From: a virus | Lineage: Duplodnaviria > Heunggongvirae > Uroviricota > Caudoviricetes | DNA length: 64,000 nucleotides | Direction: 5' to 3' (one strand) | IMG/VR virus record: IMGVR_UViG_2713896899_000007 | Coordinates: 7,041-71,040 of that record | Notes under the pieces: generated by a model | The model's input: only the letters and a program-made list of their open reading frames with translations | Database searches by the model: none | What the model was told of the DNA's origin: nothing | Made by a program: the position numbers and the translations under genes | Shown: in pieces, positions 1 to 64,000 of the stretch | How the letters are laid out: each line of letters starts with the position of its first letter | How positions within the stretch are numbered: position 1 is the first letter of the stretch

Positions 1-1448
1 TCCGACTCCATTCTGGCGGTATACAAAAGCCACAAACCAACTCGGTGAGCCTGGCCTCGGCTTGTACATCCAAATGCTACGACTTCTGTTTTACGCTCAC
101 CATAACGGCGCATTGCGTCCTGATCTTCAACGTACTCGATATTTTGCTTATAACCGTCCTCCTTGTTGTTGTAGGTTACGAGCGCAACGGATGGGCGATC
201 TTTACGCGCAGAACCTTTATAGGTAAACAGTCCATCTTTGACGTTGGAGTTGGTAAACATCATTACCGGATCTGATGGGCTATCCTGCATGATGTTAACC
301 ATGCCACCAGCCCAAAACACCATGCCGCGGAATGCACCGGCAATATCCTGAATTAATCGGTATGCGTCTTGTCGACTGGTGATCTGCGTATTGATTGCAA
401 AGCGTTTCTCTTTACCCCCAAAGCCATCATCGACCTCTTCGTCACAATATCGACCAATCTGGTAGAGCTGGCCGAGGTCAATCATGGATTCCGACACAAA
501 TTGCCCAAGACCATACCGAGTATTGGTAAGCAAATCGTAGAGAATCCACGCAGGGTTTGAAGAAGACAACAGCTTAAAAGTACCGTCCCATACGCCGACA
601 TAAGTATTGGTGTATTCGTTGTAGTTTGACGGTACTCGGATTTTGATACCGCGCACCAAATACGAACGGGAAGGCATTGTGCTACCAAACTGCTCTGAAT
701 TGACCTTCAAGCCAACAAGAGCAGAGTTAGGGTAGTTCATTGGCGTGTCGACAATCTCACCGATGGAATCAACCCATGTGTCGTTGTAGAGGTACTGGCT
801 ACTGTTATCATCTGTAAGACGAATTACCCTAACCTTGTATGCACGACCAGGCTTAGGCAGTTTCAGCTCATAGCTACGGTAATACACGCCGGTTTTCTTT
901 GCCGTTAGCGTGATATCAACGCTTTTCTCACCTTCTGCCACTACATCAGAAAATGTTGCGTCTCCGTTGGCGATCTGGAATTTGTACTTCACCGTAGTGC
1001 CGTTTGTATCGCCAGAGCTTTTATCAACGCTACGTAAAGAGGGGAATTTCATGATGACACGAACGCGATCAGCTTCATCGTTATCGATTGAAACCGTAAC
1101 GTCGTGTGTTTTTTTAAGCTGAATATTTACGGACTTAGGCGTTTCGACAAAATCAAAACCAGCCATTGGCGTCTGGTCTTGTGAGCCGTCACGAAAATCC
1201 CATGTAATACCGCTGAAGTTGGAAGAGCCATCTTCATTCAAGATCGGTAAATCGTCGATGAAGATCGACTTTGCGCCATTTACCAGGCCACCGATAACCC
1301 CCTCGCCAAGAAGGTCGAGGATGGCTGCCATAGCACGAGAATTGACAGTATCATCAGCTTCAACCGGTGTACGGCTGGAGCTTTTACTTTTCTTGCCACC
1401 AGCACCGGCAATAAGAAGCGGTAATTTTTTCTTCTTGAACTGTTCCAT
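1..1448 (-). CDS. tail tip / host-specificity protein, lambda J-like (N-terminal part; continues past left edge)
   Basis: My own translation from ATG 1448 (AAGGA RBS) gives MEQFKKKKLPLLIAGAGGKKSKSS...SNPAWILYDLLTNTRYGLG...AFGCTSRGQAHRVGLWLLYTA. The frame stays open to nt 1. It follows the I-like gene as in the lambda M-L-K-I-J order. It is absent from the ORF track because it has no stop in the window. Confidence 0.75.
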   Translation of the reverse strand, partial: MEQFKKKKLPLLIAGAGGKKSKSSSRTPVEADDTVNSRAMAAILDLLGEGVIGGLVNGAKSIFIDDLPILNEDGSSNFSGITWDFRDGSQDQTPMAGFDFVETPKSVNIQLKKTHDVTVSIDNDEADRVRVIMKFPSLRSVDKSSGDTNGTTVKYKFQIANGDATFSDVVAEGEKSVDITLTAKKTGVYYRSYELKLPKPGRAYKVRVIRLTDDNSSQYLYNDTWVDSIGEIVDTPMNYPNSALVGLKVNSEQFGSTMPSRSYLVRGIKIRVPSNYNEYTNTYVGVWDGTFKLLSSSNPAWILYDLLTNTRYGLGQFVSESMIDLGQLYQIGRYCDEEVDDGFGGKEKRFAINTQITSRQDAYRLIQDIAGAFRGMVFWAGGMVNIMQDSPSDPVMMFTNSNVKDGLFTYKGSARKDRPSVALVTYNNKEDGYKQNIEYVEDQDAMRRYGERKTEVVAFGCTSRGQAHRVGLWLLYTARMES

Positions 1449-1465
1449 GTCCAAAAAATCCTTGA

Positions 1466-2059
1466 TTACATAAGCTGGTCGATGGTGATAGAAGAACTCA
1501 CGACCTGTGAGCCAACTAAAATTTCCTCGCCATAGATAAGCTGTACAGGGTTCCCCTGGTTTGTTGTGTTTTGAGGTCCATCAAAGTAATAAGAGTTCGA
1601 GTTATCCGCCTGCCTCACACTTTCGTTAGTGGCTTGCGGAGATATGATTTGCGCTATACCGCCCATCATCAGTGACAAACCGAGAGGCGCAAGAGCGGGC
1701 AAGCCAAAAAAAGATGCCACCAATAAAGTGGCTCCAACAACCGTCTGAAACCACCCAAAAGCAGATCCGCCGCTTCCTCGCGGAACAGGGGTAATGCGAA
1801 TTTTGGCAATGTTTTCAGACTGCCCCATCATCTGATATTCACTCTCGTCCACAGACCACTTGTGGCCTTGTTTATTGGTGATCTGGATGTGGTATCTGTC
1901 ATAGGTTTTGATGTTGCGCTTCATCCATGCTTTAAACCCAGGCTTGTTGGCCTCAATTAAATCCAGAGCCTGTTTTGTATTGCGCACCTTTAGATGCCAG
2001 TGGCGGCCAAAATGTTTGGCCATAGGGCCGCCAAGCTGCACATGAACTAACTCAGACAC
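1466..2059 (-). CDS. tail assembly protein, lambda I-like
   Basis: 197 aa. C-terminal hydrophobic Gly-rich segment (GGSAFGWFQTVVGATLLVASFFG) typical of gpI. Sits between the K-like and J-like genes. Confidence 0.8.
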   Translation of the reverse strand: MSELVHVQLGGPMAKHFGRHWHLKVRNTKQALDLIEANKPGFKAWMKRNIKTYDRYHIQITNKQGHKWSVDESEYQMMGQSENIAKIRITPVPRGSGGSAFGWFQTVVGATLLVASFFGLPALAPLGLSLMMGGIAQIISPQATNESVRQADNSNSYYFDGPQNTTNQGNPVQLIYGEEILVGSQVVSSSITIDQLM

Positions 2060-2844
2060 GTCTCATCTCCCTTGAGCAAGTCTCTGTGACGCAAGTGATG
2101 CGTCGTATGTTTCTGATACATCCCGCCGTAATAAGCACGACAACTTAGGCGGTCGATCTGGTGATGAAGAATCATTCCATCGCCGATATAAACCGCGCAG
2201 TGGTCAGGCATTTTCCCGTATTGGATAAAGAAGATGTCCCCACGTTGAGGCTCTGTTCCGGGCGCAAGACGCACCAATCCCTCGTTACGGTAGTTCTGAT
2301 CGAGAATGTCGTTATCGCCGGTGTACCACGATGGAATATGCAGGTGTGCGTTCGGGTTTAGTTCGACGTTAAACTCACGCTTCAAATAGTCCCGACACAA
2401 CATCCAGCAATCGAATACGCCAAATACATACGGTCTGCCCAGGTATGGCATTTCGAAACCATCAGGTGTGATCACATTCATCTCGCTAAAATGGAAAGGG
2501 GCATCTCCCTCAACATTCTTGCGAATAGCCAGAATCATCCACGGAACTTCCGTCGCTTCGCAGCCTGCACGATCGGCATCAGATGCTTCTGCTGATTCAT
2601 CAGTATGTGAATGCCAGATTGCGATAACATCACCCGCATCCTCTGCCGCCATAATGTCGTCAACGTGCATTACAAAAGTGTTCTGCGGGTTCTCCGAAAC
2701 ATTCCGCGCTTCCATAAAGCGATATTTGTCGCCATTAGTTCTAACCAGAAAGCCACACGCTTCATTAGGGTAGCGATTTATGGCGCAGAGATAGATTTGC
2801 TGCATAACGTCAGAGCCAAGCTCAGGGATTGCTTTATTACCCAT
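2047..2844 (-). CDS. tail tip assembly protein, lambda K-like (MPN/JAB + NlpC/P60)
   Basis: Motifs NEACGF, HSHTDES and DCWMLCRDY...HCAVYIGDG align to my recollection of lambda K. ATG 2844 has a GGAG RBS. The ORF-track start at 2871 is a TTG. Confidence 0.8.
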   Translation of the reverse strand: MGNKAIPELGSDVMQQIYLCAINRYPNEACGFLVRTNGDKYRFMEARNVSENPQNTFVMHVDDIMAAEDAGDVIAIWHSHTDESAEASDADRAGCEATEVPWMILAIRKNVEGDAPFHFSEMNVITPDGFEMPYLGRPYVFGVFDCWMLCRDYLKREFNVELNPNAHLHIPSWYTGDNDILDQNYRNEGLVRLAPGTEPQRGDIFFIQYGKMPDHCAVYIGDGMILHHQIDRLSCRAYYGGMYQKHTTHHLRHRDLLKGDETCLS

Positions 2845-3535
2845 ACCGCGTAGCTCCAATAAATCCGCCAAAATGGATCACACCGTCGGCAAAATAATTC
2901 CGACGCGCATTACAGGCGTCATAACGTTTTGTGCAGTAATCCGCACCAGACATAGACGTCTGCTGGTTATTTTTGTCGAAATATGGACCGGTATAGCCGC
3001 ATTCTGGCCCTCGGTATTTCCACGGGCAGGTGTTTTTAATGATCTGACGATACGGCAGTTGCACCCCCATCAAATCGAACACACTGGACAATTCAAACTC
3101 GACAACCTGATGAGTTTCGAGAGTTTTCTGTTCGATAAACCACATTTCATCCGGGAAATGTTGGTTTGGATCTGCTGTTGGGTTGCCGTCTTTAAAATTA
3201 ACGGCATCGAGGAAGCGAGCCAGCGTCATCTTGCGAATAATGCGGCAGCCAACAAGATCGTCGTTTGCCTGAACTTCCGCAGAGACGGTTCCGGCAAAGT
3301 TCGACACCTGAATTTTTGGACGTGGCAACGTTCCCTGGCCAGTTTTGTCAAAGCCTGATGCTTTGATTGGCCACGGCTCGTATGTCACTCCTTGCCAGAC
3401 GACCGGTTGCATCAGTTCGTTTGTTCCGGCATGGAAGAATAGCTTCCCCCCTGAAGTTGTGTTCGACATATCCAGTACGAACAACTCAATGAGTGCAGAG
3501 GGAGATAAGCTCTGAATATCAGCTTTAATTCCCAT
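2837..3535 (-). CDS. minor tail protein, lambda L-like
   Basis: ARFLDAVNFKDGNPTADP and the Cys cluster (CPWKYRGPECGY...C..C) resemble lambda L. ATG 3535 has an AAGGA RBS. Confidence 0.85.
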   Translation of the reverse strand: MGIKADIQSLSPSALIELFVLDMSNTTSGGKLFFHAGTNELMQPVVWQGVTYEPWPIKASGFDKTGQGTLPRPKIQVSNFAGTVSAEVQANDDLVGCRIIRKMTLARFLDAVNFKDGNPTADPNQHFPDEMWFIEQKTLETHQVVEFELSSVFDLMGVQLPYRQIIKNTCPWKYRGPECGYTGPYFDKNNQQTSMSGADYCTKRYDACNARRNYFADGVIHFGGFIGATRYG

Positions 3536-3617
3536 TGTTTCATCCTTGAAATAAGTAGGCGCTAACATCCTGTCAGCGCCACAATAATAGTAAATTAGTA
3601 CTTACTTATCCAGATAC

Positions 3618-3953
3618 TTAAGCCTCAAATACTTGTCTGAATGGAGCGGTTAATACTGCGTACCCTTGATATCGCTTGACCGTATGACTGTCGCATACAA
3701 CTACAATCCGTTTTCCTCTTGGATTAACCCAATAGAACGACTCAACACCTGCTCGCTCAGTCAGGAAGTCATCGATTGCATTAATTTCGTTGTATGATCT
3801 GGTAAAGGTTAACGACCATTCTTCTTTAATACGATTAAGACCTTGAGCCTGTCGCTGCTCGTAGTCATCACCAAAATTAAGTACCGTTACATTCGGTTTT
3901 ACGCTTTTTTCAGATTCGTAATCTGGATACCAATTAAACGTTTGTCTTTCCAT
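3618..3953 (-). CDS. minor tail protein, lambda M-like
   Basis: 111 aa. FGDDYEQRQAQGLN and FLTERAGVESFYW align with lambda M as I recall it. Confidence 0.8.
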   Translation of the reverse strand: MERQTFNWYPDYESEKSVKPNVTVLNFGDDYEQRQAQGLNRIKEEWSLTFTRSYNEINAIDDFLTERAGVESFYWVNPRGKRIVVVCDSHTVKRYQGYAVLTAPFRQVFEA

Positions 3954-3995
3954 CTCACATCCTTGTGAGACAGCCCCGACCGGGGCAGTCGATAG

Positions 3996-6900
3996 TTAGT
4001 TACGTTGAGTGTTTGGGTTGAGTGATCCGCCAGGGCGTTTTTCTTGAGCGATAGTCTCAAGTACGACGGCTTTCACCCGTTTAGCAGCATTGTTCCATAT
4101 GCTTTCTGTATCGCCGGATTCTGTCGTGCTACCGTCACTATGGACGTTGATCTCAATTGATACAGGAGAAAGAACATTTCCGCCTCCACTCATACCATCG
4201 GTACTGAGCGTTACAGGGATTGTTCGGCCATCAGGCAATGGAACATACGCCTCATTCATAGAACCTTCCCCAAACAACGCTAATTGAGGTGAGTTAGCAA
4301 TACCGCCTTTCTGGTATGCCCGGAGCGGGATCACGCCGTCTTTTCCGAATATTCCTCCATTTGCAAACTTCGGGATTGCAGGAATGCCTTTAGTTCCGTC
4401 AGCCACACTGCTAGTTGCGGTTTTAGCAGAGCTTGATGTCACACTGTCGAAACCACCACCTGCCCATACTGAAACCAACCCAGATGCAACTGTCGCGCCG
4501 AAATTCAACCACTTATTACCAGAGCCGGAAGCATTAGCTCCAAGCATTGCAAACGCGGCAGACAGAGCACCGGTAACAGAGCTGAGGTTCTGCATCGAGA
4601 AGATGGAATCCTTCACTGCTTTTGTCTCAGCATCTTTGGCTTCGGTGCTATCAAATAGCCCTGATACCCAGCTACCAATCGCATTTGTTGCTGTGCCAAT
4701 TGCGCTGGTGGTCTGCTGTGTCGTTTGCCCCAATCCAGTTACCGAACTGGACGTCTCCTTCGTGGCTTCTCCTACCGACTTGTCGCCGTTAACAGTGTTG
4801 CCCATTCGTACCCCTTGATTGGCAACGGCGGAAGCAACCCCGGTCAGCAAATTACCACTCTGTGAACTACCAGCTGCGGTGGTTCCCATCCCCAACATGT
4901 TCATTAGAGGCAGCGTGATCTGCGACTTCACGACCATATTGGTGATATCTTTCAAAATGGACTGAGACAGGCTGGAGAAGCTCATCTTCCCGTTAATAAC
5001 GAAATCAGTCAGGACATCAGTTAAGCCACTAAACAAATCAGTCCAGGTGCTTTCGATCTGCTCTGCCAGGTTTTCGTATTCCAGTGCCAACTTCTGCGTC
5101 GCAGTCCCCGTCTCTTTAATAAGCGCGGTATTGCCAGCAGCAATAAGTTGATTGATTTTCTTTGTATAAAGCGCCACGACTTTAGGATCAGACGCCTTAT
5201 CACGAAGTTCTATCAACGCTTTGAGATTGCGGTTGTAGGTGTCTTCGAAATCAGCAACTTTCTCTTCACGAGACGGCGTATAGCCAGCACTAATAATGGA
5301 ATCCGCCTCCGGTGCCCAAGTGGAGATCATCTGCTCAACATTGCGGCGATTAAACATCTCGCGATATTCAGGTGTCGCATTTTTGAGGTCCTCAAGACGT
5401 TTTTTCGCCTTGTCGATCATCTCTTGAGTGATGAACTCGTTAGGAACCGCATTAGCCAAATCTGTCAGCGATTTCGTTGTATCGCGAAGAGACTGATCAA
5501 ACGATACCGTAGCCTTAGAGCTTTCACCCATTTGCCCCATAAGCTGATCGGCTTTGTCCAGAGCCTTCTGGTATCCGGCTGCCAGTTTCTGTTGCGCTGC
5601 CTGTTCCTTCTTGGCCGCACGCTGCGAGGCGTTAGCTGATCGTTGGGCTGCTTTCTCGGCAGCTGCTGCATCCTGTTCACGAGCTTTAGTCAGTGCAGCA
5701 ATGGCTGCGGCACGCTCTTCATCGCTCATTTTCTCCAGAGAGCTGGCACTGGATGCTTTCTGCAAATTAAGCTGCGTCTTGAGTTGTTTAGGCCCAATAA
5801 TCGGCTTACCTTCGAAGTCCATCATCGGAGTGCCGTCAGGCAAAGTACGTTGATAAGTCGCAGAATCCATCTGGTTTCGCATATATTGCGCCAGCGCCTT
5901 CTGAGCTGCTTTATCAGTTGTACCTAACCCCAGAACAGTCCCCTGGTTTGACATTACGCCCTTACCAGTTTTGGCAGCGTTATCTCTCTCGAACTCTGCC
6001 TGAGTCAGTTCCTGAGCGACGACTTCCAAATTCTCCTGATAACCACGAATACTGCCTTGCAGTTTCTTGATCTGCTCGGTGTTTCCTTCCTTTTTCGCTT
6101 TTTCAAGCTGATCATTAAGAGTGGCTATTTGCCCCTCGACAGCATTCTTACGAGAAGAAAGTGAATCAACCAGTTTTTGCGCAGGCTCCAGATAGCTTTT
6201 GTTTACCGTTTCACGTAACGGTGCCAATAGTTTGTTCTTTTCGTCATCAGAAAGTGAATCGTCATCATTGATTTTTTGGATCTTCTCCAGAGCCTCTTGA
6301 CGAGCTTTAGCGAATGTTGCCGCAAAGTCTCTATTCTCTTCCCGTATTTTCTCTATCTGTGATTCTGCCGCATCTTTTGCAAGACGTTTGGCTACAGCAA
6401 TGTCTCCGCGTTCAATTGCCCCAGTAGTTTTATCGCGTTTCTTACGAAGGTCATTTAGCTCATTTTCTATACGCTTACGTTCATCCTGATTAATCTTTAC
6501 TGTAGTTCCGGCCATACCCGGCCCATAAACCACCTTTTCGCCAGATTTTAACTCTTGTTCCTTTTGCGTGATTTGTTGCTCAAGACGCGCTTTATACTCC
6601 GCCATCTGTGCACGTTTGGCCGCTGTCATCGCCTCTGGTATTTTCCTAATCTCGTCAACGACCTTTGAAGTTTCGCTGCGGAGCATGGTCATGTACGTGA
6701 TTAGGCCAGCAACAGCTACAGTGGCAACTGTAAATGCTGCCCCTATAGGGTTTGCTGCAATGAACGCCGTTAATCCAGCAAAAGCGCCTTTAAGCCCCGT
6801 AATCGCCCCACGGATGGCGAAAATAAGAGAGGGGATCGGAGCCAGCCCCATACGTGCCGCACGATTGAATCGAGTTACTGCTGTAGCGCCGAGGTTAAAT

Positions 6901-8582
6901 GGAGTCTGTATGGCGGTCGCCATCGTGGCAAAGGTGCTAACCATCTGGCTGCCAGCGCCAACTCCCCCCATGATCCCTGCTCGCATCAGTTTGAACGCAA
7001 CCATCGCGGCCACGACCTTACCGAGATTAATTACCAGCTCTTGGTTCTTTGCTAACCATTGAGCAAGCTGACGCAACCCATCGATTGCCGTCGTTAACCC
7101 CGAACCTAAAGAATTGGCAAACGAAATCCCTTCGGCGCTATTCATGATTGAAGCCAGTTCTTTCATCCCCTTTGATAGAGAATCCAGATATCCGGCCTGA
7201 CCAACTCGATCAGCAAATAACGTGAATGACGTCTGAAGTTGCGCCAGCGCACCTGTGTAGGTTTGCATCATGTCTTTCGCTGCGTTCTCGTTCTCCGCAC
7301 GCAGACCAACAAACATCAGAGACAACGCCTGCTTTGCCTCAACCGTACCGCTGGCAACGGCTTTAGTTAGTTCCCCCATAGTGATGCCTGCGGCGTCTGC
7401 CATTGCCTGCATCGCGTTAGGAACGGCTTCACCTAATTGCTGACGTAGCTCTTCCATTGACACGACGCCCTTACCGGACATCTGCTGAACGGCCACAGCC
7501 GCACGTTTCAACAGCTCACTATCACCACCAAAACGAGCAACGGAGTCCACCAGCGCCTTCAGAGAACCATCGGTTGGATCTAAGCCAGCAGAACGAAACT
7601 TCACGAAGGAGTCTGTTAACGCCTGCATCGCGAACGGCGCATTTTGAGCCATGTCTACGATGTACTTCATATCATCAGCGGCAGCCTGGCCAGGGTTGGA
7701 CTTCTCCTTATTCAACCCTCGAAGCATCACCCGCATACGTTCCATTTCGGCCGCAGCTTCAACAATAGGCTTCTGCCACCCAAACATGATGTCAGTAACC
7801 GTTCTGGCTGCATCTCCGATCTCGCCAAGCAGGAAAATGTTGCCACGAAGGCCAGAGAACATACCTCCTTCGTTATTTTTACCGCTGTGGCCAGAAGCGC
7901 CGCTACGCTGCCTGCTACCGCTACCACCATCGCCACTTCCAGATGTACGAACGCGTACCGGCTTGCTAATCAGTTGCTGACGTCCGATAACTTCGTCCAT
8001 CTGCTCACGAACCTTTTTCAGTCCCTCGGCAGCCTGACTCGTTGTGACACCCCAATTACTGAGTCGCTTCGTCGTGGTATTAAGGCGCGTATTCATGCCA
8101 CTCACGGACGCAGAGGCTTCTTTGACCTCCGTACCAAAGCGGCTTGCGCTTTTGCTTGCATAGGTCGCCCAATCAGAGAAATCATTTAGCTCTGATTGCA
8201 CTTTACGTAATGACGCGGTGAGTTTATCTACTGAAGAAGTTGTCGTATCGACGCGCTCAATCAGGGCTTTAAGACCAGAATTGAGGCTGGTGATGTTGCC
8301 ACGCATTTTACGCGTAGCATCTGAAGCAAGCTCAAAACCGGCAGCTACATCCTGTAGTTTATCTGCCGTAGAATCGAGCTTGCTTTCCAGAACGCCAATG
8401 ATACGGGCGACCGAACCCAAAGAGCGTTCAAAGGTTTGGATTTTTTGAGCAGGCTTTGTTACCTGCTCACCAAATCGAGTAAGCAGTTTCCCCGCACGAT
8501 CGATTGACGCTGTAAACTGTTTGTCTTCCAGCGACAGGATAAACTCTACGTTTTGTGACATTCCCTTGTCATCCTCTGCCAA
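3996..8582 (-). CDS. tail tape measure protein
   Basis: 1528 aa, coiled-coil rich with central hydrophobic/Gly-rich segments. Lies between the chaperone genes and the M-like gene. The start is ambiguous (TTG 8582 or ATG 8561). Confidence 0.9.
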   Translation of the reverse strand: MAEDDKGMSQNVEFILSLEDKQFTASIDRAGKLLTRFGEQVTKPAQKIQTFERSLGSVARIIGVLESKLDSTADKLQDVAAGFELASDATRKMRGNITSLNSGLKALIERVDTTTSSVDKLTASLRKVQSELNDFSDWATYASKSASRFGTEVKEASASVSGMNTRLNTTTKRLSNWGVTTSQAAEGLKKVREQMDEVIGRQQLISKPVRVRTSGSGDGGSGSRQRSGASGHSGKNNEGGMFSGLRGNIFLLGEIGDAARTVTDIMFGWQKPIVEAAAEMERMRVMLRGLNKEKSNPGQAAADDMKYIVDMAQNAPFAMQALTDSFVKFRSAGLDPTDGSLKALVDSVARFGGDSELLKRAAVAVQQMSGKGVVSMEELRQQLGEAVPNAMQAMADAAGITMGELTKAVASGTVEAKQALSLMFVGLRAENENAAKDMMQTYTGALAQLQTSFTLFADRVGQAGYLDSLSKGMKELASIMNSAEGISFANSLGSGLTTAIDGLRQLAQWLAKNQELVINLGKVVAAMVAFKLMRAGIMGGVGAGSQMVSTFATMATAIQTPFNLGATAVTRFNRAARMGLAPIPSLIFAIRGAITGLKGAFAGLTAFIAANPIGAAFTVATVAVAGLITYMTMLRSETSKVVDEIRKIPEAMTAAKRAQMAEYKARLEQQITQKEQELKSGEKVVYGPGMAGTTVKINQDERKRIENELNDLRKKRDKTTGAIERGDIAVAKRLAKDAAESQIEKIREENRDFAATFAKARQEALEKIQKINDDDSLSDDEKNKLLAPLRETVNKSYLEPAQKLVDSLSSRKNAVEGQIATLNDQLEKAKKEGNTEQIKKLQGSIRGYQENLEVVAQELTQAEFERDNAAKTGKGVMSNQGTVLGLGTTDKAAQKALAQYMRNQMDSATYQRTLPDGTPMMDFEGKPIIGPKQLKTQLNLQKASSASSLEKMSDEERAAAIAALTKAREQDAAAAEKAAQRSANASQRAAKKEQAAQQKLAAGYQKALDKADQLMGQMGESSKATVSFDQSLRDTTKSLTDLANAVPNEFITQEMIDKAKKRLEDLKNATPEYREMFNRRNVEQMISTWAPEADSIISAGYTPSREEKVADFEDTYNRNLKALIELRDKASDPKVVALYTKKINQLIAAGNTALIKETGTATQKLALEYENLAEQIESTWTDLFSGLTDVLTDFVINGKMSFSSLSQSILKDITNMVVKSQITLPLMNMLGMGTTAAGSSQSGNLLTGVASAVANQGVRMGNTVNGDKSVGEATKETSSSVTGLGQTTQQTTSAIGTATNAIGSWVSGLFDSTEAKDAETKAVKDSIFSMQNLSSVTGALSAAFAMLGANASGSGNKWLNFGATVASGLVSVWAGGGFDSVTSSSAKTATSSVADGTKGIPAIPKFANGGIFGKDGVIPLRAYQKGGIANSPQLALFGEGSMNEAYVPLPDGRTIPVTLSTDGMSGGGNVLSPVSIEINVHSDGSTTESGDTESIWNNAAKRVKAVVLETIAQEKRPGGSLNPNTQRN

Positions 8583-9236
8583 ATATTTGCATCAGTTGCT
8601 CTTTGGCGTCAGGGTCTGCCTTATCCTGGCTTGGATCGTAGACTTTATCTGTTACGACTGGTCTTCCAATCCTGAGTTGCAAACCCTCCATGAACGCCTT
8701 CACAGCCTCGCCATCCGCCTGGGACGCACGGGCGACTTGTAAGTTGCGGACATCCTCTTCCGCACGCAGACGGTCTATATTGCGACTGAGCATCCAGAAC
8801 ATCGTGAGAGGTATGTTCAATAGCTCTAATGGCGACACGGCGTAGTGAGCAACTACACGACTGAAATAGAATCCGAGATCTATTGAGACGGTCCTTGTCC
8901 CGGATTCATCACGGGAAATTACTTTGCCCCTTCGCCAGCCGCTTTTTCGTTTTCTTCATCAATCACTTCCATAGCGAAGGTGAAGATCTGCTGGAGTTGC
9001 GGAACAGTCAGTTTTTCAAGAATTTCGTCAGGTACTGAAGGGATAACCTTACGAACCAGATCTGCATAAGCTGTCACTTGCTCAACAGGAGACATGTTCA
9101 TGAGATCTTTTCCTTCCATCTGCTTGATGGAAACGAACAGACCTACCGTCATTTCAACGATGGGATATTCCTGACCGCCAAATTTGATGCTTTTCTTCGG
9201 AGGCAGAATGGAATCTAGATCGAGTAATTTGGTCAT
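8569..9236 (-). CDS. tail assembly chaperone, -1 frameshift product (G-T-like)
   Basis: The -1 frame is open from the GAAAAAG site (8942-8948) through ORF 8569..8838. That ORF lacks its own ATG (its first codon is GTG). My frame arithmetic (codon low ends 0 mod 3 going to 1 mod 3) equals a -1 shift. Confidence 0.6.
8919..9236 (-). CDS. tail assembly chaperone (lambda G-like)
   Basis: 105 aa acidic protein directly upstream of the tape measure gene. AAGGA RBS. Confidence 0.7.
   Translation of the reverse strand: MTKLLDLDSILPPKKSIKFGGQEYPIVEMTVGLFVSIKQMEGKDLMNMSPVEQVTAYADLVRKVIPSVPDEILEKLTVPQLQQIFTFAMEVIDEENEKAAGEGAK
8942..8948 (-). promoter_or_regulatory. candidate -1 ribosomal slippery site GAAAAAG
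   Basis: A-rich heptamer 7 codons before the G stop. Its position is analogous to the lambda G/GT frameshift. Confidence 0.5.
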
Positions 9237-9291
9237 TGGTTAAAATCCTTTTAAAAGAGAGGCCCATCCTGAGCCTCTGCTTAATTACTGA

Positions 9292-10038
9292 TTAATCTGC
9301 GGGGTTAATCGTTACTGACTTAGTTGCCTTCTTACCACCGCTATTGCTGGTGAAGGAGATATTTGTAGAACCCTGCGCCACACCACGTACCAGACCCGTT
9401 TGATCTACCGTGGCCTTTTCCTGGTCTTCGGATTCCCAAACACCGGTTTTGTCTGCGGCATCAGCTGGAGTGATTTCGGCTGTCAGTTGCACAGTTTCTC
9501 CAGCTTTTACGGTTGGAGATTCCGGTGAGATCGACACAGTTTTTACCGGTTTAGGGCCGCTCATTCTTCCCAGAACGCCTTCGTCATCAGGGTACGCACT
9601 GAACTGAACAGAGAACACACGAACATCATCAGACTGGTAAGTCATGGTGAAGTTACCTGCGGTCGCAGCTTTCGGGATAGTCAGAACGTAGTCGGTAGTG
9701 TCCTGCGGAGTCAGAACCAGCTCTTTGGCTACGTCGATCAGGTTGACACCCTGTGCGGAAGTGATGGTCACCGCATTGTCGTCTTCGTTCAGAGTAGACC
9801 CCGGCATCAGATCGACCATATTTTTCAACACAGACTCGGCCAGCGGCGCAGTAATGGTAATGTTACGACCCTGCACCAGCTCGGACATAATTGTCTGGCC
9901 GTGCTGGTCGACGGTGACTTTCAGCGTTTCAGTGGCTACTTCAACCTGAACACCACCTTTGGTGTAACCCAAATCCACACCACCAAACGACACCTTACAG
10001 GCACCAAGTTTGATGTTTTTTACATGGGTATTAGACAT
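9292..10038 (-). CDS. major tail protein with C-terminal Ig-like (Big_2) domain
   Basis: The C-terminal VSISPESPTVKAGETVQLTAEITPADAADKTGVWESEDQEKATVDQTGLVRGVAQGSTNISF is a Big_2 pattern. ATG 10038 has a GGAG RBS. Confidence 0.85.
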   Translation of the reverse strand: MSNTHVKNIKLGACKVSFGGVDLGYTKGGVQVEVATETLKVTVDQHGQTIMSELVQGRNITITAPLAESVLKNMVDLMPGSTLNEDDNAVTITSAQGVNLIDVAKELVLTPQDTTDYVLTIPKAATAGNFTMTYQSDDVRVFSVQFSAYPDDEGVLGRMSGPKPVKTVSISPESPTVKAGETVQLTAEITPADAADKTGVWESEDQEKATVDQTGLVRGVAQGSTNISFTSNSGGKKATKSVTINPAD

Positions 10039-10112
10039 TGATGGAAAACTCCTTTTTCCGTTAATTCTACGCATTCATTGCGCTAATGGTAAGTATATAC
10101 TTACCGATTAAC

Positions 10113-10496
10113 TTAATTCAATAAATAGCCAGCAAATTCAACAGGAATGCCTGCTTCTATTAATGCCCCATCATTTTTGGGATAAATGATTGGCATCGCC
10201 ATCGGTCGTACAAGTCGAAAATAAACACCACCAGATTCCGTTTCCTCTACTGGAAGCATCTCAATGATTTTATTGGCTTTCTCAACCGTCGTAGTGATTG
10301 ACGAACCACGCACAATGATTGTGAATGATTCGTGATAAAAGCCCTGTAGCTCATGATCGATGCTGATGCCGGTATTTGGGTTAATAAGCAGGACGCCAGA
10401 TTTCACATTGGCAGGCAAGTAGTGACAGAAAATGTCAGTCCCGACCGTGCCAATCTTTGCCTTCTGCATCAAACTTGCAAACGCTTCGATAAACAC
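10113..10496 (-). CDS. tail terminator / completion protein (position of lambda U)
   Basis: Called by synteny only. GTG 10496 has a GAGG RBS just after the upstream stop. The longer ORF overlaps the upstream gene. Confidence 0.5.
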   Translation of the reverse strand: MFIEAFASLMQKAKIGTVGTDIFCHYLPANVKSGVLLINPNTGISIDHELQGFYHESFTIIVRGSSITTTVEKANKIIEMLPVEETESGGVYFRLVRPMAMPIIYPKNDGALIEAGIPVEFAGYLLN

Positions 10497-10497
10497 A

Positions 10498-10971
10498 TTA
10501 ACCTCTCGTAAAACCGGCTTTTCTGGCAGCCTCAAGAATCGCTTCTGAGAACTGCTTCTCGCTAATTTCCACCGCTCTTTCCAGAAAGTGTGGCCCAACA
10601 CGGGGTTTAACACCGGCAATTGGTGGGTTTGTCACGTTCTTCATTCGAGAAAGATAACCGAGTCGGTATTTACCCAGCTCCATGTACTTAGCATAGTCAC
10701 CTACTTCTACGCCCGGATGCCCCTGACGTGGTTTTGCTCCAGACACAGAAAGCTCAATACGCAGCCCTGAATAACCTTCTTTAATCACCCTGGCAAAGAT
10801 GGCTGTCTCCAGAGATCCGGTTTCCAGCGGGGCCATTGCACGGCTGAGACGCTCAACCAAACGCGCCAGCTTTTCCATGTCCCGAATAAGATATCGCTTA
10901 AATGCTTTCTGGCTGTTGTTGAGTCGATTCCCCGCACGTTTGAACTGATGCGCATCGTATTTCAGACCCAT
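10498..10971 (-). CDS. HK97 gp10-like tail completion protein
   Basis: 157 aa. Called from the family-like N-terminus and its position between the connector genes and the tail genes. Confidence 0.6.
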   Translation of the reverse strand: MGLKYDAHQFKRAGNRLNNSQKAFKRYLIRDMEKLARLVERLSRAMAPLETGSLETAIFARVIKEGYSGLRIELSVSGAKPRQGHPGVEVGDYAKYMELGKYRLGYLSRMKNVTNPPIAGVKPRVGPHFLERAVEISEKQFSEAILEAARKAGFTRG

Positions 10972-11306
10972 ATATTCGCCCCTACTTCAAGATGCCCTGG
11001 TCTTCCTCGTAGTCCCCAGCGGCGATGAACACTGGACACCTTTAATTTTTGACCTTCAAGGATCAGTACATCATCAAGTTGTACAGCCGCTCCCAAAGGG
11101 ACAACTAACACAGCATCAAACAGCTCCAGACTCGCCTTACCACGACTACCAGAGCTATCAGCACGAACTGACGATTTCTCATTACTCTGTTCGAACTTAA
11201 CCACGCCGACATTCGTCTTCCTGACGAATTGTAATTGCGCCTCACCGTAAACGTTCTTTGCGCCAAAGCGGTAGATCGCAATTTCTGTTTGCCATGAAAT
11301 ATTCAT
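10962..11306 (-). CDS. head closure / head-tail joining protein
   Basis: ATG 11306 has a GGAGAG RBS. About 114 aa. Called from synteny. Confidence 0.5.
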   Translation of the reverse strand: MNISWQTEIAIYRFGAKNVYGEAQLQFVRKTNVGVVKFEQSNEKSSVRADSSGSRGKASLELFDAVLVVPLGAAVQLDDVLILEGQKLKVSSVHRRWGLRGRPGHLEVGANIWV

Positions 11307-11385
11307 GCTCTCTCCCTGTTGTTGTCGGTCGCTCTCATTACTGGCCAAAAAACCTTTCGACCAAAAGTAAATAATGCGACTGGCG

Positions 11386-12219
11386 TTACGCACGGCGAAC
11401 AATCATACGGTTGTTGATGTAACTGACCAGCAAGCGCCAGGTACTGCGAGCCACATGCACGTTTGCAGCTTTGCCGGTACGGTACATGTTGGTTGTTTCA
11501 CCGATGGACTCTGACAAAATGCCATCTTCTCGTGCTGCGGCAACATCATTGCCATTTGCGATCTCACACGCTTCGTTGACAACGGCAAGCATCAACGCTT
11601 CTTTGAAGTAGTCAGGGAACTCTTCAAACTTCTCCTGCGTCATCTTTTCCCAATCGACTAAATCATGCCGGTACGCTCCATCTGCTCCCCACGGAATGTC
11701 ATACACATTCAGCATATTTTGAGGGCGATCGTATCGGTCAAAGTCGATACGTAGAATTTTGCGGATTGAGAACGGTAAAGTTTTAATTCGTCTGGTAGCC
11801 TCAATGAGACGCTTGCGCATTAAGCCTTCACCATCCGACAGCAAAGTGTCCCCATTCAGCATATCGATCGCCTGCATTTGAGCATCAGCGACAGTTGCAA
11901 ACGACTGTTCTGGTATCGACAGTTCAAAACTATTCAGCAGAACATACATTTGCCGCTCTTCATGCGTCAGACCCGATGCAACAGCCTTCACAATGACGTA
12001 CCGCAGATCGCGTTCTTTCTCAGAGAGCTGGTTATATTCAGCCGACACGACAACCGGAATCGACATTTGACCGCTGGTAATTTCTAGCGGCTCGCCATCA
12101 ACGAGAATAGCCCCGGTGCTGTCCTTTACTGTGTAGGTGGCAGATTCGATATCCAGCACGTTGAAGGCAAATGAAAGAGAAACAGCTTCACCGCTACGAT
12201 ACGAGTCGATCTGCGCCAT
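11386..12219 (-). CDS. putative head-tail adaptor / head completion protein
   Basis: 277 aa ORF in the head-to-tail junction block. No motif recognised. Confidence 0.45.
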   Translation of the reverse strand: MAQIDSYRSGEAVSLSFAFNVLDIESATYTVKDSTGAILVDGEPLEITSGQMSIPVVVSAEYNQLSEKERDLRYVIVKAVASGLTHEERQMYVLLNSFELSIPEQSFATVADAQMQAIDMLNGDTLLSDGEGLMRKRLIEATRRIKTLPFSIRKILRIDFDRYDRPQNMLNVYDIPWGADGAYRHDLVDWEKMTQEKFEEFPDYFKEALMLAVVNEACEIANGNDVAAAREDGILSESIGETTNMYRTGKAANVHVARSTWRLLVSYINNRMIVRRA

Positions 12220-12653
12220 TACTCACCGCCTTGTGCTTTCAGGATGCCTTCAATCATCTCGACAATTCCTTTCGCTTTGACACCAACCTGATTACCAATC
12301 ACACGTAGACCGGCAATGCCTTCATTGTCTGCAATTGACTCCAACTCTTCTCGTGTGAAAGTCTGGATCTGTTTGGCCGGTTCATCTGGTGTCCCACGTT
12401 TCATTGGCACAATGTCAGGTGCTGCTGGCTCGGTAATCAGGTCTGCGGTCAACTCGCCACGATCACTGTATGCGGCAGACGGAGAAACATTTTTGCCCTC
12501 GACTGTTGATGCTCGCATTGAGGCACAAATCCTTTGCTGATCGATAAAAGGCAACTCCGCTACGGACACCCCGTTCTCGAACTGAACGCCGCACAACATT
12601 CCCGAATAACCGGAAAATTGCGGTTCTAATAAAACAATTTTTGCTGGTTTCAT
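12219..12653 (-). CDS. hypothetical structural-module protein
   Basis: 144 aa. ATG overlaps the downstream start. Lies in the head module. Confidence 0.5.
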   Translation of the reverse strand: MKPAKIVLLEPQFSGYSGMLCGVQFENGVSVAELPFIDQQRICASMRASTVEGKNVSPSAAYSDRGELTADLITEPAAPDIVPMKRGTPDEPAKQIQTFTREELESIADNEGIAGLRVIGNQVGVKAKGIVEMIEGILKAQGGE

Positions 12654-12697
12654 AACGCATTCTCTCTACATGGGCGGCTTTCGCCGCCCAATATTGA

Positions 12698-13618
12698 TTA
12701 TTCCTTTGCAGCAGTGACTTCTACGGTCGCTGTCGCTTTGTGGCTACCATCTTGGGTAGTAACCTCGATTGTGGCAGTACCAGCCGCAACGCCAGTTACA
12801 ACACCGGTTTCGCTATCCACCGTTGCAAATTCGGTATTTTTGGATTCCCAAGTAACGGTTTTATTTGTTGCTCCTGCCGGCTCGACATTTGCGGTCAGCT
12901 GAACAGTTTTGTTTGCCTCAACGGTTGTGCTATTTGGGTCGATTTCGACGCCGGTAACAGCCACAACAGGCGCAGTTACTTCCACCGTTGCAGTTGCCTT
13001 TTTGCTGCCATCTTGGGAAACGATCTCAATCGTCGCAGTGCCAACTTCTACACCAGTAACGTTCCCGCTCTGGTCTACCGTTGCCTTATCTTCATTTTTG
13101 GAAGACCAGGTAACAGTCTTATTCGTCGCATTTGACGGCTGAACATTCGCTTTCAGACTGACTGATTTCCCTTTCTCAACAGAGGTTGAGTCTGGCGTTA
13201 CCGTTACGGATTGAACGGCTACCGGATTTACGGTGACTTCCACTGAAGCGGAAAGCTGGGTTTCCTGATCAGTTGCAGTAATTTTTACTTTGCCTGGGGC
13301 TACGCCAGTTACTAATCCAGTGCCGTTAACGGTTGCAATTTGATCATTGGCTGACTTCCAGGTGAATGAACTGGCACTCTTACCCATACTAATACCTGCA
13401 CTAAGTTGAACAGTTTTCCCAACCAAAACTGATGGTGAAGCCGGAGTTATGTTTACGGATTGGGAGAGGGGAACCGCCTGCAAACAAGCAGATAGCTGAC
13501 TTTGTTGCCGCTCGGTTAAAGGTTCATCGGAGATAGAATTGGTAAATCCGGCACGGCACATATGCCCCGTAAAATCCGAAAATGCCTCTTCCGTAATCTT
13601 CATCTTTTGTTCTGGCAT
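12698..13618 (-). CDS. Ig-like (3x Big_2) head decoration-type protein
   Basis: Three repeats of the ...V.P.S..V..GK.V.L.A.V.P..ATNKTVTW.SKN...ATVD..G.VTGV..GTATI pattern, each ending ATATVEVTA. Directly downstream of the capsid gene. Confidence 0.75.
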   Translation of the reverse strand: MPEQKMKITEEAFSDFTGHMCRAGFTNSISDEPLTERQQSQLSACLQAVPLSQSVNITPASPSVLVGKTVQLSAGISMGKSASSFTWKSANDQIATVNGTGLVTGVAPGKVKITATDQETQLSASVEVTVNPVAVQSVTVTPDSTSVEKGKSVSLKANVQPSNATNKTVTWSSKNEDKATVDQSGNVTGVEVGTATIEIVSQDGSKKATATVEVTAPVVAVTGVEIDPNSTTVEANKTVQLTANVEPAGATNKTVTWESKNTEFATVDSETGVVTGVAAGTATIEVTTQDGSHKATATVEVTAAKE

Positions 13619-13625
13619 TTCTCGC

Positions 13626-13660
13626 TCCTACAAAAAGGGTGGGCGTATAGCCCACCCTTT
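13626..13660 (-). terminator. rho-independent terminator after capsid gene
   Basis: Stem aagggtgggc/gcccaccctt followed by a T-run on the minus strand. Confidence 0.7.
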
Positions 13661-13691
13661 AACATAGATAACTACCTATCTACTACACTGA

Positions 13692-14567
13692 TTAAATTTT
13701 TACATTGGTCAGTGCAGCGATAGCCTTATCGTGCTTATTCGCCAGAGAGCAGTACCACTTCACACGGGTACGTACTGCGTCTTTGTTCTGTACAGTACCA
13801 ATGTTTTCAACAACGATACCTGCGTTGTCGCCGCCATACAGACCAGTAACGCCGTTCTCTTCTGACAGATGCAGGCAGTAGATGCTTGCTTTGCCAGCAT
13901 CGGTCGGGATGAAGTCGTTGATGATGAACGGAACGCCGTTATGACACAGCATCGGACGACCGAAGTTCTCCATCATGATTTCAGACGGACCTACGTTTAC
14001 TGTACGCAGCAGCGCACGGTAAGCACGAAGGTGCTCTGAACGCATCATGATGCAGTCAGCACCAAGATCTTTCACCGCATCGACCAGTTCGTCGAACATA
14101 GAGAAAGTCATAGATGCACCGGCGATATCGATCTTCTGATCTGCGTGCATCAGGCGTGGAATGCCGTCAAACGCTTTGTTGTTGGTGCTGGAGTCACCCA
14201 AAATCAGATTGCGACGGAACGCACGAGCCAGACCTTTAACTTTCTGACGAACCTGAATAGCCAACTGGTTATTGGTGTCGGCCATAGTGGTCGCCAGGAA
14301 TTTATCAACGTCTACGTCACCAGCCAGAATACGCAGTTTCGCAACGCATTCTTCGAAGGTTGCTGCACCTTCCGGGATGGTGTCGTTAACGTCGATGAAG
14401 GTAGCTTCACTCAGCGTTTTTTCACGGTTGTACAGATATGCCTTTGAATTAATTTTCATAAAAGGCAGGATGGCAAACAGGTCATCGCGATCAATGATAG
14501 TTTCGATCACACCCTGTTCGAGTTCGTTGTTAGACAGCTTTTCAGCTTCTTCACGCAGTAATGGCAT
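13692..14567 (-). CDS. major capsid protein
   Basis: 291 aa. Sits after the scaffold and portal genes and is followed by a strong terminator. Composition is typical of HK97-fold capsid proteins. Confidence 0.8.
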   Translation of the reverse strand: MPLLREEAEKLSNNELEQGVIETIIDRDDLFAILPFMKINSKAYLYNREKTLSEATFIDVNDTIPEGAATFEECVAKLRILAGDVDVDKFLATTMADTNNQLAIQVRQKVKGLARAFRRNLILGDSSTNNKAFDGIPRLMHADQKIDIAGASMTFSMFDELVDAVKDLGADCIMMRSEHLRAYRALLRTVNVGPSEIMMENFGRPMLCHNGVPFIINDFIPTDAGKASIYCLHLSEENGVTGLYGGDNAGIVVENIGTVQNKDAVRTRVKWYCSLANKHDKAIAALTNVKI

Positions 14568-14592
14568 CTATCAATTCCCTTTGATTTAGATG

Positions 14593-15480
14593 TTACTTAA
14601 GTCCAATTTTCCCCAGACCGGAGGCCAACTTATCCATAGTCGACTTGTTCTTCGGTTGGGATATTGTGTAGGTCGATTTGGAATGTGAGCCTACACCCTG
14701 CTTGGCTTCGCTACGCATCAATGCGTCAGCTTCCGGATCTGCCCGCACAATGCGTTCAATCGCGGATTCAAACGGCAACGGCTTACCTTCACCGTCAACC
14801 AGAACAGCTCGTTCTTTATGACCTGCCGGTTTGTCATAACCCACTACGCTACCGTCTTCACCCACTTCAAAATGAGAACCGTAGATCACGCGGGCTTTTG
14901 CCGGAGTCATCAGAACTTTGTCACGTAGGAAGAGAGAGTTACTGAAGGAAGCGCCCACGGTCATCTCGACTAATTGAGATTTCAGTGATGCGTTTTCACT
15001 TTCCAGTGCTGCATAACGTTCGTCACGCTGTGCCAGCTCTGCCTGGTGTGCTTCGATCATCTGTTTTTTAACAGCATCGAACTCACCACGACGCTCCAGT
15101 TCAGCTTGCTCCGCCTCACGACGTGCGTTTTCTGCGGCCTGTTCAGCTTCTAAAAGCTGGCGAGCACGCGCCGGATCGATATCACCGTACTGAGCAAGCT
15201 GATCGGCCAATGTGCGCTCTTTCTCTTTGCGCTTCATGTTCTCCTTCAGCAGTTCAGCACCAGCTTTCTTGGTTTTACGAAGTTCGGCCAGTAACTCTTC
15301 CTGAGTCATGCCAGCGTATTCGTCATCGCCCTTCGGCTGCTCTTTTTGTTCACCCTGTTTGTCAGGATCTTGTGTACTCTGCTCATTATCAGCAGCTACA
15401 CCGCCAGCGCCTCCACGCTCATGCGCCTCAGCGACATCCATCAGACCACGACGGGCCAAAAGCATTTGCCACAGATTCAT
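14593..15480 (-). CDS. scaffolding protein
   Basis: Highly charged coiled-coil (EQAAENARREAEQAELERRGE...) between the portal and capsid genes. Confidence 0.7.
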   Translation of the reverse strand: MNLWQMLLARRGLMDVAEAHERGGAGGVAADNEQSTQDPDKQGEQKEQPKGDDEYAGMTQEELLAELRKTKKAGAELLKENMKRKEKERTLADQLAQYGDIDPARARQLLEAEQAAENARREAEQAELERRGEFDAVKKQMIEAHQAELAQRDERYAALESENASLKSQLVEMTVGASFSNSLFLRDKVLMTPAKARVIYGSHFEVGEDGSVVGYDKPAGHKERAVLVDGEGKPLPFESAIERIVRADPEADALMRSEAKQGVGSHSKSTYTISQPKNKSTMDKLASGLGKIGLK

Positions 15481-15501
15481 AAAAATTCCTTTTGTTACTT
15501 A

Positions 15502-17076
15502 TCACTCGTTCTCTTGAGTAGATGAGTCCCCATTCCCTCGGGGTTGATCTTGCCCGCTTTCTTGGGCTGCACCACGATCATAAGTAAGTGCTGACTTATT
15601 TTCAAGGGTATTTAGATCATTTTTTGGCGGAAAATTCAAGAGATCTTTATCAAATTCCTTTTTCATCGCCTCAGTAATGTTCGGGAAAATCTTCTCAATA
15701 AGCATTTCCATCTGGTGACGACGTACAGAGTCCGGTGCCTGAAGTAATGACAGTTTCTCGGCAACAGAAAATTCATCTGTAAGGCCACGAATATCGAAAC
15801 TTTCTGGATACGCTATTAAAGAGTGGTCTTCGTCCAGATCTACCCCCATCCATTTCGCAACCAGTAGCATGATTTGGCGTTCAGCCCTTTCCAGACGCTC
15901 TGCTTTTGTGACAAGCAAGCTATTTACACGCTGGAAGTCATACATTTTTGCGGCACCAGATGAGTTATCGATTCCCTGTGCGTTGTCCTGCTTCGTTCGC
16001 TCACCAGCTACACCAACTGAATGGTAGATTTCGTTAATCACCGTCTTAATCGTAGTGATGATCATCTGAGCTTGTTTCGGGTCTGGTGACAGATAAAACG
16101 GCTGGTTTCCACCTTCAGAATCGTAGGTGAAGACTCGCTTTGTGCCCATTTCAAGCACTTTAGTGTGGTTTTCATCACCAGGTAAAAGCGACTGTACCGG
16201 TATAGCCAACTGGCTAAATGTCTGATCCTGAATAATGGCATCAAGGTTTGACAGATAGTTTGCAACCGCACGATCAAGATAAGCGATATCATCGATCAAC
16301 GATGGGCTGAAATACGGTGATTCACTTTCTCCAATACAATCAACAGGAAACACAGGAACTACGCCGAGATTATGCTCACCGCTATCCTCTAAAATAACTT
16401 TTGCCTGACGGCGACCTGCTCCACCAGCGCCCTTCTTCACTTCCTCACGGAACAGATACCACTCGTTTTGTGTCCACAGACGATAACGTTGGTATTCCTG
16501 ACCTGTAGAAGTAAAAGGATCTGCGTCATCACGAGCGACTTCCACAATTAACGCCCACAACATATTCCCGTCGTCGTCCCATGCCACATCCAGCATTTGC
16601 TGAGGTGAAATCCAGTAGGCGTAGGCGCGAGCATCTTTCTTTTTCTCGTCAGCTACTGACTCAACATCACCACTCATCGTGCTATCGACAACAACCCATA
16701 TGCGACCGTAAATAGACGACTGCAAATCAATAGCGGCCATAAATGAGTCAATAGAGGCATTCTGGCGAGTCGCACGTTTCCAGAAATTGCGGATCTGCTC
16801 TGGTGCCTCTTCGATATTTCTATGAATGTCTTCTTTAAAGAGATATTTGTTGATGAGGTTTACCACCTCACGAGTGTGGTTGAAGCGATAAGCACGCTCA
16901 ACTCGCTCCTTAAACTCCTGATCTCCCTCTTTAAAGTAACGAAAGATATTGTCTGTAAACCAACCACGCCCGCCAGCGTAAGTGCTGGCGAGGAAGTCCC
17001 AATGTTCTTTTTTCTTTTCGTATTCCGGGTGGCGTCGCGCCACCAGATCCTTAATTTGTTTGTCGTTCAATTCCAT
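15502..17076 (-). CDS. portal protein
   Basis: 524 aa, immediately downstream of the large terminase. Confidence 0.8.
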   Translation of the reverse strand: MELNDKQIKDLVARRHPEYEKKKEHWDFLASTYAGGRGWFTDNIFRYFKEGDQEFKERVERAYRFNHTREVVNLINKYLFKEDIHRNIEEAPEQIRNFWKRATRQNASIDSFMAAIDLQSSIYGRIWVVVDSTMSGDVESVADEKKKDARAYAYWISPQQMLDVAWDDDGNMLWALIVEVARDDADPFTSTGQEYQRYRLWTQNEWYLFREEVKKGAGGAGRRQAKVILEDSGEHNLGVVPVFPVDCIGESESPYFSPSLIDDIAYLDRAVANYLSNLDAIIQDQTFSQLAIPVQSLLPGDENHTKVLEMGTKRVFTYDSEGGNQPFYLSPDPKQAQMIITTIKTVINEIYHSVGVAGERTKQDNAQGIDNSSGAAKMYDFQRVNSLLVTKAERLERAERQIMLLVAKWMGVDLDEDHSLIAYPESFDIRGLTDEFSVAEKLSLLQAPDSVRRHQMEMLIEKIFPNITEAMKKEFDKDLLNFPPKNDLNTLENKSALTYDRGAAQESGQDQPRGNGDSSTQENE

Positions 17077-17102
17077 TTGAATAACCTTAGATAATTACTT
17101 AC

Positions 17103-18359
17103 CTATCTAGAACCACCAAGAATAACACGGTTTTTGACTGGATACCTACGATGTACTGGATAGCCCAATGCGTCTGCACTATGCTCAATGCCACCTGTCT
17201 TATCCATATCTCGTGTTCCAGGCTTGTAGATGACTTTTTCCAGTGAATCAATCAAATGCTTGCACTTCGGATCGATATACAACCGGATATCTCCAGATGC
17301 GGTCATCAGCATTCGGTTAACAGCATTAACACGATCCGCAATTGGCGGGTGCTTTTTCGAATAATCGACACGTAAGAATCCCTTCTCTTTGAAAATGTCG
17401 ACGTCAGACTCCCCGCGAGCATGTTGGCGATAAGCACCTGCCGGATCTGGAAATACCGTTATCTGTGATTTCCAGCGCCAGAAGCGTCTCTCAAGCTCAT
17501 CACAAACCTCTGCCGTGTTAGAGGAAAAGAGCACCAATTCATCAATTGCCCATAGCTCACCATTTGGCTGAGGTTGCAAAATTACTGAAGACATCGGGTC
17601 AATGTTGAAGTCCTGCCCTACCCATATAGGCAACCGAGGGTTGAACTGAAGCGGTTTTACATGCACGTTACGATCGAACGGGTAGTAAACGCGCCCGGAC
17701 ATGTTCTCAAAGCTCGCCAGGTACTCCTGAGCGAACGATTTCGGGTCCATATCGTTCTTAGCAGCTTCAATTTCCGCCGTAGGTACAAACGGAGAATCGG
17801 CAGTTACAAACTGCCAGCTCTTCCACTGTCCCTTTCTTTGCAGCTCTACGTTCTGGCCTATAGTCCACAGTTTGTGAAATTCCGAGAAGCCTTTTGGCGT
17901 ACCAATGATCAGTGCACCGCCGCGTGTCGATGAAAGAGTAGGTCGTAACACCTTGTACCAGGTGTCAGCCTTCATATCCTGAAATTCATCAAGCACTACA
18001 AAATGCAACGCTACGCCGCGCAGAGTGTCAGGCTTATCAGCACCTTTGAGGGCGATCTCCGAACCGTTCTTCAACACGATTGTCATCGTGGTGTCGTTCT
18101 TTTTCCTAACCCACTTACGAGGCAGAACTTCCTGTAGATCGTCCCACAAAATCTGGCGAGCCATCTGGTAAGTAGGAGCGACATACCAGACTCTTTGCTT
18201 TTTTTCCTTTGCCGCCGCACGAATAATAGTGGAGATCGACAACCGGGATTTTCCCCAGCGTCGACCAGCACAAACAACTTTAAATCGATGCGGAGACTGG
18301 AAGACTTTCATCTGTCCAGAATGCAGTTGCACAAGACTGAGCGAGGACGGGATTGCCAT
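17103..18359 (-). CDS. terminase large subunit
   Basis: Walker A GRRWGKS and Walker B HFVVLDEF, with a C-terminal nuclease-like half. ATGA overlap with the upstream gene. Confidence 0.9.
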   Translation of the reverse strand: MAIPSSLSLVQLHSGQMKVFQSPHRFKVVCAGRRWGKSRLSISTIIRAAAKEKKQRVWYVAPTYQMARQILWDDLQEVLPRKWVRKKNDTTMTIVLKNGSEIALKGADKPDTLRGVALHFVVLDEFQDMKADTWYKVLRPTLSSTRGGALIIGTPKGFSEFHKLWTIGQNVELQRKGQWKSWQFVTADSPFVPTAEIEAAKNDMDPKSFAQEYLASFENMSGRVYYPFDRNVHVKPLQFNPRLPIWVGQDFNIDPMSSVILQPQPNGELWAIDELVLFSSNTAEVCDELERRFWRWKSQITVFPDPAGAYRQHARGESDVDIFKEKGFLRVDYSKKHPPIADRVNAVNRMLMTASGDIRLYIDPKCKHLIDSLEKVIYKPGTRDMDKTGGIEHSADALGYPVHRRYPVKNRVILGGSR

Positions 18360-18991
18360 TATTCGTCCTCCCCTTCACTTCCATCATCTGTCGCATCAAA
18401 TTCGCTTAGAGCTTCTTCTTCCAACGTCTCAAGCAATTCGTCATCGATGATTTCAGGCTCGTCGTCTTCCTGACGTAATTTCGCCACCTGGGAAGGCGTA
18501 AGCTCACCAAATACCAGGTTCGGAATTTCTTCCTCGTCATTTTCAGCATGATCCATGCCCAATGCTTTGGACGAAACTTCAAAGCATTTTGCAAGGGTAT
18601 TACTGGCTCTCTGTAAGCTCTTGAGAGAATCCTCAATCGCCCCTAAAGGCTTACCATCACGTTTGGCCGTAGTGACTTCGACCATCACCATCTGCCCCAA
18701 CGCATACGCCCAGCCGTCATAACGTGTACGACGTTCTTCTATCTTTTCCGCACGGGCTTTAGCGCGAAGCTCTGCGTCAGATTTAAGAGACTCACGAACC
18801 ATCTTCCCAACAGAGTCCGCGCCTTTCTCTAATCCTCGCTTTTTGAAATGTCTGGAGAGTGTTTCACGACGAATGCCGTACTCTTCCTCCAGCTTTGAGA
18901 GTGTATATTCGCCTGACGTCCATTTGGCTTCAGCTTCGGCCCACTCCGCTGGTGTCAGGCGAGTTTTTACCTCGTCTTTTTCGACCGTCAT
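18359..18991 (-). CDS. terminase small subunit (HTH, acidic tail)
   Basis: N-terminal HTH-like YTLSKLEEEYGIRRETLSRHFKKRG and an acidic C-terminus. Translationally coupled to TerL. Confidence 0.65.
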   Translation of the reverse strand: MTVEKDEVKTRLTPAEWAEAEAKWTSGEYTLSKLEEEYGIRRETLSRHFKKRGLEKGADSVGKMVRESLKSDAELRAKARAEKIEERRTRYDGWAYALGQMVMVEVTTAKRDGKPLGAIEDSLKSLQRASNTLAKCFEVSSKALGMDHAENDEEEIPNLVFGELTPSQVAKLRQEDDEPEIIDDELLETLEEEALSEFDATDDGSEGEDE

Positions 18992-19086
18992 AGATCCCTC
19001 TAAAACACACAGAGCGCGTCCATGCGCTCTAAAACAACTTGTTTACTGCGTATGCTAACCAACTTGTTTTCTGGGGTGTTTAATTA

Positions 19087-19185
19087 GGTCTGGGCATGTC
19101 TTACTAAGCCTGCTTCCGTATATATTTAATAAGTTACTTATTATTTATATATACGGAAGCAGGTCTTTAAATAAGCTCCCAGACC
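19087..19185. repeat. nested inverted repeat (17-bp perfect arms inside 8-bp outer arms)
   Basis: cctgcttccgtatatat (19109-19125) pairs with atatatacggaagcagg (19147-19163). Outer arms are ggtctggg (19088-19095) and cccagacc (19178-19185). A second copy lies at 50158-50210. Confidence 0.85.
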
Positions 19186-19187
19186 GA

Positions 19188-19454
19188 TTACATCACCAGT
19201 AACTTCGCTTTGGCTCGACCTAAAGTGGTTAACCCAAGAGTCCGGCGGTGATAGCGATTGTCACTGCGTTGGCGCGTATGCCCTTTCTCCACCAGCCCCT
19301 TTTTTATCAGAGCGCGAATTGAGAACTGAATACTTTGCTTGGTTGTCTTGTACGGCAAAACTTCAAGCAATTCGTCCAGATCAAGTAGATGACCTCGCTC
19401 ATAACCGAGATTGAGCGTTTTGATGATGTCCTTTTGTTTATCGGTTAACGTCAT
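19188..19454 (-). CDS. small winged-helix-like DNA-binding protein
   Basis: 88 aa. TTKQSIQFSIRALIKKGLVEK resembles an HTH-wing. Last gene of the ParB operon. Confidence 0.5.
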   Translation of the reverse strand: MTLTDKQKDIIKTLNLGYERGHLLDLDELLEVLPYKTTKQSIQFSIRALIKKGLVEKGHTRQRSDNRYHRRTLGLTTLGRAKAKLLVM

Positions 19455-19463
19455 GGCAAATCC

Positions 19464-20354
19464 TTATGCCGGTAAAGCAATTTCTAACGGTTTATCCAAA
19501 GGTTGTTTGTCGAATGCCAGCAGTGGCAGCGTGTCAGGCAGTCGACGACCAAAGTCAGGGTTTCGATACACACCATACAACGGAGACGTAAAGCTCAGGT
19601 TGTGAATGTCCTTGAGCAGCTTCACAATGCTGGCCTCGTCCACCAGACTGTCGGCAATGTCCTGAATCGTCGTGCCACGATTCCGCCCAGCTTTTGCCAG
19701 GGAACTGTTCTTGTGGTAGTCCGCCACCAGATCACGCAGTGCACGGCGACGACGAGACTCGCTCATTGCGAACAACTCTTTGACGATCGCCTCGTTATCA
19801 CCCGGGTCAGAACGGAAATGGCGCTGGAATACACGCAGTGCACTTTCATAGCTCTTCGGTCGCTCAGGGCGGATGAACTTAAACCCCGCTTTCATGGCGA
19901 AGGGATTGTATTTGCTCATCGAGGACTGGATCTCAATGATTGGCCGGTCATGCATCCTGCTAACCAGGTTAATCATTCGATAAGAGACGCCTACGCCACG
20001 ATACTGAGTATCCACAACTGAGCGACTGATCACCGCAAAGTTGTTATTCACGTACCGACCCCAGTACTGGTTAGCCACGGTGGTATTAGTGGTTGGTTTC
20101 AACTTAGGAAACATGCGGTGGCGAGGTGCCAACAGTAGTTTCGGGTAAGCCATAACCACGACGCCCACCAGACGGTCATCAAGTTCGCAGCGATAGTAAG
20201 TTGGCGCGAAAGGTTTGCCGTCTGTTTTGTAGTGAAGCGACTTAAGAGCGTGCCAGTCCTCTACAGTTCCCTTTGTAACAGTCATTCGCTCCAGAAAGTC
20301 CAGATGACGCGGAAACTCTTCAGGGCGGTAGCGTTTAATGATGATGTCCGTCAT
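19464..20354 (-). CDS. GNAT-like acetyltransferase-domain protein
   Basis: VVDTQYRGVGVSYRMI fits the GNAT Q/RxxGxG/A acetyl-CoA loop. 296 aa. ATGA-coupled to the upstream ATPase. Confidence 0.5.
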   Translation of the reverse strand: MTDIIIKRYRPEEFPRHLDFLERMTVTKGTVEDWHALKSLHYKTDGKPFAPTYYRCELDDRLVGVVVMAYPKLLLAPRHRMFPKLKPTTNTTVANQYWGRYVNNNFAVISRSVVDTQYRGVGVSYRMINLVSRMHDRPIIEIQSSMSKYNPFAMKAGFKFIRPERPKSYESALRVFQRHFRSDPGDNEAIVKELFAMSESRRRRALRDLVADYHKNSSLAKAGRNRGTTIQDIADSLVDEASIVKLLKDIHNLSFTSPLYGVYRNPDFGRRLPDTLPLLAFDKQPLDKPLEIALPA

Positions 20355-21016
20355 GAATGGACCTCATCGTGACTACCATTGTGATATTCCACCTTCACGC
20401 GTTCTTTGTAGTGCTTGGTGATCTGCATATCCGGGCGCAGCGCGTTCTTCAGGTCTTCGTGAGTCGTCGCCACCATTACCGTCGCACCAACCTTTCGAGC
20501 GGCACGCTGGAGGTTAGACGCCACAACCTGAGCGGTTACACGGTCGAGAACAGCGCCGAACTCGTCAGCAGCCCACACTTTAGCGTCTGACTCAATCAGT
20601 TTGGCAATCTTGAGACGATATTTCTGGCCGTCTGACATTTCAGAAGGCTTGCGAACAAACAGATATGCATCGTTCAGACCAGCCATAGATAACAACCCAA
20701 GCGCATCACTGGTCGTTTTGCCCAACTGATCGATGACGTTAACCTCATTATCGAAGGTAAAATCATCGATGGAGGCTACAGACAGCCCTTCATCCTTCAT
20801 CTGTCGTTGCAACTCGCGCAGCACAACGGATTTGCCGGAACCGGATTGGCCGGTGATGTACACCACATCGCCCTGCTTCACTTCCAGCTCCAGATTGTCG
20901 TAAAGCGTCCACTCTTTTTCGTCCAGGCCAAGCCCGAACGACTCAGCGATTTCCAATGTGCGCGTGGTTTTATTTACGCGTGTCTGAAACGATACGTTGA
21001 TGATGTATTTGCTCAT
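20351..21016 (-). CDS. ABC-type ATPase (stand-alone nucleotide-binding domain)
   Basis: Walker A GQSGSGKS, signature MSDGQKYRL, Walker B VWAADEF. Confidence 0.8.
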   Translation of the reverse strand: MSKYIINVSFQTRVNKTTRTLEIAESFGLGLDEKEWTLYDNLELEVKQGDVVYITGQSGSGKSVVLRELQRQMKDEGLSVASIDDFTFDNEVNVIDQLGKTTSDALGLLSMAGLNDAYLFVRKPSEMSDGQKYRLKIAKLIESDAKVWAADEFGAVLDRVTAQVVASNLQRAARKVGATVMVATTHEDLKNALRPDMQITKHYKERVKVEYHNGSHDEVHS

Positions 21017-21681
21017 GCAGCCATCTCCCCGGAAGAGATCTTCTCCGCATATGCCACAAATGCGTCTACCCCGCTTTCTCCCGTCATTTCTTCCATGTGG
21101 GCAAGCAAATCACCAACAACAATGGCAGAGCCAGCAGGGAGCGTTTTAAAGCCCAATACGTCGACAACACGTACTTCTTCCGCTGCAACTTCACGACTGA
21201 TCTCGGTGTGTTCATCCTTCTGTCGTTTAGTTTCTTCGCCAAGATCGATAACTAGCGAGTCGGTGTCCATTTCTTCTGTCATACTGCCAACGAGAACATT
21301 CAACTCACGCTCTTCAAAGCCGAAAACCTCGATATCGTCCAGAACAAGCGACTCAAGCTCTTTCTGTAGCTTAATTGCATCGTAATCAATGCTGGCAAGT
21401 CGGTTATCTTCAAGGCGCTTCGCACGAACCTCGTCATCACTGAGATCATCGCGAACAATAACCGGTACGCGCTCAAGTCCAGCAAAAATTGCAGCCTCAC
21501 GGCGGCCGTGGCCAGTAATAATTACGTCGTTCTTATCGACCGTAATTGGCTGGTCAAATCCGCGCTTTTTAATGGCTGCGGCTAGATCTCGGATCTGCTG
21601 TTCATCATGCTTTTTGGCATTCATCTCATAGGGAATAAGATCTGCCGGGTCGCGATATACGATTTCAAACTTTTTGGTCAT
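21013..21681 (-). CDS. ParB-like nuclease (ParB/Srx) domain protein
   Basis: ITGHGRREAAIFAGLERVPVIV motif. ATG 21681 overlaps the upstream TAA (TAATG). Confidence 0.8.
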   Translation of the reverse strand: MTKKFEIVYRDPADLIPYEMNAKKHDEQQIRDLAAAIKKRGFDQPITVDKNDVIITGHGRREAAIFAGLERVPVIVRDDLSDDEVRAKRLEDNRLASIDYDAIKLQKELESLVLDDIEVFGFEERELNVLVGSMTEEMDTDSLVIDLGEETKRQKDEHTEISREVAAEEVRVVDVLGFKTLPAGSAIVVGDLLAHMEEMTGESGVDAFVAYAEKISSGEMAA

Positions 21682-22361
21682 TACATACGCTCCTTGTAGT
21701 AGTCGACCAGCCACACCAGAGCCTCACCAGCGTTCTCCATTTCATTACCGGTGTTAATAGCCTGCTCTTTGATGATGTTTTTTATGGTTTCTGCAACACG
21801 ATCTGACGCATCGAAAGTTACTTTGAAGCGCATGGTCTGATGTTCCGCACCCACACGTTCGGTTTTCTCCCGTTTGTCGGTATCGACAGGCTCATCACTA
21901 CCACGAGACAACGCCTCCAGTGCTTCAAGGTCGATTGCCGCCTCTTTTGCTAAAACCATCGAGATTTCGTCGTCATACGGGGCGATTTCAGACAGTTGAT
22001 AGTCAAGTTCTGACTGAATTTCTTCAATGAAGCGTTGCAATGCGATTTGGTCGTCTTCACCGTATCGCTCGTTGTCCACCAGTGACATCTGTTTTGCCAC
22101 GACATCGCTAATTTTGCCCACAGAAAGCACCGGAACCGTTGAAATTCCTTGCTCAATAGCAGCACGCCAGCGATGTTCGCCGCCGAGGATTTCAAAAAAT
22201 CCATCTTCAAGTTCACGAGCCAAAATTGGCTTAAAAAAGCCCAATTTTTCGATAGAACCTTTCAGTTTTTCAAAATTCTGCGCACCAACCGAATTGGTGT
22301 TCCAGGTATTCGGGCGAAGGTTGGCAACATCAACCTGCAAAATCGTGATTTTTACATCCAT
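21681..22361 (-). CDS. ParB-like nuclease (ParB/Srx) domain protein
   Basis: ILGGEHRWRAAIEQGISTVPVLSV motif. ATG 22361 is preferred over GTG 22379. Confidence 0.8.
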   Translation of the reverse strand: MDVKITILQVDVANLRPNTWNTNSVGAQNFEKLKGSIEKLGFFKPILARELEDGFFEILGGEHRWRAAIEQGISTVPVLSVGKISDVVAKQMSLVDNERYGEDDQIALQRFIEEIQSELDYQLSEIAPYDDEISMVLAKEAAIDLEALEALSRGSDEPVDTDKREKTERVGAEHQTMRFKVTFDASDRVAETIKNIIKEQAINTGNEMENAGEALVWLVDYYKERM

Positions 22362-22379
22362 TTTATTGCTACAATCCAC

Positions 22380-22397
22380 TAAGTAACTGCTTACTTA
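22380..22397. promoter_or_regulatory. TAAGTA-type palindrome in divergent promoter region
   Basis: TAAGTAActgcTTACTTA is immediately followed by TATAAT (22397-22402), between the parB-like gene and the helicase gene. Confidence 0.6.
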
Positions 22398-22443
22398 TTA
22401 TAATAGCCAAATAACATACAAAAGGCACTAAGGAAAGAGGTTT

Positions 22444-24003
22444 ATGACTGTTCGGATTGTATCTAACGCAGTTAATGCGCTTATTTCTGGCGCAGATGAC
22501 AAGGTAAAGCAACTGGTGCAGCAAATGTTGAGCTACGAAGTCGAGACTGGCGACTGGAAGGGCACAAGCACGATGTTCAACTGGAGTAAAAACTCGTTCC
22601 CTGCTGGCTTTGCCAAGCCTGTAGCGGCGAACTTGAACAAGGCGGGCATCAAATGTGTTCATATCCGCAAAGACAAAGCCCCGGCGCTTGGTAAACCAAA
22701 TCCGGCGGTTAACCCATTCCCATACAATCCTGATTATGCGTATCAGGATCAGACTGTGGAAACACTGGTTCGAGAGGGAATGATGATTGCGCAGATCGCT
22801 ACTGGTGGCGGGAAATCTAACGTTGCCTGCAAAGCAGCTGCACGTATCGGTCGAATGACATTATTTTTAACAACCCGCTCTGTTCTGATGTTTCAAATGG
22901 CCGAAAACTTCCAGAGATCCATCGACTACCGCGCCGAAAATGGCGAACCGTGGTTAAAAGACCAAAAGGTTGGAGTCATTGGCTCGGGTGAGTTCCAGGT
23001 ATCACGACATATCAACGTCGCTACAGTTCAAACTCTTGCAAGTTTCCTCGAAGAACCACCACGCGATGCAACACCAGATAAGAAAAGCTACCACCTCAAA
23101 CGTCGGGAGTTGGTGAAACGCTTCCTTTCAAGTGTCTCTCTTCTTATTCTGGAAGAGGCGCATGAGTCTTCAGGCTCAAATTTCTATGACATCGCCAGAT
23201 TATGTGTGAACGCAGACTATCGTCTGGCGCTTACAGCCACGCCGTTCATGAAGGATTCGACGGAAGCCAACATGCGCCTGATGGCGGTGGCCGGGCGAAT
23301 TGAAATTAAAGTCACAGAAAAGTACCTGATTGATCGAGGCATTCTGGCAAAGCCGTACTTCCTTTATCATAAAGTTGCCTACAAACCAGACGAGGCCAGA
23401 ATCAAGGCAGAACTTGCCAACAAACACCTCAATTTTAGAGTAGGTATGAGTACTGCCTACCAAAAGGCTTATCAGTTGGGGATCGTGTATAATTTGGGAC
23501 GTAACGAGGCCATTGTTCGCGAAGCATTGCTCTATAAGCAACATTCTCTCAATTGTATGACTCTGGTTCGCCTTAAACGCCACGGGCAAATCCTGATGGA
23601 AATGATGAAAGAGTCCGGCCTTAGAGTTGACTTCATCTATGGGGAATCTAACCAGGCGACAAGGCAAGCAAAGCTGAACAGTTTAGCGTCTGGAGAAATA
23701 GATGTTTTAATAGGCTCGACTATTCTGGATGTCGGTGTTGATGTGCCAAGCGTTGGTGCGGTCATTCTTGCTGGTGGTGGGAAAGCAGAAGTTGAAATGA
23801 GGCAGCGTGTCGGTCGTGGCTTACGAGCCAAGAAGAATCAGGCAAACGTGTGTTTTATCACTGATTTCATTGACACTAGCAACAAATACCTGTTGTCTCA
23901 CTCTTATGAGCGAAAACACATCATCGACACCACACCTGGCTTTGCAGAAGGTGTATTGCCTATTGATGGCGCATTCGATTTTGGAGTTCTGAAACGAGAT
24001 TAG
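22444..24003 (+). CDS. SF2 DEAD/DEAH-box helicase
   Basis: Motif I ATGGGKS, motif II LILEEAHE, motif III LTATP, motif VI QRVGRGLR. AAGGAAAGAGG RBS. Confidence 0.85.
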   Translation: MTVRIVSNAVNALISGADDKVKQLVQQMLSYEVETGDWKGTSTMFNWSKNSFPAGFAKPVAANLNKAGIKCVHIRKDKAPALGKPNPAVNPFPYNPDYAYQDQTVETLVREGMMIAQIATGGGKSNVACKAAARIGRMTLFLTTRSVLMFQMAENFQRSIDYRAENGEPWLKDQKVGVIGSGEFQVSRHINVATVQTLASFLEEPPRDATPDKKSYHLKRRELVKRFLSSVSLLILEEAHESSGSNFYDIARLCVNADYRLALTATPFMKDSTEANMRLMAVAGRIEIKVTEKYLIDRGILAKPYFLYHKVAYKPDEARIKAELANKHLNFRVGMSTAYQKAYQLGIVYNLGRNEAIVREALLYKQHSLNCMTLVRLKRHGQILMEMMKESGLRVDFIYGESNQATRQAKLNSLASGEIDVLIGSTILDVGVDVPSVGAVILAGGGKAEVEMRQRVGRGLRAKKNQANVCFITDFIDTSNKYLLSHSYERKHIIDTTPGFAEGVLPIDGAFDFGVLKRD

Positions 24004-24005
24004 TT

Positions 24006-24284
24006 ATGAGCGAAAAGAAAACAACTTATTGCCAAGTGGCATTGTCTGATAAGGCCAATGAAAAACTTGGAAAATTTCAAATAAAACTCAAAGAGAAAAA
24101 AATCAAGATGTCTAAGGCTGAAGTTATCAATGCCATTCTGGAGACGATGACTATGGCTGAATTTGACAAAGTCACATCTGCCGTTGGGGTTTCCGCTAAG
24201 ACGCGTGAGAAAATCATGCGCATCTATGAAAACTCCAATATGACAAAAAAAGATCTAGAGGAAATACTGAGCAGGTTGCCGTAA
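24006..24284 (+). CDS. small hypothetical protein (possible ribbon-helix-helix)
   Basis: 92 aa. Starts 2 nt after the helicase stop. KMSKAEVINAILE resembles an RHH helix. AT-rich. Confidence 0.4.
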   Translation: MSEKKTTYCQVALSDKANEKLGKFQIKLKEKKIKMSKAEVINAILETMTMAEFDKVTSAVGVSAKTREKIMRIYENSNMTKKDLEEILSRLP

Positions 24285-24349
24285 CATTTCATATTTACCC
24301 CCTATCAACTAATTCTATGATGTGCTCACTTGTTAGAAAGGAGCACATC

Positions 24350-24916
24350 ATGAGTTGGTTAAAAGAATTATCATTTGTTGACACCACTGGCGCTAAGAAA
24401 AATCATTCTTTCTGGAAAGTCAGCGATCCTTCTGATTTTCTTGTTGGTGCTAATGCTGCTTTTGAATTGCTTAACTTTTATCAACGTTATCCTGAAATGA
24501 AACACAGTCCACTCCTGTACAGAATAACAAACGATATGAATAGGTCTGGTTTATTATCAAGTGAGTCAGCGAAAGGCTTTTTTAGCAAAATTACGCCACA
24601 CATATCATTCGATGCAGCAAACGAAATTGATTGTCTATCCACGAAACCTCAAGAACAATTATCTGTACCACCTGAGAAAAAACAAAGACGAATTGCCAGC
24701 ATTGAAAATATATCGAAAGAGCTTCGCACAACAACGTTGAGGCTGCTGAACTTTCTTACGCTACTTAATTGGATAGATGATCAAACATTGATTCCATCAA
24801 CCGATGCGTTGGATAACAGAGTACTTAGGCTGAACAAAAAATCGCAATTTGGTTTTGTGTTCACCAAAAAAGGTGAAGATTTAATCAAAAGAAAATATAG
24901 ATTATTGAATGATTAA
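24350..24916 (+). CDS. hypothetical protein
   Basis: ATG 24350 has an AGGAG RBS. Followed by hairpin acatgcaggtg...cacctgcatgt. No recognisable domain. Confidence 0.55.
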   Translation: MSWLKELSFVDTTGAKKNHSFWKVSDPSDFLVGANAAFELLNFYQRYPEMKHSPLLYRITNDMNRSGLLSSESAKGFFSKITPHISFDAANEIDCLSTKPQEQLSVPPEKKQRRIASIENISKELRTTTLRLLNFLTLLNWIDDQTLIPSTDALDNRVLRLNKKSQFGFVFTKKGEDLIKRKYRLLND

Positions 24917-25061
24917 TAGTCTACATGCAGGTGTATGAGAGCACCTGCATGTGATATTCATCACATTTTTTGAAGTACACACCTCCGGCTGAAAAAATTT
25001 CTTGATTGGCAGAACGATATTTGTAGGCTTTTCAATTGATAACTAAGGTCGGATACTGTAG

Positions 25062-25550
25062 ATGAGTATTTCCATAAACAAAATAATTAACTCTTTACGA
25101 CATAAAATATCACATGGAAAAGATGTTCTTTTTAAAGACAAATATTATCTATTCAACCTAGAGTTGTACAAATGCACAAAATTTTATATCACTCGGAACC
25201 GTAAATATTCAGCTTCAATCACAAAAGACATGAAGAAAATCTCTTCAGAAGAGTACTTCATATCACATATTTATATCTACCCATTTAAATTAGAACCATT
25301 AAATATAATTCTTCCAACAATAAAAGGGGTTGAACTTGAAGGTTATACTTTAAGCTCTAACTTTAATGATATGGGTGTACAAAAACCAGGGACAAGGTCA
25401 TACTACGCCTACAAAGTAAAATGCAATAACTACAACGCACTTAACATGCTAATCAGCAAACTTGAAACGGAGATAGTCGAAGGAAATCTAAATGATGATC
25501 ATGAAAAATTAGAACAAATAGAAAAACTTAGAAAGTGTGATGTTAAATAA
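25062..25550 (+). CDS. hypothetical protein (Lys/Asn/Ile/Tyr-rich)
   Basis: 162 aa ORF, first gene of a 3-gene AT-rich operon. Confidence 0.5.
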   Translation: MSISINKIINSLRHKISHGKDVLFKDKYYLFNLELYKCTKFYITRNRKYSASITKDMKKISSEEYFISHIYIYPFKLEPLNIILPTIKGVELEGYTLSSNFNDMGVQKPGTRSYYAYKVKCNNYNALNMLISKLETEIVEGNLNDDHEKLEQIEKLRKCDVK

Positions 25551-25565
25551 TTGGATTATCATGAT

Positions 25566-26165
25566 ATGAAAATGAAAATTTCGTTACTCCTTGCTTGTAT
25601 ATGCCTCCCGGCGTTTTCCGCCAACGCATTATCAGATTTCGTCTCTGACATGCAAAAAACGTACAGCATGTTTACCTCCGAAGACGTAGTAGAATACAAA
25701 TCACGAGGTCTGAATCAGCCAGTTTGGTTCAGATTCTCAGACAACGCAGAAGAAACAATACTTAATGGAGGAAAAGAAAGATTACGGTTGCAAATTAACG
25801 GGACCGCTGTACCAGAAAACGTTAATGTAAACTCTGACGAAGCCATGAAGCCATCTGGAATTGTTTTAGAAGTTCAAGACGGCACACTTTACTGTGATGA
25901 AATGGCTACAACAGGTTGCCAAGTAAACATTAGGGTTGGCAATGAAGAGCCTATCGTTACTTACGCCAAGGCTGAAGGGAATACAAGTGGAAAGGTATTG
26001 TTTATCGATGAAAATATCTCAAAACGTATCGTTCGTGACATACAGAAAACAGCTAACTCTAAATCCGTCGATAAAAAAATCTATGTTGAGGTTCCCTTCT
26101 TTGTCGTTGGTAACAAAGAATTTAAATTTGGGTTGCTGAAAACACCTCTAAGAGTATCAGAATGA
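25566..26165 (+). CDS. secreted/periplasmic hypothetical protein
   Basis: The N-terminus MKMKISLLLACICLPAFSANA looks like a Sec signal peptide. ATG 25566 is preferred over TTG 25551. Confidence 0.6.
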   Translation: MKMKISLLLACICLPAFSANALSDFVSDMQKTYSMFTSEDVVEYKSRGLNQPVWFRFSDNAEETILNGGKERLRLQINGTAVPENVNVNSDEAMKPSGIVLEVQDGTLYCDEMATTGCQVNIRVGNEEPIVTYAKAEGNTSGKVLFIDENISKRIVRDIQKTANSKSVDKKIYVEVPFFVVGNKEFKFGLLKTPLRVSE

Positions 26166-26686
26166 GAACATTGGACATCACCTACGGCATACCGGCTGAA
26201 GTCTGGCCGCGAGACTACGAACATGCTGAAAACATACTTATGTTCTGGCGGAAGAACAACATTCCTGTAAGAGTCACGCTTGAAGACGGTCAGGTGTTTT
26301 GCATGTACGTTCAGGGGACAATGCCTTCCCGCAATAAGCTAGATTTATGCCCGCTTCCATATGATAAAGAAAATCGTATAAGACTCCCACTTGAGCGCAT
26401 TAGCACAATTGAATCAGGTGTAATCGATGGCATTGCTCGCGAGTTCAAAGGTAGGCTAACAATACATCCAGACTATGTTGACAATCAGCCATCACGCCGT
26501 GACTTTTTTGCGATATGTCGCAAGGCTTATCAAAACGACCAATCTATAAGGGTCTACATGGCAGACGGTCGTGAAATTGAAGGGGTGTCAAGAGGCGTTG
26601 ATGCTTGCCAGGTCACTCTTAAGTTAGAAGACGGCAGAAAAATACTTGTTTTCTTCGATTGGGTTGAACGAATCCTTCCATTTTAA
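26162..26686 (+). CDS. hypothetical protein with two Sm/LSm-like repeats (pattern level only)
   Basis: ATGA overlap with the upstream gene. VRVTLEDGQVF..YVQG and IRVYMADGREIEGVSRGVDACQVTLKLEDGRKILVFFDWVERI fit the Sm-fold pattern V.V.L.dG..i.G...g.D...l.L. Confidence 0.5.
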   Translation: MRTLDITYGIPAEVWPRDYEHAENILMFWRKNNIPVRVTLEDGQVFCMYVQGTMPSRNKLDLCPLPYDKENRIRLPLERISTIESGVIDGIAREFKGRLTIHPDYVDNQPSRRDFFAICRKAYQNDQSIRVYMADGREIEGVSRGVDACQVTLKLEDGRKILVFFDWVERILPF

Positions 26687-26697
26687 ATCTATAAGGG

Positions 26698-26728
26698 TAA
26701 TAACCGGCTAAGCCCGGTTATTATTTTA
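26698..26728 (+). terminator. rho-independent terminator
   Basis: gtaataaccgg / ccggttattat stem followed by a T-run. Confidence 0.75.
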
Positions 26729-26878
26729 CATGCCATTCATTTAAAACTCTTTCAATGCCACTCTGTATAAATATATAAGGTTAAAGGCCCGAATTGATTA
26801 TTTATTTAGGGAACACCTTCGACGATCTCGCTTTTATTTCTAGGACTTTCACCCCTGCAAAAAATTTAAAAAAAACAC

Positions 26879-26906
26879 TTGCAATCTTTTTTCACGTATC
26901 GATAAT
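26879..26906 (+). promoter_or_regulatory. sigma70-type promoter (TTGCAA-16 nt-GATAAT)
   Basis: Read directly from the sequence. About 70 nt upstream of the 26982 start, in an AT-rich gap. Confidence 0.55.
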
Positions 26907-26981
26907 TGAACTCGTCGAAAGCGAGCTGGCTAACGACAGTAAAAAATAAATTCATTTTAATTTTTCGTAAGGATGTCCATC

Positions 26982-27632
26982 ATGGCTAACATTATCATTT
27001 CTAAAAAATCCATCATTGAAGCTGCTTCCATTGTATCCGATGAACTGCGCGAAAAAGCAGATCTGGCAACTCAAACATATAACGAACATTATAAAAATGG
27101 TACGCACACTAAAGCAGACAAAGCAAATATGCAAGCTGCGACCACTAAACTTGCTTACTTCATCAACAACGTCGTAAACGCAGTAGAAGACGAAAAATTA
27201 TGCTCTGTTTTCTACTATGCGATTAAAGCAAGCAAACAAGCGCCAGAAGTATTTTTCCGTGATGCTATGACTAATAGTTATTCACTGGAAAAACTGGTTT
27301 ATCTGGTTAAATCCATTAAAGCTGGTAAATGCGTTTATTCCGTCGCTGATATGTCAGGATCTCGTGTATTCGCTTTAATCGATATGATTAACGACGAGAT
27401 CGACACGTTCACCAATGGCGCTGTTTTCGATTTAATGAATGAAGCTAAAAAAGCGTGCGAAATTAAATTGGACGCTGGCTATACTCAAGCCAACCAGTTG
27501 ATCAATCTTTGCGAACGTCTCGGACTTGTTGAAAAAGTCAAAGGAGCTGGGAGCGCCAAAGCTGGTACGCAGCAATATCGCTTCATTAAAAATGATTTCT
27601 ACAATTATTTAGCTGATGCTTTTAAAGCGTAA
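26982..27632 (+). CDS. hypothetical protein (possible C-terminal winged helix)
   Basis: ATG 26982 lies 8 nt after AAGGA. 216 aa. YTQANQLINLCERLGLVEKVKG is HTH-like. Confidence 0.55.
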   Translation: MANIIISKKSIIEAASIVSDELREKADLATQTYNEHYKNGTHTKADKANMQAATTKLAYFINNVVNAVEDEKLCSVFYYAIKASKQAPEVFFRDAMTNSYSLEKLVYLVKSIKAGKCVYSVADMSGSRVFALIDMINDEIDTFTNGAVFDLMNEAKKACEIKLDAGYTQANQLINLCERLGLVEKVKGAGSAKAGTQQYRFIKNDFYNYLADAFKA

Positions 27633-27681
27633 TTAATGAAATCAAGCGCCCACTATGGGCGCTTTAAAGGAGCTTTCAAAA

Positions 27682-27885
27682 ATGGTCAGCTATGACAAGA
27701 TCCGCGCGGAATATCGCGCAAAGTATCGCGCTTATAAACTGGAATTAATCGACGATTTGATCGCGCAACGCGACCAATTAAATTTTACGTTTTCTGATTT
27801 GCTTAACAGTAAACGAGATTGTAAGCGTAAGCGTGAATATTTACGTTTAAGCGCATTAATCGGAAAACTTCAAAATTCTATTTAA
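27682..27885 (+). CDS. small basic coiled-coil hypothetical protein
   Basis: ATG 27682 follows an AAGGAG RBS. The track start at 27655 lies inside a hairpin. Confidence 0.45.
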   Translation: MVSYDKIRAEYRAKYRAYKLELIDDLIAQRDQLNFTFSDLLNSKRDCKRKREYLRLSALIGKLQNSI

Positions 27886-27905
27886 TTTTTTTAAGGAGCT
27901 TAATC

Positions 27906-28133
27906 ATGGTTATTTTCATCTCTGGCGTAAATATCAATAATCATACTCTTGTTTATGATATTGCTGGTTTAGCTGGATATGCTCTAAGTTCTGAAGTGGT
28001 TGATGAAACAACGTTTAAAATAAACATCAATGACGTAGAACATAGAGCGCGCGTAGGAATCAATGAAGCTGATGTTACTTTAATGCTTCAAGAATTTTTA
28101 AACGCTGGCTTTAATATTCACTTAGAAAAATAA
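27906..28133 (+). CDS. small hypothetical protein
   Basis: 75 aa, AAGGAG RBS, followed by a strong terminator. Confidence 0.5.
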   Translation: MVIFISGVNINNHTLVYDIAGLAGYALSSEVVDETTFKININDVEHRARVGINEADVTLMLQEFLNAGFNIHLEK

Positions 28134-28140
28134 AAACAAT

Positions 28141-28165
28141 AGCGCCCACTATGGGCGCTTTTTTC
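28141..28165 (+). terminator. rho-independent terminator (agcgcccactatgggcgct + T6)
   Basis: Perfect hairpin plus a T-run. The identical 21-mer also occurs at 27643-27663. Confidence 0.8.
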
Positions 28166-28625
28166 GTTTACAATACACCCACCATAACGCGCCAATAATG
28201 GCGCTTTTTTATTGTCTTTAACTCACTCCAACAACATAAAAATAAGCGCCAAAATAACGCCATAGACGCGCTTTTATATCCTTGTCAGTACATACCCATT
28301 ACTTAACACATTAACGCGCTTAAAATGCGTTATATTGCGCTATAACGTATGGCTAATCATTAATTTTTATTCTTGCTATGTGATCCGCGTTTAATTGTCG
28401 GCGCGGATCGGCATTTTGTTTTGTTCCGTATCCGCTCGCGTATTATGTGCGCGTGATTTTTCACATAATCACACCACTTAATCACGTATGTGATTATGCT
28501 ACGAAAGAAATCTGGATGTCTCAGGCGACGAAAGTCATCATAATTTTCCCCGCTCACCTGTCCGACAACCGCTGGTTGGATTCCACCAGCTTCCCGATGT
28601 TTTTTCTACATAAAGGCGAATGCAG

Positions 28626-28738
28626 CCGTTTCCCGAAAAAATCCTGGCCGTTTCCCGTCGGCTCATGAATGCGTTCCTTGCCGTTTCTGAAAATTTCCCT
28701 GCGGCAGCTGGTGGCTATAGAGAAAGGGCCGTTTCTGG
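28626..28738 (+). repeat. iteron cluster A (CCGTTTCCCGAAAA-type)
   Basis: Copies at 28626, 28648 (22 bp apart) and 28681. A further copy at 28729 lies inside a hairpin. Confidence 0.6.
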
Positions 28739-28750
28739 CCCTCTTCTCAG

Positions 28751-29233
28751 TTACACGCCATCAAGGATGTGGATGCGGTTGCTTGCGTATACATTCAGCA
28801 TAAAGTTAGCGCAAAACAGTTTCCATGTATCAACGCCAGCGGTATACGTAATGTTTTTGCATTTAATTGCATTGTTGGCGATCTGCGTAGCCAGTGATAT
28901 GGCTTCATGGTCAGTAAAGCCGTATGACGTTTGGGTCTTCATCCAGACAGAAATCTGCGTAGCGAACTCAATCAGCTTGGACTGGCAGAATCGCCCGGAG
29001 CGCACCGGAAAGACGAACGTTCCGAATCCAGAATTTACCACATACGCTTTCTCAAATACCCGAGAGTAACGACGATTGCCAATGATGTCGCGTGCAATAA
29101 TGCATTTTTCTTGTTCTGACAGTTCTACCGTCTCATTGTGACGCCAGGCACCAAGTACTCGTTTTTCAATGTCAGAGAACGTTACAGCGATATTGCCATG
29201 TGCGGGTGCGTTTACAGTAGCGATAAAATTCAT
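28751..29233 (-). CDS. hypothetical protein
   Basis: 160 aa. Has its own conserved promoter (29251-29287) and a hairpin terminator (28726-28743). Confidence 0.6.
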   Translation of the reverse strand: MNFIATVNAPAHGNIAVTFSDIEKRVLGAWRHNETVELSEQEKCIIARDIIGNRRYSRVFEKAYVVNSGFGTFVFPVRSGRFCQSKLIEFATQISVWMKTQTSYGFTDHEAISLATQIANNAIKCKNITYTAGVDTWKLFCANFMLNVYASNRIHILDGV

Positions 29234-29250
29234 GATTAATTCCTTATCGT

Positions 29251-29287
29251 AAATAACAAATTGTTTTCTTGTTGGCGTTAATTATCG
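29251..29287 (-). promoter_or_regulatory. conserved early promoter/leader element
   Basis: Minus strand reads CGATAATTAACGCCAACAAGAAAACAATTTGTTATTT, a member of the roughly 10-copy family. Confidence 0.55.
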
Positions 29288-29438
29288 TTGTACGAATAAG
29301 GCGTCAAAGTGGAAAGTTGCGGTAGCCGGACGGGAACAGGTGGGTTTGTCGGTTGCCTGGAGGTAAGAGGTTGGTGTTTTTAGCCTGCGGGGAACAGGAT
29401 GGTCATTTAAGGCCACCAGCGTTAACTGGTGGCGTTTG

Positions 29439-30137
29439 TCATGCTGGAATCATATCTAATTGAAAAGATTCCATTATATATGTTGGTTCATCGATGTAGT
29501 CCTTCAGCCTATTGTCAAATGACTCAAGCGGATTGTATGGCGGATGATGCCGCTCCGAGTATTCATTTAAAAGATGCCCCATTATCAGTTCGATACCCAT
29601 CTCTACTCCTGAAACTCCGAACCATACATTGTGCGTTAGTTGCTGGGCGTCTGTATCCAGTACGCGAACGCCATCAACAAGATTTATTAGATTCCTGTGG
29701 TTTTCGTGTACTGTAACCTCTCCGCTGGTTAAGTCTATTTCAGCGAGAAAATATGGTCTTTTGCTTCCGTCGGACTTTTTGAAATGACCGTCATAAGCGA
29801 TAGCAAACCACGCTTTACTAAAGTCCTTGTTGGCGTAAGTGGTGCACATACAACTAGGATAATCATCAATGTTAAACCAATCAGGAAACGGATCATCTTT
29901 AGACGAGCCAGCAAAATCATCAGCTAGTTCGTAGCTAATGTCTGGGTTGTACTTGCTGACAAAATCATCTACATCCTCTACATCCTCAACACCTTTCCAA
30001 ACTTTACATCTCTCCGACCAAAAGAATCTCGCAATATCCGAAATGACTGGGAAACGTTTTTCAATTGAATTTATCAACTCTGCATGTTCTTTAAGAGATT
30101 TACGCTTGTTGATAAGCTTCTGAAGATGCGTACTCAT
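29439..30137 (-). CDS. hypothetical protein
   Basis: 232 aa ORF. GATAAT-type promoter at about 30165 with an upstream palindrome at 30188-30210. Confidence 0.6.
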   Translation of the reverse strand: MSTHLQKLINKRKSLKEHAELINSIEKRFPVISDIARFFWSERCKVWKGVEDVEDVDDFVSKYNPDISYELADDFAGSSKDDPFPDWFNIDDYPSCMCTTYANKDFSKAWFAIAYDGHFKKSDGSKRPYFLAEIDLTSGEVTVHENHRNLINLVDGVRVLDTDAQQLTHNVWFGVSGVEMGIELIMGHLLNEYSERHHPPYNPLESFDNRLKDYIDEPTYIMESFQLDMIPA

Positions 30138-30251
30138 TTTTAATTCCTCGTTTGTTTTTGATGTGATAATTATCGCAGTCAGATTAAGGCAGAAAACAAA
30201 TTGTTATCGGGCATAAGAAAATGGCGCGGTTTACGCGCCATTTAAAGAGGA

Positions 30252-30647
30252 TTAAGCGAATACGCTTTCAGGGATTAAGGTGTCAGCAGGAATGCCGGAG
30301 GTAATACGCAGACCGTACTGACCAATCCAGGTGGTGCTGGTGTTCAGGCTGGAGGTGAATACGGAATTAACCATATTCATCATGGTTTCAAACACCTCTT
30401 CATCAACCTGGCGGAAGTAGTTCTCGATTTTCAGCAGCAGCGGGTCAGTTGCATCGAGAATGGACTGGTATTGCGTCGCGTACTCGCCGCCGGAGGCATC
30501 ACCTTTACGCACGATCGTACTGGCCTGTACTTCGGCACCAGTTTCGGTGTTGTACGTAACAACGGTGATTTTTGCCACATTCTTACCTTCGGCGGTTTCA
30601 GAGGCATAGTAAACATCAACTGTCAGTTTTTCGCGTTTAACGGTCAT
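30252..30647 (-). CDS. hypothetical protein
   Basis: 131 aa ORF followed by hairpin aatggcgcg...cgcgccatt (30221-30243). Confidence 0.6.
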   Translation of the reverse strand: MTVKREKLTVDVYYASETAEGKNVAKITVVTYNTETGAEVQASTIVRKGDASGGEYATQYQSILDATDPLLLKIENYFRQVDEEVFETMMNMVNSVFTSSLNTSTTWIGQYGLRITSGIPADTLIPESVFA

Positions 30648-30690
30648 TTCACTCTCCGTAGTGTCTTGGTTATTTTTCTATTTTATAGCC

Positions 30691-30706
30691 GTAAGTATGT
30701 ACTTAC
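30691..30706. repeat. TAAGTA-type palindrome GTAAGTAtgTACTTAC
   Basis: Perfect 7-bp arms, upstream of the 30647 start. Confidence 0.6.
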
Positions 30707-30773
30707 AATACAAAAAAGCCCCGTAAGGATGGCGGGGCTGTCGTACTGTCGACTAATTACCACTTGCACATTA

Positions 30774-31085
30774 TCAGGCTATTGCCATCACTGATGCTCT
30801 CTGAATTTCTTGTTGGGCCACGCGGTTAACTTCCATCAAAGCCAGTTCGAGCTGATGTTCCGGCCACATTCTTTGAAATGCCACCCAGCCTTTTCCACGC
30901 TGGCGACGAACATTCATTACATAACGAGTAAAGGTGTTTTTATCGAAAGACACCGCTGTTTCACGGAACAGACGAATAGAGGTTCCATTGGCAACGATGT
31001 CCAGCAAAGTTAATTGAGCAACTAGCGCAGGCTTCTCTTTTCGCTTCTGGTCTTTGTCCAGACCAAGAACCAATGATTTTTTCAT
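30774..31085 (-). CDS. hypothetical protein
   Basis: ATG 31085 has a GGAG RBS. About 103 aa. Conserved promoter at 31095-31131. Confidence 0.55.
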   Translation of the reverse strand: MKKSLVLGLDKDQKRKEKPALVAQLTLLDIVANGTSIRLFRETAVSFDKNTFTRYVMNVRRQRGKGWVAFQRMWPEHQLELALMEVNRVAQQEIQRASVMAIA

Positions 31086-31094
31086 CACAACTCC

Positions 31095-31131
31095 GTAAAC
31101 AACTTGTTTTCTCAATGGCGTAAATAATACC
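31095..31131 (-). promoter_or_regulatory. conserved early promoter/leader element
   Basis: Minus strand reads GGTATTATTTACGCCATTGAGAAAACAAGTTGTTTAC. Confidence 0.55.
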
Positions 31132-31238
31132 AGTAAGAAAACGGCTACAAAGCATAATGATCAGGTGCATGATCGATATGCAGGTTCCTCCCTGCGGCTA
31201 TAGAGAAATTAAGCCAGCATTGCTGGCTTTGGTTGAGG

Positions 31239-31568
31239 TTACGCGAATACTTCAAGAAACTCCTGAACGTCCCAATGCTGGACAAGGTGAAGATAGACCT
31301 TAGAAATCACGTCATTCTCGCTATCGCATGTGAAGTAGTACTTCTGGCTGCGGTTGTATGTGTCCACACAAAATTCGCTCATATCCATAAAGTCAGCATC
31401 TTCTCCCATGTCGCAAATCATCAAAGCAGGTGCGTCATCACGAGTCATCAGCTCAAGCACCCACCGCGAATTGATCAGAGTGGAAGACCAACCTTCCAGC
31501 TCACAGAACTGGTCAAACTCTTTTTGAGTCAATTTCTTAATTTGGTTGATGTCGATATGTGCAAACAT
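31239..31568 (-). CDS. hypothetical acidic protein
   Basis: ATG 31568 has a TAAGGA RBS. ATG 31589 lies inside the promoter motif. Confidence 0.55.
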   Translation of the reverse strand: MFAHIDINQIKKLTQKEFDQFCELEGWSSTLINSRWVLELMTRDDAPALMICDMGEDADFMDMSEFCVDTYNRSQKYYFTCDSENDVISKVYLHLVQHWDVQEFLEVFA

Positions 31569-31578
31569 AAAGCAATCC

Positions 31579-31614
31579 TTAAACAACATGTTTTCTTATT
31601 GGTGTTATTATCGC
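31579..31614 (-). promoter_or_regulatory. conserved early promoter/leader element
   Basis: Minus strand reads GCGATAATAACACCAATAAGAAAACATGTTGTTTAA. Confidence 0.55.
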
Positions 31615-31928
31615 AATAACGCACAGGCGAAAAAGGATTTTATTCCGGTGAATGTGGTTTTGGCAGTGAGTTTTCAGGTTCAGTACCGAGTACACTTTTT
31701 ACATTATTCTGATTTAGTGGCCGAAGATGGCTGGTGGGCAGAATAATCCTCTCCCCGAAAACCTACTGAAATCGATTGTGACCCGCTGGCTGTCTGGCAC
31801 AATTACGCTGTAGCTGGGCATTCAGAGGGAATCCAGCGGTAAGTTCGCCTGCACGTGAGCGCCTCTCTTCTTACCGCACATTACAGGTGGGTAGCCGCAA
31901 CTCTCCCTCACGCTATACCGGTACGCCA

Positions 31929-32060
31929 CCGTTCCTGAACCGGCATCGAGCCTTTTCCCGAAATCCACACAGGCAACTCTACCGTTTCCCTGAAAATCCC
32001 CAGCCGTTCCCCGAAGGCAACCCAGCCGTTTCTGTAGCGGGATGCAGCCTTTCCCTGTAT
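31929..32060 (+). repeat. iteron cluster B, six copies phased at 22 bp
   Basis: Copy starts at 31929, 31951, 31982, 32004, 32026 and 32048. Consensus is cAGCCGTTTCCCtGAAAA. Confidence 0.75.
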
Positions 32061-32119
32061 GGACCGAAGGCTGACCGTAGGGGTGTTACGGGGGATAAAA
32101 TCAGGAGTTGAATAAATAC

Positions 32120-32990
32120 GAAAAAGGAGGCGACACCCCTACTTCCCTCTCCACTTATACATACCAGGCTTCTTCGCTATACATGTTGTGTTTTCTTCGT
32201 GTTTTATCTGTCTCAACCTCTCTATAGGCGTTAATGCTCACTCCTACCAGAACGTTCTATACGGCGACTATTTCTGTTGGTGGATTAGGTGTGTTGTTTT
32301 CTCTGTCGGTGTATGTGGTTTCGTTCGTTTTGCGGTGGTTCTTCTATGGGGTGTTCTCGTCGTTTTGGTGATTGTTCTTCTCCGTATATGGAGTAATGGC
32401 AGGTGGGCGATTGCTTTCGTTATTGTGTTTGAGTTGTTTGTCTGGAGTGTGTGAAAGGCTTTTGTAGTTATTCGTGTATTGGGTAATGGCGTTTCCCGTG
32501 ATTGTTATGTTTCGTGTCTTTTGGGATTGAGAGAAACCTTGCGGTTACAGGCTTCGTTGGGGTTTCAGTGATTCTGGTGTTTCTTCGCTGTTTGGGGAAT
32601 GGCGTGTCGTGGGTATCGCGCGTGTGAATGTTTTCGGATTGCCTGTGAAAGTTAGGTTGGTTATCCGGTAGCCTGGGAAGAAGAGGTGGGTCTTTTCGGT
32701 AGCCTGCCATAAAGAGGTTGGTTGTTTTTGGGAATGGCATGTGTGTTATTTAGTTGTTTTGTTATGCCTGAAAATAAGTTGTTTATATGGTTGTGTAACG
32801 CAACGGGAGCGATTTTGAGCGTGTGTTTTTGTTGGTAGTGTGTTGAGTCGTCTGTGGTGAAAATTGGACGCTGTGGAGCTGTCTGCTGCGTAGGATTACG
32901 GGTATAAGAAGTGATGTGTGAAAACGTCAATTTTTTAGACCAAATCGGGAGAAAGCGTTGATGTTTCGTTGATCTGTTATTTAGTTGTTT
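32120..32990 (-). ncRNA. candidate long C+A-rich untranslated transcript (hypothetical)
   Basis: A family promoter at 32974-33006 points into a stretch with no credible ORF. The plus strand is 72-85% G+T in the three 60-nt lines I counted. The ends are not defined. Confidence 0.25.
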
Positions 32991-33006
32991 TCTTATTGGT
33001 ATAAAC
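32974..33006 (-). promoter_or_regulatory. conserved early promoter/leader element with no downstream ORF
   Basis: Minus strand reads GTTTATACCAATAAGAAAACAACTAAATAACAG. A partial second copy lies at 32745-32765. Confidence 0.5.
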
Positions 33007-33136
33007 AACTGTAACCTATTGATATTTAAGGATGTGATTGCAGGCATGGAAGGGGAGTAGTGGCGATCAACGGATTCTTATAGAAAAGAATCAAATTGTG
33101 ACCGCCATTATCAACGGTTTGAATATGTTTGCAGAT

Positions 33137-33436
33137 TTACCAGTTCCAGCACTCAAGCCCTTCAACGACCGGCGCACCACAATCAAAATGTACAGAGTCA
33201 AAGCCTACATCAAGTACTTTCTGAATGTTAGCAATCGCGCCTTCGGATATACCATATCGACGCAAGTCGTCTTTCCAGACATCATCCTGTAACCCGGCGT
33301 GGACAATACAACCGCCATCAATTTGTGAAACCCAATCCAGCTCATTGCTTGCGATCATGAATCGGCGAGCATCTTCCTCTGATGTATGAGATGAACTGAT
33401 CAATGCCACCTGGTAGGCTTGGGTAATGTTCAACAT
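33137..33436 (-). CDS. DUF5983-like small protein (recollection of plasmid/prophage family)
   Basis: The ALISSSHTSEED...VHFDCGAPVVEGLECWNW pattern (ISTSH...HFD....L.G...W end) fits the family as I recall it. ATG 33436 has a GGAG RBS. Confidence 0.55.
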   Translation of the reverse strand: MLNITQAYQVALISSSHTSEEDARRFMIASNELDWVSQIDGGCIVHAGLQDDVWKDDLRRYGISEGAIANIQKVLDVGFDSVHFDCGAPVVEGLECWNW

Positions 33437-33447
33437 TTCAACCACTC

Positions 33448-33517
33448 CAAAACAAGTTGTTTTCTTATGTGGCTTATTATCTCTAACAACAAAAGGCAGA
33501 AAACAAATTGTTTTAGG
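33448..33517 (-). promoter_or_regulatory. early promoter with two AAAACAAnTTGTTTT palindromes flanking GATAAT
   Basis: Minus strand reads CCTAAAACAATTTGTTTTCTGCC...GAGATAATAAGCCACATAAGAAAACAACTTGTTTTGG. Confidence 0.6.
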
Positions 33518-33636
33518 TACTGTGTAAATCAGAAGGGATTGTGTCTATATGAAAATGCCCGGCGTGTTGCCGGGCATTGCGAAGAGAGGTTGTTTAATTA
33601 CTTAACCTGGTGGCCAGGTTTAGCACCGGCATCCGG
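33496..33636 (-). repeat. diverged copy of metG 3' end (12 codons + stop) + terminator + phage palindrome
   Basis: Aligns without gaps to 34364-34504 with 18 mismatches. The remnant encodes [12 protein letters not shown]. Confidence 0.9.
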
Positions 33637-34315
33637 CTGCAGGATGGGAGGTTACGTTCGCGCTATGTTGATATTCTGATTGACGCCATTTGTGCCAAAT
33701 CATCTCCTTATAGGATTCATATTGCGTTCGGTACTCTGGCTTCAAGTCAGATATGCCTTTATTCACTACCGCTCGTACGTTTACTAATAATTCGTGCTCA
33801 ATGCCTTTACTCTCTAAATATTCTACAACACCAGCATCGGGGCCAATTGCCCTGCCGTTAAAGACCATTTCCAGCATAAGCTCTGTTTCAGCAAAATAGA
33901 TAGGTGAGGAACCAGGTGCACACAGCTTAATAGCAGTAAGATTGTCCAACAGGTCGGCCAATTTAATCATTCGCGTCTGCATATCCAACGTCTTTTGCAA
34001 TTCGCGAACATTAATAATGAATCTCGCAAGACTATCGCCGTCGTCTGGTTTGGCAACGTTTGCCAGCGCCAGTACCATCTCAGCTACACGATTCCCGAAA
34101 TACTCGCGTACCATTTCGATAGTGATATGGGTATCTTCAATAACACCATGTAATAATGCAGCAGCCTGCATTTCGACAGTGCCTCCGTGCCAAGCAACAA
34201 TCTCACGCACAGAAACTGGGTGTGTAACGTAGTCTTCCCCCGTATATCTACGCTTCTTACCTACACCACCATACACTCCAACGGCAAACATATGAGCTTT
34301 ATCAACAATCGACAT
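33620..34315 (-). CDS. HD-domain (SpoT/Mesh1-like alarmone hydrolase family) protein, HD motif changed to HG
   Basis: GEDYVTHPVSVREIV...AALLHGVIEDT. Paralog of 42687..43328. ATG 34315 has a GGAG RBS. The C-terminal tail runs into the metG remnant. Confidence 0.75.
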   Translation of the reverse strand: MSIVDKAHMFAVGVYGGVGKKRRYTGEDYVTHPVSVREIVAWHGGTVEMQAAALLHGVIEDTHITIEMVREYFGNRVAEMVLALANVAKPDDGDSLARFIINVRELQKTLDMQTRMIKLADLLDNLTAIKLCAPGSSPIYFAETELMLEMVFNGRAIGPDAGVVEYLESKGIEHELLVNVRAVVNKGISDLKPEYRTQYESYKEMIWHKWRQSEYQHSANVTSHPAAGCRC

Positions 34316-34363
34316 AATTTGCTCCATTATTTTGTTAATACTGTTACTCTAACTGATAATAGA

Positions 34364-34504
34364 ACGCAGAAAACAAATTGTTTTAGGGGCTGAGTAAATC
34401 AGAAGGGATTGCGTCTATATGAAAATGCCCAGCAATACGCTGGGCATTGTGAAGAATGGTTGTTTAGTTACTTAACTTGGTGGCCTGGTTTAGCACCAGC
34501 ATCC
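34364..34504 (-). repeat. phage palindrome + metG terminator + metG 3' end (partner of 33496-33636)
   Basis: See the alignment for the partner repeat. The terminator stem is aatgcccagc/gctgggcatt (34422-34446). Confidence 0.9.
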
Positions 34505-36501
34505 GGGCTTAACAGGAAGATATCTTTCCCGCCGGGGCCAGCAGCCATCACCATGCCTTCGGAGATACCGAAGCGCATTTTACGCGGAGCCAGGTTAGCC
34601 ACCATAATTGTGTGACGACCAATCAGTGCCTGTGGGTCTGGATAAGCAGAACGGATGCCTGAGAAGACATTACGCTTTTCACCACCGAGATCCAGTGTCA
34701 GGCGCAACAGTTTGTCAGAACCTTCAACAAACTCCGCGTTTTCAATCAGCGCCACACGCAGGTCAACTTTGGCGAAGTCGTCAAAGGTGATGGTTTCCTG
34801 AATCGGGTCGTCAGCCAGTGGGCCAGTAACTGGCGCGGCAGTAGCTTTCACTTCTTCTTTGGATGCTTCCACCAGTGCTTCCACCTGTTTCATATCGATA
34901 CGGTTATACAGTGCCTTGAACGGATTCACTTTATGGCCCAGCAGCGGTTGCTGGATACCATCCCAGGTCAGTTCTGTATTCAGGAATGCTTCTGCACGTT
35001 CAGTCAGTTTCGGCAGTACCGGTTTCAGATACGTCATCAGCACGCGGAACAGGTTAATGCCCATAGAGCAAATCGCCTGCAGATCTGCATCGCGACCTTC
35101 CTGCTTCGCCACCACCCACGGAGCCTGTTCATCGACATAGCGGTTAGCCAGGTCAGCCAATGCCATGATTTCACGGATAGCTTTACCAAATTCGCGGCTT
35201 TCCCATGCTTCGCCAATCACTTCAGCGGCATCAGTAAAGGTTTTGTACAGTTGCGGGTCAGCCAGTTCGCTTGCCAGCACGCCGTCAAAACGCTTGTTGA
35301 TAAAGCCTGCATTACGGGAGGCCAGGTTAACCACTTTGTTAACAATATCGGCATTCACTCGCTGAACGAAATCCTCCAGGTTGAGATCGATATCATCAAT
35401 GCGCGAAGAGAGTTTCGCAGTGTAGTAGTAACGCAGGCTGTCAGCGTCAAAATGATTCAGCCAGGTGCTGGCTTTAATAAAGGTGCCGCGAGACTTGGAC
35501 ATCTTCGCACCGTTCACCGTCACATAGCCATGAACAAACAGGTTGGTCGGCTTGCGGAAGTTGCTGCCTTCCAGCATGGCAGGCCAGAACAGACTGTGGA
35601 AGTAAACGATATCTTTACCGATGAAGTGGTACAGCTCGGCGGTGGAGTCTTTCTTCCAGTATTCATCGAAGCTGGTGGTATCGCCGCGCTTGTCGCACAG
35701 ATTCTTGAAGGAACCCATGTAGCCAATCGGTGCGTCCAGCCAGACGTAGAAATATTTACCCGGCGCGTTCGGAATTTCAAAACCGAAGTAAGGTGCGTCG
35801 CGGGAGATATCCCACTGTTGCAGACCAGATTCAAACCACTCCTGCATTTTGTTTGCCACCTGCTCCTGCAACGCACCGCTGCGGGTCCATGCCTGCAACA
35901 TTTCGCTGAAAGAGGGCAGATCAAAGAAGAAGTGTTCAGAATCACGCATTACCGGGGTAGCACCAGAAACCACCGATTTCGGCTCGATCAGTTCAGTCGG
36001 GCTGTAGGTCGCGCCACAAACTTCACAGTTATCGCCGTATTGATCTGGCGCTTTACATTTCGGGCAGGTGCCTTTCACAAAACGATCCGGCAGGAACATG
36101 CCTTTTTCCGGGTCGTACAACTGAGAGATAGTGCGGTTTTTAATAAAACCGTTCTCTTTCAGGCGAGTATAAATAAGCTCAGACAGCTGGCGGTTCTCTT
36201 CGCTGTGCGTCGAGTGATAGTTGTCATAGCTGATGTTAAAGCCTGCGAAATCAGTCTGGTGTTCCTGACTCATTTCGCCAATCATCTGCTCCGGTGTGAT
36301 ACCAAGTTGCTGTGCTTTCAGCATGATCGGCGTACCGTGGGCATCGTCGGCACAGATGAAATTAACCTCGTGGCCGCGCATTCGCTGGTAACGAACCCAG
36401 ACATCAGCCTGGATGTGCTCCAGCATATGGCCGAGGTGGATTGAGCCGTTAGCGTACGGCAGCGCGCACGTCACCAGAATTTTCTTCGCGACTTGGGTCA
36501 T
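34468..36501 (-). CDS. metG: methionine--tRNA ligase
   Basis: 677 codons from ATG 36501 ([25 protein letters not shown]...KMSKS...). Near-identical to E. coli MetG as I recall it. The 43-codon upstream extension in the track is spurious. Confidence 0.97.
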
Positions 36502-36658
36502 AGTAGGCATTACTTCTTTGTAGTGAAAAGGGGCTTGATAGTAACAAAATGGCCTTATGTCTGCCATGTGATAACAGCATTTCTCATAAATGATTAAATG
36601 TCGTAGCTGGAGTACACTACAAGGCGACAATTGCGCAAATTAAAATAAAGGAGACGGG

Positions 36659-37759
36659 ATGAGCGAGTCCAAATCGCCGGATGCCCTGAGAGCAATGGTA
36701 GCCGGTACGCTGGCTAATTTTCAGCACCCAACCCTGAAACACAACCTGACTACGCTTAAAGCGTTACACCATGTTGCGTTGATGGATGACACACTGCATG
36801 TCGAACTAATCATGCCTTTCGTGTGGAATAAGCCTTTTGAAGACCTGAAAGAGCAATGTAGTGGTGATCTGCTCCGTATCACTGGCGCAAAGGCTATTGA
36901 CTGGAAGCTGTCGTACAACATTGCCACGCTTAAGCGCGTCAAAAACCAACCAGGCATTAATGGTGTTAAGAATATTATCGCCGTAAGCTCAGGCAAGGGC
37001 GGTGTAGGCAAATCGTCCACAGCAGTAAACTTGGCACTGGCGTTGGCTGCTGAAGGTGCGAAAGTTGGTATTTTGGATGCCGATATCTACGGGCCATCAA
37101 TACCAACCATGCTGGGCGCGGAAAACCAACGTCCAACCTCACCGGACGGTACTCACATGGCACCTATCATGTCTCATGGCCTGGCAACCAATTCAATTGG
37201 CTATCTGGTCACCGACGACAATGCAATGGTGTGGCGTGGACCGATGGCCAGCAAGGCGCTGATGCAGATGTTGCAGGAAACACTGTGGCCTGATCTGGAC
37301 TATCTCGTTCTCGATATGCCGCCGGGCACTGGTGATATTCAGTTGACGCTGGCGCAGAACATTCCTGTAACTGGTGCGGTTGTGGTAACTACGCCGCAAG
37401 ACATCGCGCTGATCGATGCGAAGAAAGGCATTGTGATGTTCGAAAAAGTCGAAGTGCCAGTACTGGGTATCGTTGAAAACATGAGTGTGCATATTTGCAG
37501 TAACTGCGGTCATCACGAGCCAATTTTTGGCACCGGTGGCGCACAGAAACTGGCCGAGAAATACAACACGCAGTTGTTAGGCCAAATGCCACTTCATATC
37601 TCTCTTCGTGAAGATCTGGATAACGGAACACCAACCGTTATTAGTCGTCCAGATAGTGAATTTACGGCTATTTATCGTGACCTCGCAGATCGCGTTGCTG
37701 CCCAAATGTATTGGCAAGGTGAAGTAATACCTGGCGAAATCGCATTCCGCGCAGTGTGA
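36659..37759 (+). CDS. apbC: Fe-S cluster carrier ATPase Mrp/ApbC
   Basis: AVSSGKGGVGKSS P-loop and a CSNCGHH motif. Divergent from metG as in the E. coli chromosome. Confidence 0.95.
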   Translation: MSESKSPDALRAMVAGTLANFQHPTLKHNLTTLKALHHVALMDDTLHVELIMPFVWNKPFEDLKEQCSGDLLRITGAKAIDWKLSYNIATLKRVKNQPGINGVKNIIAVSSGKGGVGKSSTAVNLALALAAEGAKVGILDADIYGPSIPTMLGAENQRPTSPDGTHMAPIMSHGLATNSIGYLVTDDNAMVWRGPMASKALMQMLQETLWPDLDYLVLDMPPGTGDIQLTLAQNIPVTGAVVVTTPQDIALIDAKKGIVMFEKVEVPVLGIVENMSVHICSNCGHHEPIFGTGGAQKLAEKYNTQLLGQMPLHISLREDLDNGTPTVISRPDSEFTAIYRDLADRVAAQMYWQGEVIPGEIAFRAV

Positions 37760-37762
37760 TAA

Positions 37763-37787
37763 AAAGGTGGTGCATTGCACCACCTAA
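37763..37787. terminator. bidirectional hairpin between mrp and humD-like gene
   Basis: aggtggtgca t tgcaccacct. Confidence 0.6.
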
Positions 37788-37796
37788 ACAGTTCTC

Positions 37797-38186
37797 CTAC
37801 ATCACAGGACAATCATCAAACTCGCCACTTCTTGCGTCGTTGATAATGTGAGTGATCACACCAAACACGGCATTGCTGCCCGTGCATCCATCGTCATCCT
37901 TTGGCAATGCTTCCTTCTTACCAGTTCTTAAATCCTCCAGATGCTGACGTGGATACTTCCGGTATCTTTTTACGCGATATTCCCCATCCAGAGCGCATAC
38001 AAGCAGAGAACCATCAACCGGGGTAAGTGAGGAATCGACCACCAGCAATGCGCCCTGCAATATTCCCTCACGATGATGGCTGTCAGCCGCTCTCATGAAG
38101 TAGGTCGCTGAAGGATGTCTAATTATCTGCTGATCAAGAGAAATACGGCTCTCAGCATAATCCGCCGCAGGAGAAGGGAAGCCCAT
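37797..38186 (-). CDS. humD: UmuD'-like S24 peptidase-fold protein lacking the cleavable N-terminus (phage P1 HumD-like)
   Basis: Starts MGFPSPAADY, which aligns to the residues just after the UmuD Cys24-Gly25 cleavage site. The Ser (ADSH) and Lys (VKRY) positions are retained. A LexA box lies upstream. Confidence 0.8.
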   Translation of the reverse strand: MGFPSPAADYAESRISLDQQIIRHPSATYFMRAADSHHREGILQGALLVVDSSLTPVDGSLLVCALDGEYRVKRYRKYPRQHLEDLRTGKKEALPKDDDGCTGSNAVFGVITHIINDARSGEFDDCPVM

Positions 38187-38202
38187 AGCGTTTTGCCCTC
38201 AA

Positions 38203-38222
38203 TACTGTTCATTTATACAGTA
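38203..38222 (-). promoter_or_regulatory. LexA (SOS) box TACTGTATAAATGAACAGTA
   Basis: Perfect CTG-N10-CAG with TA-rich spacer, 17 nt upstream of the humD-like ATG and overlapping -10-like TATACT/TATAAA. Confidence 0.8.
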
Positions 38223-38358
38223 TACATGAAAGAAGCTCACTCAGTGCAACTGATCGGTACATAGCACCAGACAAAGGAACATTATTTTCTCGAACAAGAA
38301 AAGGTAGAAAACAAATTGTTTAAGGCCACAGCTAGTGGCCTTAATGGAGAAGGGATGC

Positions 38359-38883
38359 TTATTGGCTATGGCTAAAAATCAAATGAGACACTTCATTTGG
38401 TTGTAGCTCGTCAAGATCCGGGGCCACAAAACCTTTTCCGAAAGACTTCACAAGTGATTCACCTGCCGCATCATTGTCACCTATTACGCGAAAGTCATAC
38501 GGCAGCATTGCCAGTTGACGACGTAATCCTGCTGAGAAAGTCGAACCTAACAGCGCCCACGAATTTCCGCCCGCGTTGTGCACTGCTGCACTTTTAAAAA
38601 TCGACTCAGTTATCCATATCGGTCCATCTTTTAAAGGAAGATAGGTTCCCCATAGTAGCTGTCTGCCGTGCGCACGTGTGAAATACCGGGCCATCTTCGG
38701 ATTGCTATGCTGCTTAGGAGCGCCTGGTCTGTATGTCTGATACCCGGCCAACATCCCATCAAACCTGTATAGAGGGAATGTAACAACTCCTTCGCTTTCA
38801 TCGATCCACTGTCTATATGGATGCACATCATGGCGGTAGTTACGAGTTAGCAAATGAGCTTCCAGCTTTCCAAATTTAGTCAT
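38359..38883 (-). CDS. Toprim-domain protein
   Basis: The ITESIFKS...VIGDNDAAGE pattern (E...DxD). ATG 38883 has a GAGGGA RBS. Confidence 0.6.
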   Translation of the reverse strand: MTKFGKLEAHLLTRNYRHDVHPYRQWIDESEGVVTFPLYRFDGMLAGYQTYRPGAPKQHSNPKMARYFTRAHGRQLLWGTYLPLKDGPIWITESIFKSAAVHNAGGNSWALLGSTFSAGLRRQLAMLPYDFRVIGDNDAAGESLVKSFGKGFVAPDLDELQPNEVSHLIFSHSQ

Positions 38884-38896
38884 AACTTCGCATCCC

Positions 38897-39751
38897 TCAT
38901 AACACTTCCCATTTATCACCATATTTCTCCATAGCTCTTAGCCAATAAACATGGCCACTAGGCATAGTGATGTGAGGCTCGCCAAACTCTTCTCCATGCA
39001 CATCAAAGATGTCCCCAACAGAGAATTGGGGGATTTCTGTGCCGTTTTCACCTATATGCGTAATTCGTATACGTTTCGGTTGAGATTCGCCCCCTTTGAG
39101 CGAGTTGTTCACGGCTCTTGCAATCTTCTCCCGCAATTGCTGCGTTCCGTGATACGTAACCGCAATATCCCTCAACTCGTTCACCAGTTCTCGAATCTGG
39201 TGATCTTTAAGCTCATTATTTGAGTGATTGGCAACAACTCTGGTTAATTCACCCTTGTCTTTTGCTCTTACGTATGCAGCTCTTGTGCATTCGACCCATG
39301 TATTACCGCCTACATTAACTTCGTAGATTAGGCTGGACTTATCTGTCAATTCGGAACAAATACGGGCCGTGGTCTGGCAACTAGAGCATTCGCAGTTATC
39401 GCGGAAACCGTGGTCTACTGGCTTCGGTTTCACATCATCAACTTTTTCTACCCTATTGGAATTTAAATACTTCGAAGCCTTGCTATGCCAATCGCTGGTT
39501 TTAGGATCTTGTCCATCCATCAAACGCCAGGCTTCAGCGATTAACTCATAACTAGTGACTGTAGCTTCCTGAGCATCACCAATAAGTCGTGTAATCTCTC
39601 TTTCAAGCCGACCGCCTAACTCCGTTTTAGTGCAATGTTCTGACCAATCGCCAGCCTCAAGAAGCGCGAGAATGTTTAAAATATCGTCCAATAGAACGGT
39701 AGTATTTTCGACTTCCTTCTGAAGCTCTCCGGCTGCTGATTTATGCGTCAT
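38897..39751 (-). CDS. hypothetical protein
   Basis: 284 aa ORF in the early operon. Confidence 0.6.
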   Translation of the reverse strand: MTHKSAAGELQKEVENTTVLLDDILNILALLEAGDWSEHCTKTELGGRLEREITRLIGDAQEATVTSYELIAEAWRLMDGQDPKTSDWHSKASKYLNSNRVEKVDDVKPKPVDHGFRDNCECSSCQTTARICSELTDKSSLIYEVNVGGNTWVECTRAAYVRAKDKGELTRVVANHSNNELKDHQIRELVNELRDIAVTYHGTQQLREKIARAVNNSLKGGESQPKRIRITHIGENGTEIPQFSVGDIFDVHGEEFGEPHITMPSGHVYWLRAMEKYGDKWEVL

Positions 39752-40002
39752 TCATCATCCTCATCACAGGTTGAGAGTAGTGGGTTAGTCATTCGTCCTA
39801 CTTGAGTGGCGTAGCCACGCCGACAGAGATTGCGCAGCACACTGTATATTTCGAACATCTCGGTTCGTTCATCGCCAACATCAAGCTCAGATGCCATAGC
39901 GTGGCATTCAGCCGCGAGAGCCGATATTTTCTGAAATAACTCTGCTTTATTCACTGTTCGACTCCTGCGGCGGTTCTGGTAGTGGCATCCAGTGTGTGAC
40001 AT
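39748..40002 (-). CDS. hypothetical protein
   Basis: 84 aa, ATGA-type overlap. Confidence 0.45.
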   Translation of the reverse strand: MSHTGCHYQNRRRSRTVNKAELFQKISALAAECHAMASELDVGDERTEMFEIYSVLRNLCRRGYATQVGRMTNPLLSTCDEDDE

Positions 40003-40246
40003 TGCTAATCAGACCATATTCATTAGTTTGAGGATGATTGCCGTTATCGTCTCCGTATTTAAGACTCTCCATAAAGCCATAATGCCTATCACCATTAACG
40101 CTCACAAAGCCGTAATAAGCAGGTATAACGCCGATCTCACACGTAACCAGCAAAGGAAAACTAGTTCTCCAATTTAGCTCGCCGATTACAGGCATCTGCT
40201 CACTACAGCTTATCCAACCATCAGGAGTAACCGGATAGTTGCGCAT
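39947..40246 (-). CDS. DUF551-like protein
   Basis: The C-terminal ...VTHWMPLPEPP motif is typical of DUF551 as I recall it. Confidence 0.6.
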   Translation of the reverse strand: MRNYPVTPDGWISCSEQMPVIGELNWRTSFPLLVTCEIGVIPAYYGFVSVNGDRHYGFMESLKYGDDNGNHPQTNEYGLISNVTHWMPLPEPPQESNSE

Positions 40247-40545
40247 TGCGACCTTAAATGCCTCATTTTCAGATTATTGAACTGACGCCCGTTTAGAGGG
40301 CCATGTTCTGTCAACATGTTGTGTAATTTCCATGCCGCGTCGTTAACTTCGTTGGATGATCTGGGAGGCAACTTGCAAGTTTGGCTTACAGGTTCTGCAC
40401 TATCAGCTTCGCGCCGCTTCTGTAGCTCTGCTGCCATCGCTCTCACGACTTCAACTGGTGCCCTTGCAGCAAACTCTATGTTGGTGATCAGCTCATTAAG
40501 ATATTGCTCGCCTGGATACTGTTTCTTATCGGTTATAGTAGTCAT
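40210..40545 (-). CDS. hypothetical protein
   Basis: ATG 40545 directly follows the upstream stop. Confidence 0.5.
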   Translation of the reverse strand: MTTITDKKQYPGEQYLNELITNIEFAARAPVEVVRAMAAELQKRREADSAEPVSQTCKLPPRSSNEVNDAAWKLHNMLTEHGPLNGRQFNNLKMRHLRSQCATIRLLLMVG

Positions 40546-40546
40546 A

Positions 40547-40969
40547 TCACTCTCCTTTTCCCTGAAGCATAGCGGCACGGCAGGCGTTCCATCCATCTGC
40601 GTAACAATCTCTGTGCGTCTTGAAATTTGTCACCGCTCTTGGTACATCCTTTACATCTATTTCATCAGGCACAATCGGCGCTGGAGGGGCTGCGTAGACC
40701 TCAATAACTCCATTATCAATAGGCCACTCCCCATCCTTGATGTAGTCACTTGTGCCGTCAACTTGCTGTTCTGCAATGTGGAATGCACCTATTGGTTTTG
40801 CTTCCAGCGAGGCCAGTGCAATTCGTGCCAGTTTTAGATCTCGTTCAACCATCTCAATAACAACTTTGCAGTCCGCACCTTCTTTACTAACACGTCCTTT
40901 CAAGTCTTCCAGATAACTAACGCTTTCGCGTGCATGGGAGATTAACTGTTCTTTGGTTAAGGTGGTCAT
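40547..40969 (-). CDS. ead/Ea22-like protein
   Basis: Coiled-coil N-terminus and a C-terminal ...CYADGWNACRAAMLQ motif common in lambdoid Ea22-region proteins (from memory). Confidence 0.5.
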   Translation of the reverse strand: MTTLTKEQLISHARESVSYLEDLKGRVSKEGADCKVVIEMVERDLKLARIALASLEAKPIGAFHIAEQQVDGTSDYIKDGEWPIDNGVIEVYAAPPAPIVPDEIDVKDVPRAVTNFKTHRDCYADGWNACRAAMLQGKGE

Positions 40970-41154
40970 TAGGCAGCTCTCTCAACAACAAGCAATTCGT
41001 CGTAGTCATAATCAGTTTCGGAACCATCCGTACCGAACAGAGTCACTTTGTCATCTTCCATCCAAAAAGATTTAACCGCACATTGTTGACCTTTAGATGT
41101 TATGAGCACATCACCAGGGATTACGTCTTCAGCGCGAACTTCTAGTGTTCTCAT
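40969..41154 (-). CDS. hypothetical protein
   Basis: 61 aa, coupled starts and stops. Confidence 0.45.
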   Translation of the reverse strand: MRTLEVRAEDVIPGDVLITSKGQQCAVKSFWMEDDKVTLFGTDGSETDYDYDELLVVERAA

Positions 41155-41696
41155 CGTGCTGACCCCTCTTTGGTTAAAATGCCTGCTGCAATGCTGTTTA
41201 TGATGCTGTCAGTGCATGGAGTAGAAAGCTGGGCATCTCCAGCAATTTTCATGACTTCGACATCCGCATATCGAATACCGAGGTGTATCAGACCTGCTAT
41301 ACCTGACTTAAGTCGAACATTTTCCATAAACAGATCCTTTTCCCGCTGTTTAACGGTCTCCAGCTCAACACGCAGTTTCTCAAGCGTTAGGGCCATCTCT
41401 ACGTTCTCCTGCTCAAGACGTCGGATGTGTTGCTGTCTTTTATCCATTTCGTCCAGCAGTGCAATCACATCGGGATCACTATCATCAACTACTGTTACGC
41501 GTGATTTTTCATAATGTTCGTCTGCAAAAGTACGCCCTATCTTAAAATATCCGTCATCACCCTCACCGGAACAGGCATAAACAACATGTGCTCCAGATAT
41601 GCGCTGTATTGACATTTCCTCGCCACAAACAGAGCATTTAGGCGCTGGTTTTGGTGAATAACGTTCACGTAACGTCAGGTAGTAAATCTCGCTCAC
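41151..41696 (-). CDS. ead/Ea22-like protein (zinc ribbon + coiled coil)
   Basis: CSVCGEEM...YAC followed by a long heptad region. Confidence 0.55.
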   Translation of the reverse strand: MSEIYYLTLRERYSPKPAPKCSVCGEEMSIQRISGAHVVYACSGEGDDGYFKIGRTFADEHYEKSRVTVVDDSDPDVIALLDEMDKRQQHIRRLEQENVEMALTLEKLRVELETVKQREKDLFMENVRLKSGIAGLIHLGIRYADVEVMKIAGDAQLSTPCTDSIINSIAAGILTKEGSAR

Positions 41697-42148
41697 TGTT
41701 TATTTCCTTTGCGAAGATCAGCGGCGAAGGCTACTGCGTGATCATGATGTTCAAGTGTGTATGCACACTCAGCAAACATCTCCACGCCCTGCGCACGTAC
41801 TTCAGCCAGAAAAGCATCGGTGGCTGGAGTCTCCGTTAATTCGCTAACCCAATTATCTCCGTGTTCCTCGGCACACATCGCATCGAATGCTCGCTCAGAT
41901 TCTTTCAGGGCTGCATTCTCCGCCGCTAATGCGTCTCTCTGCGCCCGCAACTTCTCAATTTCGGCAGCCATGTAGTAACCAACCATAGCGAAAGTGGCGA
42001 AAGGGTAGTCCGAATCATCAGGAGATACGGAGGCCATTAGCAGACCATCGTGCATGTTCTGGCTTCCATCAGTGATAGATACCGCATAAGAATCGCTGGT
42101 TTCCCGCTTATACAATACGACGACCGGGTTCTTGATTTTCTCTCTCAT
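41693..42148 (-). CDS. ead/Ea22-like protein
   Basis: ETPATDAFLAEVRAQGVEMFA motif. Confidence 0.55.
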   Translation of the reverse strand: MREKIKNPVVVLYKRETSDSYAVSITDGSQNMHDGLLMASVSPDDSDYPFATFAMVGYYMAAEIEKLRAQRDALAAENAALKESERAFDAMCAEEHGDNWVSELTETPATDAFLAEVRAQGVEMFAECAYTLEHHDHAVAFAADLRKGNKQ

Positions 42149-42690
42149 TACGATGCCTCTAACTTGTCTAACTCTTTCAGCCCTTCACGTACCGCGTTCA
42201 CAATGCGTTCCAGATACTGGTATTTCGGGTTTGGTACCGTTGGCCAGTCGGCATACCACGGATCATCACCAAAGAGATTCAGTAGTTTGTTACCGACGCC
42301 GAAACAGCAGCAGCTTTCTTTTACGTCATCGGCGTTTTCCGCCTCGTCCCACATTTCGCGAGCCAGTACGGCGTCTATTTCTCTCTCTCTTCGTAACTTT
42401 ATGATTTCTGACTTCACGAAAAGCAGATTTGCATCGTTGTCATCGTCGACCGTGCTTCGCAGTTGAGGGTCGAAATAGCCGATTAGATACTCGTTGCTGA
42501 CCCGCTTAATGAACGTCTGCACATCATCACCGCCCATAGCAAACCAAGCCGCAGTCCACGCTTTTCCGTAGCAGGTGATGGTGATTCTTCCCTTACCAGG
42601 TTCGTAGTTTTCAATCATCACTCGAACCGGATCGAGGCGTTCCAGATCCGTCAGCACAAAGGAAAGAACATCTATTTTTTCGATCTTCAT
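42148..42690 (-). CDS. hypothetical protein
   Basis: ATG 42690 overlaps the HD gene stop (ATGA). GGGAGG RBS. Confidence 0.55.
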   Translation of the reverse strand: MKIEKIDVLSFVLTDLERLDPVRVMIENYEPGKGRITITCYGKAWTAAWFAMGGDDVQTFIKRVSNEYLIGYFDPQLRSTVDDDNDANLLFVKSEIIKLRREREIDAVLAREMWDEAENADDVKESCCCFGVGNKLLNLFGDDPWYADWPTVPNPKYQYLERIVNAVREGLKELDKLEAS

Positions 42691-43328
42691 GCAGCCTCCC
42701 ACGCGCTCCAGATCAGCGATTTGTGTTTTTCATAACGTTTGATGTGTACCGGTTTCAGAAGCGCAATACCTTCAGTGACTTTCGCCATTGCGCTTAATAA
42801 CAACGGGTGTTCTATACCTATCCTCTCCATGTACTCGACAACATCAGCGTTGGCACCAATCTCCTTCCCGTTAAAAAGTACGTCCAGCATCAGCTCTTTC
42901 TCTGCAAGGTAGATAGCTGAAAACTCAGGATCGCGACTCACGATAGAAGAGGTATTGTCGAGCAGGTCAGCCAGCTTGATCATGCGCGTCTGCATGTCGA
43001 GATTTTGCTCCAGCTCCCGGACATTGATGATGAAACGCTGTATTCGATTGCCGTCTTCTGGCCTTGCGATGTTGGTCAGAGCCTGAACCATTTCAGCTAC
43101 GCGCTCACCGAAGTGATCACGAACCATCTCTATGGTTACATTGGTGTCTTCGACCACATCATGCAGAAGCGCCGCGATTTGCATCTCCACGGTTCCGTCA
43201 TGCAATGCAACAATCTCTCGGACAGCAACCGGGTGGTTGATGTAGTCTTCGCCGGTATATTTTCTTTTCTGACCAACGCCACCATGAGCGCCAGCGGCGA
43301 ACATATGTGCTTCGGAAATACTAGACAT
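42687..43328 (-). CDS. HD-domain (SpoT/Mesh1-like small alarmone hydrolase family) protein
   Basis: GEDYINHPVAVREIV...AALLHDVVEDT...RMIKLADLLDN. The HD dyad is intact. Confidence 0.8.
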   Translation of the reverse strand: MSSISEAHMFAAGAHGGVGQKRKYTGEDYINHPVAVREIVALHDGTVEMQIAALLHDVVEDTNVTIEMVRDHFGERVAEMVQALTNIARPEDGNRIQRFIINVRELEQNLDMQTRMIKLADLLDNTSSIVSRDPEFSAIYLAEKELMLDVLFNGKEIGANADVVEYMERIGIEHPLLLSAMAKVTEGIALLKPVHIKRYEKHKSLIWSAWEAA

Positions 43329-43447
43329 TCTTAACTCCGTTGTTTTCTAGTTGTGGTTATTTTCACAAATAAGAAAAGGTAGAAAACAATTTATTTAAGG
43401 CCACAACTTATGGCCTTTATTTATTCATGCAGAAGAATTTGTAGCGT

Positions 43448-43828
43448 CTAATTGCCGGATAAAATGGGGTGAGGTGCTTGCCAGTAGGCTCCACCGTTCC
43501 ATGTGAACCCCATGCGAATAAGAGTGTTTATTGCGGCTTTGGTAGACTCCGATTCGACACTGGCTTTTCGAAACTCTTGAACCTCTTTCGCCAACTTGTA
43601 TGTAATTGTGCAGGGTACGATTGCAGCCCAGCCTTTCTCATGACTGTTAATGACCATCTGGATGTGACCATCCAGAATAGGTTGATCAGGCATGTTATTG
43701 AAAACGTCTGCCTGTTTTTGAATGTGAAGAAAAAGCCTTGCCAGCTCCATTTGCTCACTACGAGACAAGGGATTATCAAGAGGGCTTTTTGCAAAAGCGG
43801 CTATACGCTGTGCGTCAATGCCAAACAT
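43448..43828 (-). CDS. hypothetical protein
   Basis: 126 aa ORF. Confidence 0.5.
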   Translation of the reverse strand: MFGIDAQRIAAFAKSPLDNPLSRSEQMELARLFLHIQKQADVFNNMPDQPILDGHIQMVINSHEKGWAAIVPCTITYKLAKEVQEFRKASVESESTKAAINTLIRMGFTWNGGAYWQAPHPILSGN

Positions 43829-44532
43829 CAGCGCACCTCACCATCTTTATGGCTGGAGTTAACTTCCGCCATTAAATGTCTGACGTAATCGACAAGAGAG
43901 CCACCTGGTGGAATCTGGCATTCCTCAACTAACTGGAAGTAGATATCCGCTGCATTACGTGTATTGCTACCCGCGCATATTCTTTCTTCCCGAAGTGCAT
44001 GAAGCTCGTTGACCAAACGGTCACACTCTCCGTTACGCTGATCCACAACGGCCTCAAGCTCTGCGACGCGTTCACCTGGCGTCTTACCTTCTTTGCGTTG
44101 GATGGTAACGACGAAATCGCCAATTGCAGGGACGTTGTAATCCAGCTCAAGGTAGTTTTTGGCACCGCTGCGGACGAACTCACCCGCGAACATGGTGGCG
44201 AACATCGCAGAGGCCACTTCGCCGTTGAAAAGTGACTCCAGATCTAACGGAGTCCCGGCAGCAATAGCCTCTTTTGCTGTATCCATTGCATCCATGAACC
44301 GATCAAACTCACTAGCGCGCTTTTCCAGGTCTTTCCATTGCTCGCTCCAACGTTTGGCAACGAAGTCTATGAATGTTTTCGCGGATTCATCAAAATTCCC
44401 CTCAAACTTAACGATGCCTTTATCAATAATGATCTGGCCTACCGCATCCTCTGCATAACCTTTCAATGTAAACTTGAAAGGAAAATCAGAATGGCCTGTG
44501 ACGTTAAAATGCTCTAACTGGAGGTCGTTCAT
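43828..44532 (-). CDS. hypothetical protein
   Basis: 234 aa ORF. Confidence 0.55.
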   Translation of the reverse strand: MNDLQLEHFNVTGHSDFPFKFTLKGYAEDAVGQIIIDKGIVKFEGNFDESAKTFIDFVAKRWSEQWKDLEKRASEFDRFMDAMDTAKEAIAAGTPLDLESLFNGEVASAMFATMFAGEFVRSGAKNYLELDYNVPAIGDFVVTIQRKEGKTPGERVAELEAVVDQRNGECDRLVNELHALREERICAGSNTRNAADIYFQLVEECQIPPGGSLVDYVRHLMAEVNSSHKDGEVR

Positions 44533-44593
44533 GTGTTTTTCTCTTATCGTTTAGTTACTACATTCTTACACAAATTAAGTAAGTATTTACCTA

Positions 44594-46279
44594 TCATTTA
44601 ACGCGTTTGAAAACGTATACGCTGACTGTGATCCCTGTGTCTTCAAACTCGTTGGTAAACGACTTCCCTCTGGCATAAACGTAATTATCCATCGTCATCC
44701 AGTCCAGTATTGGCGCAGTGCCCGGCAATACTGCTACAAGACGCCCGCCGACTTTCAGATGCCCCAGCGCAGCCATCGTGTGCTCTCTATGACGACCAAG
44801 CGAGTACGGCGGGTTCATAACGATTTTGTCGAACTGATAACCTGCGTTGTCCTCAGACCACTTTATGAAGTCGCAGCAAATCGTGTTCGTATACCCTTTT
44901 CCACGCAGGATATCAGCGAAGAGAGGTGCGATTTCTATGCAGGTAACATCTTCCAGATCGGCGTTAATATAGGCCAGAAGATCCCCACGTCCGGCTTGAG
45001 GCTCCAGCAGCTTCTCACCAGGCTTCAATTCAGTGGCTCTGGCAACGTACTCAGCAATCAAGCGTGGGGTAGGGTAGAACTGGTGTGATTTTGTATCCGG
45101 TATTAAACCGGTAGCCACAATCGTATTTAGCGTATGGCCGATGTCATACGGGAACTGCCAGTGCTTTTTCTCCTGCACGCCGCCAATGAAGCTCAGTGTG
45201 CGCTCAAGCTCTTCCACCTGCGACTTCTGGAGAGCTGAATCAGAGAAGTACCATACGCCTTTGTCTTTGCTCAATCGCCCGTCACGAAGCGCAGTGCGAA
45301 CCGGCACGGAGATCGTCTTCTGGATTAACCCGAACTGCTTTGGTGCCCGTGTTTTTGGCGCAGTGCGGCATGGCGCGGGGATTGCAGCAGGCATACTGTA
45401 AGCCAGCACCTCATTCAACTTCCAGGCCACGTCAGGATGTATTTCAAAGTGAACGTTGCCGTTCTTGAACATCTTCACGCGCATCAGATTTCCATCGACG
45501 TTCATCCAGTCACCGGTCTGGCAGTCGTTTGCCCGATACGCAGCTGATAGCACCTCAGCAGTGCGGTTGATGGTAATAAATTCTTTGTGCGCGAAGAAAT
45601 GAAGCAAGACACGCAGATCGTCGATGTAGTCCTCTTTGCGATAGTTCACGCTAACGCTGTCCCGCCAGAAATCAGAAATGCAGTCAGCGATTATCAGCCG
45701 CTCGCTGAAACCGTTTGTCTTATTCGTCTTGTGCGCAGGACTCAGCGCCTTAAACAAGCCATACACGCGCTCAGAGAGATATTTGTGCCTGTCATTCAGC
45801 AAATTAAGCATCGTGGGTATGACCGTTTCTGCTTTGAACTCCGGTACACCAACGAACTCTTTAACCTTCATCTGGTAGCCGGTTCTGTCAGTTTTGATGA
45901 CTTCCTGTTTGCCCTCTATAAACTGCTCGCGCCACTCATCTCGACGGGAAGCTGGCATGATCAGCAAAACGTTAGTCATGTCCGTGACCTTCCTCCAGTA
46001 CTCGGCCCAAATATTCTGTTTCACCCATTCCAGATCGACTTTATCCAACCAACCTCGATTTAAACGCGAGCGATCTTCATCTGGTCGATGGTTTAGTCGC
46101 AGCAGGCGATTAATCATGTTGTGGCGTTCGTCGCCATAAACGAAGTCGTGTACCTGATACATGAAGGCGATCTCTTTCTCGCACTCGGCCACGATTTCGT
46201 GGATGACATTCATTTCCTGACGATAGTCGATAGCCGTGTTTGAGCTGGCATCGTCGATGATGGAAAGGGCTGTATTCAT
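44594..46279 (-). CDS. N6-adenine-type DNA methyltransferase with large N-terminal domain (DUF4942-like)
   Basis: Motif I LEPQAGRG and motif IV NPPY in the C-terminal third. Confidence 0.7.
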   Translation of the reverse strand: MNTALSIIDDASSNTAIDYRQEMNVIHEIVAECEKEIAFMYQVHDFVYGDERHNMINRLLRLNHRPDEDRSRLNRGWLDKVDLEWVKQNIWAEYWRKVTDMTNVLLIMPASRRDEWREQFIEGKQEVIKTDRTGYQMKVKEFVGVPEFKAETVIPTMLNLLNDRHKYLSERVYGLFKALSPAHKTNKTNGFSERLIIADCISDFWRDSVSVNYRKEDYIDDLRVLLHFFAHKEFITINRTAEVLSAAYRANDCQTGDWMNVDGNLMRVKMFKNGNVHFEIHPDVAWKLNEVLAYSMPAAIPAPCRTAPKTRAPKQFGLIQKTISVPVRTALRDGRLSKDKGVWYFSDSALQKSQVEELERTLSFIGGVQEKKHWQFPYDIGHTLNTIVATGLIPDTKSHQFYPTPRLIAEYVARATELKPGEKLLEPQAGRGDLLAYINADLEDVTCIEIAPLFADILRGKGYTNTICCDFIKWSEDNAGYQFDKIVMNPPYSLGRHREHTMAALGHLKVGGRLVAVLPGTAPILDWMTMDNYVYARGKSFTNEFEDTGITVSVYVFKRVK

Positions 46280-46289
46280 AATTACACCA

Positions 46290-46325
46290 TTAAATAATTT
46301 GTTTTCTTATTGGTGTAATTATCGC
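46290..46325 (-). promoter_or_regulatory. conserved early promoter/leader element
   Basis: Minus strand reads GCGATAATTACACCAATAAGAAAACAAATTATTTAA. Confidence 0.55.
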
Positions 46326-46420
46326 AAACTTGAAAAGGCATAAAAGCTGCATTCATAGGCGTTACAGCAGATTTAAGGCGTAAAAATGGGGGCTTTCGCC
46401 CCCTGTCGACTGGTGCAGTA

Positions 46421-46987
46421 TTAGAGTGCGTATTGCGTTTTGTGCGGCTGCTTATTCAAGTCATGGCGATGCGTGAGCTCCCGCATCATGTCTTCAAGGC
46501 GACTCTTTGTGTCGTCGAGCTGGTCGGCCATTGCACCTAAAAGCTGGCGAACGGCCATCGGATTGTCGCTGTTTAGTGATGGCATTTTATAACCTGCTTT
46601 AGAAGACATAAGGTTAATTGCAGACATCAACATCGTTAGAGAGGATTTAAGCCCGGCAATTTCACGATCTTTGCTGGCAATAATCGTCTCACTTTTGTTA
46701 CCGTCATGAGTTCCTTGAGTCTCGCTCACCATATCCAAAGTCGCTTGCAACTTATCGGCTCTCTCTTTTTCAGCAAGGTAATGAACGCCGAAATGATGTG
46801 CTAAAGCTACAACCTGAGTTGGTTCTTCAAAGGTGGAATTAAAATTAAGTACTGTAAACAGTCTCTCAAATATGGAAACGTCTTCTGTTCCCCGAACAAT
46901 GCCTAACATTTTGACAAGTTCATTAGCATCCATTTCTTCGAATAGGGCGTTTTGTTCATCAGCTATTGCTTTGCATTTCTCGCACAT
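46421..46987 (-). CDS. hypothetical protein
   Basis: 188 aa ORF. Promoter element at 47004-47037. Confidence 0.55.
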   Translation of the reverse strand: MCEKCKAIADEQNALFEEMDANELVKMLGIVRGTEDVSIFERLFTVLNFNSTFEEPTQVVALAHHFGVHYLAEKERADKLQATLDMVSETQGTHDGNKSETIIASKDREIAGLKSSLTMLMSAINLMSSKAGYKMPSLNSDNPMAVRQLLGAMADQLDDTKSRLEDMMRELTHRHDLNKQPHKTQYAL

Positions 46988-47126
46988 GTGTTTTCCTTAA
47001 TGCTTAAACAAGTTGTTTTCTTATTGGCTTTATTGTGATGTGGCATATAAGGGGAGCAAGCTAAACGTAAAGGTGCAAACTCTCTATTTTGGTCAACGAA
47101 ACACAAGGGCCATTTGGCCCTTGTCA

Positions 47127-47285
47127 TTAACACTTTGCTTTACGGACTAGCGGATAGGCGAAGTAGATCGCCAAACCAATGAGGACGCCATCAGAAATGA
47201 CAGACATCATCTTTCCCGTAAAATCCACCAACACCGCCATCACCAGAAGAGCAATGACGGTCACAAGCCGGAATCTCTCAAGCAT
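47127..47285 (-). CDS. small two-TM membrane protein (52 aa, not in ORF track)
   Basis: My translation gives MLERFRLVTVIALLVMAVLVDFTGKMMSVISDGVLIGLAIYFAYPLVRKAKC. The ATG overlaps the TerB stop (TAATG). Followed by hairpin 47103-47124. Confidence 0.4.
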   Translation of the reverse strand: MLERFRLVTVIALLVMAVLVDFTGKMMSVISDGVLIGLAIYFAYPLVRKAKC

Positions 47286-47710
47286 TAGAGATAAGCATCC
47301 AGTGACAACTGAAGCGCCTGGGCGATCTTTTTCAGTGCCTGCTCTTCTTGTTCACCAATGCCGTCCTGGTCGGCAATATCAAGGCACAGACACAGAACAT
47401 CGACCGCCTCTGGAGTGCCCGCAATATCAGCCAGCTCACGCATAGCCTGTGCATTAGCGGAACGAGGGGACGCTTCGTAACGAGCACGGATATTGGCGCT
47501 CATTTGGGCAATCTCACCAGCAAACGGAGAAAACGCAGGCAGAGCTGCAATTGTCTTCTCAAGAATGGCAATTTCTTTTGCGTCACATGTGCCGTCGGCA
47601 TAGGAGATCATGTACGCGCCCCACACGGTGGCCTCAACCGCATCACGGTTCTCCATTTTTTTGACTTCGATAACTGCTTTACGAGTTTTCTTTTTGAAGA
47701 AACCTAACAT
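47285..47710 (-). CDS. TerB-like (tellurite-resistance family) protein
   Basis: 141 aa. ADGTCDAKEIAILEK...DQDGIGEQEEQALKKIAQAL shows the two-repeat TerB pattern. Confidence 0.65.
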   Translation of the reverse strand: MLGFFKKKTRKAVIEVKKMENRDAVEATVWGAYMISYADGTCDAKEIAILEKTIAALPAFSPFAGEIAQMSANIRARYEASPRSANAQAMRELADIAGTPEAVDVLCLCLDIADQDGIGEQEEQALKKIAQALQLSLDAYL

Positions 47711-47803
47711 GTGTTTTCCTTTTGTTATTTGTCAAAACAAGTTGTTTTCTAGTTAAATAAATTGCTTACGCAAAGACGGTCAATGCATATGCACTAACAA
47801 CCG

Positions 47804-47992
47804 TCAGAAGTAACCAAGTACCGAACCGACTGGAAAAATAAAAATCCCAACTACACGAGCCAAGGTCATGCCAGCCTGAAACTGGAGATCGCCAGAGCAA
47901 ACAAGTTTTATAATGTTCGATACCCAACCGGCGGCCATGAGGGCCAGAATTGCCAGCCAAATTTTTCCAAAGTGATTTGAAAACCAGTTCAT
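47804..47992 (-). CDS. small membrane protein (2 TM)
   Basis: TAAGG RBS 7 nt upstream. Hydrophobic segments IWLAILALMAAGW and VVGIFIFPVGSVLGYF. Confidence 0.5.
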   Translation of the reverse strand: MNWFSNHFGKIWLAILALMAAGWVSNIIKLVCSGDLQFQAGMTLARVVGIFIFPVGSVLGYF

Positions 47993-48001
47993 ACAACCGC
48001 C

Positions 48002-48496
48002 TTAGTCACAGCATGATCCTGAGTAACTGGATGAATTTGAGGTATCGCATCCACCGCCATCCCATCCAGAGTGACAGGACGCTCCACTGGAGTGGTGGTA
48101 ATTGTCGTCGACGAAGGTGTGGTGATGGATGAATCCGGCATCAAAAGGCTCTGACCGGCTGGAACTGCTACCGTCGCCAGTGAAACTATAATGAGAACGT
48201 AGGCCATTGGTTTCAGCCTCTTTCTTTGAAAATTTTCCATTCGAACTGTCCTTGTTGTTTTTCTCCTTCACTAAAGGCCGTGCATTTTTCGCTTCGCGTG
48301 AAGAACCAGAGGCAACAATCGCCCCCACGTTCGCAACAACTGACGCTTGATTATCTAAACGTTCATTCAGCAACCGAACGGTAGTCTCTAGTTCATCAAG
48401 ACGTGACATAACACGACCGCTAAATAATTCGGCCAAAATTTGACGTAAAGAACGAGGACGTTTAGTTGCAGAAGTGAAATAGGTTTGACGTGCCAT
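48002..48496 (-). CDS. hypothetical protein with Cys/His/Ser/Gly-rich C-terminal tail
   Basis: GGAG RBS. Coiled-coil N-terminus. The tail reads HHHTFVDDNYHHSSGASCHSGWDGGGCDTSNSSSYSGSCCD. Confidence 0.45.
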   Translation of the reverse strand: MARQTYFTSATKRPRSLRQILAELFSGRVMSRLDELETTVRLLNERLDNQASVVANVGAIVASGSSREAKNARPLVKEKNNKDSSNGKFSKKEAETNGLRSHYSFTGDGSSSSRSEPFDAGFIHHHTFVDDNYHHSSGASCHSGWDGGGCDTSNSSSYSGSCCD

Positions 48497-48644
48497 GTGG
48501 ACTCCATCCAGTGTCAGAAAGAGTTGCGGCTGGCGATTGCCAGCCGCCTTTCTCGTTCCATCCTGGAACTGTGTCTTACCGACACATTGTCATCCTGACG
48601 CCGATAAGATACATGATTTAAAATAATAGGTAAATACTTACTTA

Positions 48645-49235
48645 CTAATTGTTATAAACAAAACCAATATCTTTCTTGTGAGGCATATCTGCTGCTGAAA
48701 AAGCTGCGATCTTCGCGAGTCGATCACATATTTCATTTTCACGATGCCCGGCGTGACCTTTAACCCACTTCCAGCGAACATTATGTCGACTTGCGGCCTC
48801 ATCCAGACGCTTCCACAGATCAACATTCTTTACCGGTTTTTTGTCAGAAGTCATCCATCCATTGCGTTTCCACCATTTCATCCACTGTGTCATGCCGTTT
48901 TTCAGATACTGGCTATCAGAGTGCAAAATAACGTTGCATGGATATTTCAAACGCTCCAGCCCGATAAGTGCCCCCATCATCTCCATGCGGTTATTGGTGG
49001 TGCTATGAAAACCATCTGAGAACTCGCGTTCCTCACCACGATACTGGAGAACTATACCGTAACCGCCCGGGCCACCCGGATTTTTAAGGCAAGAGCCATC
49101 ACTGAAGATTTTCACGGTTTTAAGCTGGGGATTGAACTCTACGACAGGCGTTGTGGGATTGGTGCGGGGAGAATTTTTGTTTTTGTCTTTTTTGCGAGTT
49201 TTTGCTTGCGATCGGGCTGGTGTCTTCGACGTCAT
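48645..49235 (-). CDS. rnhA: ribonuclease HI
   Basis: The SDGSC...NNRMEMM...HSDSQY...[18 protein letters not shown] motifs. ATG 49235 has an AGGAG RBS. Confidence 0.9.
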
Positions 49236-49399
49236 ATAAACTCCTGAATCAAGCGCCGCGCCGATTTTTTTCCTCGCGCGTGCGCACACGCGTGCGTGTA
49301 ATAATTATTAAAATAAACAAATTACTTCCCAGTACAGGTTTTTATAAACCTGAACTGAACGAACGAAGTGAGTGAAGTTCACCTCGAACGAAGTGAGAG

Positions 49400-49700
49400 G
49401 TTGTCTTTTCAGGTAATACTCTCCCAGGGAGGTGAGTATAAAATTCCTCACCAACCTGGTCGTTTCATAACCTGAAAAGCTATGGTCTAAGTCTACTGCC
49501 AGCTTAGACTTGGGAAGTTATGGATGACAGCACCCCAGAACCGAGATCTTCCCACACTTTATGAAGGGGAGTACTGGATTCAACCTCTCGAAACACCCCA
49601 GACTCGACAATCATAAAGTGACCCTTGTCTCTGCTCACTTTGGTTCCCCCTTCCCCGACACCTAAACGGCACCGGTTCTACGCTGGTAGTGAGCTTTTTT
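49400..49700 (+). ncRNA. candidate structured RNA (hypothetical; strand uncertain)
   Basis: Nested helices: 49405-49414/49470-49479 (10 bp), 49555-49564/49611-49620 (10 bp), 49537-49543/49671-49677. A further helix, 49633-49639/49688-49694, is followed by T6. Confidence 0.3.
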
Positions 49701-49817
49701 AAACCTGACGCCAGTGACGCTTACCCCCACCCATCAGGTCGAGTCTCCAGTCTATGACTGGAAACTATCAGATCTTAGCACTTACAATTCATCTTATGAA
49801 TAGTTTGTACTTATCTA

Positions 49818-50048
49818 TCATTTCGATTGATTATTTTCTCGACCATGTAGTTGAACATTCAAGGCAAACACCTCGTTGATCAACTCACCTAAAAGCTGTT
49901 CAACAAGTTCGCGATGCTCCCCAAGATGCAAGCACTTAATTGCCCATTCGTACAAGTTGAAAGCCTGCTCGCGATCTTTCATCATTTCACGAGCCTTAGC
50001 CAGAAAATCGCTCTCTACGAGCGCAACAACATTGGTCGGGTATGACAT
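49818..50048 (-). CDS. hypothetical protein
   Basis: 76 aa ORF. Confidence 0.5.
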   Translation of the reverse strand: MSYPTNVVALVESDFLAKAREMMKDREQAFNLYEWAIKCLHLGEHRELVEQLLGELINEVFALNVQLHGRENNQSK

Positions 50049-50157
50049 GTTAGTTTTCCTTAAAGTGGTTCATAAAATCGATTTTAAAGCGTCTGAGAAG
50101 GGGTTCTAGTGGATTCTGTAGTGGTGTTCAGGTCTGGGAGTCTCTGATACAAAACAG

Positions 50158-50210
50158 CCTGCTTCCGTATATTAATAATTAATATGTAGTTATTTATATA
50201 CAGAAGCAGG
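50158..50210. repeat. second copy of the cctgcttccgtatat inverted repeat
   Basis: 15-bp arms with 1 mismatch. ggtctggga lies upstream at 50131, as in the first copy at 19087. Confidence 0.8.
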
Positions 50211-50233
50211 TTAATTACACTCGCCAGAACAAA

Positions 50234-50827
50234 CTAAGCAGCCTTCTTTGATGGTCTTTTTTTCCTGACCACATTCGCAGGATCATACCCTCCCAGACTT
50301 TTCATTACGTCCAAAGGGATCTTGCTTATAGAGTGCCCAGCGTCCTGACAGAATCCTCGAAAAACAACGAGCATACTGCCACCGGGGTTGATGTTTACTT
50401 CTACCTGACCCAAATTGACGTCAGGCTCGACAAACGCTACGCGGCCACCAGACAGAATAATCGTCTCATTCGCATACTCTGTTGCACGCTCATACCACTT
50501 TGTATCGAGGGATTGAGGAATTAGCATCACTGTTGTAACTCCGCGAGCCTGCTCACGTATAGCAGCATCAATCCAGGGGGAGATTTTGGAGTAGGGTGGA
50601 TTGAGGAAGGCAATTGTACCTGGCTGTCCCCATTCAGATTTCAAAGCATCGCGCTCAACGCCTATGAAATTAGGCAGCTTTGCATTGTCCTTGTTGCAGG
50701 CAACGTCAACATCAAATGTCACTCCAAGATAACGTTGAATGGCAGAAAACAGCCAATCAGGTGTTCTCCAGAGGTCACGAAGAGAGTTGTCGCGCTTTCG
50801 CTGTTTGATTTTTTCGGCTGCAATCAT
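50234..50827 (-). CDS. phage-type DNA N6-adenine methyltransferase
   Basis: WRTPDWLF and FLNPPYS motifs. 197 aa. Confidence 0.85.
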   Translation of the reverse strand: MIAAEKIKQRKRDNSLRDLWRTPDWLFSAIQRYLGVTFDVDVACNKDNAKLPNFIGVERDALKSEWGQPGTIAFLNPPYSKISPWIDAAIREQARGVTTVMLIPQSLDTKWYERATEYANETIILSGGRVAFVEPDVNLGQVEVNINPGGSMLVVFRGFCQDAGHSISKIPLDVMKSLGGYDPANVVRKKRPSKKAA

Positions 50828-50837
50828 CTTCTTTCTC

Positions 50838-50857
50838 GATAGGTAAGTGATTACCTA
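50838..50857. repeat. TAAGTA-type palindrome ATAGGTAAgtgaTTACCTAT
   Basis: Perfect 8-bp arms directly upstream of the MTase start. Confidence 0.65.
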
Positions 50858-51009
50858 TTTTTGCATTTGATTTTATGTATGGCAATCAAATAAAACACGC
50901 CAGAAATGCGAACAAGAAGCTCTCTGGCGCGTTTTTGTGGTGCTGGGTATGGGTTAGCTTACCCAGCACTATAAAGCTCTCTATGGGCTTTATTTTCAGT
51001 AGGGGAACG

Positions 51010-51819
51010 TCATCCAATAGTGTACTCCGCGACAAACTTCTTAACGATCGGTGATTCTTCGTTCAATGTTAGATTTCCACCGTCTCTAACAGCAATTCCT
51101 GTAGCTGGAAATACAGCCATCATTTGCCCAGCCTGAGTTGACGCAGTGTTAAGCGGATACGGTTTTTCTGGATTGCTCATTAAAGCAATCTTAATACTAT
51201 TACTTGTAGCCTTCCTTTCTGTGAGAAGGTGTCTCATGGAAATTACCGTGTAAACACTAATATCTGGACCTCCGCTAAACCAATTAAGAAGGTTTAATAT
51301 CTTATCCTTTGCTTTGACAGGCGCGTTTTCGTAAGCGTCTAAGAAAATATCTTTTTCTAAGCCTGCTTTATTGAAAAACGAATCATCTTTATCACTTAAA
51401 GTAAAACGAGGACCTCTTGCAGTACGAGCTTTTTTATTTGTATTGCTATCATTTGACTGTTGAACTTTTAATTCATCATTAACCTCAACACAATCTTCAA
51501 CCTCAATAAATCCCAATTGTTCTGGCTCGTTTTCGGCAGCTTCACCACTTTCAGTGTTAATTACGTTTATAGGCTCATGCGCTAACTCCAACTCATTTAA
51601 AGCGGAGCTGAAATCACCTGCTTTTTCTTCATTGAACAGTTCTTCGGCAACATCATCAGAACTCATGGCTACGCCAGCATCGAGGCCTAGAAGCAGATCG
51701 TCAATATCATCAGTATTCTCAACCTGTGCAGCTTTTTTTACCGGTTCATCAAGTGATTGCAACATAGCTGTCAGTTCGTCCAGATCATCATTTGTCATTA
51801 CATTTTCAACCGAACTCAT
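51010..51819 (-). CDS. hypothetical protein with highly acidic N-terminal half
   Basis: 269 aa. The first 110 or so residues are D/E-rich. Confidence 0.55.
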   Translation of the reverse strand: MSSVENVMTNDDLDELTAMLQSLDEPVKKAAQVENTDDIDDLLLGLDAGVAMSSDDVAEELFNEEKAGDFSSALNELELAHEPINVINTESGEAAENEPEQLGFIEVEDCVEVNDELKVQQSNDSNTNKKARTARGPRFTLSDKDDSFFNKAGLEKDIFLDAYENAPVKAKDKILNLLNWFSGGPDISVYTVISMRHLLTERKATSNSIKIALMSNPEKPYPLNTASTQAGQMMAVFPATGIAVRDGGNLTLNEESPIVKKFVAEYTIG

Positions 51820-51979
51820 GTAAGTCTCCTTCTGTTTGGTTACATTTGCGTTTCGATGGCTACATTTTGACTAAACCTATCAGGCGGAAAAGTATTAAAT
51901 ACAGGCAGGAAATGATTGAAAGGCGACTGTTCTTTAAAAGAAAGCCTACTTTAAACTCTCTTTAAAGTAGGCTTTTGCT

Positions 51980-52537
51980 TTACACAATTTCAGAGGGTAA
52001 TTTAAAAAATCCGTACTTATTACGTGCCTTAAAGAAGCATTGCATCATTAAGTTTGTGTCATATAAGGCACTATGTGCTTTGGCATGATCGTATATAAAG
52101 CCAAGAGAGAAGGCCAACTCTTCAAGGCGGGGACGTTTACCGTCTTCTGTGGCCCACAATCCCGATAACATAGTATCTATAACAGGAACGTCTGGCAGTC
52201 TTACTCCATACCCTGAAAACTCGTGTCGAATAAATGGTATATCAAACGCTTCACCGTTATGAGCAATCCACGCACTACATGCCCCCATATAAGCGCCAAT
52301 TTCGCTGGCATGATTTGACAACAAAGGTTCAGCTGCGAGCTGTTCCAATGAAATGCCATGAACGGCTTGAGCTTTCGGATCTATGTTTCTGCGAGGGTTA
52401 AAACGCATCTCCAGACTATCAATATGTCTCTGTGTCTCCAGTTCATAGCGGGTAATTGCGATTTCAATAATTTTATGACCAGCAAGGAAATCCAGTCCCG
52501 TAGACTCGATATCGATGCCTGCAACAATCGTTGTCAT
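51980..52537 (-). CDS. DnaQ-like DEDDh 3'-5' exonuclease
   Basis: GIDIESTG, HNGEAFDIPF and HSALYD motifs. Confidence 0.8.
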   Translation of the reverse strand: MTTIVAGIDIESTGLDFLAGHKIIEIAITRYELETQRHIDSLEMRFNPRRNIDPKAQAVHGISLEQLAAEPLLSNHASEIGAYMGACSAWIAHNGEAFDIPFIRHEFSGYGVRLPDVPVIDTMLSGLWATEDGKRPRLEELAFSLGFIYDHAKAHSALYDTNLMMQCFFKARNKYGFFKLPSEIV

Positions 52538-52546
52538 CAGAACTCC

Positions 52547-52966
52547 TTACAACTTCTTAGCGCCCTTAAGTAGTGCGCTACGTACAAATTGAGCCGCTTT
52601 TTTCAAAGTTTCTTCACTGGTTTCACAGACAATCGGATCTTTCCACTTACCTGACGCAGTGTTGAGAATATTGATTTGGTTGCTATCCAGACAAACAGAG
52701 ATATAAAGCACCGTGCCACCAGCCAGCATCAAATGCATAGGAAACAGAGGCTTTTTACTGTCTTCACTGAACTGAGACATGGCGATGTTAATGGCTTCAC
52801 CTACTTGTGCGCCAACAAGCCCCTGCGCAGTTTCGAATATGGCACGAATAGCCAGACGAGCCTCTCGATCGGTCATAAGCGACCGGGAATGTTCGTCCGC
52901 TACACGAATCAAAGCCTCTGTTGTTTTCCGATCCAGTTCATCTTCAAGCAACATTTCACTAAACAT
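52547..52966 (-). CDS. hypothetical protein
   Basis: 139 aa ORF. Confidence 0.5.
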   Translation of the reverse strand: MFSEMLLEDELDRKTTEALIRVADEHSRSLMTDREARLAIRAIFETAQGLVGAQVGEAINIAMSQFSEDSKKPLFPMHLMLAGGTVLYISVCLDSNQINILNTASGKWKDPIVCETSEETLKKAAQFVRSALLKGAKKL

Positions 52967-53027
52967 TTTTTATCCTTAACCCATTTTGAGAGTTTTATTG
53001 TCGCAATGTCGAAGAGGCGAACAATTT

Positions 53028-53672
53028 CTAATGAACGGTTACTCGGCCACAGAACCGGTTTTCTATCTTTTCTACAGCGTTATCTAGCATTCTCATCACT
53101 GATCTGGCTCTTGCTTCAACCGTGCGATATCGGTTGGAAACGACGAAGGTTTGCAGATCTCCCCTTTGCGGATGCAGGTGAATTTTTGTCAGTTCCCCGC
53201 ACATCAACGCATCAATACGAGCGACATACAGACGGTCTAATGATGCTCGTTGTGATCGCAAGTAATCTCGCTCTGAGAGAGCGACTCCCGGGCGTAAGCC
53301 AGCAATGGCGTTAAAGTTTGAAATAGCAGTTTTGTGGCAAAACTTTTCGATATCGAGGGCTAACTCAATACACCGATCTTCATTTGTATGGCCGACCAAA
53401 TCCAACGTGTAGGCCATAACATCAGCAGGTGTGCGATCGATAACAAAGCCTTCAACACCACGCGTAAGTAGCTCTATATGCTTTGCTATTTCCATTTGAA
53501 TCTGAAGCCGCTCATATAGAGGCATAGACTCACCTACTCGAACACCGAGGCGGCTCATCAAACTTCCGACACCAGCATCCACGTAAGGGATTCCGTAATG
53601 TTTGTCGATATATTTAGCCAGGGTTGTTTTCCCACTGCCCTGAGCACCAGTGATCCCAATCCGGTAATCCAT
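53028..53672 (-). CDS. P-loop nucleotide kinase-like ATPase
   Basis: GAQGSGKTT Walker A at the N-terminus. Lies in the nucleotide-metabolism operon. Confidence 0.6.
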   Translation of the reverse strand: MDYRIGITGAQGSGKTTLAKYIDKHYGIPYVDAGVGSLMSRLGVRVGESMPLYERLQIQMEIAKHIELLTRGVEGFVIDRTPADVMAYTLDLVGHTNEDRCIELALDIEKFCHKTAISNFNAIAGLRPGVALSERDYLRSQRASLDRLYVARIDALMCGELTKIHLHPQRGDLQTFVVSNRYRTVEARARSVMRMLDNAVEKIENRFCGRVTVH

Positions 53673-54148
53673 TACGACCTTCTGTATACGATCTGCGAAA
53701 AGCCAGGCTCTTCCTCGCTGGCTCGTTGGGTATAAGCTGTTTCAACAGGCACAAAGCCTAAGTTACGCATCATGCTTGCCGGGAAGAATGCATCGGCGTT
53801 TGGTACATCAACGCCGATGTGGGAGAGCCAAATCTCTTCAACATGCGGCATGAATAGCGAGTAAATTTGTTCCCCGCCAATCACCCACACAGGCTCTGGT
53901 AATCGCAACACATCATCCACACCAGCAGGGTAGAATCCATTTGGTACAAAGCCATGAGAGCGCGTCAAAACGAGGTTATGACGCTCTGGAAGAGGGCGTT
54001 TGAGACTTTCCATCGTTTTACGCCCCATAACGACAGTGGCGTTTTTGGTGAGTCTCTTAAATAGCTTCAGATCGGTAGAACAACGCCAGGGCAGTTCGTT
54101 CGCTATGCCGATCTCATAGTTACGGCCAACAGCAGCTATCATCTTCAT
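53672..54148 (-). CDS. folA: dihydrofolate reductase
   Basis: MIAAV...LPW...VVMGRKT...VIGGEQIY pattern. 158 aa. Confidence 0.9.
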   Translation of the reverse strand: MKMIAAVGRNYEIGIANELPWRCSTDLKLFKRLTKNATVVMGRKTMESLKRPLPERHNLVLTRSHGFVPNGFYPAGVDDVLRLPEPVWVIGGEQIYSLFMPHVEEIWLSHIGVDVPNADAFFPASMMRNLGFVPVETAYTQRASEEEPGFSQIVYRRS

Positions 54149-54558
54149 TTGCTCACCTCATAGATGACCGGTCTATGATGAGAGTCAGCTAAAGCGGCAC
54201 GGAGTCGAGGATCGTGCACCAGCGCAGCGATAAGCAGATCGCCTTTATGCTCCGCTAATGTGCGCTTAATATGCTTCTCATAACTGGTGCCATTCGGTAC
54301 AAGATGAAGCCAGTCGTAATCAACGCCAAAATCTTTCAGCCATCGTTTAGTGGGCGCTTCAAGAGTTTCAGAGCGGCTACTGATAAGCACCACTTCAGCC
54401 CCTGAGCGAGCAAAACCACGCAACATACGGCTGGTGGGGAAAATGAGTTCATCACCGGCAATGAGCTGGCCTGCATCCGCGTCAGATACAGATTTACGAT
54501 GGCTGGTATTTGCCAGCACACCTTCAATTTCGCATAAGACATACATACCTCTTGCCAT
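54145..54558 (-). CDS. hypothetical protein (HAD-like N-terminus with Glu in place of Asp?)
   Basis: MYVLCEIEGVLAN resembles the HAD motif I DxDGVLA. ATG 54558 lies 1 nt after the thyA stop. Confidence 0.4.
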   Translation of the reverse strand: MARGMYVLCEIEGVLANTSHRKSVSDADAGQLIAGDELIFPTSRMLRGFARSGAEVVLISSRSETLEAPTKRWLKDFGVDYDWLHLVPNGTSYEKHIKRTLAEHKGDLLIAALVHDPRLRAALADSHHRPVIYEVSK

Positions 54559-54559
54559 A

Positions 54560-55663
54560 TCACACCGCCACTGGAACCTTGATCCACGGTAGAGGGTCAT
54601 AGCCAAGAATCAGAATATCGTCCCATTTGAAATCATCCAGCTCAGACCATTCATGAGGGAAAATAACGACCGGATCTGAATGCTCTGGAGCCTGTCGTTT
54701 CATTAGCTCACACACACTTTCCATGTGGTTATTGTATAAATGCACGTCAAAGCCAAAATGCACAAATGCACCGGCCATGTGACCCGTAATCTTCGCGAGA
54801 AAATGAGTGAGAATGCCATAGCCAGCAATATTGAATGGCATACCAACAAAAGTGTCTACGCTACGCTGTACGAGGCAGGAGTTGAGGATGCGTTTGGGGA
54901 TTCCAAGTTCATCCAGTTCAGTTTCAGTAACACTGCCGTCCATCTCCAGATCGTATAGCATCTTGGTGTAGATAGACTCGTAACCGAGGCGACTGTGTTG
55001 AAGACCAATGTCTGTTGCCATCGTTAAACGAGTTTCAAAATCAAGCTCACGACTCCACAAAGAGAAGGCAAAGTGGCAAGGTGGCAGTTTCATATCCTCA
55101 AGCTCGCCTACGTTCCATGCGTTAAGCATGATGCGACGATCGGTAGGGTTCGTGCGCAGTGTATCGACAATACGCTGTAGCTGATCGATTTCACGGGACA
55201 GCACTACGCGATCTTCACTGATACCCAGGTATCCCTCGACTTTGTACCCGCGTTCACGGAAAGTATCGATCTTGCTCAGATATTCACTATGGCTCACGAT
55301 GCGGGTATCTTCCCATCGACGCCACTGCTTACCGTAAACCGGCCCCAAATCGCCATTCTCATCGGCCCATGCATCCCAAATTTTAACGCCGTTATCCTTG
55401 AGAAATTGGATGTTGCCCGTGCCTTTCAGATACCACTCAAGTTCGACAAGTAGTGGCTTAAGATTTACCGCCTTTCCAGAAATAAGCGGCACAGTCCCAC
55501 CAGTAAGCATGTAGTAAGAGGGAACGTAGCAGGTGCTTAAAGTACCAGTGCCTGTGCGATCATCAGCCTGCACGCCGCTTTTAAGCACCGTCTCAATAAC
55601 TTTTGCATACGATGCGTTTGTTACCTGACCGTTCGTATGCTCACGATTCAAAAGGAGTGACAC
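54560..55663 (-). CDS. thyA: thymidylate synthase family protein with two large insertions
   Basis: DRTGTGT, GDLGPVYGKQWR, LPPCH and GMPFNIAGY motifs. The start is uncertain (GTG 55663 with a GAGG RBS, or GTG 55690). Confidence 0.8.
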   Translation of the reverse strand: MSLLLNREHTNGQVTNASYAKVIETVLKSGVQADDRTGTGTLSTCYVPSYYMLTGGTVPLISGKAVNLKPLLVELEWYLKGTGNIQFLKDNGVKIWDAWADENGDLGPVYGKQWRRWEDTRIVSHSEYLSKIDTFRERGYKVEGYLGISEDRVVLSREIDQLQRIVDTLRTNPTDRRIMLNAWNVGELEDMKLPPCHFAFSLWSRELDFETRLTMATDIGLQHSRLGYESIYTKMLYDLEMDGSVTETELDELGIPKRILNSCLVQRSVDTFVGMPFNIAGYGILTHFLAKITGHMAGAFVHFGFDVHLYNNHMESVCELMKRQAPEHSDPVVIFPHEWSELDDFKWDDILILGYDPLPWIKVPVAV

Positions 55664-55834
55664 AAAAACCTCACAAAGATAAGTAACCACTTATTCATTG
55701 CGTGAGTTTACATTCATTGAGAGAACAAGACCAGACAGATAAAAAAATGGTGGCCATAGGCCACCAAAAACGAATAGTTGTTTCAGAAATTTAACGCGCC
55801 AACGCAATATACACAGATAGATAACTACCTACAA

Positions 55835-56704
55835 TTATTTTTTGATCATTCCGTACATTGCTGAGGCTTTAGCTTGCTCAACAAAGGAGGATAAATCGAC
55901 ATCACTATAGGTTGGAGACTTCAGAATCTTTCCATCGGAAATTCGAAAACCGATCATCTTATCGGTGCCATCAGCATGGCGAAATCCCAGGTCAGAAGAG
56001 TCGTATTTGCAGTTGGCCACAGCATGGCGACGCTCTTCGGCATCTGCAGGCCATAATTTTGTCATGTTGGACCGATGAATTTCGCCAACCAGCTCGACGA
56101 CATTGATACCGAGGAAATCAGCCAGTCGATAGGTCATCATGCACGCCACATAGATTTTGTTCATTACACGGCGCAGTTCCTGAATCAGCTCAGAATCCTT
56201 AACAGTCTTGTTCTCAAGTTTATCTGCCAGCTCTTCGAGCATACATGACGCCTCACGAGCTTCCTGAAATGGCATTGCCATATCATCGAAAACAGTGTTA
56301 CCAGGCACAAAAATTGTCTGCATAAAGCGATCAATGCTCTGTTCCTGCGTGTAATAGGTCATGCCGGTAGAAATACCACCTTTGATGGCGACCATCGTAC
56401 CAACACCAACGTATAAAAAGTCGGCCATTGCATCCAGCAGTTGCTCAATATCCCCATTCATTGCGGCTGGAATACCTTCCACTACAGCTTCTTCATGAAT
56501 CAGGCTTGCACGGAGACGAAGCAGCTCTGGTGTCGGCATAACGCGTCTCGGATGCTGGAAGAGTTCATGAAACTGATCGACCATCTTGTAAATACTTTCA
56601 GTGGCTACACCATGGCCTTCATGCAACTCATATGGTTCTGGCTTAAATCCAATGAGTCGATCGGTGGCAAGTTTCAGGTGGTCAGTCAGTTTGGTAAAGT
56701 TCAT
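55835..56704 (-). CDS. all-alpha NTP pyrophosphohydrolase (MazG/HisE-like)
   Basis: LIHEEAVVE...DAMADFLYV and IHRSNMTKL motifs. Confidence 0.55.
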   Translation of the reverse strand: MNFTKLTDHLKLATDRLIGFKPEPYELHEGHGVATESIYKMVDQFHELFQHPRRVMPTPELLRLRASLIHEEAVVEGIPAAMNGDIEQLLDAMADFLYVGVGTMVAIKGGISTGMTYYTQEQSIDRFMQTIFVPGNTVFDDMAMPFQEAREASCMLEELADKLENKTVKDSELIQELRRVMNKIYVACMMTYRLADFLGINVVELVGEIHRSNMTKLWPADAEERRHAVANCKYDSSDLGFRHADGTDKMIGFRISDGKILKSPTYSDVDLSSFVEQAKASAMYGMIKK

Positions 56705-56781
56705 GCTAGTTTTGTTCCTTCTTAATTCTTGTGATCCATTGTGGCCCAGCGTTGCCAGGCCACATAATGCTTTGTATCGGT

Positions 56782-57924
56782 TTACAGGTCTGCAAACTGG
56801 CTTAGAGAAGCCTTATCCACAGTAGAATCGATCTGACCTACCAGATATGTGCTTTGCTCTGCCTCTTGTGGTGCAATTTGCAGTGTGTCGGTTAACAACC
56901 ACTTGTTCATCCAGACCAGCGGATCGGTGGTAACCTCTGGAAATAAAGCCTTCAGGCCAAGACGATTCATAGCCAGATTGGTGCGGTATTTTACATAGGT
57001 CTTCAGAATATCCGCGTTTAAACCAATCATCGAACCGTCTTTGAAGAGATAGTCTGCCCAGTTCATTTCTTGTTCGGCGACTGATTTCATGGTGTCGTAA
57101 ATGACGTTTTCTTCATCAGCAGCAATCTCTTTCCACAATAAACCTTCGCGACCGGTACGCATGAAGCGGATCATGCGTTCAGTTCCTTCGCAATGCAGAG
57201 CTTCATCACGGGCAATAAAGCGCATAATTTTGGTGTTACCCTCAAGCAACTTCCGTTCGCCAAAGGCAAACGTACATGCAAAACTTACATAGAAACGGAT
57301 CGCCTCAAGCGCATTAATGGACACCAACGTGCGGAAAAGCTGACGGTGCAAAGGGTATGGCTCCCAGCCATATTCATTTACGTACAGACGTTCAAACTCC
57401 TTCTCACCTAACGACTGGCGCTCGCAGGTCATCCCATAAAGCCTGTCATATTCAGCAGAGATACTGATCGCTCGGTTGATGATTTCTTCATCCGTAACAA
57501 TACCGTCAAAAACAATGCTCGGATCGTCCACCATGCCACGAATAATGTGGGTGTAGCTGCGGCTATGGATAGTCTCAGAGAAAGACCATGTTTCAACCCA
57601 CGTTTCCAGTTCAGGAATAGAGATAAGCGGCAGCAACGTTGCATTTGGGCTACGTCCCTGAACTGAATCGAGTAACGTTTGATAACGGAGATTGCTCAGA
57701 AAAATGTGACGTTCGTGGTCCCGCAGCTTCGTGTTGAAGTCGATACGATCGCTCGAAATATCAACTTCTTCCGGCCGCCAGAAGAAAGACAATTGACGTT
57801 CAATCAACTTTTCAAAATCACGGTATTTTTGCTGATCGTAACGTGCCACGTTGACAGATTGTCCGAGGAACATAGGCTCTTTGGTTGCATCATTAGCACC
57901 CAAACGGAACGTTGAATATGACAT
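56782..57924 (-). CDS. nrdB: ribonucleotide reductase class Ia beta subunit
   Basis: [34 protein letters not shown]... closely parallels E. coli NrdB. ATG 57924. Confidence 0.95.
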
Positions 57925-57950
57925 GTGTTTTTCCTTTTGCTTTTTGATGT

Positions 57951-57987
57951 GTTTAAACAAGTTGTTATCTTATTTGTTTAAACAAGG
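57951..57987 (-). promoter_or_regulatory. conserved early promoter/leader element
   Basis: Minus strand reads CCTTGTTTAAACAAATAAGATAACAACTTGTTTAAAC. Confidence 0.5.
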
Positions 57988-58029
57988 CTTACAAATCAAA
58001 GAGAAGGTGGGGATATACCCCACCATATG

Positions 58030-60345
58030 TCAGATTTTGCAGGCTCCGTCGCACTCATCTTCTGGCTCGACGGCAACAGCTTGCGTAAGTGGATTCTTCG
58101 GTTCGTCGTCATCACGCTTTCCTGCCCCATCTCTGGTGTTGTGGTAGTAAAGCGTTTTAACTCCCATCTTGTAGGCGAGAAGCAAATCTGACAGTAGCGT
58201 CATCATTGGGACTTTATCGCCTTCAAAGCGAGAAGGGTCATAGTTGGTATTGGCTGAAATAGCCTGGTCAAAGAACTTCTGGATGATCGCCACCTTTGTC
58301 AGATAGCCGCGGTTGTCCGGCATATCCCACAGGTATTCATACTGTTCCTTCAGTTTTTCAAACTCAGGCACGACCATCTTAACGATGCCGTCCTTAGAAG
58401 ATTTCACCGACACCGGTCCACGAGGCGGTTCGATGCCGTTGGTGGAATTAGTGATCTGGCTGGAAGTCTCGCATGGCATTTGTGCCGTCAGTGTGGAGTT
58501 GCGAAGACCGTATTTTGCAATACGTTCACGCAGTTCTTCCCACGGCATCTTTAACTCAAAGTTGGTTTCGCCACTTTCGTCTAATGAAGAACGGTAATGG
58601 TCGATCGGCAACTGACCAATTGCGTACTTGGTCTGCTCAAACCAGTCACACTCACCTTTTGCTTCAGCAAGTCGGCAGCTGGCATCAAGAAGGTAATACT
58701 GGATAGCTTCGAACGTTTCATGCACCAGTTTATTGCCAGCGGTATCAGAATAACGAACGCCATTCTTTGCCAGGTAATAAGCAAAGTTGGTTACACCGAT
58801 TCCCAGGCTACGACGAGCTTTGGCAGGCACTTCAGCTGCCTCCATCGGATAGTCTTGATAATCCAGTAACGAATCCAGTGCAGCAACGGCATAGAACGCC
58901 ACCTCTTTAAGAGACTCCAGTGAACGGATGGCTCCGAGGTTAAAAGCAGATAGAGTACACAACGCGATCTCACCGTTCGGGTCGTCGGTAAATGTCAGTG
59001 GACGGGTGGGTAGGGTGATCTCCATACACAGGTTTGACTGGCGGACAGGTGCAAGAGCAGGAATGAAAGCGCCATGCTCGTTAATATGATCGACGTTCGC
59101 AATATAAATTCGGCCCGTGGACGCTCGTTCCTGCATCAGAGATGAGAACAGCTCAATGGCAGGTACTGACTTCTTGCGAATTGAATCATCGGCTTCGTAT
59201 TTATGGTACAGCTTTTCAAACAGATCCTGGTCTGTGAAGAAGGCTTCGTACATATCAGGCACATCATGCGGGCTGAACAGAGTGATGTTCTCGCTTCTGA
59301 CGAGTCGACGGTACATTAGACGGTTACTCATGACGCCGTAATCAAGATGGCGAACGCGGTTTTCATCAATACCACGGTTATTTTTCACCACCAGCAGACT
59401 TTCAACTTCAAGATGCCAGATCGGGTAAAACGCTGTTGCTGCGCCACCACGAACACCACCTTGCGAACAAGATTTAACAGCAGTCTGGAAATGCTTCAGG
59501 AATGGAATAACTCCGGTATGGGTGGCTTCACCATTGCGGATCTCGCTGCCAAGCGCACGGATACGGCCAAAACCAATACCAATTCCAGCACGACGTGAAA
59601 CGTAGTCGATAATTGCGGCTGAAGCTGCACTAATACCTTTCAGACTATCGCCAGACTCAATCAGCACACAACTGGAGAACTGACGGGTTGGAGTACGGAC
59701 GCCGGCCATGATTGGTGTGGGCAGAGACAGTTTGAACGTACTTGTAATGTCATAGAAACCTTTGACCATCTCCATACGTGTTTTGCCCGCGCAGTCGTCT
59801 TCCCAATTCTGGAACAGACACATGCCAACCAGCATATAGATATGTTGCGGACCTTCGTGAATCTCACCAGTAACACGGTTTTGTACGAGATATTTGCTTT
59901 GCAGCTGCACCGTAGCCGCATAGCCAAAAAGATCGTCACGTTTAGGCTTAATGTAATTGCCGAGTTCTTCGATCTCTTCAAACGAATAATGTGTCAGCAA
60001 ATCCTTGTCATAAACGCCCTTGTTAACGTTCTTGACAATGTGTTGGTAGAAGTTCGGATAGTCGTAACGACCGAAGGCATCTTTGCGGATTTTAAAAATG
60101 TTCAGGCGGGCAGCCACCTGTGAGTAATTTGGTGCTTCTGGTGAGATCAAATCAGCGGCAGATTTAACCAAAGCCTCATGCAACTGGCTGGTGGTCATCC
60201 CATCAAAAATGCTGGCCACAGCTCCCATTGCTACAGCGGATGCGCTTACGCCACGAATGCCTTCTACGCCATACATTACGACGCGGTTGTATTTTTCTTC
60301 GGATAACGGCTCTGTTTGGCCGTTACGTTTTACGATGCTTATCAT
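58030..60345 (-). CDS. nrdA: ribonucleotide reductase class Ia alpha subunit
   Basis: 771 aa with an ATP-cone N-terminus, the NLCMEI motif and a C-terminal CDGACKI. Confidence 0.95.
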   Translation of the reverse strand: MISIVKRNGQTEPLSEEKYNRVVMYGVEGIRGVSASAVAMGAVASIFDGMTTSQLHEALVKSAADLISPEAPNYSQVAARLNIFKIRKDAFGRYDYPNFYQHIVKNVNKGVYDKDLLTHYSFEEIEELGNYIKPKRDDLFGYAATVQLQSKYLVQNRVTGEIHEGPQHIYMLVGMCLFQNWEDDCAGKTRMEMVKGFYDITSTFKLSLPTPIMAGVRTPTRQFSSCVLIESGDSLKGISAASAAIIDYVSRRAGIGIGFGRIRALGSEIRNGEATHTGVIPFLKHFQTAVKSCSQGGVRGGAATAFYPIWHLEVESLLVVKNNRGIDENRVRHLDYGVMSNRLMYRRLVRSENITLFSPHDVPDMYEAFFTDQDLFEKLYHKYEADDSIRKKSVPAIELFSSLMQERASTGRIYIANVDHINEHGAFIPALAPVRQSNLCMEITLPTRPLTFTDDPNGEIALCTLSAFNLGAIRSLESLKEVAFYAVAALDSLLDYQDYPMEAAEVPAKARRSLGIGVTNFAYYLAKNGVRYSDTAGNKLVHETFEAIQYYLLDASCRLAEAKGECDWFEQTKYAIGQLPIDHYRSSLDESGETNFELKMPWEELRERIAKYGLRNSTLTAQMPCETSSQITNSTNGIEPPRGPVSVKSSKDGIVKMVVPEFEKLKEQYEYLWDMPDNRGYLTKVAIIQKFFDQAISANTNYDPSRFEGDKVPMMTLLSDLLLAYKMGVKTLYYHNTRDGAGKRDDDEPKNPLTQAVAVEPEDECDGACKI

Positions 60346-60390
60346 GTATCACCAAATAAAGAGGGCCACTAAATATAGTGGCCCATGTTA

Positions 60391-60410
60391 ATAGATAAGC
60401 ACTTACCTAT
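60391..60410. repeat. TAAGTA-type palindrome ATAGATAAGcaCTTACCTAT
   Basis: Near-perfect arms between the RuvC-like stop and the nrdA start. Confidence 0.55.
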
Positions 60411-60418
60411 CAATGAAA

Positions 60419-60988
60419 TCAAATGAGAGACTTAAGAACATCGCGCACCTGGCGGAACTGATCCGTTTGCATACCGGTATGGATGGCAGCCACCGCATCA
60501 GCCAAATGTTCGTTTTTGTTCACGAGAACATCCTGTCCAGATTGCTTACGACGCAGCCACGGTGCTTTAGGGTGTTTTTTCGTAGCCCACTGGATAATCT
60601 CTTCTTTCGATGTAGTAAGTTTATTGCCGACAAAATGCTTAATTTCGTTTGGAGTAACCTGGATCAATGGCTTATCCACACACGCAAGTACACCGATACA
60701 AATACCGTAAGACGTCTGCGAACGAGAGTTTTGGCTCCCAACCGGTAGCTCACAAAAAACCATATTTGCCTTATCAATGATTGGCTTCGCAACACGCCAT
60801 ATTTCACTGGCCCGGCGCAGATCGTCACTGTTCACACGAACGGTCTTTTTGTTACTCCCCGCTTTAGTCTCAACAAGAGTAAGGCCGTTAATCTCAAGTT
60901 CGTCCGTCTCAAGGTCTAAAGTGCCCACAGCAAGCCCAAAGTTGCTCATTGAGGGATCAACACCAACTACGCTGATTTTTTTACTCAT
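60419..60988 (-). CDS. RuvC-like Holliday junction resolvase
   Basis: VGVDPS..., ...CELP... and NEHLADAV acidic motifs in RuvC order. Confidence 0.65.
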   Translation of the reverse strand: MSKKISVVGVDPSMSNFGLAVGTLDLETDELEINGLTLVETKAGSNKKTVRVNSDDLRRASEIWRVAKPIIDKANMVFCELPVGSQNSRSQTSYGICIGVLACVDKPLIQVTPNEIKHFVGNKLTTSKEEIIQWATKKHPKAPWLRRKQSGQDVLVNKNEHLADAVAAIHTGMQTDQFRQVRDVLKSLI

Positions 60989-60997
60989 ATAGTCTCC

Positions 60998-61741
60998 TTA
61001 CCATGTTCCCCATATAGGGTTTTCCAATAATCTCGCCTCCAACGAATTGGCTACTATTGCCGTTTGCAACGTTGGTTGGGGATAGTTTGTAAAACCTGAA
61101 TACTCATTTTCCTGCGTGACAAGTTTATCTGCGGCATGTTTAACGCCACTTGCTATGAAATGACGCATGATACCCAACAGCCTCCGACTGTCTGCACTAT
61201 CGTTTGCTAAAACATGAGGGAGCTGAAGTTCGATTTCTACCATTTCTCCATACTTACCAATAAACTGTAGTTTGTCCGCACTGTACTTTTTATCCCTCCT
61301 TTGGATAAGGAAATCAGTAAAAGCATCACCTGGCGATGCCAAACTATCCACCCGCTTATTGGCAAGTCGAATAAGGTTCGTGAAAGCCATACAGTGATGC
61401 GCCCCCATTCCCCCAAAGAACCCTTCGCTATTAATGTTAAGATCTTCAGTTTCATGGGATGCAATAAACCCAGGCCCGACGTTGGGAAGATATCCCCCCT
61501 CAACAAAAGGATTAATCAGGATCGGCGCAATACATCCAGGTGGTAGTGATTTCAAACTTTGCATCAATGGTGTCTCGGATATTAGACCAAGCAACGCGGC
61601 GAATTGTACTCCGTCAATATTGTTGCTGCCCCACAGAATACGTGGAGCCGCACCATTGGAAGTATGCCCATTGATCAGTTTTATCGACTGCATCACTGCA
61701 AATACCTGCAAAAACTGCGAGCGGCTTAATTTAAACGACAT
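60998..61741 (-). CDS. hypothetical protein
   Basis: 247 aa ORF overlapping the upstream stop. Confidence 0.55.
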   Translation of the reverse strand: MSFKLSRSQFLQVFAVMQSIKLINGHTSNGAAPRILWGSNNIDGVQFAALLGLISETPLMQSLKSLPPGCIAPILINPFVEGGYLPNVGPGFIASHETEDLNINSEGFFGGMGAHHCMAFTNLIRLANKRVDSLASPGDAFTDFLIQRRDKKYSADKLQFIGKYGEMVEIELQLPHVLANDSADSRRLLGIMRHFIASGVKHAADKLVTQENEYSGFTNYPQPTLQTAIVANSLEARLLENPIWGTW

Positions 61742-63647
61742 AGCTGCGCCCCTCTTTAACTTCCAGCGTAATAGTTTCCCGGAACCATGACTTCATCTCT
61801 TTATGGGAGATAATCAGCACAGTACCTCGCTCGCGAGCTTTGGACTCCAGAATACCCATGAGGCGTTCAAGACCGGCTGTATCGAGTGCATCGTCAATTT
61901 CGTCGCCGATAAACAAATCGATGTTTTTACTCGCCCGGTTACTAACCAGATCCTGCAATGCCAAAGAACACGCAATGCGAACCTTCCGCTTCTCACCACC
62001 AGAGAGGGTCTGGAACGACTTACTTGAACCTTTCTTCTGCACACTAATGTTGAATTTGTCGCGATACTCACCTTTTTTAGTGACATCCATCGTCGACCAC
62101 TCAGCAGTAATATTCCCGTCAGACAACGTATTGAGATACTCAGCTGTACGTGTATTCAGGAAAGGCGTAACAGACGTCAAAATATGAGAACGCCCCCCGG
62201 CAGGAGAGTAGACCTGACGAGCTTTTTCCAATAGCAACGTTTGTTCCTGAATAGCCTTCAACTCATCTTTTAAGGACTTGAAGGTAGACTTACTGGATGC
62301 CAGGTTATCTTCGTGTCTGGCGATAAGTGCAATAAACGGATTAACCTCTTTTGAGATACGATCTACCTCTGCACGAGCACGAGTAACAAGAGACTCAATA
62401 GCAACAACCTCCTTCTCACGATGACGCAAAGATGAGAGTTGTTTAGTAAGCTCCTCAATCCGGGCAATGATAGCCGTTACATCAGGTGTCGTTTTAACAA
62501 GGGCAGACTCAATGCTTAACGCTTTCTCAAGATTCGTTTTGTGTTTAGCCATTGCCTCTGCAAGTGTCTTCGCCTGACCAATTTCCTGACGTGCTTGTTC
62601 AATGAAATTCTCCTTCACCGTTGATAGATCTTCTTCGCAGTAGGCTTTGCCACAAGTAGGGCATGGCGATCCCACTTTAGTGCCAACCTCTTCTGCTTTA
62701 GTCTTAAAATTGCGCGCGCGGCTCATTGCATCAGCCTGACTATTTTCTGTAGCTTTGATGCTTGCCCGAATATCAGTTATCGCACCACGCACTTTGAGCA
62801 ACTTGGCGTCATGTTCTTCTTTTGAGGCTAACTTTTTGCGCTCACTTTCGATTGCCTTCTCGGTATCACGGATCTGTTCGGGAAGAGTGCGGATCTCAAG
62901 TTCAACTTCCGTTAACTCAACTTCGGCACTTGCCAGCCCAGCCAAGGCATCGTCATAACGTTTAGAACGCTCTTGTTCCCATGATTCAGAGGAGGCTTTC
63001 GCGGACTCAATTTCTGACTGTGTTGCCTCAATGGTCGAGATTGTCGACTCCAATTTGGTTTTAACCACATCCATACGTGCGGCAGCTGCATTAGCTCGCT
63101 CACGAGCAATAGCGTAGGCGCGTGTCAGTCTGTCAACGCCAGCGGCTTCTTCTACGATGGTTTTGAGGTTTTTGTCGGACATTCCAGGTAAATCTGGCAT
63201 AGCTTCTTGGCTCGCATAGATGGAAGCCATGAAAACCTCTTTAGATGCACCGATCAGACGCTCGACGAACTCCTGCGTCAGCGCATCTTTGCCTTTCGTC
63301 ATATCGCCATCTTCACCACGAACGATAAGACGATTTTTGAACTCTTTGTGTTTACGGTGACGAATGATCGCATATCTCTTGCCTTCATCCTCGATGGTTA
63401 CTGCAACACGACAGTTCTTTTCATGGTCGGTAGACAACACATCGTCACCCTTCACACTATGAGCTGTTTCGCCATAAAGACACCACATCAGGCTATTCAT
63501 TAGAGTTGACTTTCCAGAGCCATTACTTGATGCGGAACTATCATCACTATTAACGCCCTGAATTAGCACTAAACCACGCTGATCTAACTCGACCTCCGCG
63601 CTGGCGATAGCCATAAAATTCTCAACCTGGAGCTTTAAAAACTTCAT
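61731..63647 (-). CDS. Rad50/SbcC-like recombination ATPase
   Basis: Walker A NGSGKST, long coiled coil with a CPTCGK zinc hook, signature LSGGEKRKV, Walker B LFIGDEID. Confidence 0.85.
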   Translation of the reverse strand: MKFLKLQVENFMAIASAEVELDQRGLVLIQGVNSDDSSASSNGSGKSTLMNSLMWCLYGETAHSVKGDDVLSTDHEKNCRVAVTIEDEGKRYAIIRHRKHKEFKNRLIVRGEDGDMTKGKDALTQEFVERLIGASKEVFMASIYASQEAMPDLPGMSDKNLKTIVEEAAGVDRLTRAYAIARERANAAAARMDVVKTKLESTISTIEATQSEIESAKASSESWEQERSKRYDDALAGLASAEVELTEVELEIRTLPEQIRDTEKAIESERKKLASKEEHDAKLLKVRGAITDIRASIKATENSQADAMSRARNFKTKAEEVGTKVGSPCPTCGKAYCEEDLSTVKENFIEQARQEIGQAKTLAEAMAKHKTNLEKALSIESALVKTTPDVTAIIARIEELTKQLSSLRHREKEVVAIESLVTRARAEVDRISKEVNPFIALIARHEDNLASSKSTFKSLKDELKAIQEQTLLLEKARQVYSPAGGRSHILTSVTPFLNTRTAEYLNTLSDGNITAEWSTMDVTKKGEYRDKFNISVQKKGSSKSFQTLSGGEKRKVRIACSLALQDLVSNRASKNIDLFIGDEIDDALDTAGLERLMGILESKARERGTVLIISHKEMKSWFRETITLEVKEGRSYVV

Positions 63648-63927
63648 ATAACACCTTTGATACCGTGTGTTAGCTTTTGACCTTCTTTCAATCTGAACTC
63701 CGTATGCGCCGGGAAGGATCTGCGTCTCAATACGCCTTTTCTTGTTAACCTTCCAAGATAAAACGCTACGGGATTTCCTTGTGGCGGGTAGGGCTTGTGA
63801 AACATCACCGTCTGGCCTCGTTCAAGTCTTTTCATCGTGATGGCAAAGTCTCGAAAGCTCCCATAACGACTTTGCCTCACACAGCCTCCGAACTCTCCGC
63901 TTCGGTGAGGATTTCCTGACACAAAAT
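63644..63927 (-). pseudogene. 3' fragment of a gene truncated by IS insertion (position of the SbcD/Mre11 partner)
   Basis: The reading frame is ATGA-coupled to the Rad50-like start. It has only a GTG at the junction, and the IS end begins at 63928. Confidence 0.5.
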
Positions 63928-64000
63928 GGATTTGCCCCTATATTTCCAGACACCTGTTATCACTTAACCCATTACTGGCCTGCTGCCGCAGATATTCCCG
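63928..64000. mobile_element. IS2-like (IS3 family) terminal sequence, runs off right edge
   Basis: tggatttgcccctatatttccagacacctgttatcacttaacccattac...ctgccgcagatattcccg matches my recollection of the IS2 end with a few mismatches. Confidence 0.7.

Follow-up and report, generated by a model that had tools for sequence, protein, structure and literature searches.

What does a gene-free block of 1.5 kb do in the genome of a phage-plasmid? The question is raised by positions 31590–33136 of the window (the 64,000-nucleotide stretch of DNA analysed here), which are non-coding; no other conserved non-coding block of the element, an SSU5/pHCM2-like phage-plasmid of E. coli, is as large. Phage-plasmids of this type carry resistance genes and occur commonly in clinical E. 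coli, Klebsiella, Salmonella and Enterobacter. The block is unannotated, and a literature search found neither a published account of it nor a published lytic origin for these elements. The genes around it are all transcribed leftward, with an upstream block encoding MetRS, an HD protein and DUF5983 together with inserted cassettes expressed in the lysogen, and with repressor-controlled early genes to the left of its skewed tract. We read the locus as the central part of a composite control region that most likely acts in cis (approximately 31730–33121) and is made up of a rightward promoter, iterons, a dyad, a strand-skewed tract with 26-bp repeats, ~30-bp repeats, an operator palindrome and leftward promoter-like elements. 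Judging from the sequence, this region may most likely be a transcription-gated origin for lytic replication with the tract as a Rho-sensitive, hairpin-free leader, although we put this forward tentatively and at less than an even chance.

The core of the region, 32250–32900, is 72% G+T on the plus strand (T 0.41, G 0.33, A 0.14, C 0.12), a departure of over 10 sd from what other parts of the window show; the top 830-bp segment has 70.5% G+T against 49.3 ± 2.0% (maximum 54.9%) in the remainder, and the GC skew of +0.305 and AT skew of −0.347 over 32001–33000 are unique within the window. A first-pass annotation had counted 51, 43 and 47 G+T per 60 in the lines 32281–32460, which our recount reproduces exactly, and had described a strand-skewed region of 1.4 kb, which holds for the core but not for 31620–32250, where there is no skew. 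A leftward RNA would be C+A-rich and G-poor as that annotation expected (C/G 2.7; 2.69 over 650 nt), with a C-over-G excess of 0.222 versus 0.072 for the next best elsewhere in the window. The seven weakest-folding 300-nt segments of the entire minus strand all lie within 32201–32801, at −26 to −38 kcal/mol versus −82 ± 12 for the strand, and this weak folding is repeated in SSU5, Klebsiella, Cronobacter and other relatives. Only the leftward RNA sense is unstructured; rightward tract RNA folds normally.

In a database search the skewed tract was matched by 835 plasmid records and 12 phages, and tract and skew persist without exception in the 45 relatives examined, which span E. coli, Salmonella SSU5, Enterobacter, Citrobacter, Cronobacter, Klebsiella and Kluyvera and have a G+T content of 0.63–0.74. 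We note that the tract-bearing phage-plasmid family is widespread in gut bacteria. When species-representative genomes were scanned with the best-conserved motif of the tract to look for it beyond phage-plasmids, the only hits were one MAG contig and a phage-plasmid contig from Kluyvera. Within the tract 31% of alignment columns are invariant, skew is equally strong in the repeats and in the spacers that separate them, and substitutions keep the keto bias, with 58 G<->T columns versus one A<->C column; the substitutions and the skewed spacers together suggest selection on strand composition.

That no credible open reading frame is present, as previously proposed, holds up: in six genera PGAP leaves the interval between the flanking genes without annotation, and a hidden gene is ruled out by substitution phase, indel lengths and ORF turnover. 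Variable columns show no three-base periodicity (159/158/159 by phase in the tract, 96/87/93 in the left part), 84 indels are not multiples of three versus 69 that are, with one-base indels frequent, and the longest ORFs differ from relative to relative. The two coding sequences called inside the tract of phage Cyrano, CYRAN_103 and CYRAN_104, appear to be artefacts of composition, given the scarcity of stop codons in C+A-rich sequence. Nor is there a recognisable structured RNA, with no Rfam match at gathering score in the window and none at E<=1 in 31500–33250, no excess of structure over shuffles (z = −0.94 on the minus strand, +2.39 on the plus strand), and no covariation across the region, which the first-pass annotation had named together with conservation as a check; conservation itself was found.

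Transcription of the locus can be gauged from published RNA-seq of a Cyrano lysogen in LB. The gene upstream of the region is expressed (log2 6–9) and the signal then drops to the floor over the right end, with an FPKM of 0 over CYRAN_103 (32657–33013), so that there is no abundant RNA from there in lysogeny; CYRAN_104 has low but non-zero reads. The earlier suggestion of a giant rut-like tract stands as regards composition, since RNA that is C-rich, G-poor and unstructured has the textbook rut composition and the tract is also non-coding. It is conceivable, if on balance unlikely, that the tract serves simply as a terminator or insulator dependent on Rho, which would load on untranslated leftward read-through from the upstream block and halt it before the early genes, with the flanking repeats as unrelated regulatory sites. 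The extreme and strand-specific composition and lack of structure, seen in leftward RNA only, the leftward orientation of all neighbouring genes and the Cyrano expression drop are consistent with this. However, that drop precedes entry into the tract, and thus something further right already terminates; known rut sites span roughly 60–100 nt, whereas the tract has 650 nt with strongly conserved 26-bp repeats; an intrinsic terminator would be far cheaper; and YC dimers are no more frequent than the composition predicts.

A long, unstructured, A/C-rich RNA is also what would be predicted of a trans-acting sponge for Hfq, for the FljA/Sm-like protein, for CsrA or for another RNA-binding protein, and a CrcZ-like sponge for Hfq or the Sm-like protein had been proposed; the element's FljA-like gene does have a weak Hfq-fold match. 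We regard such a role as very improbable. The motifs (ARN)x3, (ARN)x4, AAYAA and ANGGA (for the GGA motifs of CsrA, 1–4 per tract) are no commoner than in mononucleotide shuffles in five diverse relatives (the window element, SSU5, Cronobacter, Klebsiella and L042), the lysogen is silent over the right end, and no Rfam family matches even at the permissive cutoff. Moreover, the FljA-like gene (26162–26686) is missing from most tract-bearing elements, being found in 92 Escherichia/Shigella plasmids only versus the 835 tract records.

Table 1. Features of the composite region and of the related second site (window coordinates).
Feature	Position	Strand	Basis or remark
Chi site GCTGGTGG	31730..31737	+	Left edge; conserved in most relatives
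Sigma-70-like rightward promoter, TTGTGA-N16-TGgCACAAT	31776..31805	+	Hexamers and spacing kept, spacer sequence variable
Six iterons, core (A)GCCGTTYCCC(T)GAAA	31929..32060	+	C-rich on + strand
Dyad block: GGGG..GGGGG, ~35-bp A/T-rich core, CCCC..CCC, conserved CTTATAC	32075..32165		Repeats/alignment
Skewed tract, C+A-rich in leftward RNA sense	32250..32900	-	Composition
26-bp repeat TTCTCCGTRTATGGAGTAATGGC, copy 1	32372..32400	+	Repeat search
Three ~30-bp repeats, TAGCCTG-N-AGGTKGGT	32639..32727	+	Repeat search
Operator-type palindrome and weak leftward promoter-like hexamers	32745..32810	-	AAAACAAnTTGTTT in most relatives, degenerate in window
Leftward promoter-like element, TTGACG-N18-TATACC	32902..32931	-	Hexamers at least 90% conserved in 28 relatives, spacer variable
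Two CGTTGAT motifs and partial family promoter/operator copy	32956..33015	-	Profile search
Variable spacer	33005..33060		Insertion point of a gene cassette
Conserved block after stop codon of gene 33137..33445	33060..33121	-	Alignment, motif scan
Second iteron cluster, four copies	28583..28715	+	Flanked by inverted Chi sites
Second ~30-bp repeat cluster, three copies	29323..29403	+	Just upstream of true family promoter

The features of the region are collected in Table 1. In the left part, 20 of 28 diverse relatives have the rightward promoter at one and the same alignment column, and in SSU5/Enterobacter-type relatives an 80-aa plus-strand gene takes its place. This conservation of hexamers and spacing with a variable spacer, the plus-strand gene at the promoter position and the low reads over CYRAN_104 are all in line with a functional transcript running rightward, which would be G+U-rich and C-poor, would not load Rho, and might act on the leftward early genes as an antisense or interfering RNA, perhaps with the aid of the ops-like element CGGTAGCCTG that each full 31-bp unit carries on the plus strand, opposite to all neighbouring genes. 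We nonetheless consider it improbable, because there are zero reads in LB over 32657–33013, such an RNA would first cross the C-rich iterons (C/G 2.07), which are rut-like themselves, and there is no plus-strand target gene nearby. The full RfaH ops element GGCGGTAGnnTG is absent, the shorter form matching 10 of 12 positions without the first two G's, and two such matches are not above chance (28 of 100 shuffles). Finally, the RNA:DNA hybrid of the rightward transcript is unfavourable, being less stable than the duplex (+0.044), because the rightward RNA is U-rich; an R-loop from a rightward G-rich transcript was rejected on the same figure.

The energies of the opposite strand are quite different. 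Nearest-neighbour tables of RNA:DNA minus DNA:DNA energies predict that leftward RNA over 31900–32060 ranks first among 63,840 windows, at −0.168 kcal/mol per step for the iteron segment versus −0.023 ± 0.046 for the window as a whole, and among six relatives the minimum of the locus falls at that same place in five and next to it in one. The six iterons start 22, 31, 22, 22 and 22 bp apart, each with a small internal dyad TTTC-N-GAAA, and the strand skew changes sign at the dyad block. RNAalifold finds no covariation in that block (consensus −3.5 kcal/mol, one of 11 pairs compensatory). An apparent compensatory change in the inverted repeat 32077/32133 failed across 12 relatives, and a candidate intrinsic terminator on the minus strand (32140..32125) is a weak hairpin that is not conserved.

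At the right end, the first-pass annotation had placed a canonical early promoter at 32974–33006 driving the region. Profile search reduces this to a partial copy of 14.5 bits (E 0.0015) at model positions 28–60 of 77, compared with 39–53 bits for the seven true family members. Neither the GATAAT −10 nor the second operator half is present, no gene start follows, and the whole 77-position profile (TTTnnnGCC, GATAAT, CCAATAAGAAAACAAnnTTGTTT) is not matched there; the claim that a full family promoter drives the region is not sustained. A simple scan found no leftward promoter at consensus, the candidates being partial or near-consensus; the element at 32902..32931, for example, lacks the T at position −7, except in L057 (TATACT). 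Antisense complementarity to the early leaders, another candidate, was unsupported by the family-promoter profile search. In Cyrano and roughly a third of the E. coli relatives the variable spacer is interrupted by CYRAN_102, a gene cassette of 760 bp. The conserved block beyond it has an IHF consensus site, a pair of inverted CGTTGAT motifs and a hairpin with better pairing in minus-strand RNA. The right edge of the region is where copies of CGTTGAT and IHF consensus sites concentrate.

Between these ends lie the repeats. Further copies of the 26-bp repeat end at 32490, 32604 and 32738, and relatives have three to six; the four copies of GCCATT(A/C)C(C/T)C reported previously correspond to three exact matches (32391, 32481 and 32594) and one with a mismatch (32729), all on the minus strand. 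The idea that these repeats are degenerate family promoters was dropped, as the profile search did not detect them. The 31-bp tandem pair (32666–32696 and 32697–32727) is confirmed at 77% identity and has a degenerate third unit at 32639; the number of ~30-bp repeats varies, with an extra 31-bp unit in L014 and L030. Elsewhere in the 110-kb element, iterons and ~30-bp repeats are found only at the second clusters listed in Table 1, the iteron clusters being 3.3 kb apart, and this two-site layout is conserved in order and spacing in E. coli, Cronobacter, Kluyvera and L042. The tract shows no similarity to the gene at the equivalent position of the other site (site 1), of which it might have been a decayed copy.

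This anatomy suggests the possibility of an untranscribed array of protein-binding sites, whose nucleoprotein complex would set the expression or silencing of the early genes and bridge the two sites, the skew being a by-product of G+T-rich motifs in the same orientation. The existence of three repeat families, phased helically at 22 and ~31 bp and varying in copy number, the restriction of two of them to two sites whose arrangement is conserved across genera, the position of the site 1 ~30-bp repeats directly upstream of a true family promoter, and the motifs at the right edge all argue for it. Against it, the spacers are as skewed as the repeats, the 58 to one ratio of substitution columns concerns strand composition, for which double-stranded sites have no need of selection, and no binding protein was found for any repeat family; we think this reading, too, is rather unlikely.

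Our preferred interpretation, an origin for lytic replication, would operate as follows. In the lysogen, the prophage repressor bound to operator-type palindromes would shut the leftward promoter-like elements at 32.8–33.0 kb, and upon induction an untranslated transcript would run leftward across 32900–32250. Its C+A-rich, G-poor composition would leave the RNA without structure and without ribosomes, making sparse or leaky transcripts ideal substrates for Rho, which would abort them, while dense transcription would get through to the dyad (32075–32165) and the six iterons (31929–32060). There the purine-rich RNA would form the most stable RNA:DNA hybrid of the window, opening the duplex for the element's gp32-like SSB, DnaB-like helicase, primase, DnaE and RNase HI, and the unwound tract could form hairpins on neither its G+T strand nor its C+A strand.

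Several observations favour this interpretation. A cis-acting replication role near iterons, as the first-pass annotation had speculated, is plausible because iterons lie inside the region: six direct repeats phased at ~22 bp are followed by an A/T-rich core in a G/C dyad, as in iteron origins, and the predicted hybrid-favouring segment downstream of a putative promoter, conserved in relatives, is as in R-loop origins. The promoter-like hexamers are invariant and their spacers variable, the element encodes a replisome and RNase HI but no recognisable lytic initiator, and the silence of the region in the lysogen is as expected for a lytic function. The plasmid replicon is a Rep_3 RepA with GTATGCTGTCAGCGGT iterons, which differ in sequence and lie outside the window; to that extent the earlier idea of a replication element next to the iterons is not supported. 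A full-size plasmid has IS1 inserted inside the tract and IS truncations cut the tract region in three further relatives, which shows that the tract is dispensable for plasmid maintenance. Also in its favour count the persistence of the non-coding block and its skew in all relatives, the second iteron cluster 3.3 kb off, the varying number of ~30-bp repeats, and the extreme lack of structure and C-over-G excess of the leftward RNA.

Other observations weigh on the opposite side. No leftward promoter-like element comes up to consensus, there are no DnaA boxes in the region, and GC3 skew along co-oriented genes of the 110-kb element gives no signal of an origin-type switch. Among the element's scanned proteins no lytic initiator is recognisable, the Rep_3 RepA being the sole recognisable initiator, and Pfam, PHROGs, NCBIfam and PDB sequence searches of the neighbouring ORFs gave nothing informative. 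Rho would be expected to stop the leader RNA before the iterons, and the model thus needs an anti-termination step or a threshold effect. Motif conservation in the tract exceeds the need of a composition-only role, and the conserved rightward promoter has no role in the model.

In a more specific version, to which we give little credence, the tract would be a dedicated, family-wide 'Rho gate', a 650-nt untranslated leader selected for C-richness and lack of structure, at which host Rho would decide whether transcription reaches an R-loop-forming iteron origin. If this is true, the firing of lytic replication would be coupled to promoter strength, host Rho and translation status; to our knowledge, such a principle of origin control has not been described for phages or plasmids. 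Were the region the lytic origin or its gate, those who study induction and copy-number bursts, or want to block them, would have a defined target in it, and if it is only a Rho trap, it would still be an unusually large and conserved one and usable as a directional insulator.

The locus can be compared with several known systems. With the sponge RNAs CrcZ/CrcY and CsrB it shares a predicted long non-coding RNA with repeated short motifs; unlike them, it has no enrichment of their defining motifs, no lysogen expression and no terminator-bounded structured body. As in the rut sites of lambda tR1 and trp t', the predicted RNA is C-rich, G-poor, unstructured and untranslated, but the tract, as a putative rut site, is about ten times longer and has conserved repeats. 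The iterons resemble those of ori-lambda, P4 ori/crr and R6K in comprising 4–6 phased repeats with internal dyads beside a palindrome and an A/T-rich segment; that the repeats recur as a second cluster a few kb off is reminiscent of split iteron origins, and a possible dependence on nearby transcription, suggested by anatomy, would be a further likeness to iteron origins. Their sequence is unrelated to that of ori-lambda, P4 and R6K, and the putative origin is not inside an initiator gene; in contrast to ori-lambda and P4, no O- or alpha-like initiator was found, and the skewed tract has no counterpart there. The R-loop origins, ColE1 RNA II and T4 oriF(uvsY)/oriG(34), differ in having no sequence similarity to the region, in mostly lacking iterons and in lacking a 650-nt structure-free C+A leader, and nothing here is comparable to the structured RNA II, the hybrid being predicted from nearest-neighbour energies alone. 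Like them, however, the region has a putative promoter some hundreds of bases before the predicted hybrid point and a predicted G-rich RNA segment beside an easily opened A/T-rich core, and the element itself supplies RNase HI, a gp32-like SSB, helicase and primase.

The region matches NZ_CP048306.1, an E. coli plasmid of 110 kb, at 99%; for phage Cyrano and other SSU5-like phage-plasmids the figure is 91–97%. The closest record is annotated with a siphovirus structural module and an extensive early region whose products include DnaE, a DnaB-like helicase, primase-like proteins, ligase, RNase HI, NrdAB, MetRS and tRNAs, with nearly all genes on the minus strand; further products are a gp32-like SSB and a type Ib ParA, and the plasmid replicon, a Rep_3 RepA surrounded by at least 15 GTATGCTGTCAGCGGT iterons, lies outside the window. 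A low-GC (35–39%) + strand cargo island at 24000–28100 contains a FljA-like gene (26162–26686, +; PF03614, E 5e-81) with a weak Hfq-fold match. A second long ORF-free stretch of the same element, outside the window (sequence L013, 21744–23611), carries four tRNA genes (Ser, Thr, Tyr and Asn) and is unskewed.

The first-pass annotation described a strongly strand-skewed region at 31620–33040; the skew holds for about 32250–32900 (the tract) only, the left third being unskewed and C-rich on the + strand. Its three G+T counts are exact on recount and its 31-bp tandem pair is present as described, as are three of its four copies of a shorter motif, the fourth having one mismatch. The 830-bp window richest in G+T reaches 70.5%, against 49.3 ± 2.0% elsewhere (maximum 54.9%), and the 1-kb skew values are unique within the window. 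The comparison with relatives that the annotation had proposed shows the G+T bias kept in 45 of 45 (63–74%). Among 26 diverse sequences, 203 of 650 tract columns are invariant, and 58 two-state columns exchange G and T as against one exchanging A and C; changes thus tend to keep the keto bias. A sensitive search recovers 835 plasmids and 12 phages that have the tract, SSU5 itself among them (Klebsiella 427, Escherichia 224, Enterobacter 90, Salmonella 49, Citrobacter 25), and while small flanking genes vary between relatives the non-coding block is retained. That a strand-asymmetric composition has been kept over such divergence implies an intermediate in single-stranded form, be it RNA or unwound DNA. 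A MAG contig labelled Bacillota (L062, JAEWTL010000044.1, 6697–6719) also matches the most conserved tract motif exactly; it is probably a mis-binned contig of an enterobacterial phage-plasmid.

The absence of a credible ORF is borne out by an alignment of 45 homologous regions, reduced to 28 representatives at <97% identity (52–95% identical to the window). Variable columns fall evenly across the three phases (159/158/159), with no 3-base periodicity, one-base indels are the commonest indel class, and the longest ORFs are not the same between relatives. Automated annotation leaves a 1.4–1.9 kb gap here in E. coli, Enterobacter, Citrobacter, Cronobacter and Klebsiella, and the region is not a gene. 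On the minus strand T and G, needed for stop codons, are scarce, which is what produces long ORFs in that sense.

Features of the non-coding region, left to right on the + strand
Feature	Position	Strand or direction	Remarks
Chi site	31730	+	
Promoter-like element TTGTGA-N16-TGgCACAAT	31776–31805	rightward (+)	hexamers and spacing conserved, 20/28 relatives
Six iterons	31929–32060		22-bp phasing
Dyad: G-cluster/A+T-rich/C-cluster	32075–32165		skew sign switches here
Repeat TTCTCCGTRTATGGAGTAATGGC	inside skewed tract		three to six copies
Three ~30-bp repeats	32639–32727		copy number differs between close relatives
Operator-type palindrome	32745–32810		
TTGACG-N18-TATACC element	32931..32902	leftward (-)	hexamers invariant
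Two CGTTGAT motifs and partial family promoter copy	right of TTGACG element		
Variable spot	33005–33060		inserted gene in relatives
Conserved block	right of variable spot		two inverted CGTTGAT motifs, IHF consensus site

Elsewhere in the 110-kb element, iterons and ~30-bp repeats recur at a single locus (28583–28715 and 29323–29403), in the same order, orientation and ~700 bp spacing, and this two-site layout is conserved across genera; the gene within the second interval shows no similarity to the tract. A pure protein-binding array would account for the repeats, leaving the skewed spacers unexplained, and we regard it as rather unlikely. The rightward promoter-like element, whose spacer sequence changes between relatives, aims into the iterons with no ORF after it in the window, and its place is taken by an 80-aa + strand gene in SSU5-type relatives. 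A rightward antisense RNA would make use of this best-conserved promoter; having neither supporting reads nor a target, it is improbable.

The core of the 31-bp repeats, CGGTAGCCTG (32666–32675 and 32697–32706, +), agrees with the RfaH ops element at 10 of 12 positions; the neighbouring genes are on the other strand. The window has 17 copies of Chi (GCTGGTGG), distributed over both strands, where 1.5 would be expected (for example at 28583(-), 28707(+), 29413(-) and 31730(+)); one inverted pair brackets the iterons of the second locus, and another copy lies within a terminator stem. The variable spot, seen at 4500–5400 in the related sequence L001, has inverted CGTTGAT pairs and IHF consensus sites on its flanks; a 760-bp insert is present there in Cyrano and in roughly a third of the E. 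coli relatives, and its coiled-coil gene is expressed in the lysogen.

A canonical early promoter had been placed over the region at 32974–33006. The motif family is real, with eight copies, all leftward, against 0.02 expected by chance. Seven of the eight (+ strand coordinates 29255, 31098, 31582, 33451, 46293, 47007 and 57956) lie 10–25 nt ahead of the start codon of a small gene and share a -35-like TTTnnnGCC, a GATAAT -10 and, just downstream of it, the palindromic AAACAAnnTTGTTT, which resembles a repressor operator; together they look like a candidate regulon of one repressor, comparable to the many C1 operators of phage P1. A weaker match lies at 43339–43388. The copy over the region (33015..32983) is partial, scoring 14.5 bits against the profile of the seven in the middle of the model only, and it has no gene after it; it is thus a relic or a half-operator, not a canonical promoter.

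In published RNA-seq of LF82 (Cyrano), CYRAN_103 (window 32657–33013) is near the floor in all ten samples, with a log2(FPKM+5) of 2.32, or FPKM 0, in both LB replicates, whereas the gene upstream reaches 6–9 (the early gene downstream is at 7.8). The region's right end is therefore silent in lysogens, read-through having already halted to its right. A plain Rho insulator would explain the composition, but not this earlier termination, nor the size and repeats; we regard it, too, as rather unlikely. The full-size 111.6-kb plasmid NZ_CP083480.1 (L060) carries IS1 (1168–1935) in the middle of the tract, with a target duplication at 32356–32364, and IS elements truncate the region in three more relatives (L010, L014 and L022). 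The plasmid can thus replicate and be maintained without the region, as would fit a function in the phage cycle.

No Rfam match to the region was found, neither strand folds better than shuffles, and the dyad block, examined for the covariation that the first-pass annotation had suggested seeking, has none. Of all 300-nt windows on the minus strand, the seven that fold most weakly are in the tract (-26 to -38 kcal/mol; strand as a whole -82 ± 12), and the C-over-G excess of the leftward RNA is three times that of the next best window; the rightward RNA folds normally because of G-U pairs. By the nearest-neighbour tables in Biopython, the tract itself neither favours nor disfavours RNA:DNA hybrids, and the iteron segment, just downstream for the leftward RNA, is predicted to be the most hybrid-favouring of 63,840 160-nt windows (-0.168 against -0.023 ± 0.046 kcal/mol per step). 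Weak folding and the hybrid minimum are found at the corresponding places in SSU5, Klebsiella, another E. coli type and the related sequence L042, and in Cronobacter the minimum is adjacent. A CrcZ-like sponge for Hfq or the Sm-like protein, as once proposed, is very improbable: Hfq, CsrA and CA-motif counts are no different from shuffles, lysogen expression fails to support it, and the FljA/Sm-like gene is confined to 92 Escherichia/Shigella plasmids, a much smaller number than have the tract.

Our tentative reading is that the region may be a lytic origin gated by leftward transcription, since it has iterons, an A+T-rich dyad and a second iteron cluster, the element apparently lacks a separate lytic origin, and it encodes its own replisome with RNase HI. 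Leftward transcription would gate the origin, and the tract would act as a structure-free, Rho-sensitive leader. There is a modest chance that this represents a new control principle. The searched literature yielded no description of the region and no counterpart for the combination together with the size and conservation of the tract; taken one by one, its components resemble known kinds, namely an iteron origin, a rut site and an R-loop origin.

Follow-up and report, generated by a model that had tools for sequence, protein, structure and literature searches.

Two arrays of phased direct repeats in SSU5/pHCM2-type phage-plasmids probably mark an undescribed site for a family-specific protein

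Clusters of short direct repeats are known from loci of both replication and partition. The satellite phage P4 has two clusters of initiator-binding repeats, ori and crr, both of which are cis-acting. Centromeres made of two clusters of direct repeats are found in pB171 (parC1/parC2), R1 (parC) and pBtoxis (tubC), and such repeat-array centromeres are bound cooperatively by a small DNA-binding protein. In the phage-plasmid N15 the centromeres are dispersed and can be far from the par genes. Phage-plasmids of the SSU5/pHCM2/pMT1 type are common in clinical Enterobacteriaceae and include pMT1 of Yersinia pestis, pHCM2 of Salmonella Typhi and carriers of resistance genes. While the plasmid replicon of this family has been annotated, its phage-mode origin, the centromere for its backbone ParA and its regulatory circuitry are without annotation.

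The window, which is the whole stretch of 64,000 nucleotides that was analysed, comes from an E. coli phage-plasmid of the SSU5/pHCM2 type, as megablast of positions 27000-34000 established. Plasmid p009_B (NZ_CP048306.1, 110,182 bp) matches this region with 99.6% identity, and the phages PhiR41_1, CMS-2020a and Cyrano match the same region with 92-97% identity. Position x of the window corresponds to x + 43,984 of NZ_CP048306.1. The window thus spans 43,985-107,984 of that record, whose last 2.2 kb and first 44 kb are missing from it. The element encodes replication genes of its own, for a DnaB-like helicase, a primase-like protein, Pol III alpha, a ligase and RNase H, and despite these no lytic origin is annotated in it.

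The repeats fall into two clusters, the first of which has a hairpin close by.

28625-28693, plus strand: cluster 1, three in-phase direct repeats GCCGTTTCCC / GCCGTTTCCC / GCCGTTTCTG (motif scans and alignment).
28720-28745, strand not applicable: hairpin GAGAAAGGGCC-GTTTCT-GGCCCTCTTCTC, directly 3' of the minus-strand 160-aa gene.
31928-32060, plus strand: cluster 2, six direct repeats RCCKTTYCC (reading of the sequence, motif scans, core-versus-spacer conservation and alignment with relatives).

Given by the CC with which each copy starts on the plus strand, the copies of cluster 2 are CCGTTCCTG at 31929, CCTTTTCCC at 31951, CCGTTTCCC at 31982, CCGTTCCCC at 32004, CCGTTTCTG at 32026 and CCTTTCCCT at 32048. 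These are the six positions, in one orientation, that an earlier, sequence-only reading of the window had listed. It had also counted four spacings of 22 bp and one of 31 bp correctly, but had called the four consecutive; the start-to-start order is 22/31/22/22/22. The second group that it had noticed, our cluster 1, lies 3.3 kb away with starts at 28626, 28648 and 28681 (spacings 22 and 33), and to this we add a fourth copy of the core at 28729 that is out of phase and falls within the hairpin. The 18-nt consensus proposed earlier was too long, as only about 9-10 nt (RCCKTTYCC) are common to the copies and the 3' GAAAA is found in some of them only.

The clustering of these repeats is more than chance. 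Allowing up to one mismatch, GCCGTTTCCC has seven matches in the 64 kb, all on the plus strand, six of which are in the two clusters. The pattern CC[GT]TT[TC]C occurs six times within 140 bp, against a maximum of three in 200 first-order Markov simulations of the window. In the scan of the full replicon that had been suggested, a position weight matrix was run over the whole 110-kb plasmid and clusters 1 and 2 were the only loci above 12.4 bits, with the copies scoring 13.8-25.8; the matrix was trained on the same ten copies that it scores, so this is a self-trained test. No record annotates the arrays, and no description of them or of the 1.2-kb non-coding locus described below, nor any experimental data on the region, was found in the searchable literature.

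Both clusters are in DNA that is annotated as non-coding.

28134-28750, strand not applicable: gap 1, an annotated non-coding region of 617 bp (annotation of the near-identical record, conservation and terminator scan).
31570-33142, strand not applicable: gap 2, an annotated non-coding region of 1.57 kb (annotation, conservation and composition).
32077-32143, strand not applicable: inverted repeat GTAGGGGTGT / ACACCCCTAC around the AT-rich conserved block GATAAAATCAGGAGTTGAATAAATACGAAAAAGG (sequence and alignment).

Gap 1 is where a plus-strand block, encoding an SF2 helicase, five small proteins, an FljA-like protein, a 216-aa protein and two further small proteins, meets minus-strand genes. 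It holds terminator-like hairpins and cluster 1, the latter being its best-conserved block. Between them, clusters 1 and 2 bracket a cassette of five small minus-strand genes. Within gap 2, positions 31900-33125 are conserved across the family and form the largest conserved non-coding region of the element. Cluster 2 sits at its left end, followed by the AT-rich block, a strongly G+T-skewed stretch of 900 bp (GC skew up to +0.56, AT skew down to -0.68) and further repeat families. The AT-rich block is a conserved stretch of about 40 bp with about 70% A+T, 17-35 bp to the right of cluster 2, and the inverted repeat that brackets it lies 17 bp beyond the sixth copy. Klebsiella and L187, a distant relative, have within the block a good copy of the core in inverted orientation, which reads CCTTTCCCG on the minus strand. 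The region is also rich in palindromic AAACAAnTTGTTT operators and other regulatory repeats.

None of the RefSeq relatives has a CDS annotated over the arrays, and the ORFs called over the region in Cyrano (CYRAN_104) and in SSU5 (SSU5_108/109) are not conserved. A hidden protein-coding gene was rejected: the substitutions show no 3-periodicity, the indels are not multiples of three and the translated similarity is no more than 70% nucleotide identity yields. The earlier description of the repeats as phased, similarly oriented and iteron-like stands, and the DNA that holds them is non-coding. That a segment with the 160-aa gene module had been copied into gap 2 was considered too and discarded, as the two share the short repeats only.

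The earlier reading would have been undermined had the motif been missing from relatives, and it proved to be strongly conserved in SSU5, pHCM2, Klebsiella, Enterobacter, Citrobacter and Cronobacter. Both gap regions are present in about 800 PLSDB plasmid records, kept at 67-78% identity in Escherichia, Klebsiella, Enterobacter, Salmonella (pHCM2), Citrobacter and Cronobacter, and gap 1 is conserved in 778 plasmid records, with 55 Yersinia records matching it. Cluster 1 is retained in pMT1, pHCM2, SSU5 and the Klebsiella and Cronobacter relatives with spacings of 22 and 33/34; in pMT1 it is intact while cluster 2 has not been kept. The spacings of cluster 2 are 22/31/22/22/22 in SSU5, pHCM2, Cyrano, pLAO18, Enterobacter and Citrobacter. 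In Klebsiella a 9-bp deletion makes all of them 22 bp, and in Cronobacter exactly one 22-bp unit has gone. Across representatives of the clades the cores are 97% identical in cluster 1 and 81% in cluster 2, compared with 63% and 47% for the respective spacers, and for cluster 2 none of 10,000 permutations matched this difference. The larger indels within or beside the array are of 9, 10, 11 and 22 bp, approximately whole helical turns, and the distance from the array to the AT-rich block shifts by 10 or 11 bp between clades, which fits a face-of-helix constraint on DNA. Taken from the alignments, the pattern of conservation reads as the footprint of sites recognised on a single face of the DNA duplex. 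Phasing at exactly 22 bp does not hold everywhere, the spacings in the distant relative L133 being 26/10/24 and 24/12/33.

The repeats seem likely to function at the level of DNA, not of RNA. An Rfam search gave no relevant match at E <= 1, the RNAalifold covariation terms were positive on both strands (+1.8 and +0.31 kcal/mol), indicating no conserved RNA structure, and single-sequence folds were not stabler than shuffles (z-scores +0.84 and +1.13). An action as RNA would have the minus strand, which is the sense of all the local genes at the arrays, present yCrGGGAAACGGC as a multi-site operator or decoy for an FljA-like protein. This protein is encoded close to cluster 1.

26162-26686, plus strand: FljA-like protein (Pfam Flag1_repress, PF03614, E = 5.4e-81), an alternative candidate binder at the RNA level.

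FljA is said, in work by Yamamoto and Kutsukake from 2006, to bind the fliC mRNA leader, and the Salmonella homologue reportedly represses fliC. The gene product in our element is a strong member of this family. Moreover, the E. coli fliC leader contains TGAGCCGACGGGTGGAAACCC, the minus strand of copy 2 of cluster 1 reads TGAGCCGACGGGAAACGG, and no other stretch of the window matches the leader over as great a length as the 12-mer they share. The idea was formed after the match had been noticed, so a coincidence statistic would be invalid, and about 0.5 such 12-mers are expected per 64-kb window. The 12-mer is not retained in the pHCM2-type relatives, and in L185 and L134 the syntenic position has no FljA-like gene, although both of these relatives keep copies of the motif. 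The indels of whole helical turns favour DNA, and neither structure nor covariation was seen. We consider recognition of the repeats as RNA very unlikely, and the fliC-leader version, being post hoc and not conserved, was rejected.

The repeats had also been read as possible Rep-binding iterons, and this did not hold up. The element does have a RepB-family (RepFIB-like) initiator, at 110063-1095 of NZ_CP048306.1. It is flanked by 15 iterons GTATGCTGYCAGCGGT, which have no similarity to RCCKTTYCC and which are absent from the window. That no classical RepA lies beside the arrays, as had been noted, is correct; its apparent absence is an effect of the window edge, the initiator being about 2 kb past the end of the window and the replicon 34 kb from the arrays. 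Because the iterons of RepA have another sequence and are not found in the window, the arrays are not iterons of the RepFIB-like initiator. Extra RepA iterons, serving in incA-like copy control or handcuffing, would share the 22-bp register and single orientation of classical iteron arrays, and many members of the family are typed IncFIB. However, the arrays are unchanged where the replicon is typed otherwise (rep_cluster_488 and rep_cluster_763). Since the rest of the near-identical plasmid carries unrelated iterons, this identity is refuted at the level of sequence and we give it practically no weight. No Rep family was detected by Pfam or PHROGs among the neighbouring genes tested, and the sole DnaA box match near the arrays, at 28457, is not conserved. 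As the arrays are not Rep iterons and remain constant while the replicon varies, the protein that binds them must be encoded either by the host or by the conserved backbone of the phage.

The binder had been left unnamed in the sequence-only reading, and the best candidate for it is a protein encoded close to cluster 1.

26982-27632, plus strand: 216-aa family-specific protein, candidate binder (AF2 model, Foldseek and synteny).

The AF2 model of this protein (pLDDT 81, pTM 0.69) has a long N-terminal helical hairpin and a C-terminal domain of alpha-beta-alpha-alpha-beta-beta, or winged-helix, topology, although the C-terminal domain in isolation is modelled poorly (pLDDT 57). In Foldseek its high-probability matches are all winged-helix DNA binders, TubR among them; the matches are generic and none is significant. 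The family is tiny, with 23 representatives among 1.84 billion proteins. In the relatives examined the gene is always 0.5-1 kb from cluster 1 or from copies of the motif with the TTTCCC core, and this adjacency holds in L134, where the gene is inverted, and in L185, where the FljA-like gene is missing. Even the most distant members retain the putative recognition helix, (Y/F)TQxxQxxxLxER(L/I/M)G, along with the TTTCCC core in their DNA. The 216-aa protein did not resemble O-like or Rep initiators, either by sequence or by profile (hhalign probability 0.8% for the C-terminus; hmmsearch). The synteny and the joint conservation of helix and core are circumstantial, and a winged-helix protein acting as a dimer could just as well recognise the palindromic AAACAAnTTGTTT operators nearby. 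We would propose the 216-aa protein as the binder of the arrays only tentatively.

We next consider partition. A ParB-type centromere had been suggested earlier, but the repeats are asymmetric direct repeats, unlike the palindromic parS of about 16 bp, and a type Ia arrangement, with a palindromic parS by parAB and a ParB carrying an HTH, was not found. The two proteins at 21.0-22.4 kb that had been called ParB-like match the ParB_N domain only; they are encoded beside terminase genes with an ABC-type ATPase and have no ParA. The putative partition system of the backbone is elsewhere, in an operon at 31877-32904 of the record, outside the window, which encodes a type Ib ParA-like ATPase of 222 aa (32236-32904) and a partner of 117 aa. 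The arrays could be the parC/parS-like centromere of this system, dispersed as in N15, with a small protein coating the repeats and the ParA segregating them. The pair are backbone genes in SSU5 and in E. coli and Klebsiella phages and are also present in Salmonella, Enterobacter, Citrobacter and Cronobacter plasmids. There is no repeat array beside the parA operon or within 2 kb of it, which leaves the centromere of that operon unlocated and counts in favour of this explanation, as does the fact that two clusters of short direct repeats are typical of type Ib, II and III centromeres. The appearance of TubR among the generic fold matches of the 216-aa protein is also consistent with it. On the other hand, an array adjoining the par operon as its operator is not what is seen, the operon being about 40 kb from the arrays. 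The 117-aa partner belongs to no recognisable DNA-binding family and the partition role of the ATPase is itself putative. In addition, pMT1 lacks this ParA (no Yersinia record matches) yet has cluster 1 intact, though pMT1 is too recent a derivative for decay of cluster 1 to be expected. A role as centromere would thus seem unlikely.

The location of the clusters also raises the possibility of transcription control, either as an activating or operator array that regulates nearby promoters or as a roadblock or insulator against convergent read-through. Cluster 1 is exactly where plus- and minus-strand transcription converge and cluster 2 is at the far end of the small-gene cassette. Promoter-like hexamers are found immediately to the left of cluster 1 on the minus strand, and a minus-strand TATAAG about 90 bp to the right of cluster 2 is conserved in all relatives, including the distant ones. 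Other regulatory repeats are dense in the region, and in L134 the array is within the upstream region of the winged-helix gene itself. Set against this, no consensus promoter lies at a fixed distance from the arrays across the clades, where indels of 10 and 11 bp separate the array from the conserved block, and six tandem sites in 130 bp with a second cluster 3.3 kb off would be heavy for a simple operator. The Cyrano transcriptome paper gives values at the level of CDSs only. We regard transcription control as improbable.

The explanation that we favour, with a probability of roughly 0.35, is that the repeats are one-face DNA binding sites for a sequence-specific protein that is a product of the conserved phage backbone and not of the exchangeable plasmid Rep or Par modules, and that they belong to a phage-mode origin or a replication-control locus. 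Several copies of the 216-aa protein would occupy neighbouring sites in both the six-site array (31928-32060) and the three-site array (28625-28693) to give a nucleoprotein complex, and the DNA would serve as the cis-acting site of a second origin, used in the phage mode, or of replication control. An initiator-type array would then be followed by an AT-rich block bracketed by the inverted repeat, the whole lying in the largest conserved non-coding region, and the smaller array, 3.3 kb off, would assist it or be its partner in looping, on the pattern of P4 ori/crr.

This phage-mode origin or replication-control reading is placed first because of the origin-like layout in gap 2, where the array is succeeded by the AT-rich block and the inverted repeat, because this layout is set in the largest conserved non-coding locus and because the element has its own replisome with no mapped lytic origin. 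Behind it we would rank a dispersed centromere, then transcription control or a roadblock and lastly an RNA target of the FljA homologue. Several observations count against an origin. The cumulative GC skew has its only turn at the repA region and passes the arrays without inflection, a conserved DnaA box is lacking near them, and no protein of an initiator family that would serve the arrays was recognised in the element. The AT-rich block is a short one with an A+T content of no more than about 70%, and the phasing in L133 is looser. The involvement of the arrays in replication is thus a possibility that we put forward tentatively. A bolder version, in which cluster 2 with the 1.2-kb G+T-skewed locus is the lytic origin of the family, the 216-aa protein is a novel winged-helix initiator unrelated in sequence to Rep or O, and cluster 1 is a looping or control partner, appears to us distinctly doubtful. 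If it were true, a clinically widespread family of resistance-gene carriers would offer a second replicon and its switch for direct testing. More exotic still would be arrays that imitate the leader of the host fliC mRNA and titrate the FljA homologue of the element. The arrays would bear on incompatibility, copy-number control and the switch in replication from lysogeny to lysis, and would give a function to a family of 'hypothetical' proteins. In any case, two conserved unannotated arrays and a 1.2-kb locus are obvious places to look for the phage-mode origin, the centromere and the regulation of these elements.

Compared with the iteron replicons (P1 oriR/incA, RepFIB, F ori2 and pSC101), the arrays have at least three repeats of the same orientation at about 22 bp, that is, direct repeats with two-turn phasing, and occur in more than one cluster. 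They differ in having no adjacent gene for a Rep initiator, no conserved DnaA box and a core of only about 10 bp.

The likeness to lambda-type origins is closer in layout: 4-7 sites in a register of about 22 bp on one face, with an AT-rich block and an inverted repeat adjacent. We scanned IMG/VR for two CCGTTTCC cores 22 bp apart, a pattern that itself selects for such arrays, and recovered SSU5-like contigs together with unrelated phages that have contiguous 22-bp palindromic iterons, GGATTCGGC-N6-GCCGTTTCC. In these phages the iterons are inside a gene for a protein of 320-365 aa and are preceded by GATC-rich repeats; the iteron-bearing gene of L124 encodes a Phg_2220_C domain and the protein of L016 has no Pfam match. 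These are lambda-type origins inside O-like initiator genes. The lambdoid O-like origins from viral contigs share with our arrays both the half-site GCCGTTTCC and the 22-bp spacing, so that true origin iterons do employ this half-site and register. In the lambda type, however, the iterons are 22-bp palindromes (GGATTCGGC-N6-GCCGWWTCC) within the initiator gene, whereas the units here have a single half-site each and are in non-coding DNA. An O-like protein is not detectable in this element either, as the only tblastn matches were weak ones to the N-terminal part of the primase-like protein (E = 3-8), which the profile HMM did not bear out (E = 28).

P4 ori and crr resemble the arrays in being two clusters of short repeats in the same orientation a few kb apart. 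They are unlike them in that the repeats of P4 are octamers (TGTTCACC) and its alpha protein is a primase-helicase whose binding domain is known, and no such protein is linked to the arrays here. The repeat-array centromeres of pB171, R1 and pBtoxis also have short direct repeats in two clusters. The known centromere arrays, with the exception of N15, abut their par operon, as our arrays do not, and the sites of N15 are palindromic while the repeats here are asymmetric and direct. A phased, iteron-like binding array is a well-known kind of feature; what is unusual here is that it is an orphan far from rep and par, that it comes in two clusters, that it is set in a large strand-skewed non-coding locus and that it is tied to a tiny protein family.

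A second iteron-like family, TAGCCTGnnnnnnAAGAGGTGGGT, is present in the window with a spacing of ~30 bp, both at 29323-29409, where the 160-aa minus-strand gene that adjoins the annotated non-coding region gap 1 has three copies upstream of it, and at 32662-32728, where two copies lie in gap 2, the non-coding region (31570-33142) that holds the second RCCKTTYCC array. The family is highly conserved in the relatives, and its order with respect to the RCCKTTYCC arrays is the same at both loci, with ~600 bp between the family and the array.

Gap 2 also contains a block of ~900 bp of conserved non-coding DNA (32225-33100) with an extreme strand asymmetry. The plus strand is rich in G and T, with a GC skew of +0.3 to +0.56 and an AT skew of -0.2 to -0.68, and carries TTCTTCTCCGTrTATGGAGTAATGGC repeats spaced by ~110 bp (~32385, 32478, 32591 and 32726). 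No coding signal was found in this block and a search of Rfam gave no match. An RNA transcribed from the minus strand would be unstructured and rich in C and A; one from the plus strand would be rich in G.

In the distant relative L187, the equivalent of gap 1 (L187 9140-9195) contains three copies of TCTCAACCr at a spacing of exactly 23 bp, directly to the left of its TTTCCC-type repeats. These copies are another phased array; the window has no array of TCTCAACCr. Iterons were also seen in the lambda-type origins of unrelated phages among the IMG/VR contigs (L016, L032, L043, L116, L122, L124, L039, L090, L045 and L100). There, 22-bp palindromes of the form GGATTCGGC-N6-GCCGWWTCC follow one another without a gap, five to seven per origin, and are preceded by GATCTGT repeats. 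These iterons sit within O-like initiator genes, in the stretch that codes for the linker, and encode PNGNG-type peptide repeats.

Chi sites, GCTGGTGG, are found 17 times in the 64 kb, on both strands, against an expectation of 1.5. The copy adjoining cluster 1, the RCCKTTYCC array of gap 1, is kept in all relatives.

Chi sites near the arrays
28583, minus strand: Chi site
28707, plus strand: Chi site adjoining cluster 1
29413, minus strand: Chi site
31730, plus strand: Chi site

The gene at 26162-26686 encodes a strong homologue of Salmonella FljA (PF03614, E = 5.4e-81), which is kept in pHCM2, pMT1 and SSU5. Salmonella FljA is the post-transcriptional repressor of phase-1 flagellin, and the phage-plasmid may repress the flagellin of its host. 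A 12-mer, TGAGCCGACGGG, is common to the E. coli fliC leader and the minus strand of cluster 1.

Beside the terminase genes lies a conserved four-gene set that is found in every family member examined, including the distant ones, and is not recognisable as a partition system.

Four-gene set
19464-22361, minus strand: two ParB_N-only proteins, an ABC-type ATPase and a 296-aa unknown protein

Outside the window, the near-identical record p009_B encodes in its backbone a 222-aa ParA-like ATPase of type Ib, together with a 117-aa partner (31877-32904 of that record). The pair is conserved in SSU5 and in Klebsiella and Salmonella elements, no Yersinia pMT1 record matches the operon, and no repeat-type centromere was found within 2 kb of it.

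A scan of the window for AACAAnTTGTTTTCT, whose palindromic core is AAACAAnTTGTTT, gave 27 matches with at most two mismatches, where 0.85 would be expected.

Copies of AACAAnTTGTTTTCT in the window
19029-19072, 26636, 29255, 30191, 31098, 31582, 32769, 33451, 33498
34368, 38306, 43381, 46293, 47007, 47736, 57956

Many of the minus-strand genes have a copy 10-40 nt upstream of the start codon, and copies are also found upstream of the terminase operon. The motif looks like the operator, or a promoter element, through which a global regulator would act at dispersed sites, and would then be comparable to the C1 operators scattered in P1.

Follow-up and report, generated by a model that had tools for sequence, protein, structure and literature searches.

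Why does the metG gene of this element end twice? In the window (the whole 64,000-nt stretch of viral DNA that we analyzed), an intact metG is separated from the gene for a DUF5983 protein by an HD-domain gene, and beyond that gene lies a second metG 3' end, again with a hairpin and a palindrome. The question is where the second end came from and how the HD-domain gene came to lie between the two copies. The original prediction, made from the sequence of the window, was that the repeat fits a former attachment or homology site at the metG 3' end, or else that metG tails were captured serially from two hosts. We think it likely instead that the locus is a mosaic junction: recombination between phage-plasmids (P-Ps) inserted a cassette and duplicated a 141-nt module. 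It is otherwise a case of ordinary phage and phage-plasmid mosaicism.

An SSU5-like phage-plasmid that carries metG

By its sequence matches, the window comes from an SSU5-like P-P of E. coli and not from a chromosome with a prophage. Positions 32000–38500 are 99.9% identical to the E. coli plasmid p009_B (NZ_CP048306.1). The same region is 95–97% identical to about 190 circular, non-mobilizable plasmids of 107–112 kb (their hosts are E. coli, Shigella, and E. albertii) and, among phage records, to Cyrano, CMS-2020a, and PhiR41_1. In the annotation of p009_B, tail, capsid, portal, and terminase genes are on the same non-integrated replicon as ParB-like genes, and the gene order of the window is the same as in Salmonella phage SSU5. 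Cyrano of LF82 is presented as a characterized member of the SSU5-like family in the summary given by PMC9928086. The presence of metG on a P-P has already been described for Shigella sonnei (Tam et al. 2024 preprint, as cited in PMC12452169), and PMC12452169 also cites work that links the P-P metG region with antimicrobial survival in Shigella.

Near the locus, the PGAP annotation of p009_B includes DUF5983, HD, metG, apbC, an S24 peptidase, and a toprim protein. The apbC gene (also known as mrp) is divergent from metG on the P-P, which is the same layout as on the chromosome. A scan of the whole window with Rfam gave zero matches, and we found no tandem repeats in positions 31000–35000.

A 141-nt repeat with the end of metG

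The 141-nt repeat is real. Its two copies (A and B, Table 1) are offset by 870 nt and align without gaps, with mismatches at 18/141 positions (87.2% identity). The best other match to copy A on the plus strand of the window agrees at only 60/141 positions, so a chance similarity is excluded. The gapless alignment and the 18 mismatches are as originally predicted; the interval that was given for copy B (34364–34504) was 2 nt off.

The prediction also described the content of the unit correctly. Read on the minus strand, each copy comprises the last 12 codons of metG and its stop codon, 19 nt, a 10-bp hairpin followed by UUUUCAU, about 35 nt, and the palindrome gcagaaaacaaattgttttagg. Within the coding part, the three differences between the copies are all synonymous (GCC/GCT, CCT/CCA, and CAG/CAA), as had been claimed. 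The stem difference that had been called compensatory does involve a true pair, with G/A at 33561 opposite C/T at 33571. The hairpin of copy B has the A-U pair, along with an inverted loop. To the left of the repeat, a similarity of about 55–60% extends for another 39 nt or so, to 33457/34327. This is a family-level likeness of P-P leaders and is not part of the duplication.

Table 1. Features at and around the repeated metG 3' end (window coordinates). PAL is the palindrome and HD' is the HD-domain gene between the repeat copies.
Feature	Coordinates	Strand	Evidence or remarks
DUF5983 gene	33137..33445	-	Pfam PF19419, E = 7.6e-11; PHROG 5003
PAL2, second palindrome copy	33447..33465	.	Abuts the GGAG ribosome-binding site of DUF5983
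Repeat copy A	33496..33636	-	metG remnant between HD' and DUF5983
Copy A, PAL1	33498..33516
Copy A, spacer			35 nt
Copy A, hairpin	33554..33578
Copy A, second spacer			19 nt
Copy A, metG tail	33598..33636
HD' gene	33620..34315	-	RelA/SpoT-type HD_4 paralog, 231 aa; Pfam HD_4, 2e-15
Stump of lipo88 (3' part), 36 nt	33638..33673	-	blastn 32/37, E = 1e-5, to L035 5913-5948
HD' native leader and PAL	34316..34387	-	L035 homology ends at the outer PAL edge, 34387
Repeat copy B (true metG end)	34366..34506	-	Alignment with copy A
Copy B, PAL1	34368..34386
Copy B, spacer
Copy B, hairpin	34424..34448
Copy B, metG stop and last 12 codons	34468..34506
metG, intact, 677 aa	34468..36501	-	Pfam tRNA-synt_1g, 4.6e-166; p009_B annotation
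apbC (mrp)	36659..37759	+	Pfam ParA/NUBPL, 2.4e-102
Resident HD gene, SSU5_099 ortholog	42687..43328	-	LLHDV intact; hairpin and PAL-like site upstream

Both copies are alleles from sister phage-plasmids

On the minus strand, the normal order in these P-Ps is metG, its stop codon, the hairpin, a 35-nt spacer, the palindrome (PAL), a leader, and DUF5983. About 160–190 sister plasmids have a single unit between metG and DUF5983. There is also one unit per locus in L002, L003, and 18 loci from IMG/VR, where metG adjoins DUF5983. HD' with a second unit is found in two sublineages only. HD' is present in 2/161 complete E. coli genomes that hold the P-P region, and PLSDB contains 2 plasmids with it. 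The order metG-HD'-DUF5983 holds for all 15 of the HD'-encoding contigs and for both of the metagenome matches (the loci with HD' in this position are the window, L001, L010, L037–L044, L127, and L128). In three relatives of variable length (H43, H44, and H48), the extra genes are at other positions and the unit is not duplicated.

Polymorphism is unusually high in the 141-nt segment; the flanking genes are 94–100% identical. Among 20 single-copy alleles of the segment, pairwise differences range from 0 to 20, with a median of 11, and the 18 differences between copies A and B fall inside this population diversity. L003, L023, and L025 have a single-copy allele that differs from copy A at just 1/141 positions and that forms the end of an intact metG there. 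More broadly, the terminator and the remnant of copy A are found at 98.7–100% identity below an annotated intact metG in many sister plasmids, and the commonest metG 3' allele among these plasmids is of the copy A type. These matches bear out the claim that the remnant descends from another functional metG allele and did not arise as a fresh copy of B. Copy B differs from the allele of L017 at 6/141 positions, once the 5-nt hairpin loop has been flipped. The inverted loop is confined to copies that are linked to HD' and is found in 0/20 single-copy alleles. As judged from these sequence comparisons, both alleles belong to the P-P gene pool, and their source is sister phage-plasmids, not another host.

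Between the two HD' sublineages, the A copies differ at 11/141 positions (all at sites that are polymorphic in the population) and the B copies differ at 5, which argues for allelic exchange after the cassette was formed. We also considered describing the single-copy alleles as plain chimeras, with A on the left and B on the right, but we dropped this description because several switches are needed and because these alleles have states that are found in neither copy in the window.

The HD' cassette and its junctions

HD' begins with an ATG that has a GGAG ribosome-binding site, and its reading frame is open up to 34327. The protein is 63% identical to its resident HD paralog. It is 74% identical to P0002; the figure is 74% for the HD protein of L035 and L036, which lack metG and are represented by Logan contigs only; for the latter comparison, the nucleotide identity is 79% over 718 nt. 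Positions 34387–33672 of the window correspond to L035 4929–5644 at 79% identity, as against 74% for the resident HD. The match takes in the leader and HD' as far as the last codons of the gene (33672). On this alignment, the right-hand crossover is marked by the end of the homology to L035 at 34387. The native PAL and leader of HD' came along with the gene in the cassette.

The left-hand side of the cassette is a stump of lipo88, a gene for a lipoprotein-like protein of 88 amino acids (PHROG 7757) that lies directly after HD in L035. (The match is short, and the stump alone has E = 0.06 by tblastn.) The stump is in frame with HD' (YQHSANVTSHPAAG vs. YQHSANVNPHLAPG), and the alignment implies that some 268 nt were deleted at a tyrosine codon (TAT/TAC), which fused the stump to HD' and removed the stop codon of HD'. 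On its other side, at 33637, the stump joins codon -12/-13 of metG, with at most 2–3 nt of microhomology. Since the left junction is formed by a stump of lipo88, it points to illegitimate joining between P-P genomes and not to site-specific recombination.

The remnant does supply the stop codon of the HD gene, as originally predicted: TAA at 33620–33622 lies inside the remnant. Its frame is different from that of metG (..GCC GGA TGC CGG TGC TAA vs. ..CCG GAT GCC GGT GCT AAA). In L001, the junction has a 4-nt indel relative to the window, and HD' ends in the metG frame, via a change from AAA to TAA.

When we searched for an intact donor of HD' (with the native stop codon and the full downstream gene), we obtained cassette-bearing contigs only, and the best relative of HD' outside the cassette is at 74% amino acid identity and 79% nucleotide identity. 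Because this nearest relative is only 79% identical, the donor is deduced, not observed; we infer that it was a different SSU5-like lineage.

How the locus may have formed

We propose that the cassette between metG and DUF5983, which comprises PAL, the leader, HD', and the 36-nt stump, was acquired from another SSU5-like lineage. The upstream junction lies within the PAL sequence of about 22 nt that both partners have in common, so it would be a short-homology crossover. At the downstream junction, the stump is joined illegitimately to metG at codon -12/-13. The point of return lies 141 nt upstream of the point of exit, so the module of metG tail, terminator, spacer, and PAL is present twice. 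In the resulting arrangement, copy B would terminate metG and head HD', while copy A would terminate HD' and head DUF5983. The outcome would be that metG, HD', and DUF5983 each retain a hairpin and a PAL leader.

The anatomy of the locus, its two junctions, the identities of the alleles, the scarcity of the cassette, and its lack on chromosomes are seen directly in the sequences. As to the order of events that we infer, two routes fit the data. A deletion derivative with allele A, in which HD' and the stump were already joined to the metG tail, might have recombined at PAL with a P-P that carried allele B. Or there might have been a one-step template switch or an unequal exchange, followed by allelic replacement.

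Alternative explanations

We also considered that the metG-bearing P-P clade of E. coli might have started from the two-unit form with HD', and that the single unit arose by repeated homologous deletion between the direct repeats. RecA-mediated deletion is presumably possible with repeats of this length and similarity (141 nt, 87% identity), and the single-copy alleles are a mosaic of A-like and B-like states. Also, the flanks do not group the two HD' lineages as nearest relatives: the metG 3' end of the window is 98.7% identical to that of L002, which lacks HD', and 95.3% identical to that of L001. However, an ancestral HD' does not sit well with its presence in so few genomes (2/161), or with a copy B loop that none of the single-copy alleles share. 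Furthermore, at the sites that distinguish A from B, the commonest single-copy allele is A-like at all but the last (33628), so the crossover that deleted HD' would need to have occurred within the final 20 nt or so. And the tail of HD', with its lipo88 stump and its illegitimate junction, is a derived state. Overall, we consider an ancestral HD' to be unlikely.

We next considered an attachment site at the metG 3' end. A duplicated 3' end with only synonymous differences is a signature of integration into coding genes, and 3/3 of the coding differences here are synonymous. But an attP should have a recombinase next to it and should share its core with a chromosomal attB at which elements are found integrated, and we found neither. 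No integrase or recombinase is annotated across positions 1–50000 of the window (according to PGAP for p009_B). Positions 33560–34440 have no chromosomal place in 5,426 complete E. coli genomes, and the terminator, PAL, and HD sequence were found at 0/5,423 E. coli chromosomal metG places. The metG of E. coli chromosomes is about 90–92% identical to the P-P gene, and the homology ends exactly at the stop codon, followed by a different terminator. The nearest chromosomal metG, which is from the Escherichia clade, has 92–94% nucleotide identity to the P-P metG. The last five codons of the chromosomal gene also differ in codon use from those of the P-P gene. Beyond E. coli, we looked for exact matches to the 30-nt metG remnant in 185,579 species-representative genomes and found none, and a MetG-based scan of the same collection found the downstream module at 0/80 Enterobacterales metG loci. 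With no chromosomal match in these genomes and no integrase annotated in those 50 kb, both the attP and the capture of tails from two hosts are unsupported. Both alleles are also found on intact P-P metG genes, and the junction holds a stump from a neighboring phage gene. The attachment site and the two-host capture thus seem very improbable to us. As for an artefact of assembly or sequencing, whether through collapse or mis-joining of a repeat or through errors in copies that are in fact identical, we found nothing in its favor and the chance of it is negligible: two complete plasmids have the same architecture, as do three other NCBI assemblies, several contigs from Logan, two from metagenomes, and one from IMG/VR, and the junctions are kept in two sublineages that are 96–97% identical. 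So many independent assemblies would not share an assembly error.

The palindrome and the hairpin

In a motif search, PAL (AGAAAACAAnTTGTTTTCT) had 12 sites in the window, versus 0.05 expected, and most of these sites are 10–120 nt upstream of the starts of minus-strand genes. There is a degenerate copy upstream of the resident HD gene, and the blocks of homology to L035 begin at PAL sites. From its placement, PAL looks like a dispersed operator and module boundary. (There is also an ORF-poor skewed region near the locus, which, with PAL, deserves a separate look.)

The stem of the hairpin is rich in G+C, and the fold is stable: for copy A, the predicted energy is -31.6 kcal/mol over an 86-nt stretch (z = -6.0). 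In the metG-sense RNA, the variable stem pair is GC in 4 alleles, GU in 7, and AU in 4, and it is unpaired in 0. On the opposite strand, the variable pair would be an A-C mismatch. In a shuffle control for the stem pair, 131/500 shuffles reached the observed score, which is not significant; only one pair is involved. The predicted structure fits an RNA terminator for metG. Because a consensus scan of the minus strand called no sigma-70 promoter and no terminator, the case for regulatory roles is built on position, folding, and one covarying pair. From these, the hairpins are predicted to terminate transcription and PAL is a putative regulatory site.

The HD' protein

HD' belongs to the HD_4 family (PF13328, 57.3 bits, versus a cutoff of 27.2). 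A profile of the HD/HD' family matches solved structures (PDB 7qpr, 1vj7, 5vxa, and 7qoe) with E values from 1e-16 to 1e-10, and the catalytic HDxxED motif in RSH hydrolases of solved structure (AALLHDVIEDT) lines up with the LLHDVxEDT of the homologues. HD' itself lacks the catalytic His-Asp dyad of RSH proteins. While 8/8 homologues from outside the cassette have LLHDV, the HD' of the window has LLHGV (H56-G57, codons at 34145–34150) and the HD' of L001 has LLNGV (N56-G57). That is, the metal-binding aspartate is gone in both HD' lineages and the histidine is gone in one. HD' also has a C-terminal tail of 16 non-native residues. Given HG or NG in place of HD, it is doubtful that HD' has hydrolase activity, and we suspect that it is a degenerate and probably inactive alarmone-hydrolase-like gene. 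Between the window and L001, HD' has 8 synonymous and 6 non-synonymous changes. This is fewer replacements than would be expected under neutrality, so HD' is perhaps not a dead gene and may be under residual selection.

We speculate that PAL is the operator of an undescribed regulon of SSU5-like P-Ps, as well as a preferred crossover point, and that HD' is a non-catalytic decoy or regulator that binds alarmones. If so, crossovers at PAL may swap single-gene cassettes between co-resident elements, and HD' may be kept under some purifying selection instead of being a decaying duplicate. This is a long shot.

Implications

Under the mosaic-junction proposal, the locus is a well-resolved example of single-gene shuffling by phage-plasmids, in which one crossover in a shared regulatory palindrome and one illegitimate join would have produced a duplicated module of gene tail, terminator, and operator. 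A duplicated gene tail with only synonymous differences is not necessarily an attachment site, which calls for caution when interpreting such duplicates. In practical terms, the polymorphic intergenic region after metG and the rare metG stumps could confuse the calling of metG alleles or copy number on plasmids.

Comparison with known systems

The metG-bearing P-Ps of S. sonnei and E. coli belong to the same family as the window and have the same metG-apbC cargo, and S. sonnei plasmids are among the matches to it at 96.5–97% identity. Neither the HD' cassette nor the duplicated metG tail appears in the summaries of P-P metG elements given by PMC12452169 and PMC9928086. The cassette is confined to two rare sublineages.

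Among characterized proteins, the HD/HD' family resembles RSH proteins and small alarmone hydrolases, with the HDxxED motif aligned, and SSU5_099 is annotated accordingly. The cassette copy differs from these hydrolases in having HG (in the window) or NG (in L001) instead of HD.

The morons of lambdoid phages such as HK97, HK022, and HK620 are the product of modular exchange at conserved intergenic boundary sequences. As with morons, the extra gene at this locus has its own putative control region upstream and a hairpin downstream, and its two neighbors adjoin each other in relatives. Also, one junction of the cassette is within a short conserved intergenic sequence, PAL, that is common to many genes of the element. 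But the insert is no foreign cargo, being a paralog of a resident gene. Its insertion also led to the duplication of 141 nt, including the tail of the neighboring coding gene, and at its other, illegitimate junction a third gene is truncated.

The prophages e14 and phage 21 integrate into a coding gene, icd, and bring a replacement for its 3' end. As at icd, there are two 3' ends of one gene that differ only at synonymous positions, and one of them is a stump. Unlike at icd, no integrase is annotated (in the 50 kb covered) and there is no chromosomal partner. Instead, both copies are on one extrachromosomal phage-plasmid, and the two alleles come from sister plasmids.

Hairpin of the repeat units

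The hairpin of copy B, which is the true metG end, has the loop AATAC. This is the reverse complement of the GTATT loop in otherwise similar single-copy alleles from relatives without the cassette gene HD' (L011, L017, and L018). The difference is a small inversion mediated by the hairpin, and the inverted loop was confined to HD'-linked copies. One pair of the stem also varies. In the metG-sense RNA, it is G-C in 4 of the 15 alleles and A-U in another 4. The commonest state in the population (7/15) is the G-U wobble, which is the intermediate of a compensatory change.

Features of the cassette region and its surroundings
Feature	Location	Remarks
Hairpin loop, copy B	window 34434-34438	5 nt, AATAC on plus strand
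Variable hairpin pair	window 33561/33571 (copy A), 34431/34441 (copy B)	compared over 15 alleles
Palindrome (PAL) sites	window 19029, 26636, 29251, 30191, 31094, 33447, 33498, 34368, 38306, 46289, 47003, 47732	
Other small-gene inserts	L017 2226-2504; L003 2621-3355; L032-L034	
HD' dyad codons 56-57	window 34145-34150	L001 HD' = 3129-3821
Gene-poor, skewed region	window 32200-33100 (wider: 31565-33137)	basis: p009_B annotation, skew, repeats

Dispersed palindrome and gene turnover

A motif search found 12 sites for the palindrome AGAAAACAAnTTGTTTTCT in the window, versus 0.05 expected. Most of these sites stand just upstream of the starts of minus-strand genes. The palindrome is also carried by L035, a relative that lacks metG. 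The motif resembles a dispersed operator, or a marker of module boundaries, of SSU5-like phage-plasmids.

Other relatives show insertions of different small genes, both around DUF5983 and past the S24-peptidase gene. We found no duplicated metG-tail unit flanking any of these inserts (in L017, L003, or L032-L034). In the phage-plasmid, this stretch is a hot spot where single genes are gained and lost.

HD' itself has lost the catalytic aspartate of the HD dyad, which reads H-G in the window and N-G in L001 (the other HD' sublineage). The H-D dyad is kept in all 8 of the homologues compared, including the resident paralog (42687-43328).

To the left of DUF5983, the wider gene-poor interval (~1.5 kb) has no annotated genes in p009_B, a plasmid that is 99.9% identical. 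The region has strong strand asymmetry (GC skew of +0.29 to +0.49 and AT skew of -0.35 to -0.54) and numerous short, degenerate direct repeats. Its counterpart in the metG-less relative L035 (8814-10070) is 75% conserved, and an Rfam scan of the whole window gave no family match there. The region could encode a long non-coding RNA or be origin-like.

Histories of metG and apbC

The plasmid's metG (34468-36501) is 92–94% identical in nucleotide sequence to chromosomal metG from the Escherichia clade. For its apbC (36659-37759), compared over ~450 nt from the 5' end of the gene, identity to the closest chromosomal apbC that was found is only ~80%. The two genes of this "captured" pair may differ in history. 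In L127 (PPYF01370191.1, 11064-11785), an L001-like metagenome contig, the plasmid-borne metG would be a pseudogene, because it has an apparent internal deletion of 227 nt (query 1535-1761 is missing).

The metG closest to the plasmid's is from L046 (CP170191.1; 93.8% nucleotide and 99% amino acid identity), a record that bears the title Enterobacter hormaechei strain B56 chromosome. Because this gene is closer than that of the Escherichia sp. representative L045 (92.4% nucleotide identity), the L046 record may be mislabelled, or else that chromosome may bear an Escherichia-like metG.

Follow-up and report, generated by a model that had tools for sequence, protein, structure and literature searches.

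The described system nearest to the locus reported here is PaSpo of Salmonella phage SSU5, the name given in the literature to SSU5_099 (PMC7229694; PMC9712102; PMC11245113). SSU5 PaSpo neutralised all five toxSASs with which it was tested, namely CapRel, PhRel, PhRel2, FaRel and FaRel2 (PMC7229694), and strips from tRNA the 3'-pyrophosphate installed by FaRel2 (PMC11245113); the hydrolase is already in laboratory use to neutralise toxSAS toxins. Other small alarmone hydrolases (SAHs), i.e., ATfaRel, PbcSpo of phage PVP-SE1 and MESH1, also neutralise toxSASs, and the ATfaRel active-site mutant D54A, a substitution described as inactivating hydrolysis in SAH, abolished antitoxin function in vivo (PMC7229694). 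Catalysis depends on the 2H2D motif, four invariant metal (Mn2+) ligands comprising the His of HP, the His-Asp dyad and the Asp of KLAD (PMC11554896).

We analysed a 64,000-nt viral stretch (IMGVR_UViG_2713896899_000007:7041-71040; hereafter the window), which comes from a phage-plasmid of the SSU5/pHCM2 type, nearly identical to E. coli plasmid p009_B, and carries phage and plasmid genes (tail, capsid, portal, terminase, ParB, nrdAB, thyA). The two hydrolase genes considered below are designated HD1, beside metG, and HD2 (Table 1). We had also considered that two prophages might flank a chromosomal metG-mrp pair, a reading rejected because the 5.9-kb stretch with HD1, metG and apbC is 100% identical to p009_B, a 110-kb circular plasmid, and because the window sequence matches SSU5-like phages; metG beside HD1 is a plasmid gene, and an origin in the host chromosome is wrong. 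A literature search for SSU5 together with metG returned nothing. Among the neighbouring proteins scanned against a local copy of Pfam, only the DUF5983 protein gave a match and the other four gave none; an Rfam scan of the whole window at gathering thresholds and Tandem Repeats Finder on 31000-34600 likewise yielded no match.

Table 1 Features of the two hydrolase loci (positions counted from the first letter of the window).
Feature	Position	Strand	Basis and remarks
DUF5983 gene	33137..33445	-	Pfam PF19419, E = 7.6e-11; constant downstream neighbour of HD1 (18 loci)
180-nt direct repeat, copy A	33457..33636	-	Repeat search; last ~38 nt of metG, terminator hairpin, promoter-like motif
HD1, putative degenerate PaSpo paralog, 231 aa	33620..34315	-	ORF, HD_4 match, paralogy, AlphaFold model
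HD1 C-terminal tail, 16 codons + stop	33620..33670	-	Alignment; runs into duplicated metG 3' end
Gly57 codon (GGT) in place of the HD-dyad Asp codon	34145..34147	-	One base from GAT; aligns to Asp of SpoT, Rel and Lmo0812
180-nt direct repeat, copy B	34327..34506	-	Repeat search; real metG 3' end, variant terminator, HD1 upstream region
Promoter-like motif upstream of HD1, exact copy	34368..34385	-	Motif search
metG (methionine--tRNA ligase), plasmid-borne	34468..36501	-	p009_B annotation, ORF; directly upstream of HD1
apbC (mrp), plasmid-borne	36659..37759	+	p009_B annotation, ORF; divergent from metG
180-aa gene, phiTE_072 family	42148..42690	-	Precomputed Pfam matches; start overlaps HD2 stop by 4 nt
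HD2, predicted small alarmone hydrolase, 213 aa	42687..43328	-	ORF, HD_4 match, 87% identity and synteny with SSU5_099
Promoter-like motif upstream of HD2, 3 mismatches	43381..43398	-	Just past terminator hairpin

The initial annotation had described two ORFs as paralogous SpoT/Mesh1-like HD hydrolases. We recovered both ORFs on the minus strand at the same coordinates, and their products align gap-free over 210 residues (63% identity, E = 1e-100). Profile searches, predicted fold and orthology agree on the family: both proteins match Pfam HD_4 (PF13328; E = 1.3e-18 for HD2, 2e-15 for HD1) and TIGR00691 spoT_relA over its N-terminal hydrolase portion (6e-25 and 4e-20, respectively), carry no second Pfam or NCBIfam domain, and find SpoT, Rel, MESH1 and SAH structures when their sequences are searched against the PDB. 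The AlphaFold model of HD1 (pLDDT 86.7, pTM 0.84) returned only MESH1, SAH, RelH, Rel or SpoT hydrolase domains among at least the top 40 Foldseek matches in the PDB, with MESH1, RelH, PaSAH and Rel/SpoT as the best, and predicts that the Mesh1/SAH fold is kept. The same single-domain RSH hydrolase fold is shared by other SAHs (ATfaRel of Cellulomonas marina, PbcSpo of phage PVP-SE1, the P. aeruginosa SAH 6YVC, the C. glutamicum RelH 7QOD and metazoan MESH1 3NR1/5VXA), which have the 2H2D and ED motifs in common with HD2; identity to the solved structures is only 20-24%. An additional C-terminal region of ~55 residues, over which most relatives do not align, distinguishes the SSU5 group.

HD2 is the syntenic ortholog of SSU5 PaSpo, an already known gene, as its sequence is 87% identical to SSU5_099 (YP_006906731.1) over 213/213 residues and gene order is shared, with a DUF4942 methylase gene upstream and, in both, a downstream gene that overlaps by 4 nt. 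SSU5 shows the same pairing (SSU5_099/100) with that downstream 180-aa gene, for which the local Pfam scan gave no match; the pairing is missing downstream of HD1. HD2 retains the complete 2H2D motif (H32, H56, D57, D121) and the ED diad (E60, D61), and its allele occurs in 36-41 plasmids. We noticed no substantive difference from SSU5 PaSpo; HD2 is the allele carried by this E. coli representative of the family. By orthology, HD2 would be a Mn2+-dependent 3'-pyrophosphohydrolase acting on (p)ppGpp/(p)ppApp and on the 3'-pyrophosphate placed on tRNA by toxSASs, and may thereby shield the element when toxSASs arrest growth or act in defence. Published evidence for such protection comes from co-expression in E. 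coli, and our literature search found no report of an anti-defence role during phage infection.

HD1 resembles SSU5 PaSpo in fold and length class and differs from it in lacking the dyad Asp, the stop codon and the coupled downstream gene, in four or five further conserved residues, in the dyad His of one allele, and in its position after metG. Its closest intact relative is P0002 (74% identity), and since it occupies a different locus from SSU5_099 (68% identity), it is better regarded as a paralog or xenolog of that gene than as its ortholog. Where HD2 reads LLHDVVEDT, HD1 reads LLHGVIEDT, as had been noted at the outset. All 156 family representatives retain H56, D57 and E60, and the 2H2D ligands are incomplete in every HD1 allele read: two main alleles exist, both with G57, of which one (HG) retains three of the four ligands and the other (NG, His56 to Asn) only two. 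The ED diad (E60/D61) is present in both. Of the 25 columns with conservation of 95% or more, HD1 breaks 6 and intact relatives, P0002 among them, break 0-1; besides G57, the changes at family-conserved positions are H15Y, T85A, R95S, D133A and F136S. We infer that ATfaRel D54 corresponds to the dyad Asp. The suggestion that HD1 is probably inactive is therefore strengthened by the invariance of this Asp, its role as a metal ligand (PMC11554896) and the dead D54A mutant (PMC7229694), and, because one or two metal ligands are lost, HD1 is almost certainly enzymatically dead to judge from its sequence.

We prefer ATG 34315 (MSIVDK) over ATG 34327 as the HD1 start because GGAG lies six bases upstream and the N-termini of homologs match. 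An aberrant tail of roughly 20 residues had been proposed; the tail exists, and alignment places only 16 residues beyond the end of P0002 (215 aa). It arises from loss of the ancestral stop codon (TAA to CAA), so that translation would read through ~9 codons of the old 3' UTR into the duplicated metG 3' end. The two alleles carry this tail in different reading frames, and it is predicted to be disordered (pLDDT < 50 at residues 224-230). The two copies of the 180-nt repeat that brackets HD1 are 81% identical. Copy A resembles the sole copy in plasmids without HD1, as seen in alignment to an empty site (L025), and copy B, from the motif onward, shares homology with the regions that precede other PaSpo genes. 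The empty site would fit either the ancestral state or deletion between the repeats. The promoter-like motif itself, TAAAACAATTTGTTTTCT, matches 15 times in the window where 0.14 would be expected, and both this motif and the Shine-Dalgarno sequence (SD) of HD1 are intact. A consensus scan for sigma-70 promoters and terminators around HD1 on the minus strand found none; terminator hairpins visible by eye were missed because their T-runs are too short for the scan rule.

HD1 is confined to one E. coli plasmid lineage. Of 5,426 complete E. coli genomes, just 2 carry it; coverage of the 5.9-kb metG-apbC stretch reaches 80% or more in 194 records. Its context is constant across 18 loci (apbC-metG-HD1-DUF5983), and every full-length copy read has an intact ORF. 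In the sequence collection, one main allele is indexed in 100 blocks and the other in 123, and P33L and T62P are rare variants. Wherever co-occurrence could be checked (3/3 elements), HD1 and HD2 are present together. We looked at the metG locus for an ancestral HD1 with an intact dyad and found none in a search of 5.8 billion proteins or in the cluster listing, nor in IMG/VR, JGI metagenomes, GTDB genomes (where nothing matched), PLSDB or complete E. coli genomes. Sister plasmids carry truncated or fused PaSpo derivatives without the catalytic N-terminus (P0009, P0010, P0013-15), so that PaSpo is often lost within the family.

Comparison of the HG and NG alleles of HD1 gave 6 nonsynonymous to 9 synonymous differences (6 N : 9 S); in the same plasmid pair, metG, apbC, humD, toprim, DUF5983 and HD2 together have 3 N : 92 S (Fisher P = 1.6e-4). 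Neutrality would nevertheless predict a higher ratio for HD1 (P = 0.0025-0.014, varying with transition bias), with both alleles already carrying G57; ω is ~0.18 for the HD1 alleles, a value below 1 that rests on 15 substitutions only, and about 0.05 for HD2. On the HD1 branch, dN is ~2x that of P0002, the excess being limited to the catalytic part (residues 1-155), and the C-terminal 58 residues are not accelerated. Gene conversion between HD1 and HD2 was rejected as a source of the low N:S, given that the 15 differences are scattered and no tract matches HD2 or P0002. Adding 18 further HD1 loci contributed almost no dN/dS power: they collapse to 4 haplotypes because exact-protein look-ups return synonymous variants only. 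Constraint on HD1 is strongly relaxed, though above zero.

Taken together, we lean towards a known enzyme, HD2, accompanied by a dead copy under relaxed constraint that is most likely a dispensable relic. An extra PaSpo-family copy from a diverged SSU5-like element may have landed by recombination, with its own promoter-like region, between metG and the DUF5983 gene, its arrival duplicating the 180-nt module of metG 3' end, terminator and motif. Before the alleles split, Asp57 of HD1 would have been replaced by Gly, and its stop codon and four more residues that are invariant in the family would have been lost; after the split, one allele would have lost a second ligand (His56 to Asn), and HD1 would since have ridden along with the plasmid lineage. 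The sequences, family, orthology, residue losses and population pattern are demonstrated here; that HD1 has lost its activity and gained no new function we infer. That Gly57 instead stems from faulty sequencing or assembly, or is a mutation private to this one plasmid, in a normal second SAH has next to no probability: a single nucleotide separates GGT from GAT, but population data refute the idea, since 15/15 HD1 cluster members read, from many independent assemblies (NCBI, ENA, Logan, JGI) and two diverged alleles, have HG or NG and never HD. Search patterns left open at the dyad gave the same picture, with CAT GGT in a JGI metagenome contig and an IMG/VR match whose cluster counterpart P0027 (same 92,376-bp contig) reads HG. 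It is also improbable, if less so, that HD1 is still an enzyme with an altered metal site or a shifted substrate (e.g., a phosphatase, or another nucleotide), HG being a specialisation. The three remaining ligands and the ED diad of the HG allele, as well as ω < 1, would fit such an enzyme, and single residues can shift RSH hydrolase specificity, as with Mesh1 Asp91 and phosphatase activity (PMC11554896). Yet the invariance of the dyad Asp leaves this enzyme no functional precedent within the 156 relatives sampled, the binuclear model places that Asp at M1 and around the proposed second metal site (PMC11554896), and five further conserved columns are changed. The NG allele, with two ligands left, is about as widespread as HG, which argues that the metal site of HD1 no longer matters.

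The initial annotation had offered a decoy or binder, or simple decay, for the inactive copy. N:S and branch dN lean towards relaxed constraint and decay, and we give a maintained pseudo-SAH with a non-catalytic role a smaller, tentative share of the probability. Such a protein could trap alarmones or pyrophosphorylated tRNA, act as a decoy for host factors that recognise PaSpo or inhibit it, bind toxSASs, or serve as a regulatory partner that damps HD2 during plasmid carriage; its position directly after plasmid metG might point to a tRNA-related role. Consistent with this, the N:S of HD1 stayed below neutral after inactivation, the fold is confidently predicted, most putative substrate-site residues are kept (R22, Y29, H32, E60, D61, K118, D121, N125), and the excess of changes spares the subfamily-specific C-terminal region. 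Retention of the motif and SD, an intact ORF in widely indexed alleles, and the constant company of HD2, as an enzyme-plus-partner model predicts, point the same way, and the hydrolase domain of RelA, described as inactive, demonstrates that dead RSH modules can persist (PMC11554896). On the other hand, selection against misfolding of an expressed protein would produce the same signal in those 15 substitutions, conserved sites are still eroding in both alleles (H56N, F136S) and in the rare variants, T85A and R95S fall in columns at least 95% conserved, and the frameshifted tail is unconstrained. Restriction to one minor plasmid lineage also speaks against maintenance, as does the finding that the hydrolysis-dead mutant of the one SAH tested had no neutralising activity (PMC7229694).

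RelA provides the nearest precedent for HD1, its hydrolase domain being likewise an RSH module that persists without catalysis (PMC11554896). The RelA module is embedded in a long multidomain RSH, whereas HD1 is a free-standing protein with HD_4 only; HD1 does not fit the RelA-type class, whose hydrolase module is joined to synthetase and C-terminal regulatory domains within one long RSH, and the resemblance is one of function (a dead hydrolase), not of class membership. The hydrolase module of RelA also acts in structure or regulation, is of ancient origin and, as far as is known, is conserved throughout its own lineage. In contrast, HD1 is recent, rare and under relaxed constraint. Our search of the literature on inactive SAHs found no free-standing case; to our knowledge, no earlier free-standing pseudo-SAH has been described, and HD1 would be the first if a non-catalytic role proved true.

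HD2 adds nothing new beyond confirming that the E. coli branch of SSU5 phage-plasmids also has PaSpo. HD1 offers a small, clean natural experiment, namely a stand-alone SAH stripped of metal ligands, intact, apparently expressible and present as two alleles, and its scope is modest whether it is a relic or a pseudo-SAH. A non-catalytic role, if true, would add a new layer to the contest between toxSASs and phages. If HD1 is the relic that we favour, accessory counter-defence genes would erode quickly on plasmid prophages, and the truncated and fused PaSpo derivatives of the sister plasmids point in that same direction.

The two HD-domain genes of the window, HD2 and its paralog HD1 beside metG, lie on the same strand. 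Their products are 63% identical in a gap-free alignment of 210 residues (E = 1e-100), bearing out the paralogy proposed in the initial annotation. Its reading of the catalytic dyad also holds, with LLHDVVEDT in HD2 and LLHGVIEDT in HD1. We ran an HMM check of the proposed SpoT/Mesh1-like family, and both proteins cleared the gathering score of Pfam HD_4 (PF13328), the hydrolase domain of RelA/SpoT. They also matched PHROG 990 ('metal-dependent phosphohydrolase') and TIGR00691 (spoT_relA), the latter in its N-terminal hydrolase portion. The solved structures matched by sequence were SpoT, Rel, MESH1, Lmo0812 and small alarmone hydrolases (SAHs). An AlphaFold2 model of HD1 (pLDDT 86.7, pTM 0.84, falling below 50 for the last residues only) was searched with Foldseek, and all PDB matches at E ≤0.001 were to MESH1, SAHs (Leptospira, RelH, P. 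aeruginosa SAH), the Bacteroides (p)ppApp hydrolase, Lmo0812 and the Rel/SpoT hydrolase domain. Neither the sequence nor the structure searches returned an unrelated HD family as the best match, and the assignment to alarmone hydrolases stands.

Coordinates of the features discussed (window positions)
Feature	Position	Strand	Remark
HD1	33620-34315	-	231 aa
Gly codon (GGT) of the HD1 dyad	34147-34145	-	
HD2	42687-43328	-	213 aa
Gene 3' of HD2	42148-42690		180 aa
Gene with homologs fused to PaSpo	43828-44532		
180-nt direct repeat, two copies	33457-33636, 34327-34506		81% identical
Early-region motif	33498-33515, 34368-34385, 38306-38323, 43381-43398		11 other sites
metG and apbC	34468-37759		divergent
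Stretch of ~1.5 kb	~31563-33137		
31-nt tandem pair	32666-32727		within the ~1.5-kb stretch
10-bp deletion relative to p009_B	~40266		
Overlapping ORFs of the DUF551 gene	39947-40246, 40210-40596		
Dihydrofolate reductase gene	~53672-54148		

Judging from its residues, HD1 is almost certainly no longer a pyrophosphohydrolase. The dyad Asp is replaced by Gly in 15/15 HD1 cluster members read, and in about half of the members the His is replaced by Asn as well, giving one of the two major alleles. Pattern searches of IMG/VR, JGI metagenomes and GTDB genomes that left both dyad codons open added two further contigs only: a 92,376-bp IMG/VR contig, whose cluster member P0027 reads HG, and a JGI metagenome contig with CAT GGT at the dyad; the GTDB genomes gave no match. 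We then aligned the best 150 representatives (50% clusters) of an exhaustive HMMER search (19,478 matches, E ≤0.001) with close relatives, and 156/156 sequences had the dyad His, the dyad Asp and the first residue of the ED diad (E60, D61). Together with the three other invariant residues of the 2H2D set, the dyad Asp holds Mn2+, and a binuclear model also counts it among the groups that surround the proposed second metal site (PMC11554896). The active-site mutant D54A of the SAH antitoxin ATfaRel no longer degraded ppGpp or neutralised the toxin (PMC7229694), and by position D54 would be the dyad Asp. Among 25 columns at least 95% conserved in 145 distant relatives, HD1 breaks six, namely H15Y, D57G, T85A, R95S and D133A in both alleles plus one that differs by allele (F136S in the window, H56N in the other), while 0-1 are broken in P0002 (the closest intact relative of HD1), HD2, SSU5 and six other intact proteins. 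The loss of an otherwise invariant Asp, together with the other broken columns, agrees with the earlier suggestion that this copy is probably inactive.

HD2 is a PaSpo (SSU5-type) small alarmone hydrolase, a kind already known. SSU5_099 of Salmonella phage SSU5, a 'metal-dependent phosphohydrolase' at the same position, is 87% identical to HD2 over 213/213 residues and shares its neighbours. This SSU5 protein is named PaSpo in the literature, where it was tested alongside PbcSpo of phage PVP-SE1 and neutralised CapRel, PhRel, PhRel2, FaRel and FaRel2 (PMC7229694). It also takes off the tRNA modification made by FaRel2 (PMC11245113), and its co-expression is a routine aid to CapRel-SJ46 purification (PMC9712102). 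In HD2 the four metal ligands and the ED diad are all intact, and by orthology to PaSpo the protein is predicted to be an active hydrolase of alarmones and tRNA-3'-pyrophosphate. In PLSDB, 186 plasmids carry homologs; they come from Klebsiella, Enterobacter, Escherichia, Salmonella and Citrobacter, and pHCM2 of S. Typhi CT18 is one of them. In the literature searched we found no demonstration of an anti-defence role in real infection; the published support found is co-expression. The gene 3' of HD2, whose product belongs to Phage_phiTE_072 (PF26211) by the precomputed Pfam matches of the collection, starts 4 nt before the HD2 stop, and because the same 4-nt overlap is found in SSU5 (SSU5_099/100), translational coupling of PaSpo with this protein of unknown function is suggested. 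The overlapping partner is absent from HD1 and from P0002. Within the family, PaSpo has been destroyed repeatedly, by a 139-aa truncation (139 contigs), by an ATPase fusion and by upstream-gene fusions deleting the first 71 residues, and its loss seems to be common. Other SSU5-like plasmids carry such PaSpo derivatives without the catalytic N-terminus (variants P0009, P0010 and P0013-P0015); in the ATPase type an AAA-ATPase N-terminus is fused to PaSpo, and in other fusions the first ~65 residues of a homolog of a window gene are joined to PaSpo residue 72 onward.

The 5.9-kb stretch around HD1 is 100% identical in nucleotide searches to plasmid p009_B of Escherichia coli strain 9 (NZ_CP048306.1, 110,182 bp, circular), and SSU5-like phages match the adjoining 10 kb on the right, at ~96% for PhiR41_1, CMS-2020a and Cyrano of Escherichia and, across the shared portion, at 87% for SSU5 of Salmonella. 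According to the annotation of p009_B, the window holds virion genes (tail, tape measure, capsid, portal, terminase), partition genes (ParB) and a long leftward early/accessory block with helicase, metG, apbC, S24 (HumD-like) peptidase, toprim and Ea22-like genes and those for a DUF4942 protein, TerB, RNase H, Dam, exonuclease, DHFR, ThyA and NrdAB. This combination of plasmid identity, SSU5-like matches and annotation identifies metG and apbC as cargo of an SSU5/pHCM2-type phage-plasmid, and it rules out a first reading of the ORF map that took them for host chromosome between two prophages. The two genes are arranged as on the chromosome. All complete E. coli genomes match their stretch (5,810 records), in most cases with a nucleotide identity of 80-90%. 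Coverage of the 5.9-kb stretch reaches at least 80% in 194 records, and plasmids of ~107-113 kb head the list of matches. A literature search for SSU5 and metG found no paper naming this cargo.

The window is not identical in sequence to the p009_B record, since at least a 10-bp deletion separates them: it lacks AGAAGCAACC, and a 203-aa DUF551 gene becomes two overlapping ORFs. A phage-type dihydrofolate reductase gene beside thyA/nrdAB is annotated in RefSeq as trimethoprim-resistant DfrA51, and its coordinates were taken from the p009_B record via a 44,000 offset valid to the right of the deletion. A stretch of ~1.5 kb without an annotated gene in the near-identical p009_B record departs from its surroundings in skew (GC positive, AT strongly negative) and carries short direct repeats, namely three copies of TGTTATTTAGTTGTTTTGTTAT and a tandem pair of 31 nt; it gave no Rfam match and no tandem array by TRF, and could be an origin or regulatory region. 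The partly palindromic motif TAAAACAATTTGTTTTCT occurs at 15 sites in the window (≤3 mismatches) against 0.14 expected. Each copy examined is intergenic, with a terminator hairpin just before it and an early gene downstream, HD1 and HD2 being among these genes, and the motif is a candidate promoter/operator of the early region.

HD1 was present in 2/5,426 complete E. coli genomes, both times on SSU5-like plasmids; for comparison, the HD2 allele is on 36-41 plasmids. In the wider collection, 17 protein variants make up its 90% cluster, and the two main variants have index entries in 100 and 123 blocks. The gene order is always apbC-metG-HD1-DUF5983, and HD2 accompanies HD1 in 3/3 checkable elements. 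HD1 is bracketed by a 180-nt direct repeat made up of the final ~38 nt of metG, the terminator hairpin of that gene and the conserved intergenic motif. In pMRY16-002_2, a plasmid without HD1, the module is present once, and this single copy resembles the distal one most. From the motif onward, the upstream region of HD1 is homologous to those of other PaSpo genes, indicating that HD1 moved together with its own 5' region. P0002 (74% identical, 215 aa) is encoded where PaSpo canonically lies, in another SSU5-like element, and we infer that HD1 was acquired by recombination from a diverged relative. Where P0002 ends in ...WRQSEY-TAA, HD1 has CAA, and its reading frame runs on across ~nine codons that used to be 3' UTR before entering the duplicated 3' end of metG; within this tail the alleles differ by a frameshift (...SHPAAGCRC vs ...SHQPDAGA), the second ending being in frame with MetG's own ...SPDAGAK. 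The aberrant tail noticed initially is therefore real, a product of stop-codon loss and fusion to duplicated sequence, and it measures 16 residues past the end of the closest intact relative instead of roughly 20. It is evidently unconstrained.

Over 213 aligned codons, the window's HD1 and that of the plasmid of strain 2014C-3307 show 15 differences, six non-synonymous and nine synonymous (omega ~0.18). The corresponding counts in the same plasmid pair are 1:59 for metG, 0:11 for apbC, 0:8 for the S24 peptidase gene, 0:2 each for toprim and DUF5983, and 2:10 for HD2, so that constraint on HD1 is much weaker than on its neighbours (Fisher P = 1.6e-4). The differences are scattered point mutations, which rules out a conversion tract as their source. 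Three-taxon branch lengths give HD1 ~2x the amino-acid changes of P0002, with all of the excess in the catalytic part, residues 1-155 (0.096 vs 0.043), and equal branches in the subfamily-specific C-terminal 58 residues (0.073 vs 0.066). Each allele has undergone at least one further change at a family-invariant residue since the split, and rare variants carry P33L in the HP motif or T62P beside the ED diad. Some constraint seems to remain after inactivation, as the observed non-synonymous fraction of 6/15 is below the neutral expectation of 0.70-0.77, depending on transition bias (P = 0.0025-0.014).

We lean towards HD1 being a dead relic under relaxed constraint, a copy too recent to have fallen apart. 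Its rarity, lost stop codon, unconstrained tail and continuing loss of invariant residues favour this reading, as do the 20- to 40-fold N:S excess over neighbouring genes and the family's record of PaSpo loss; with a synonymous divergence since inactivation of only ~0.03 per lineage, the intact ORF is unremarkable. A maintained pseudoenzyme with a non-catalytic role is conceivable, if rather unlikely: omega is below 1 on the 15 substitutions, the fold is predicted with confidence, expression signals are intact, the C-terminal region evolves at a normal rate and HD1 co-occurs with HD2, although the low omega could also reflect selection against misfolding of an expressed protein. Catalysis persisting in some altered way seems highly improbable beside the lost metal ligand, and an artefactual Gly can practically be dismissed, the residue recurring in every cluster member read.

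Descent and fold place HD1 in the family of the PaSpo (SSU5-type) SAHs, but it lacks the defining metal-ligand motif, and we therefore describe it as a degenerate variant that is not functionally an SAH. Among dead RSH hydrolase modules, the closest precedent is the catalytically inactive hydrolase domain of RelA, which sits in a long multidomain protein, whereas HD1 is free-standing. Our literature search for inactive SAHs found no description of a free-standing dead one. The significance is modest, the main gene being known and HD1, which is restricted to a single plasmid lineage, being most likely a relic, but HD1 would be a tidy test case if a non-catalytic function proves true.
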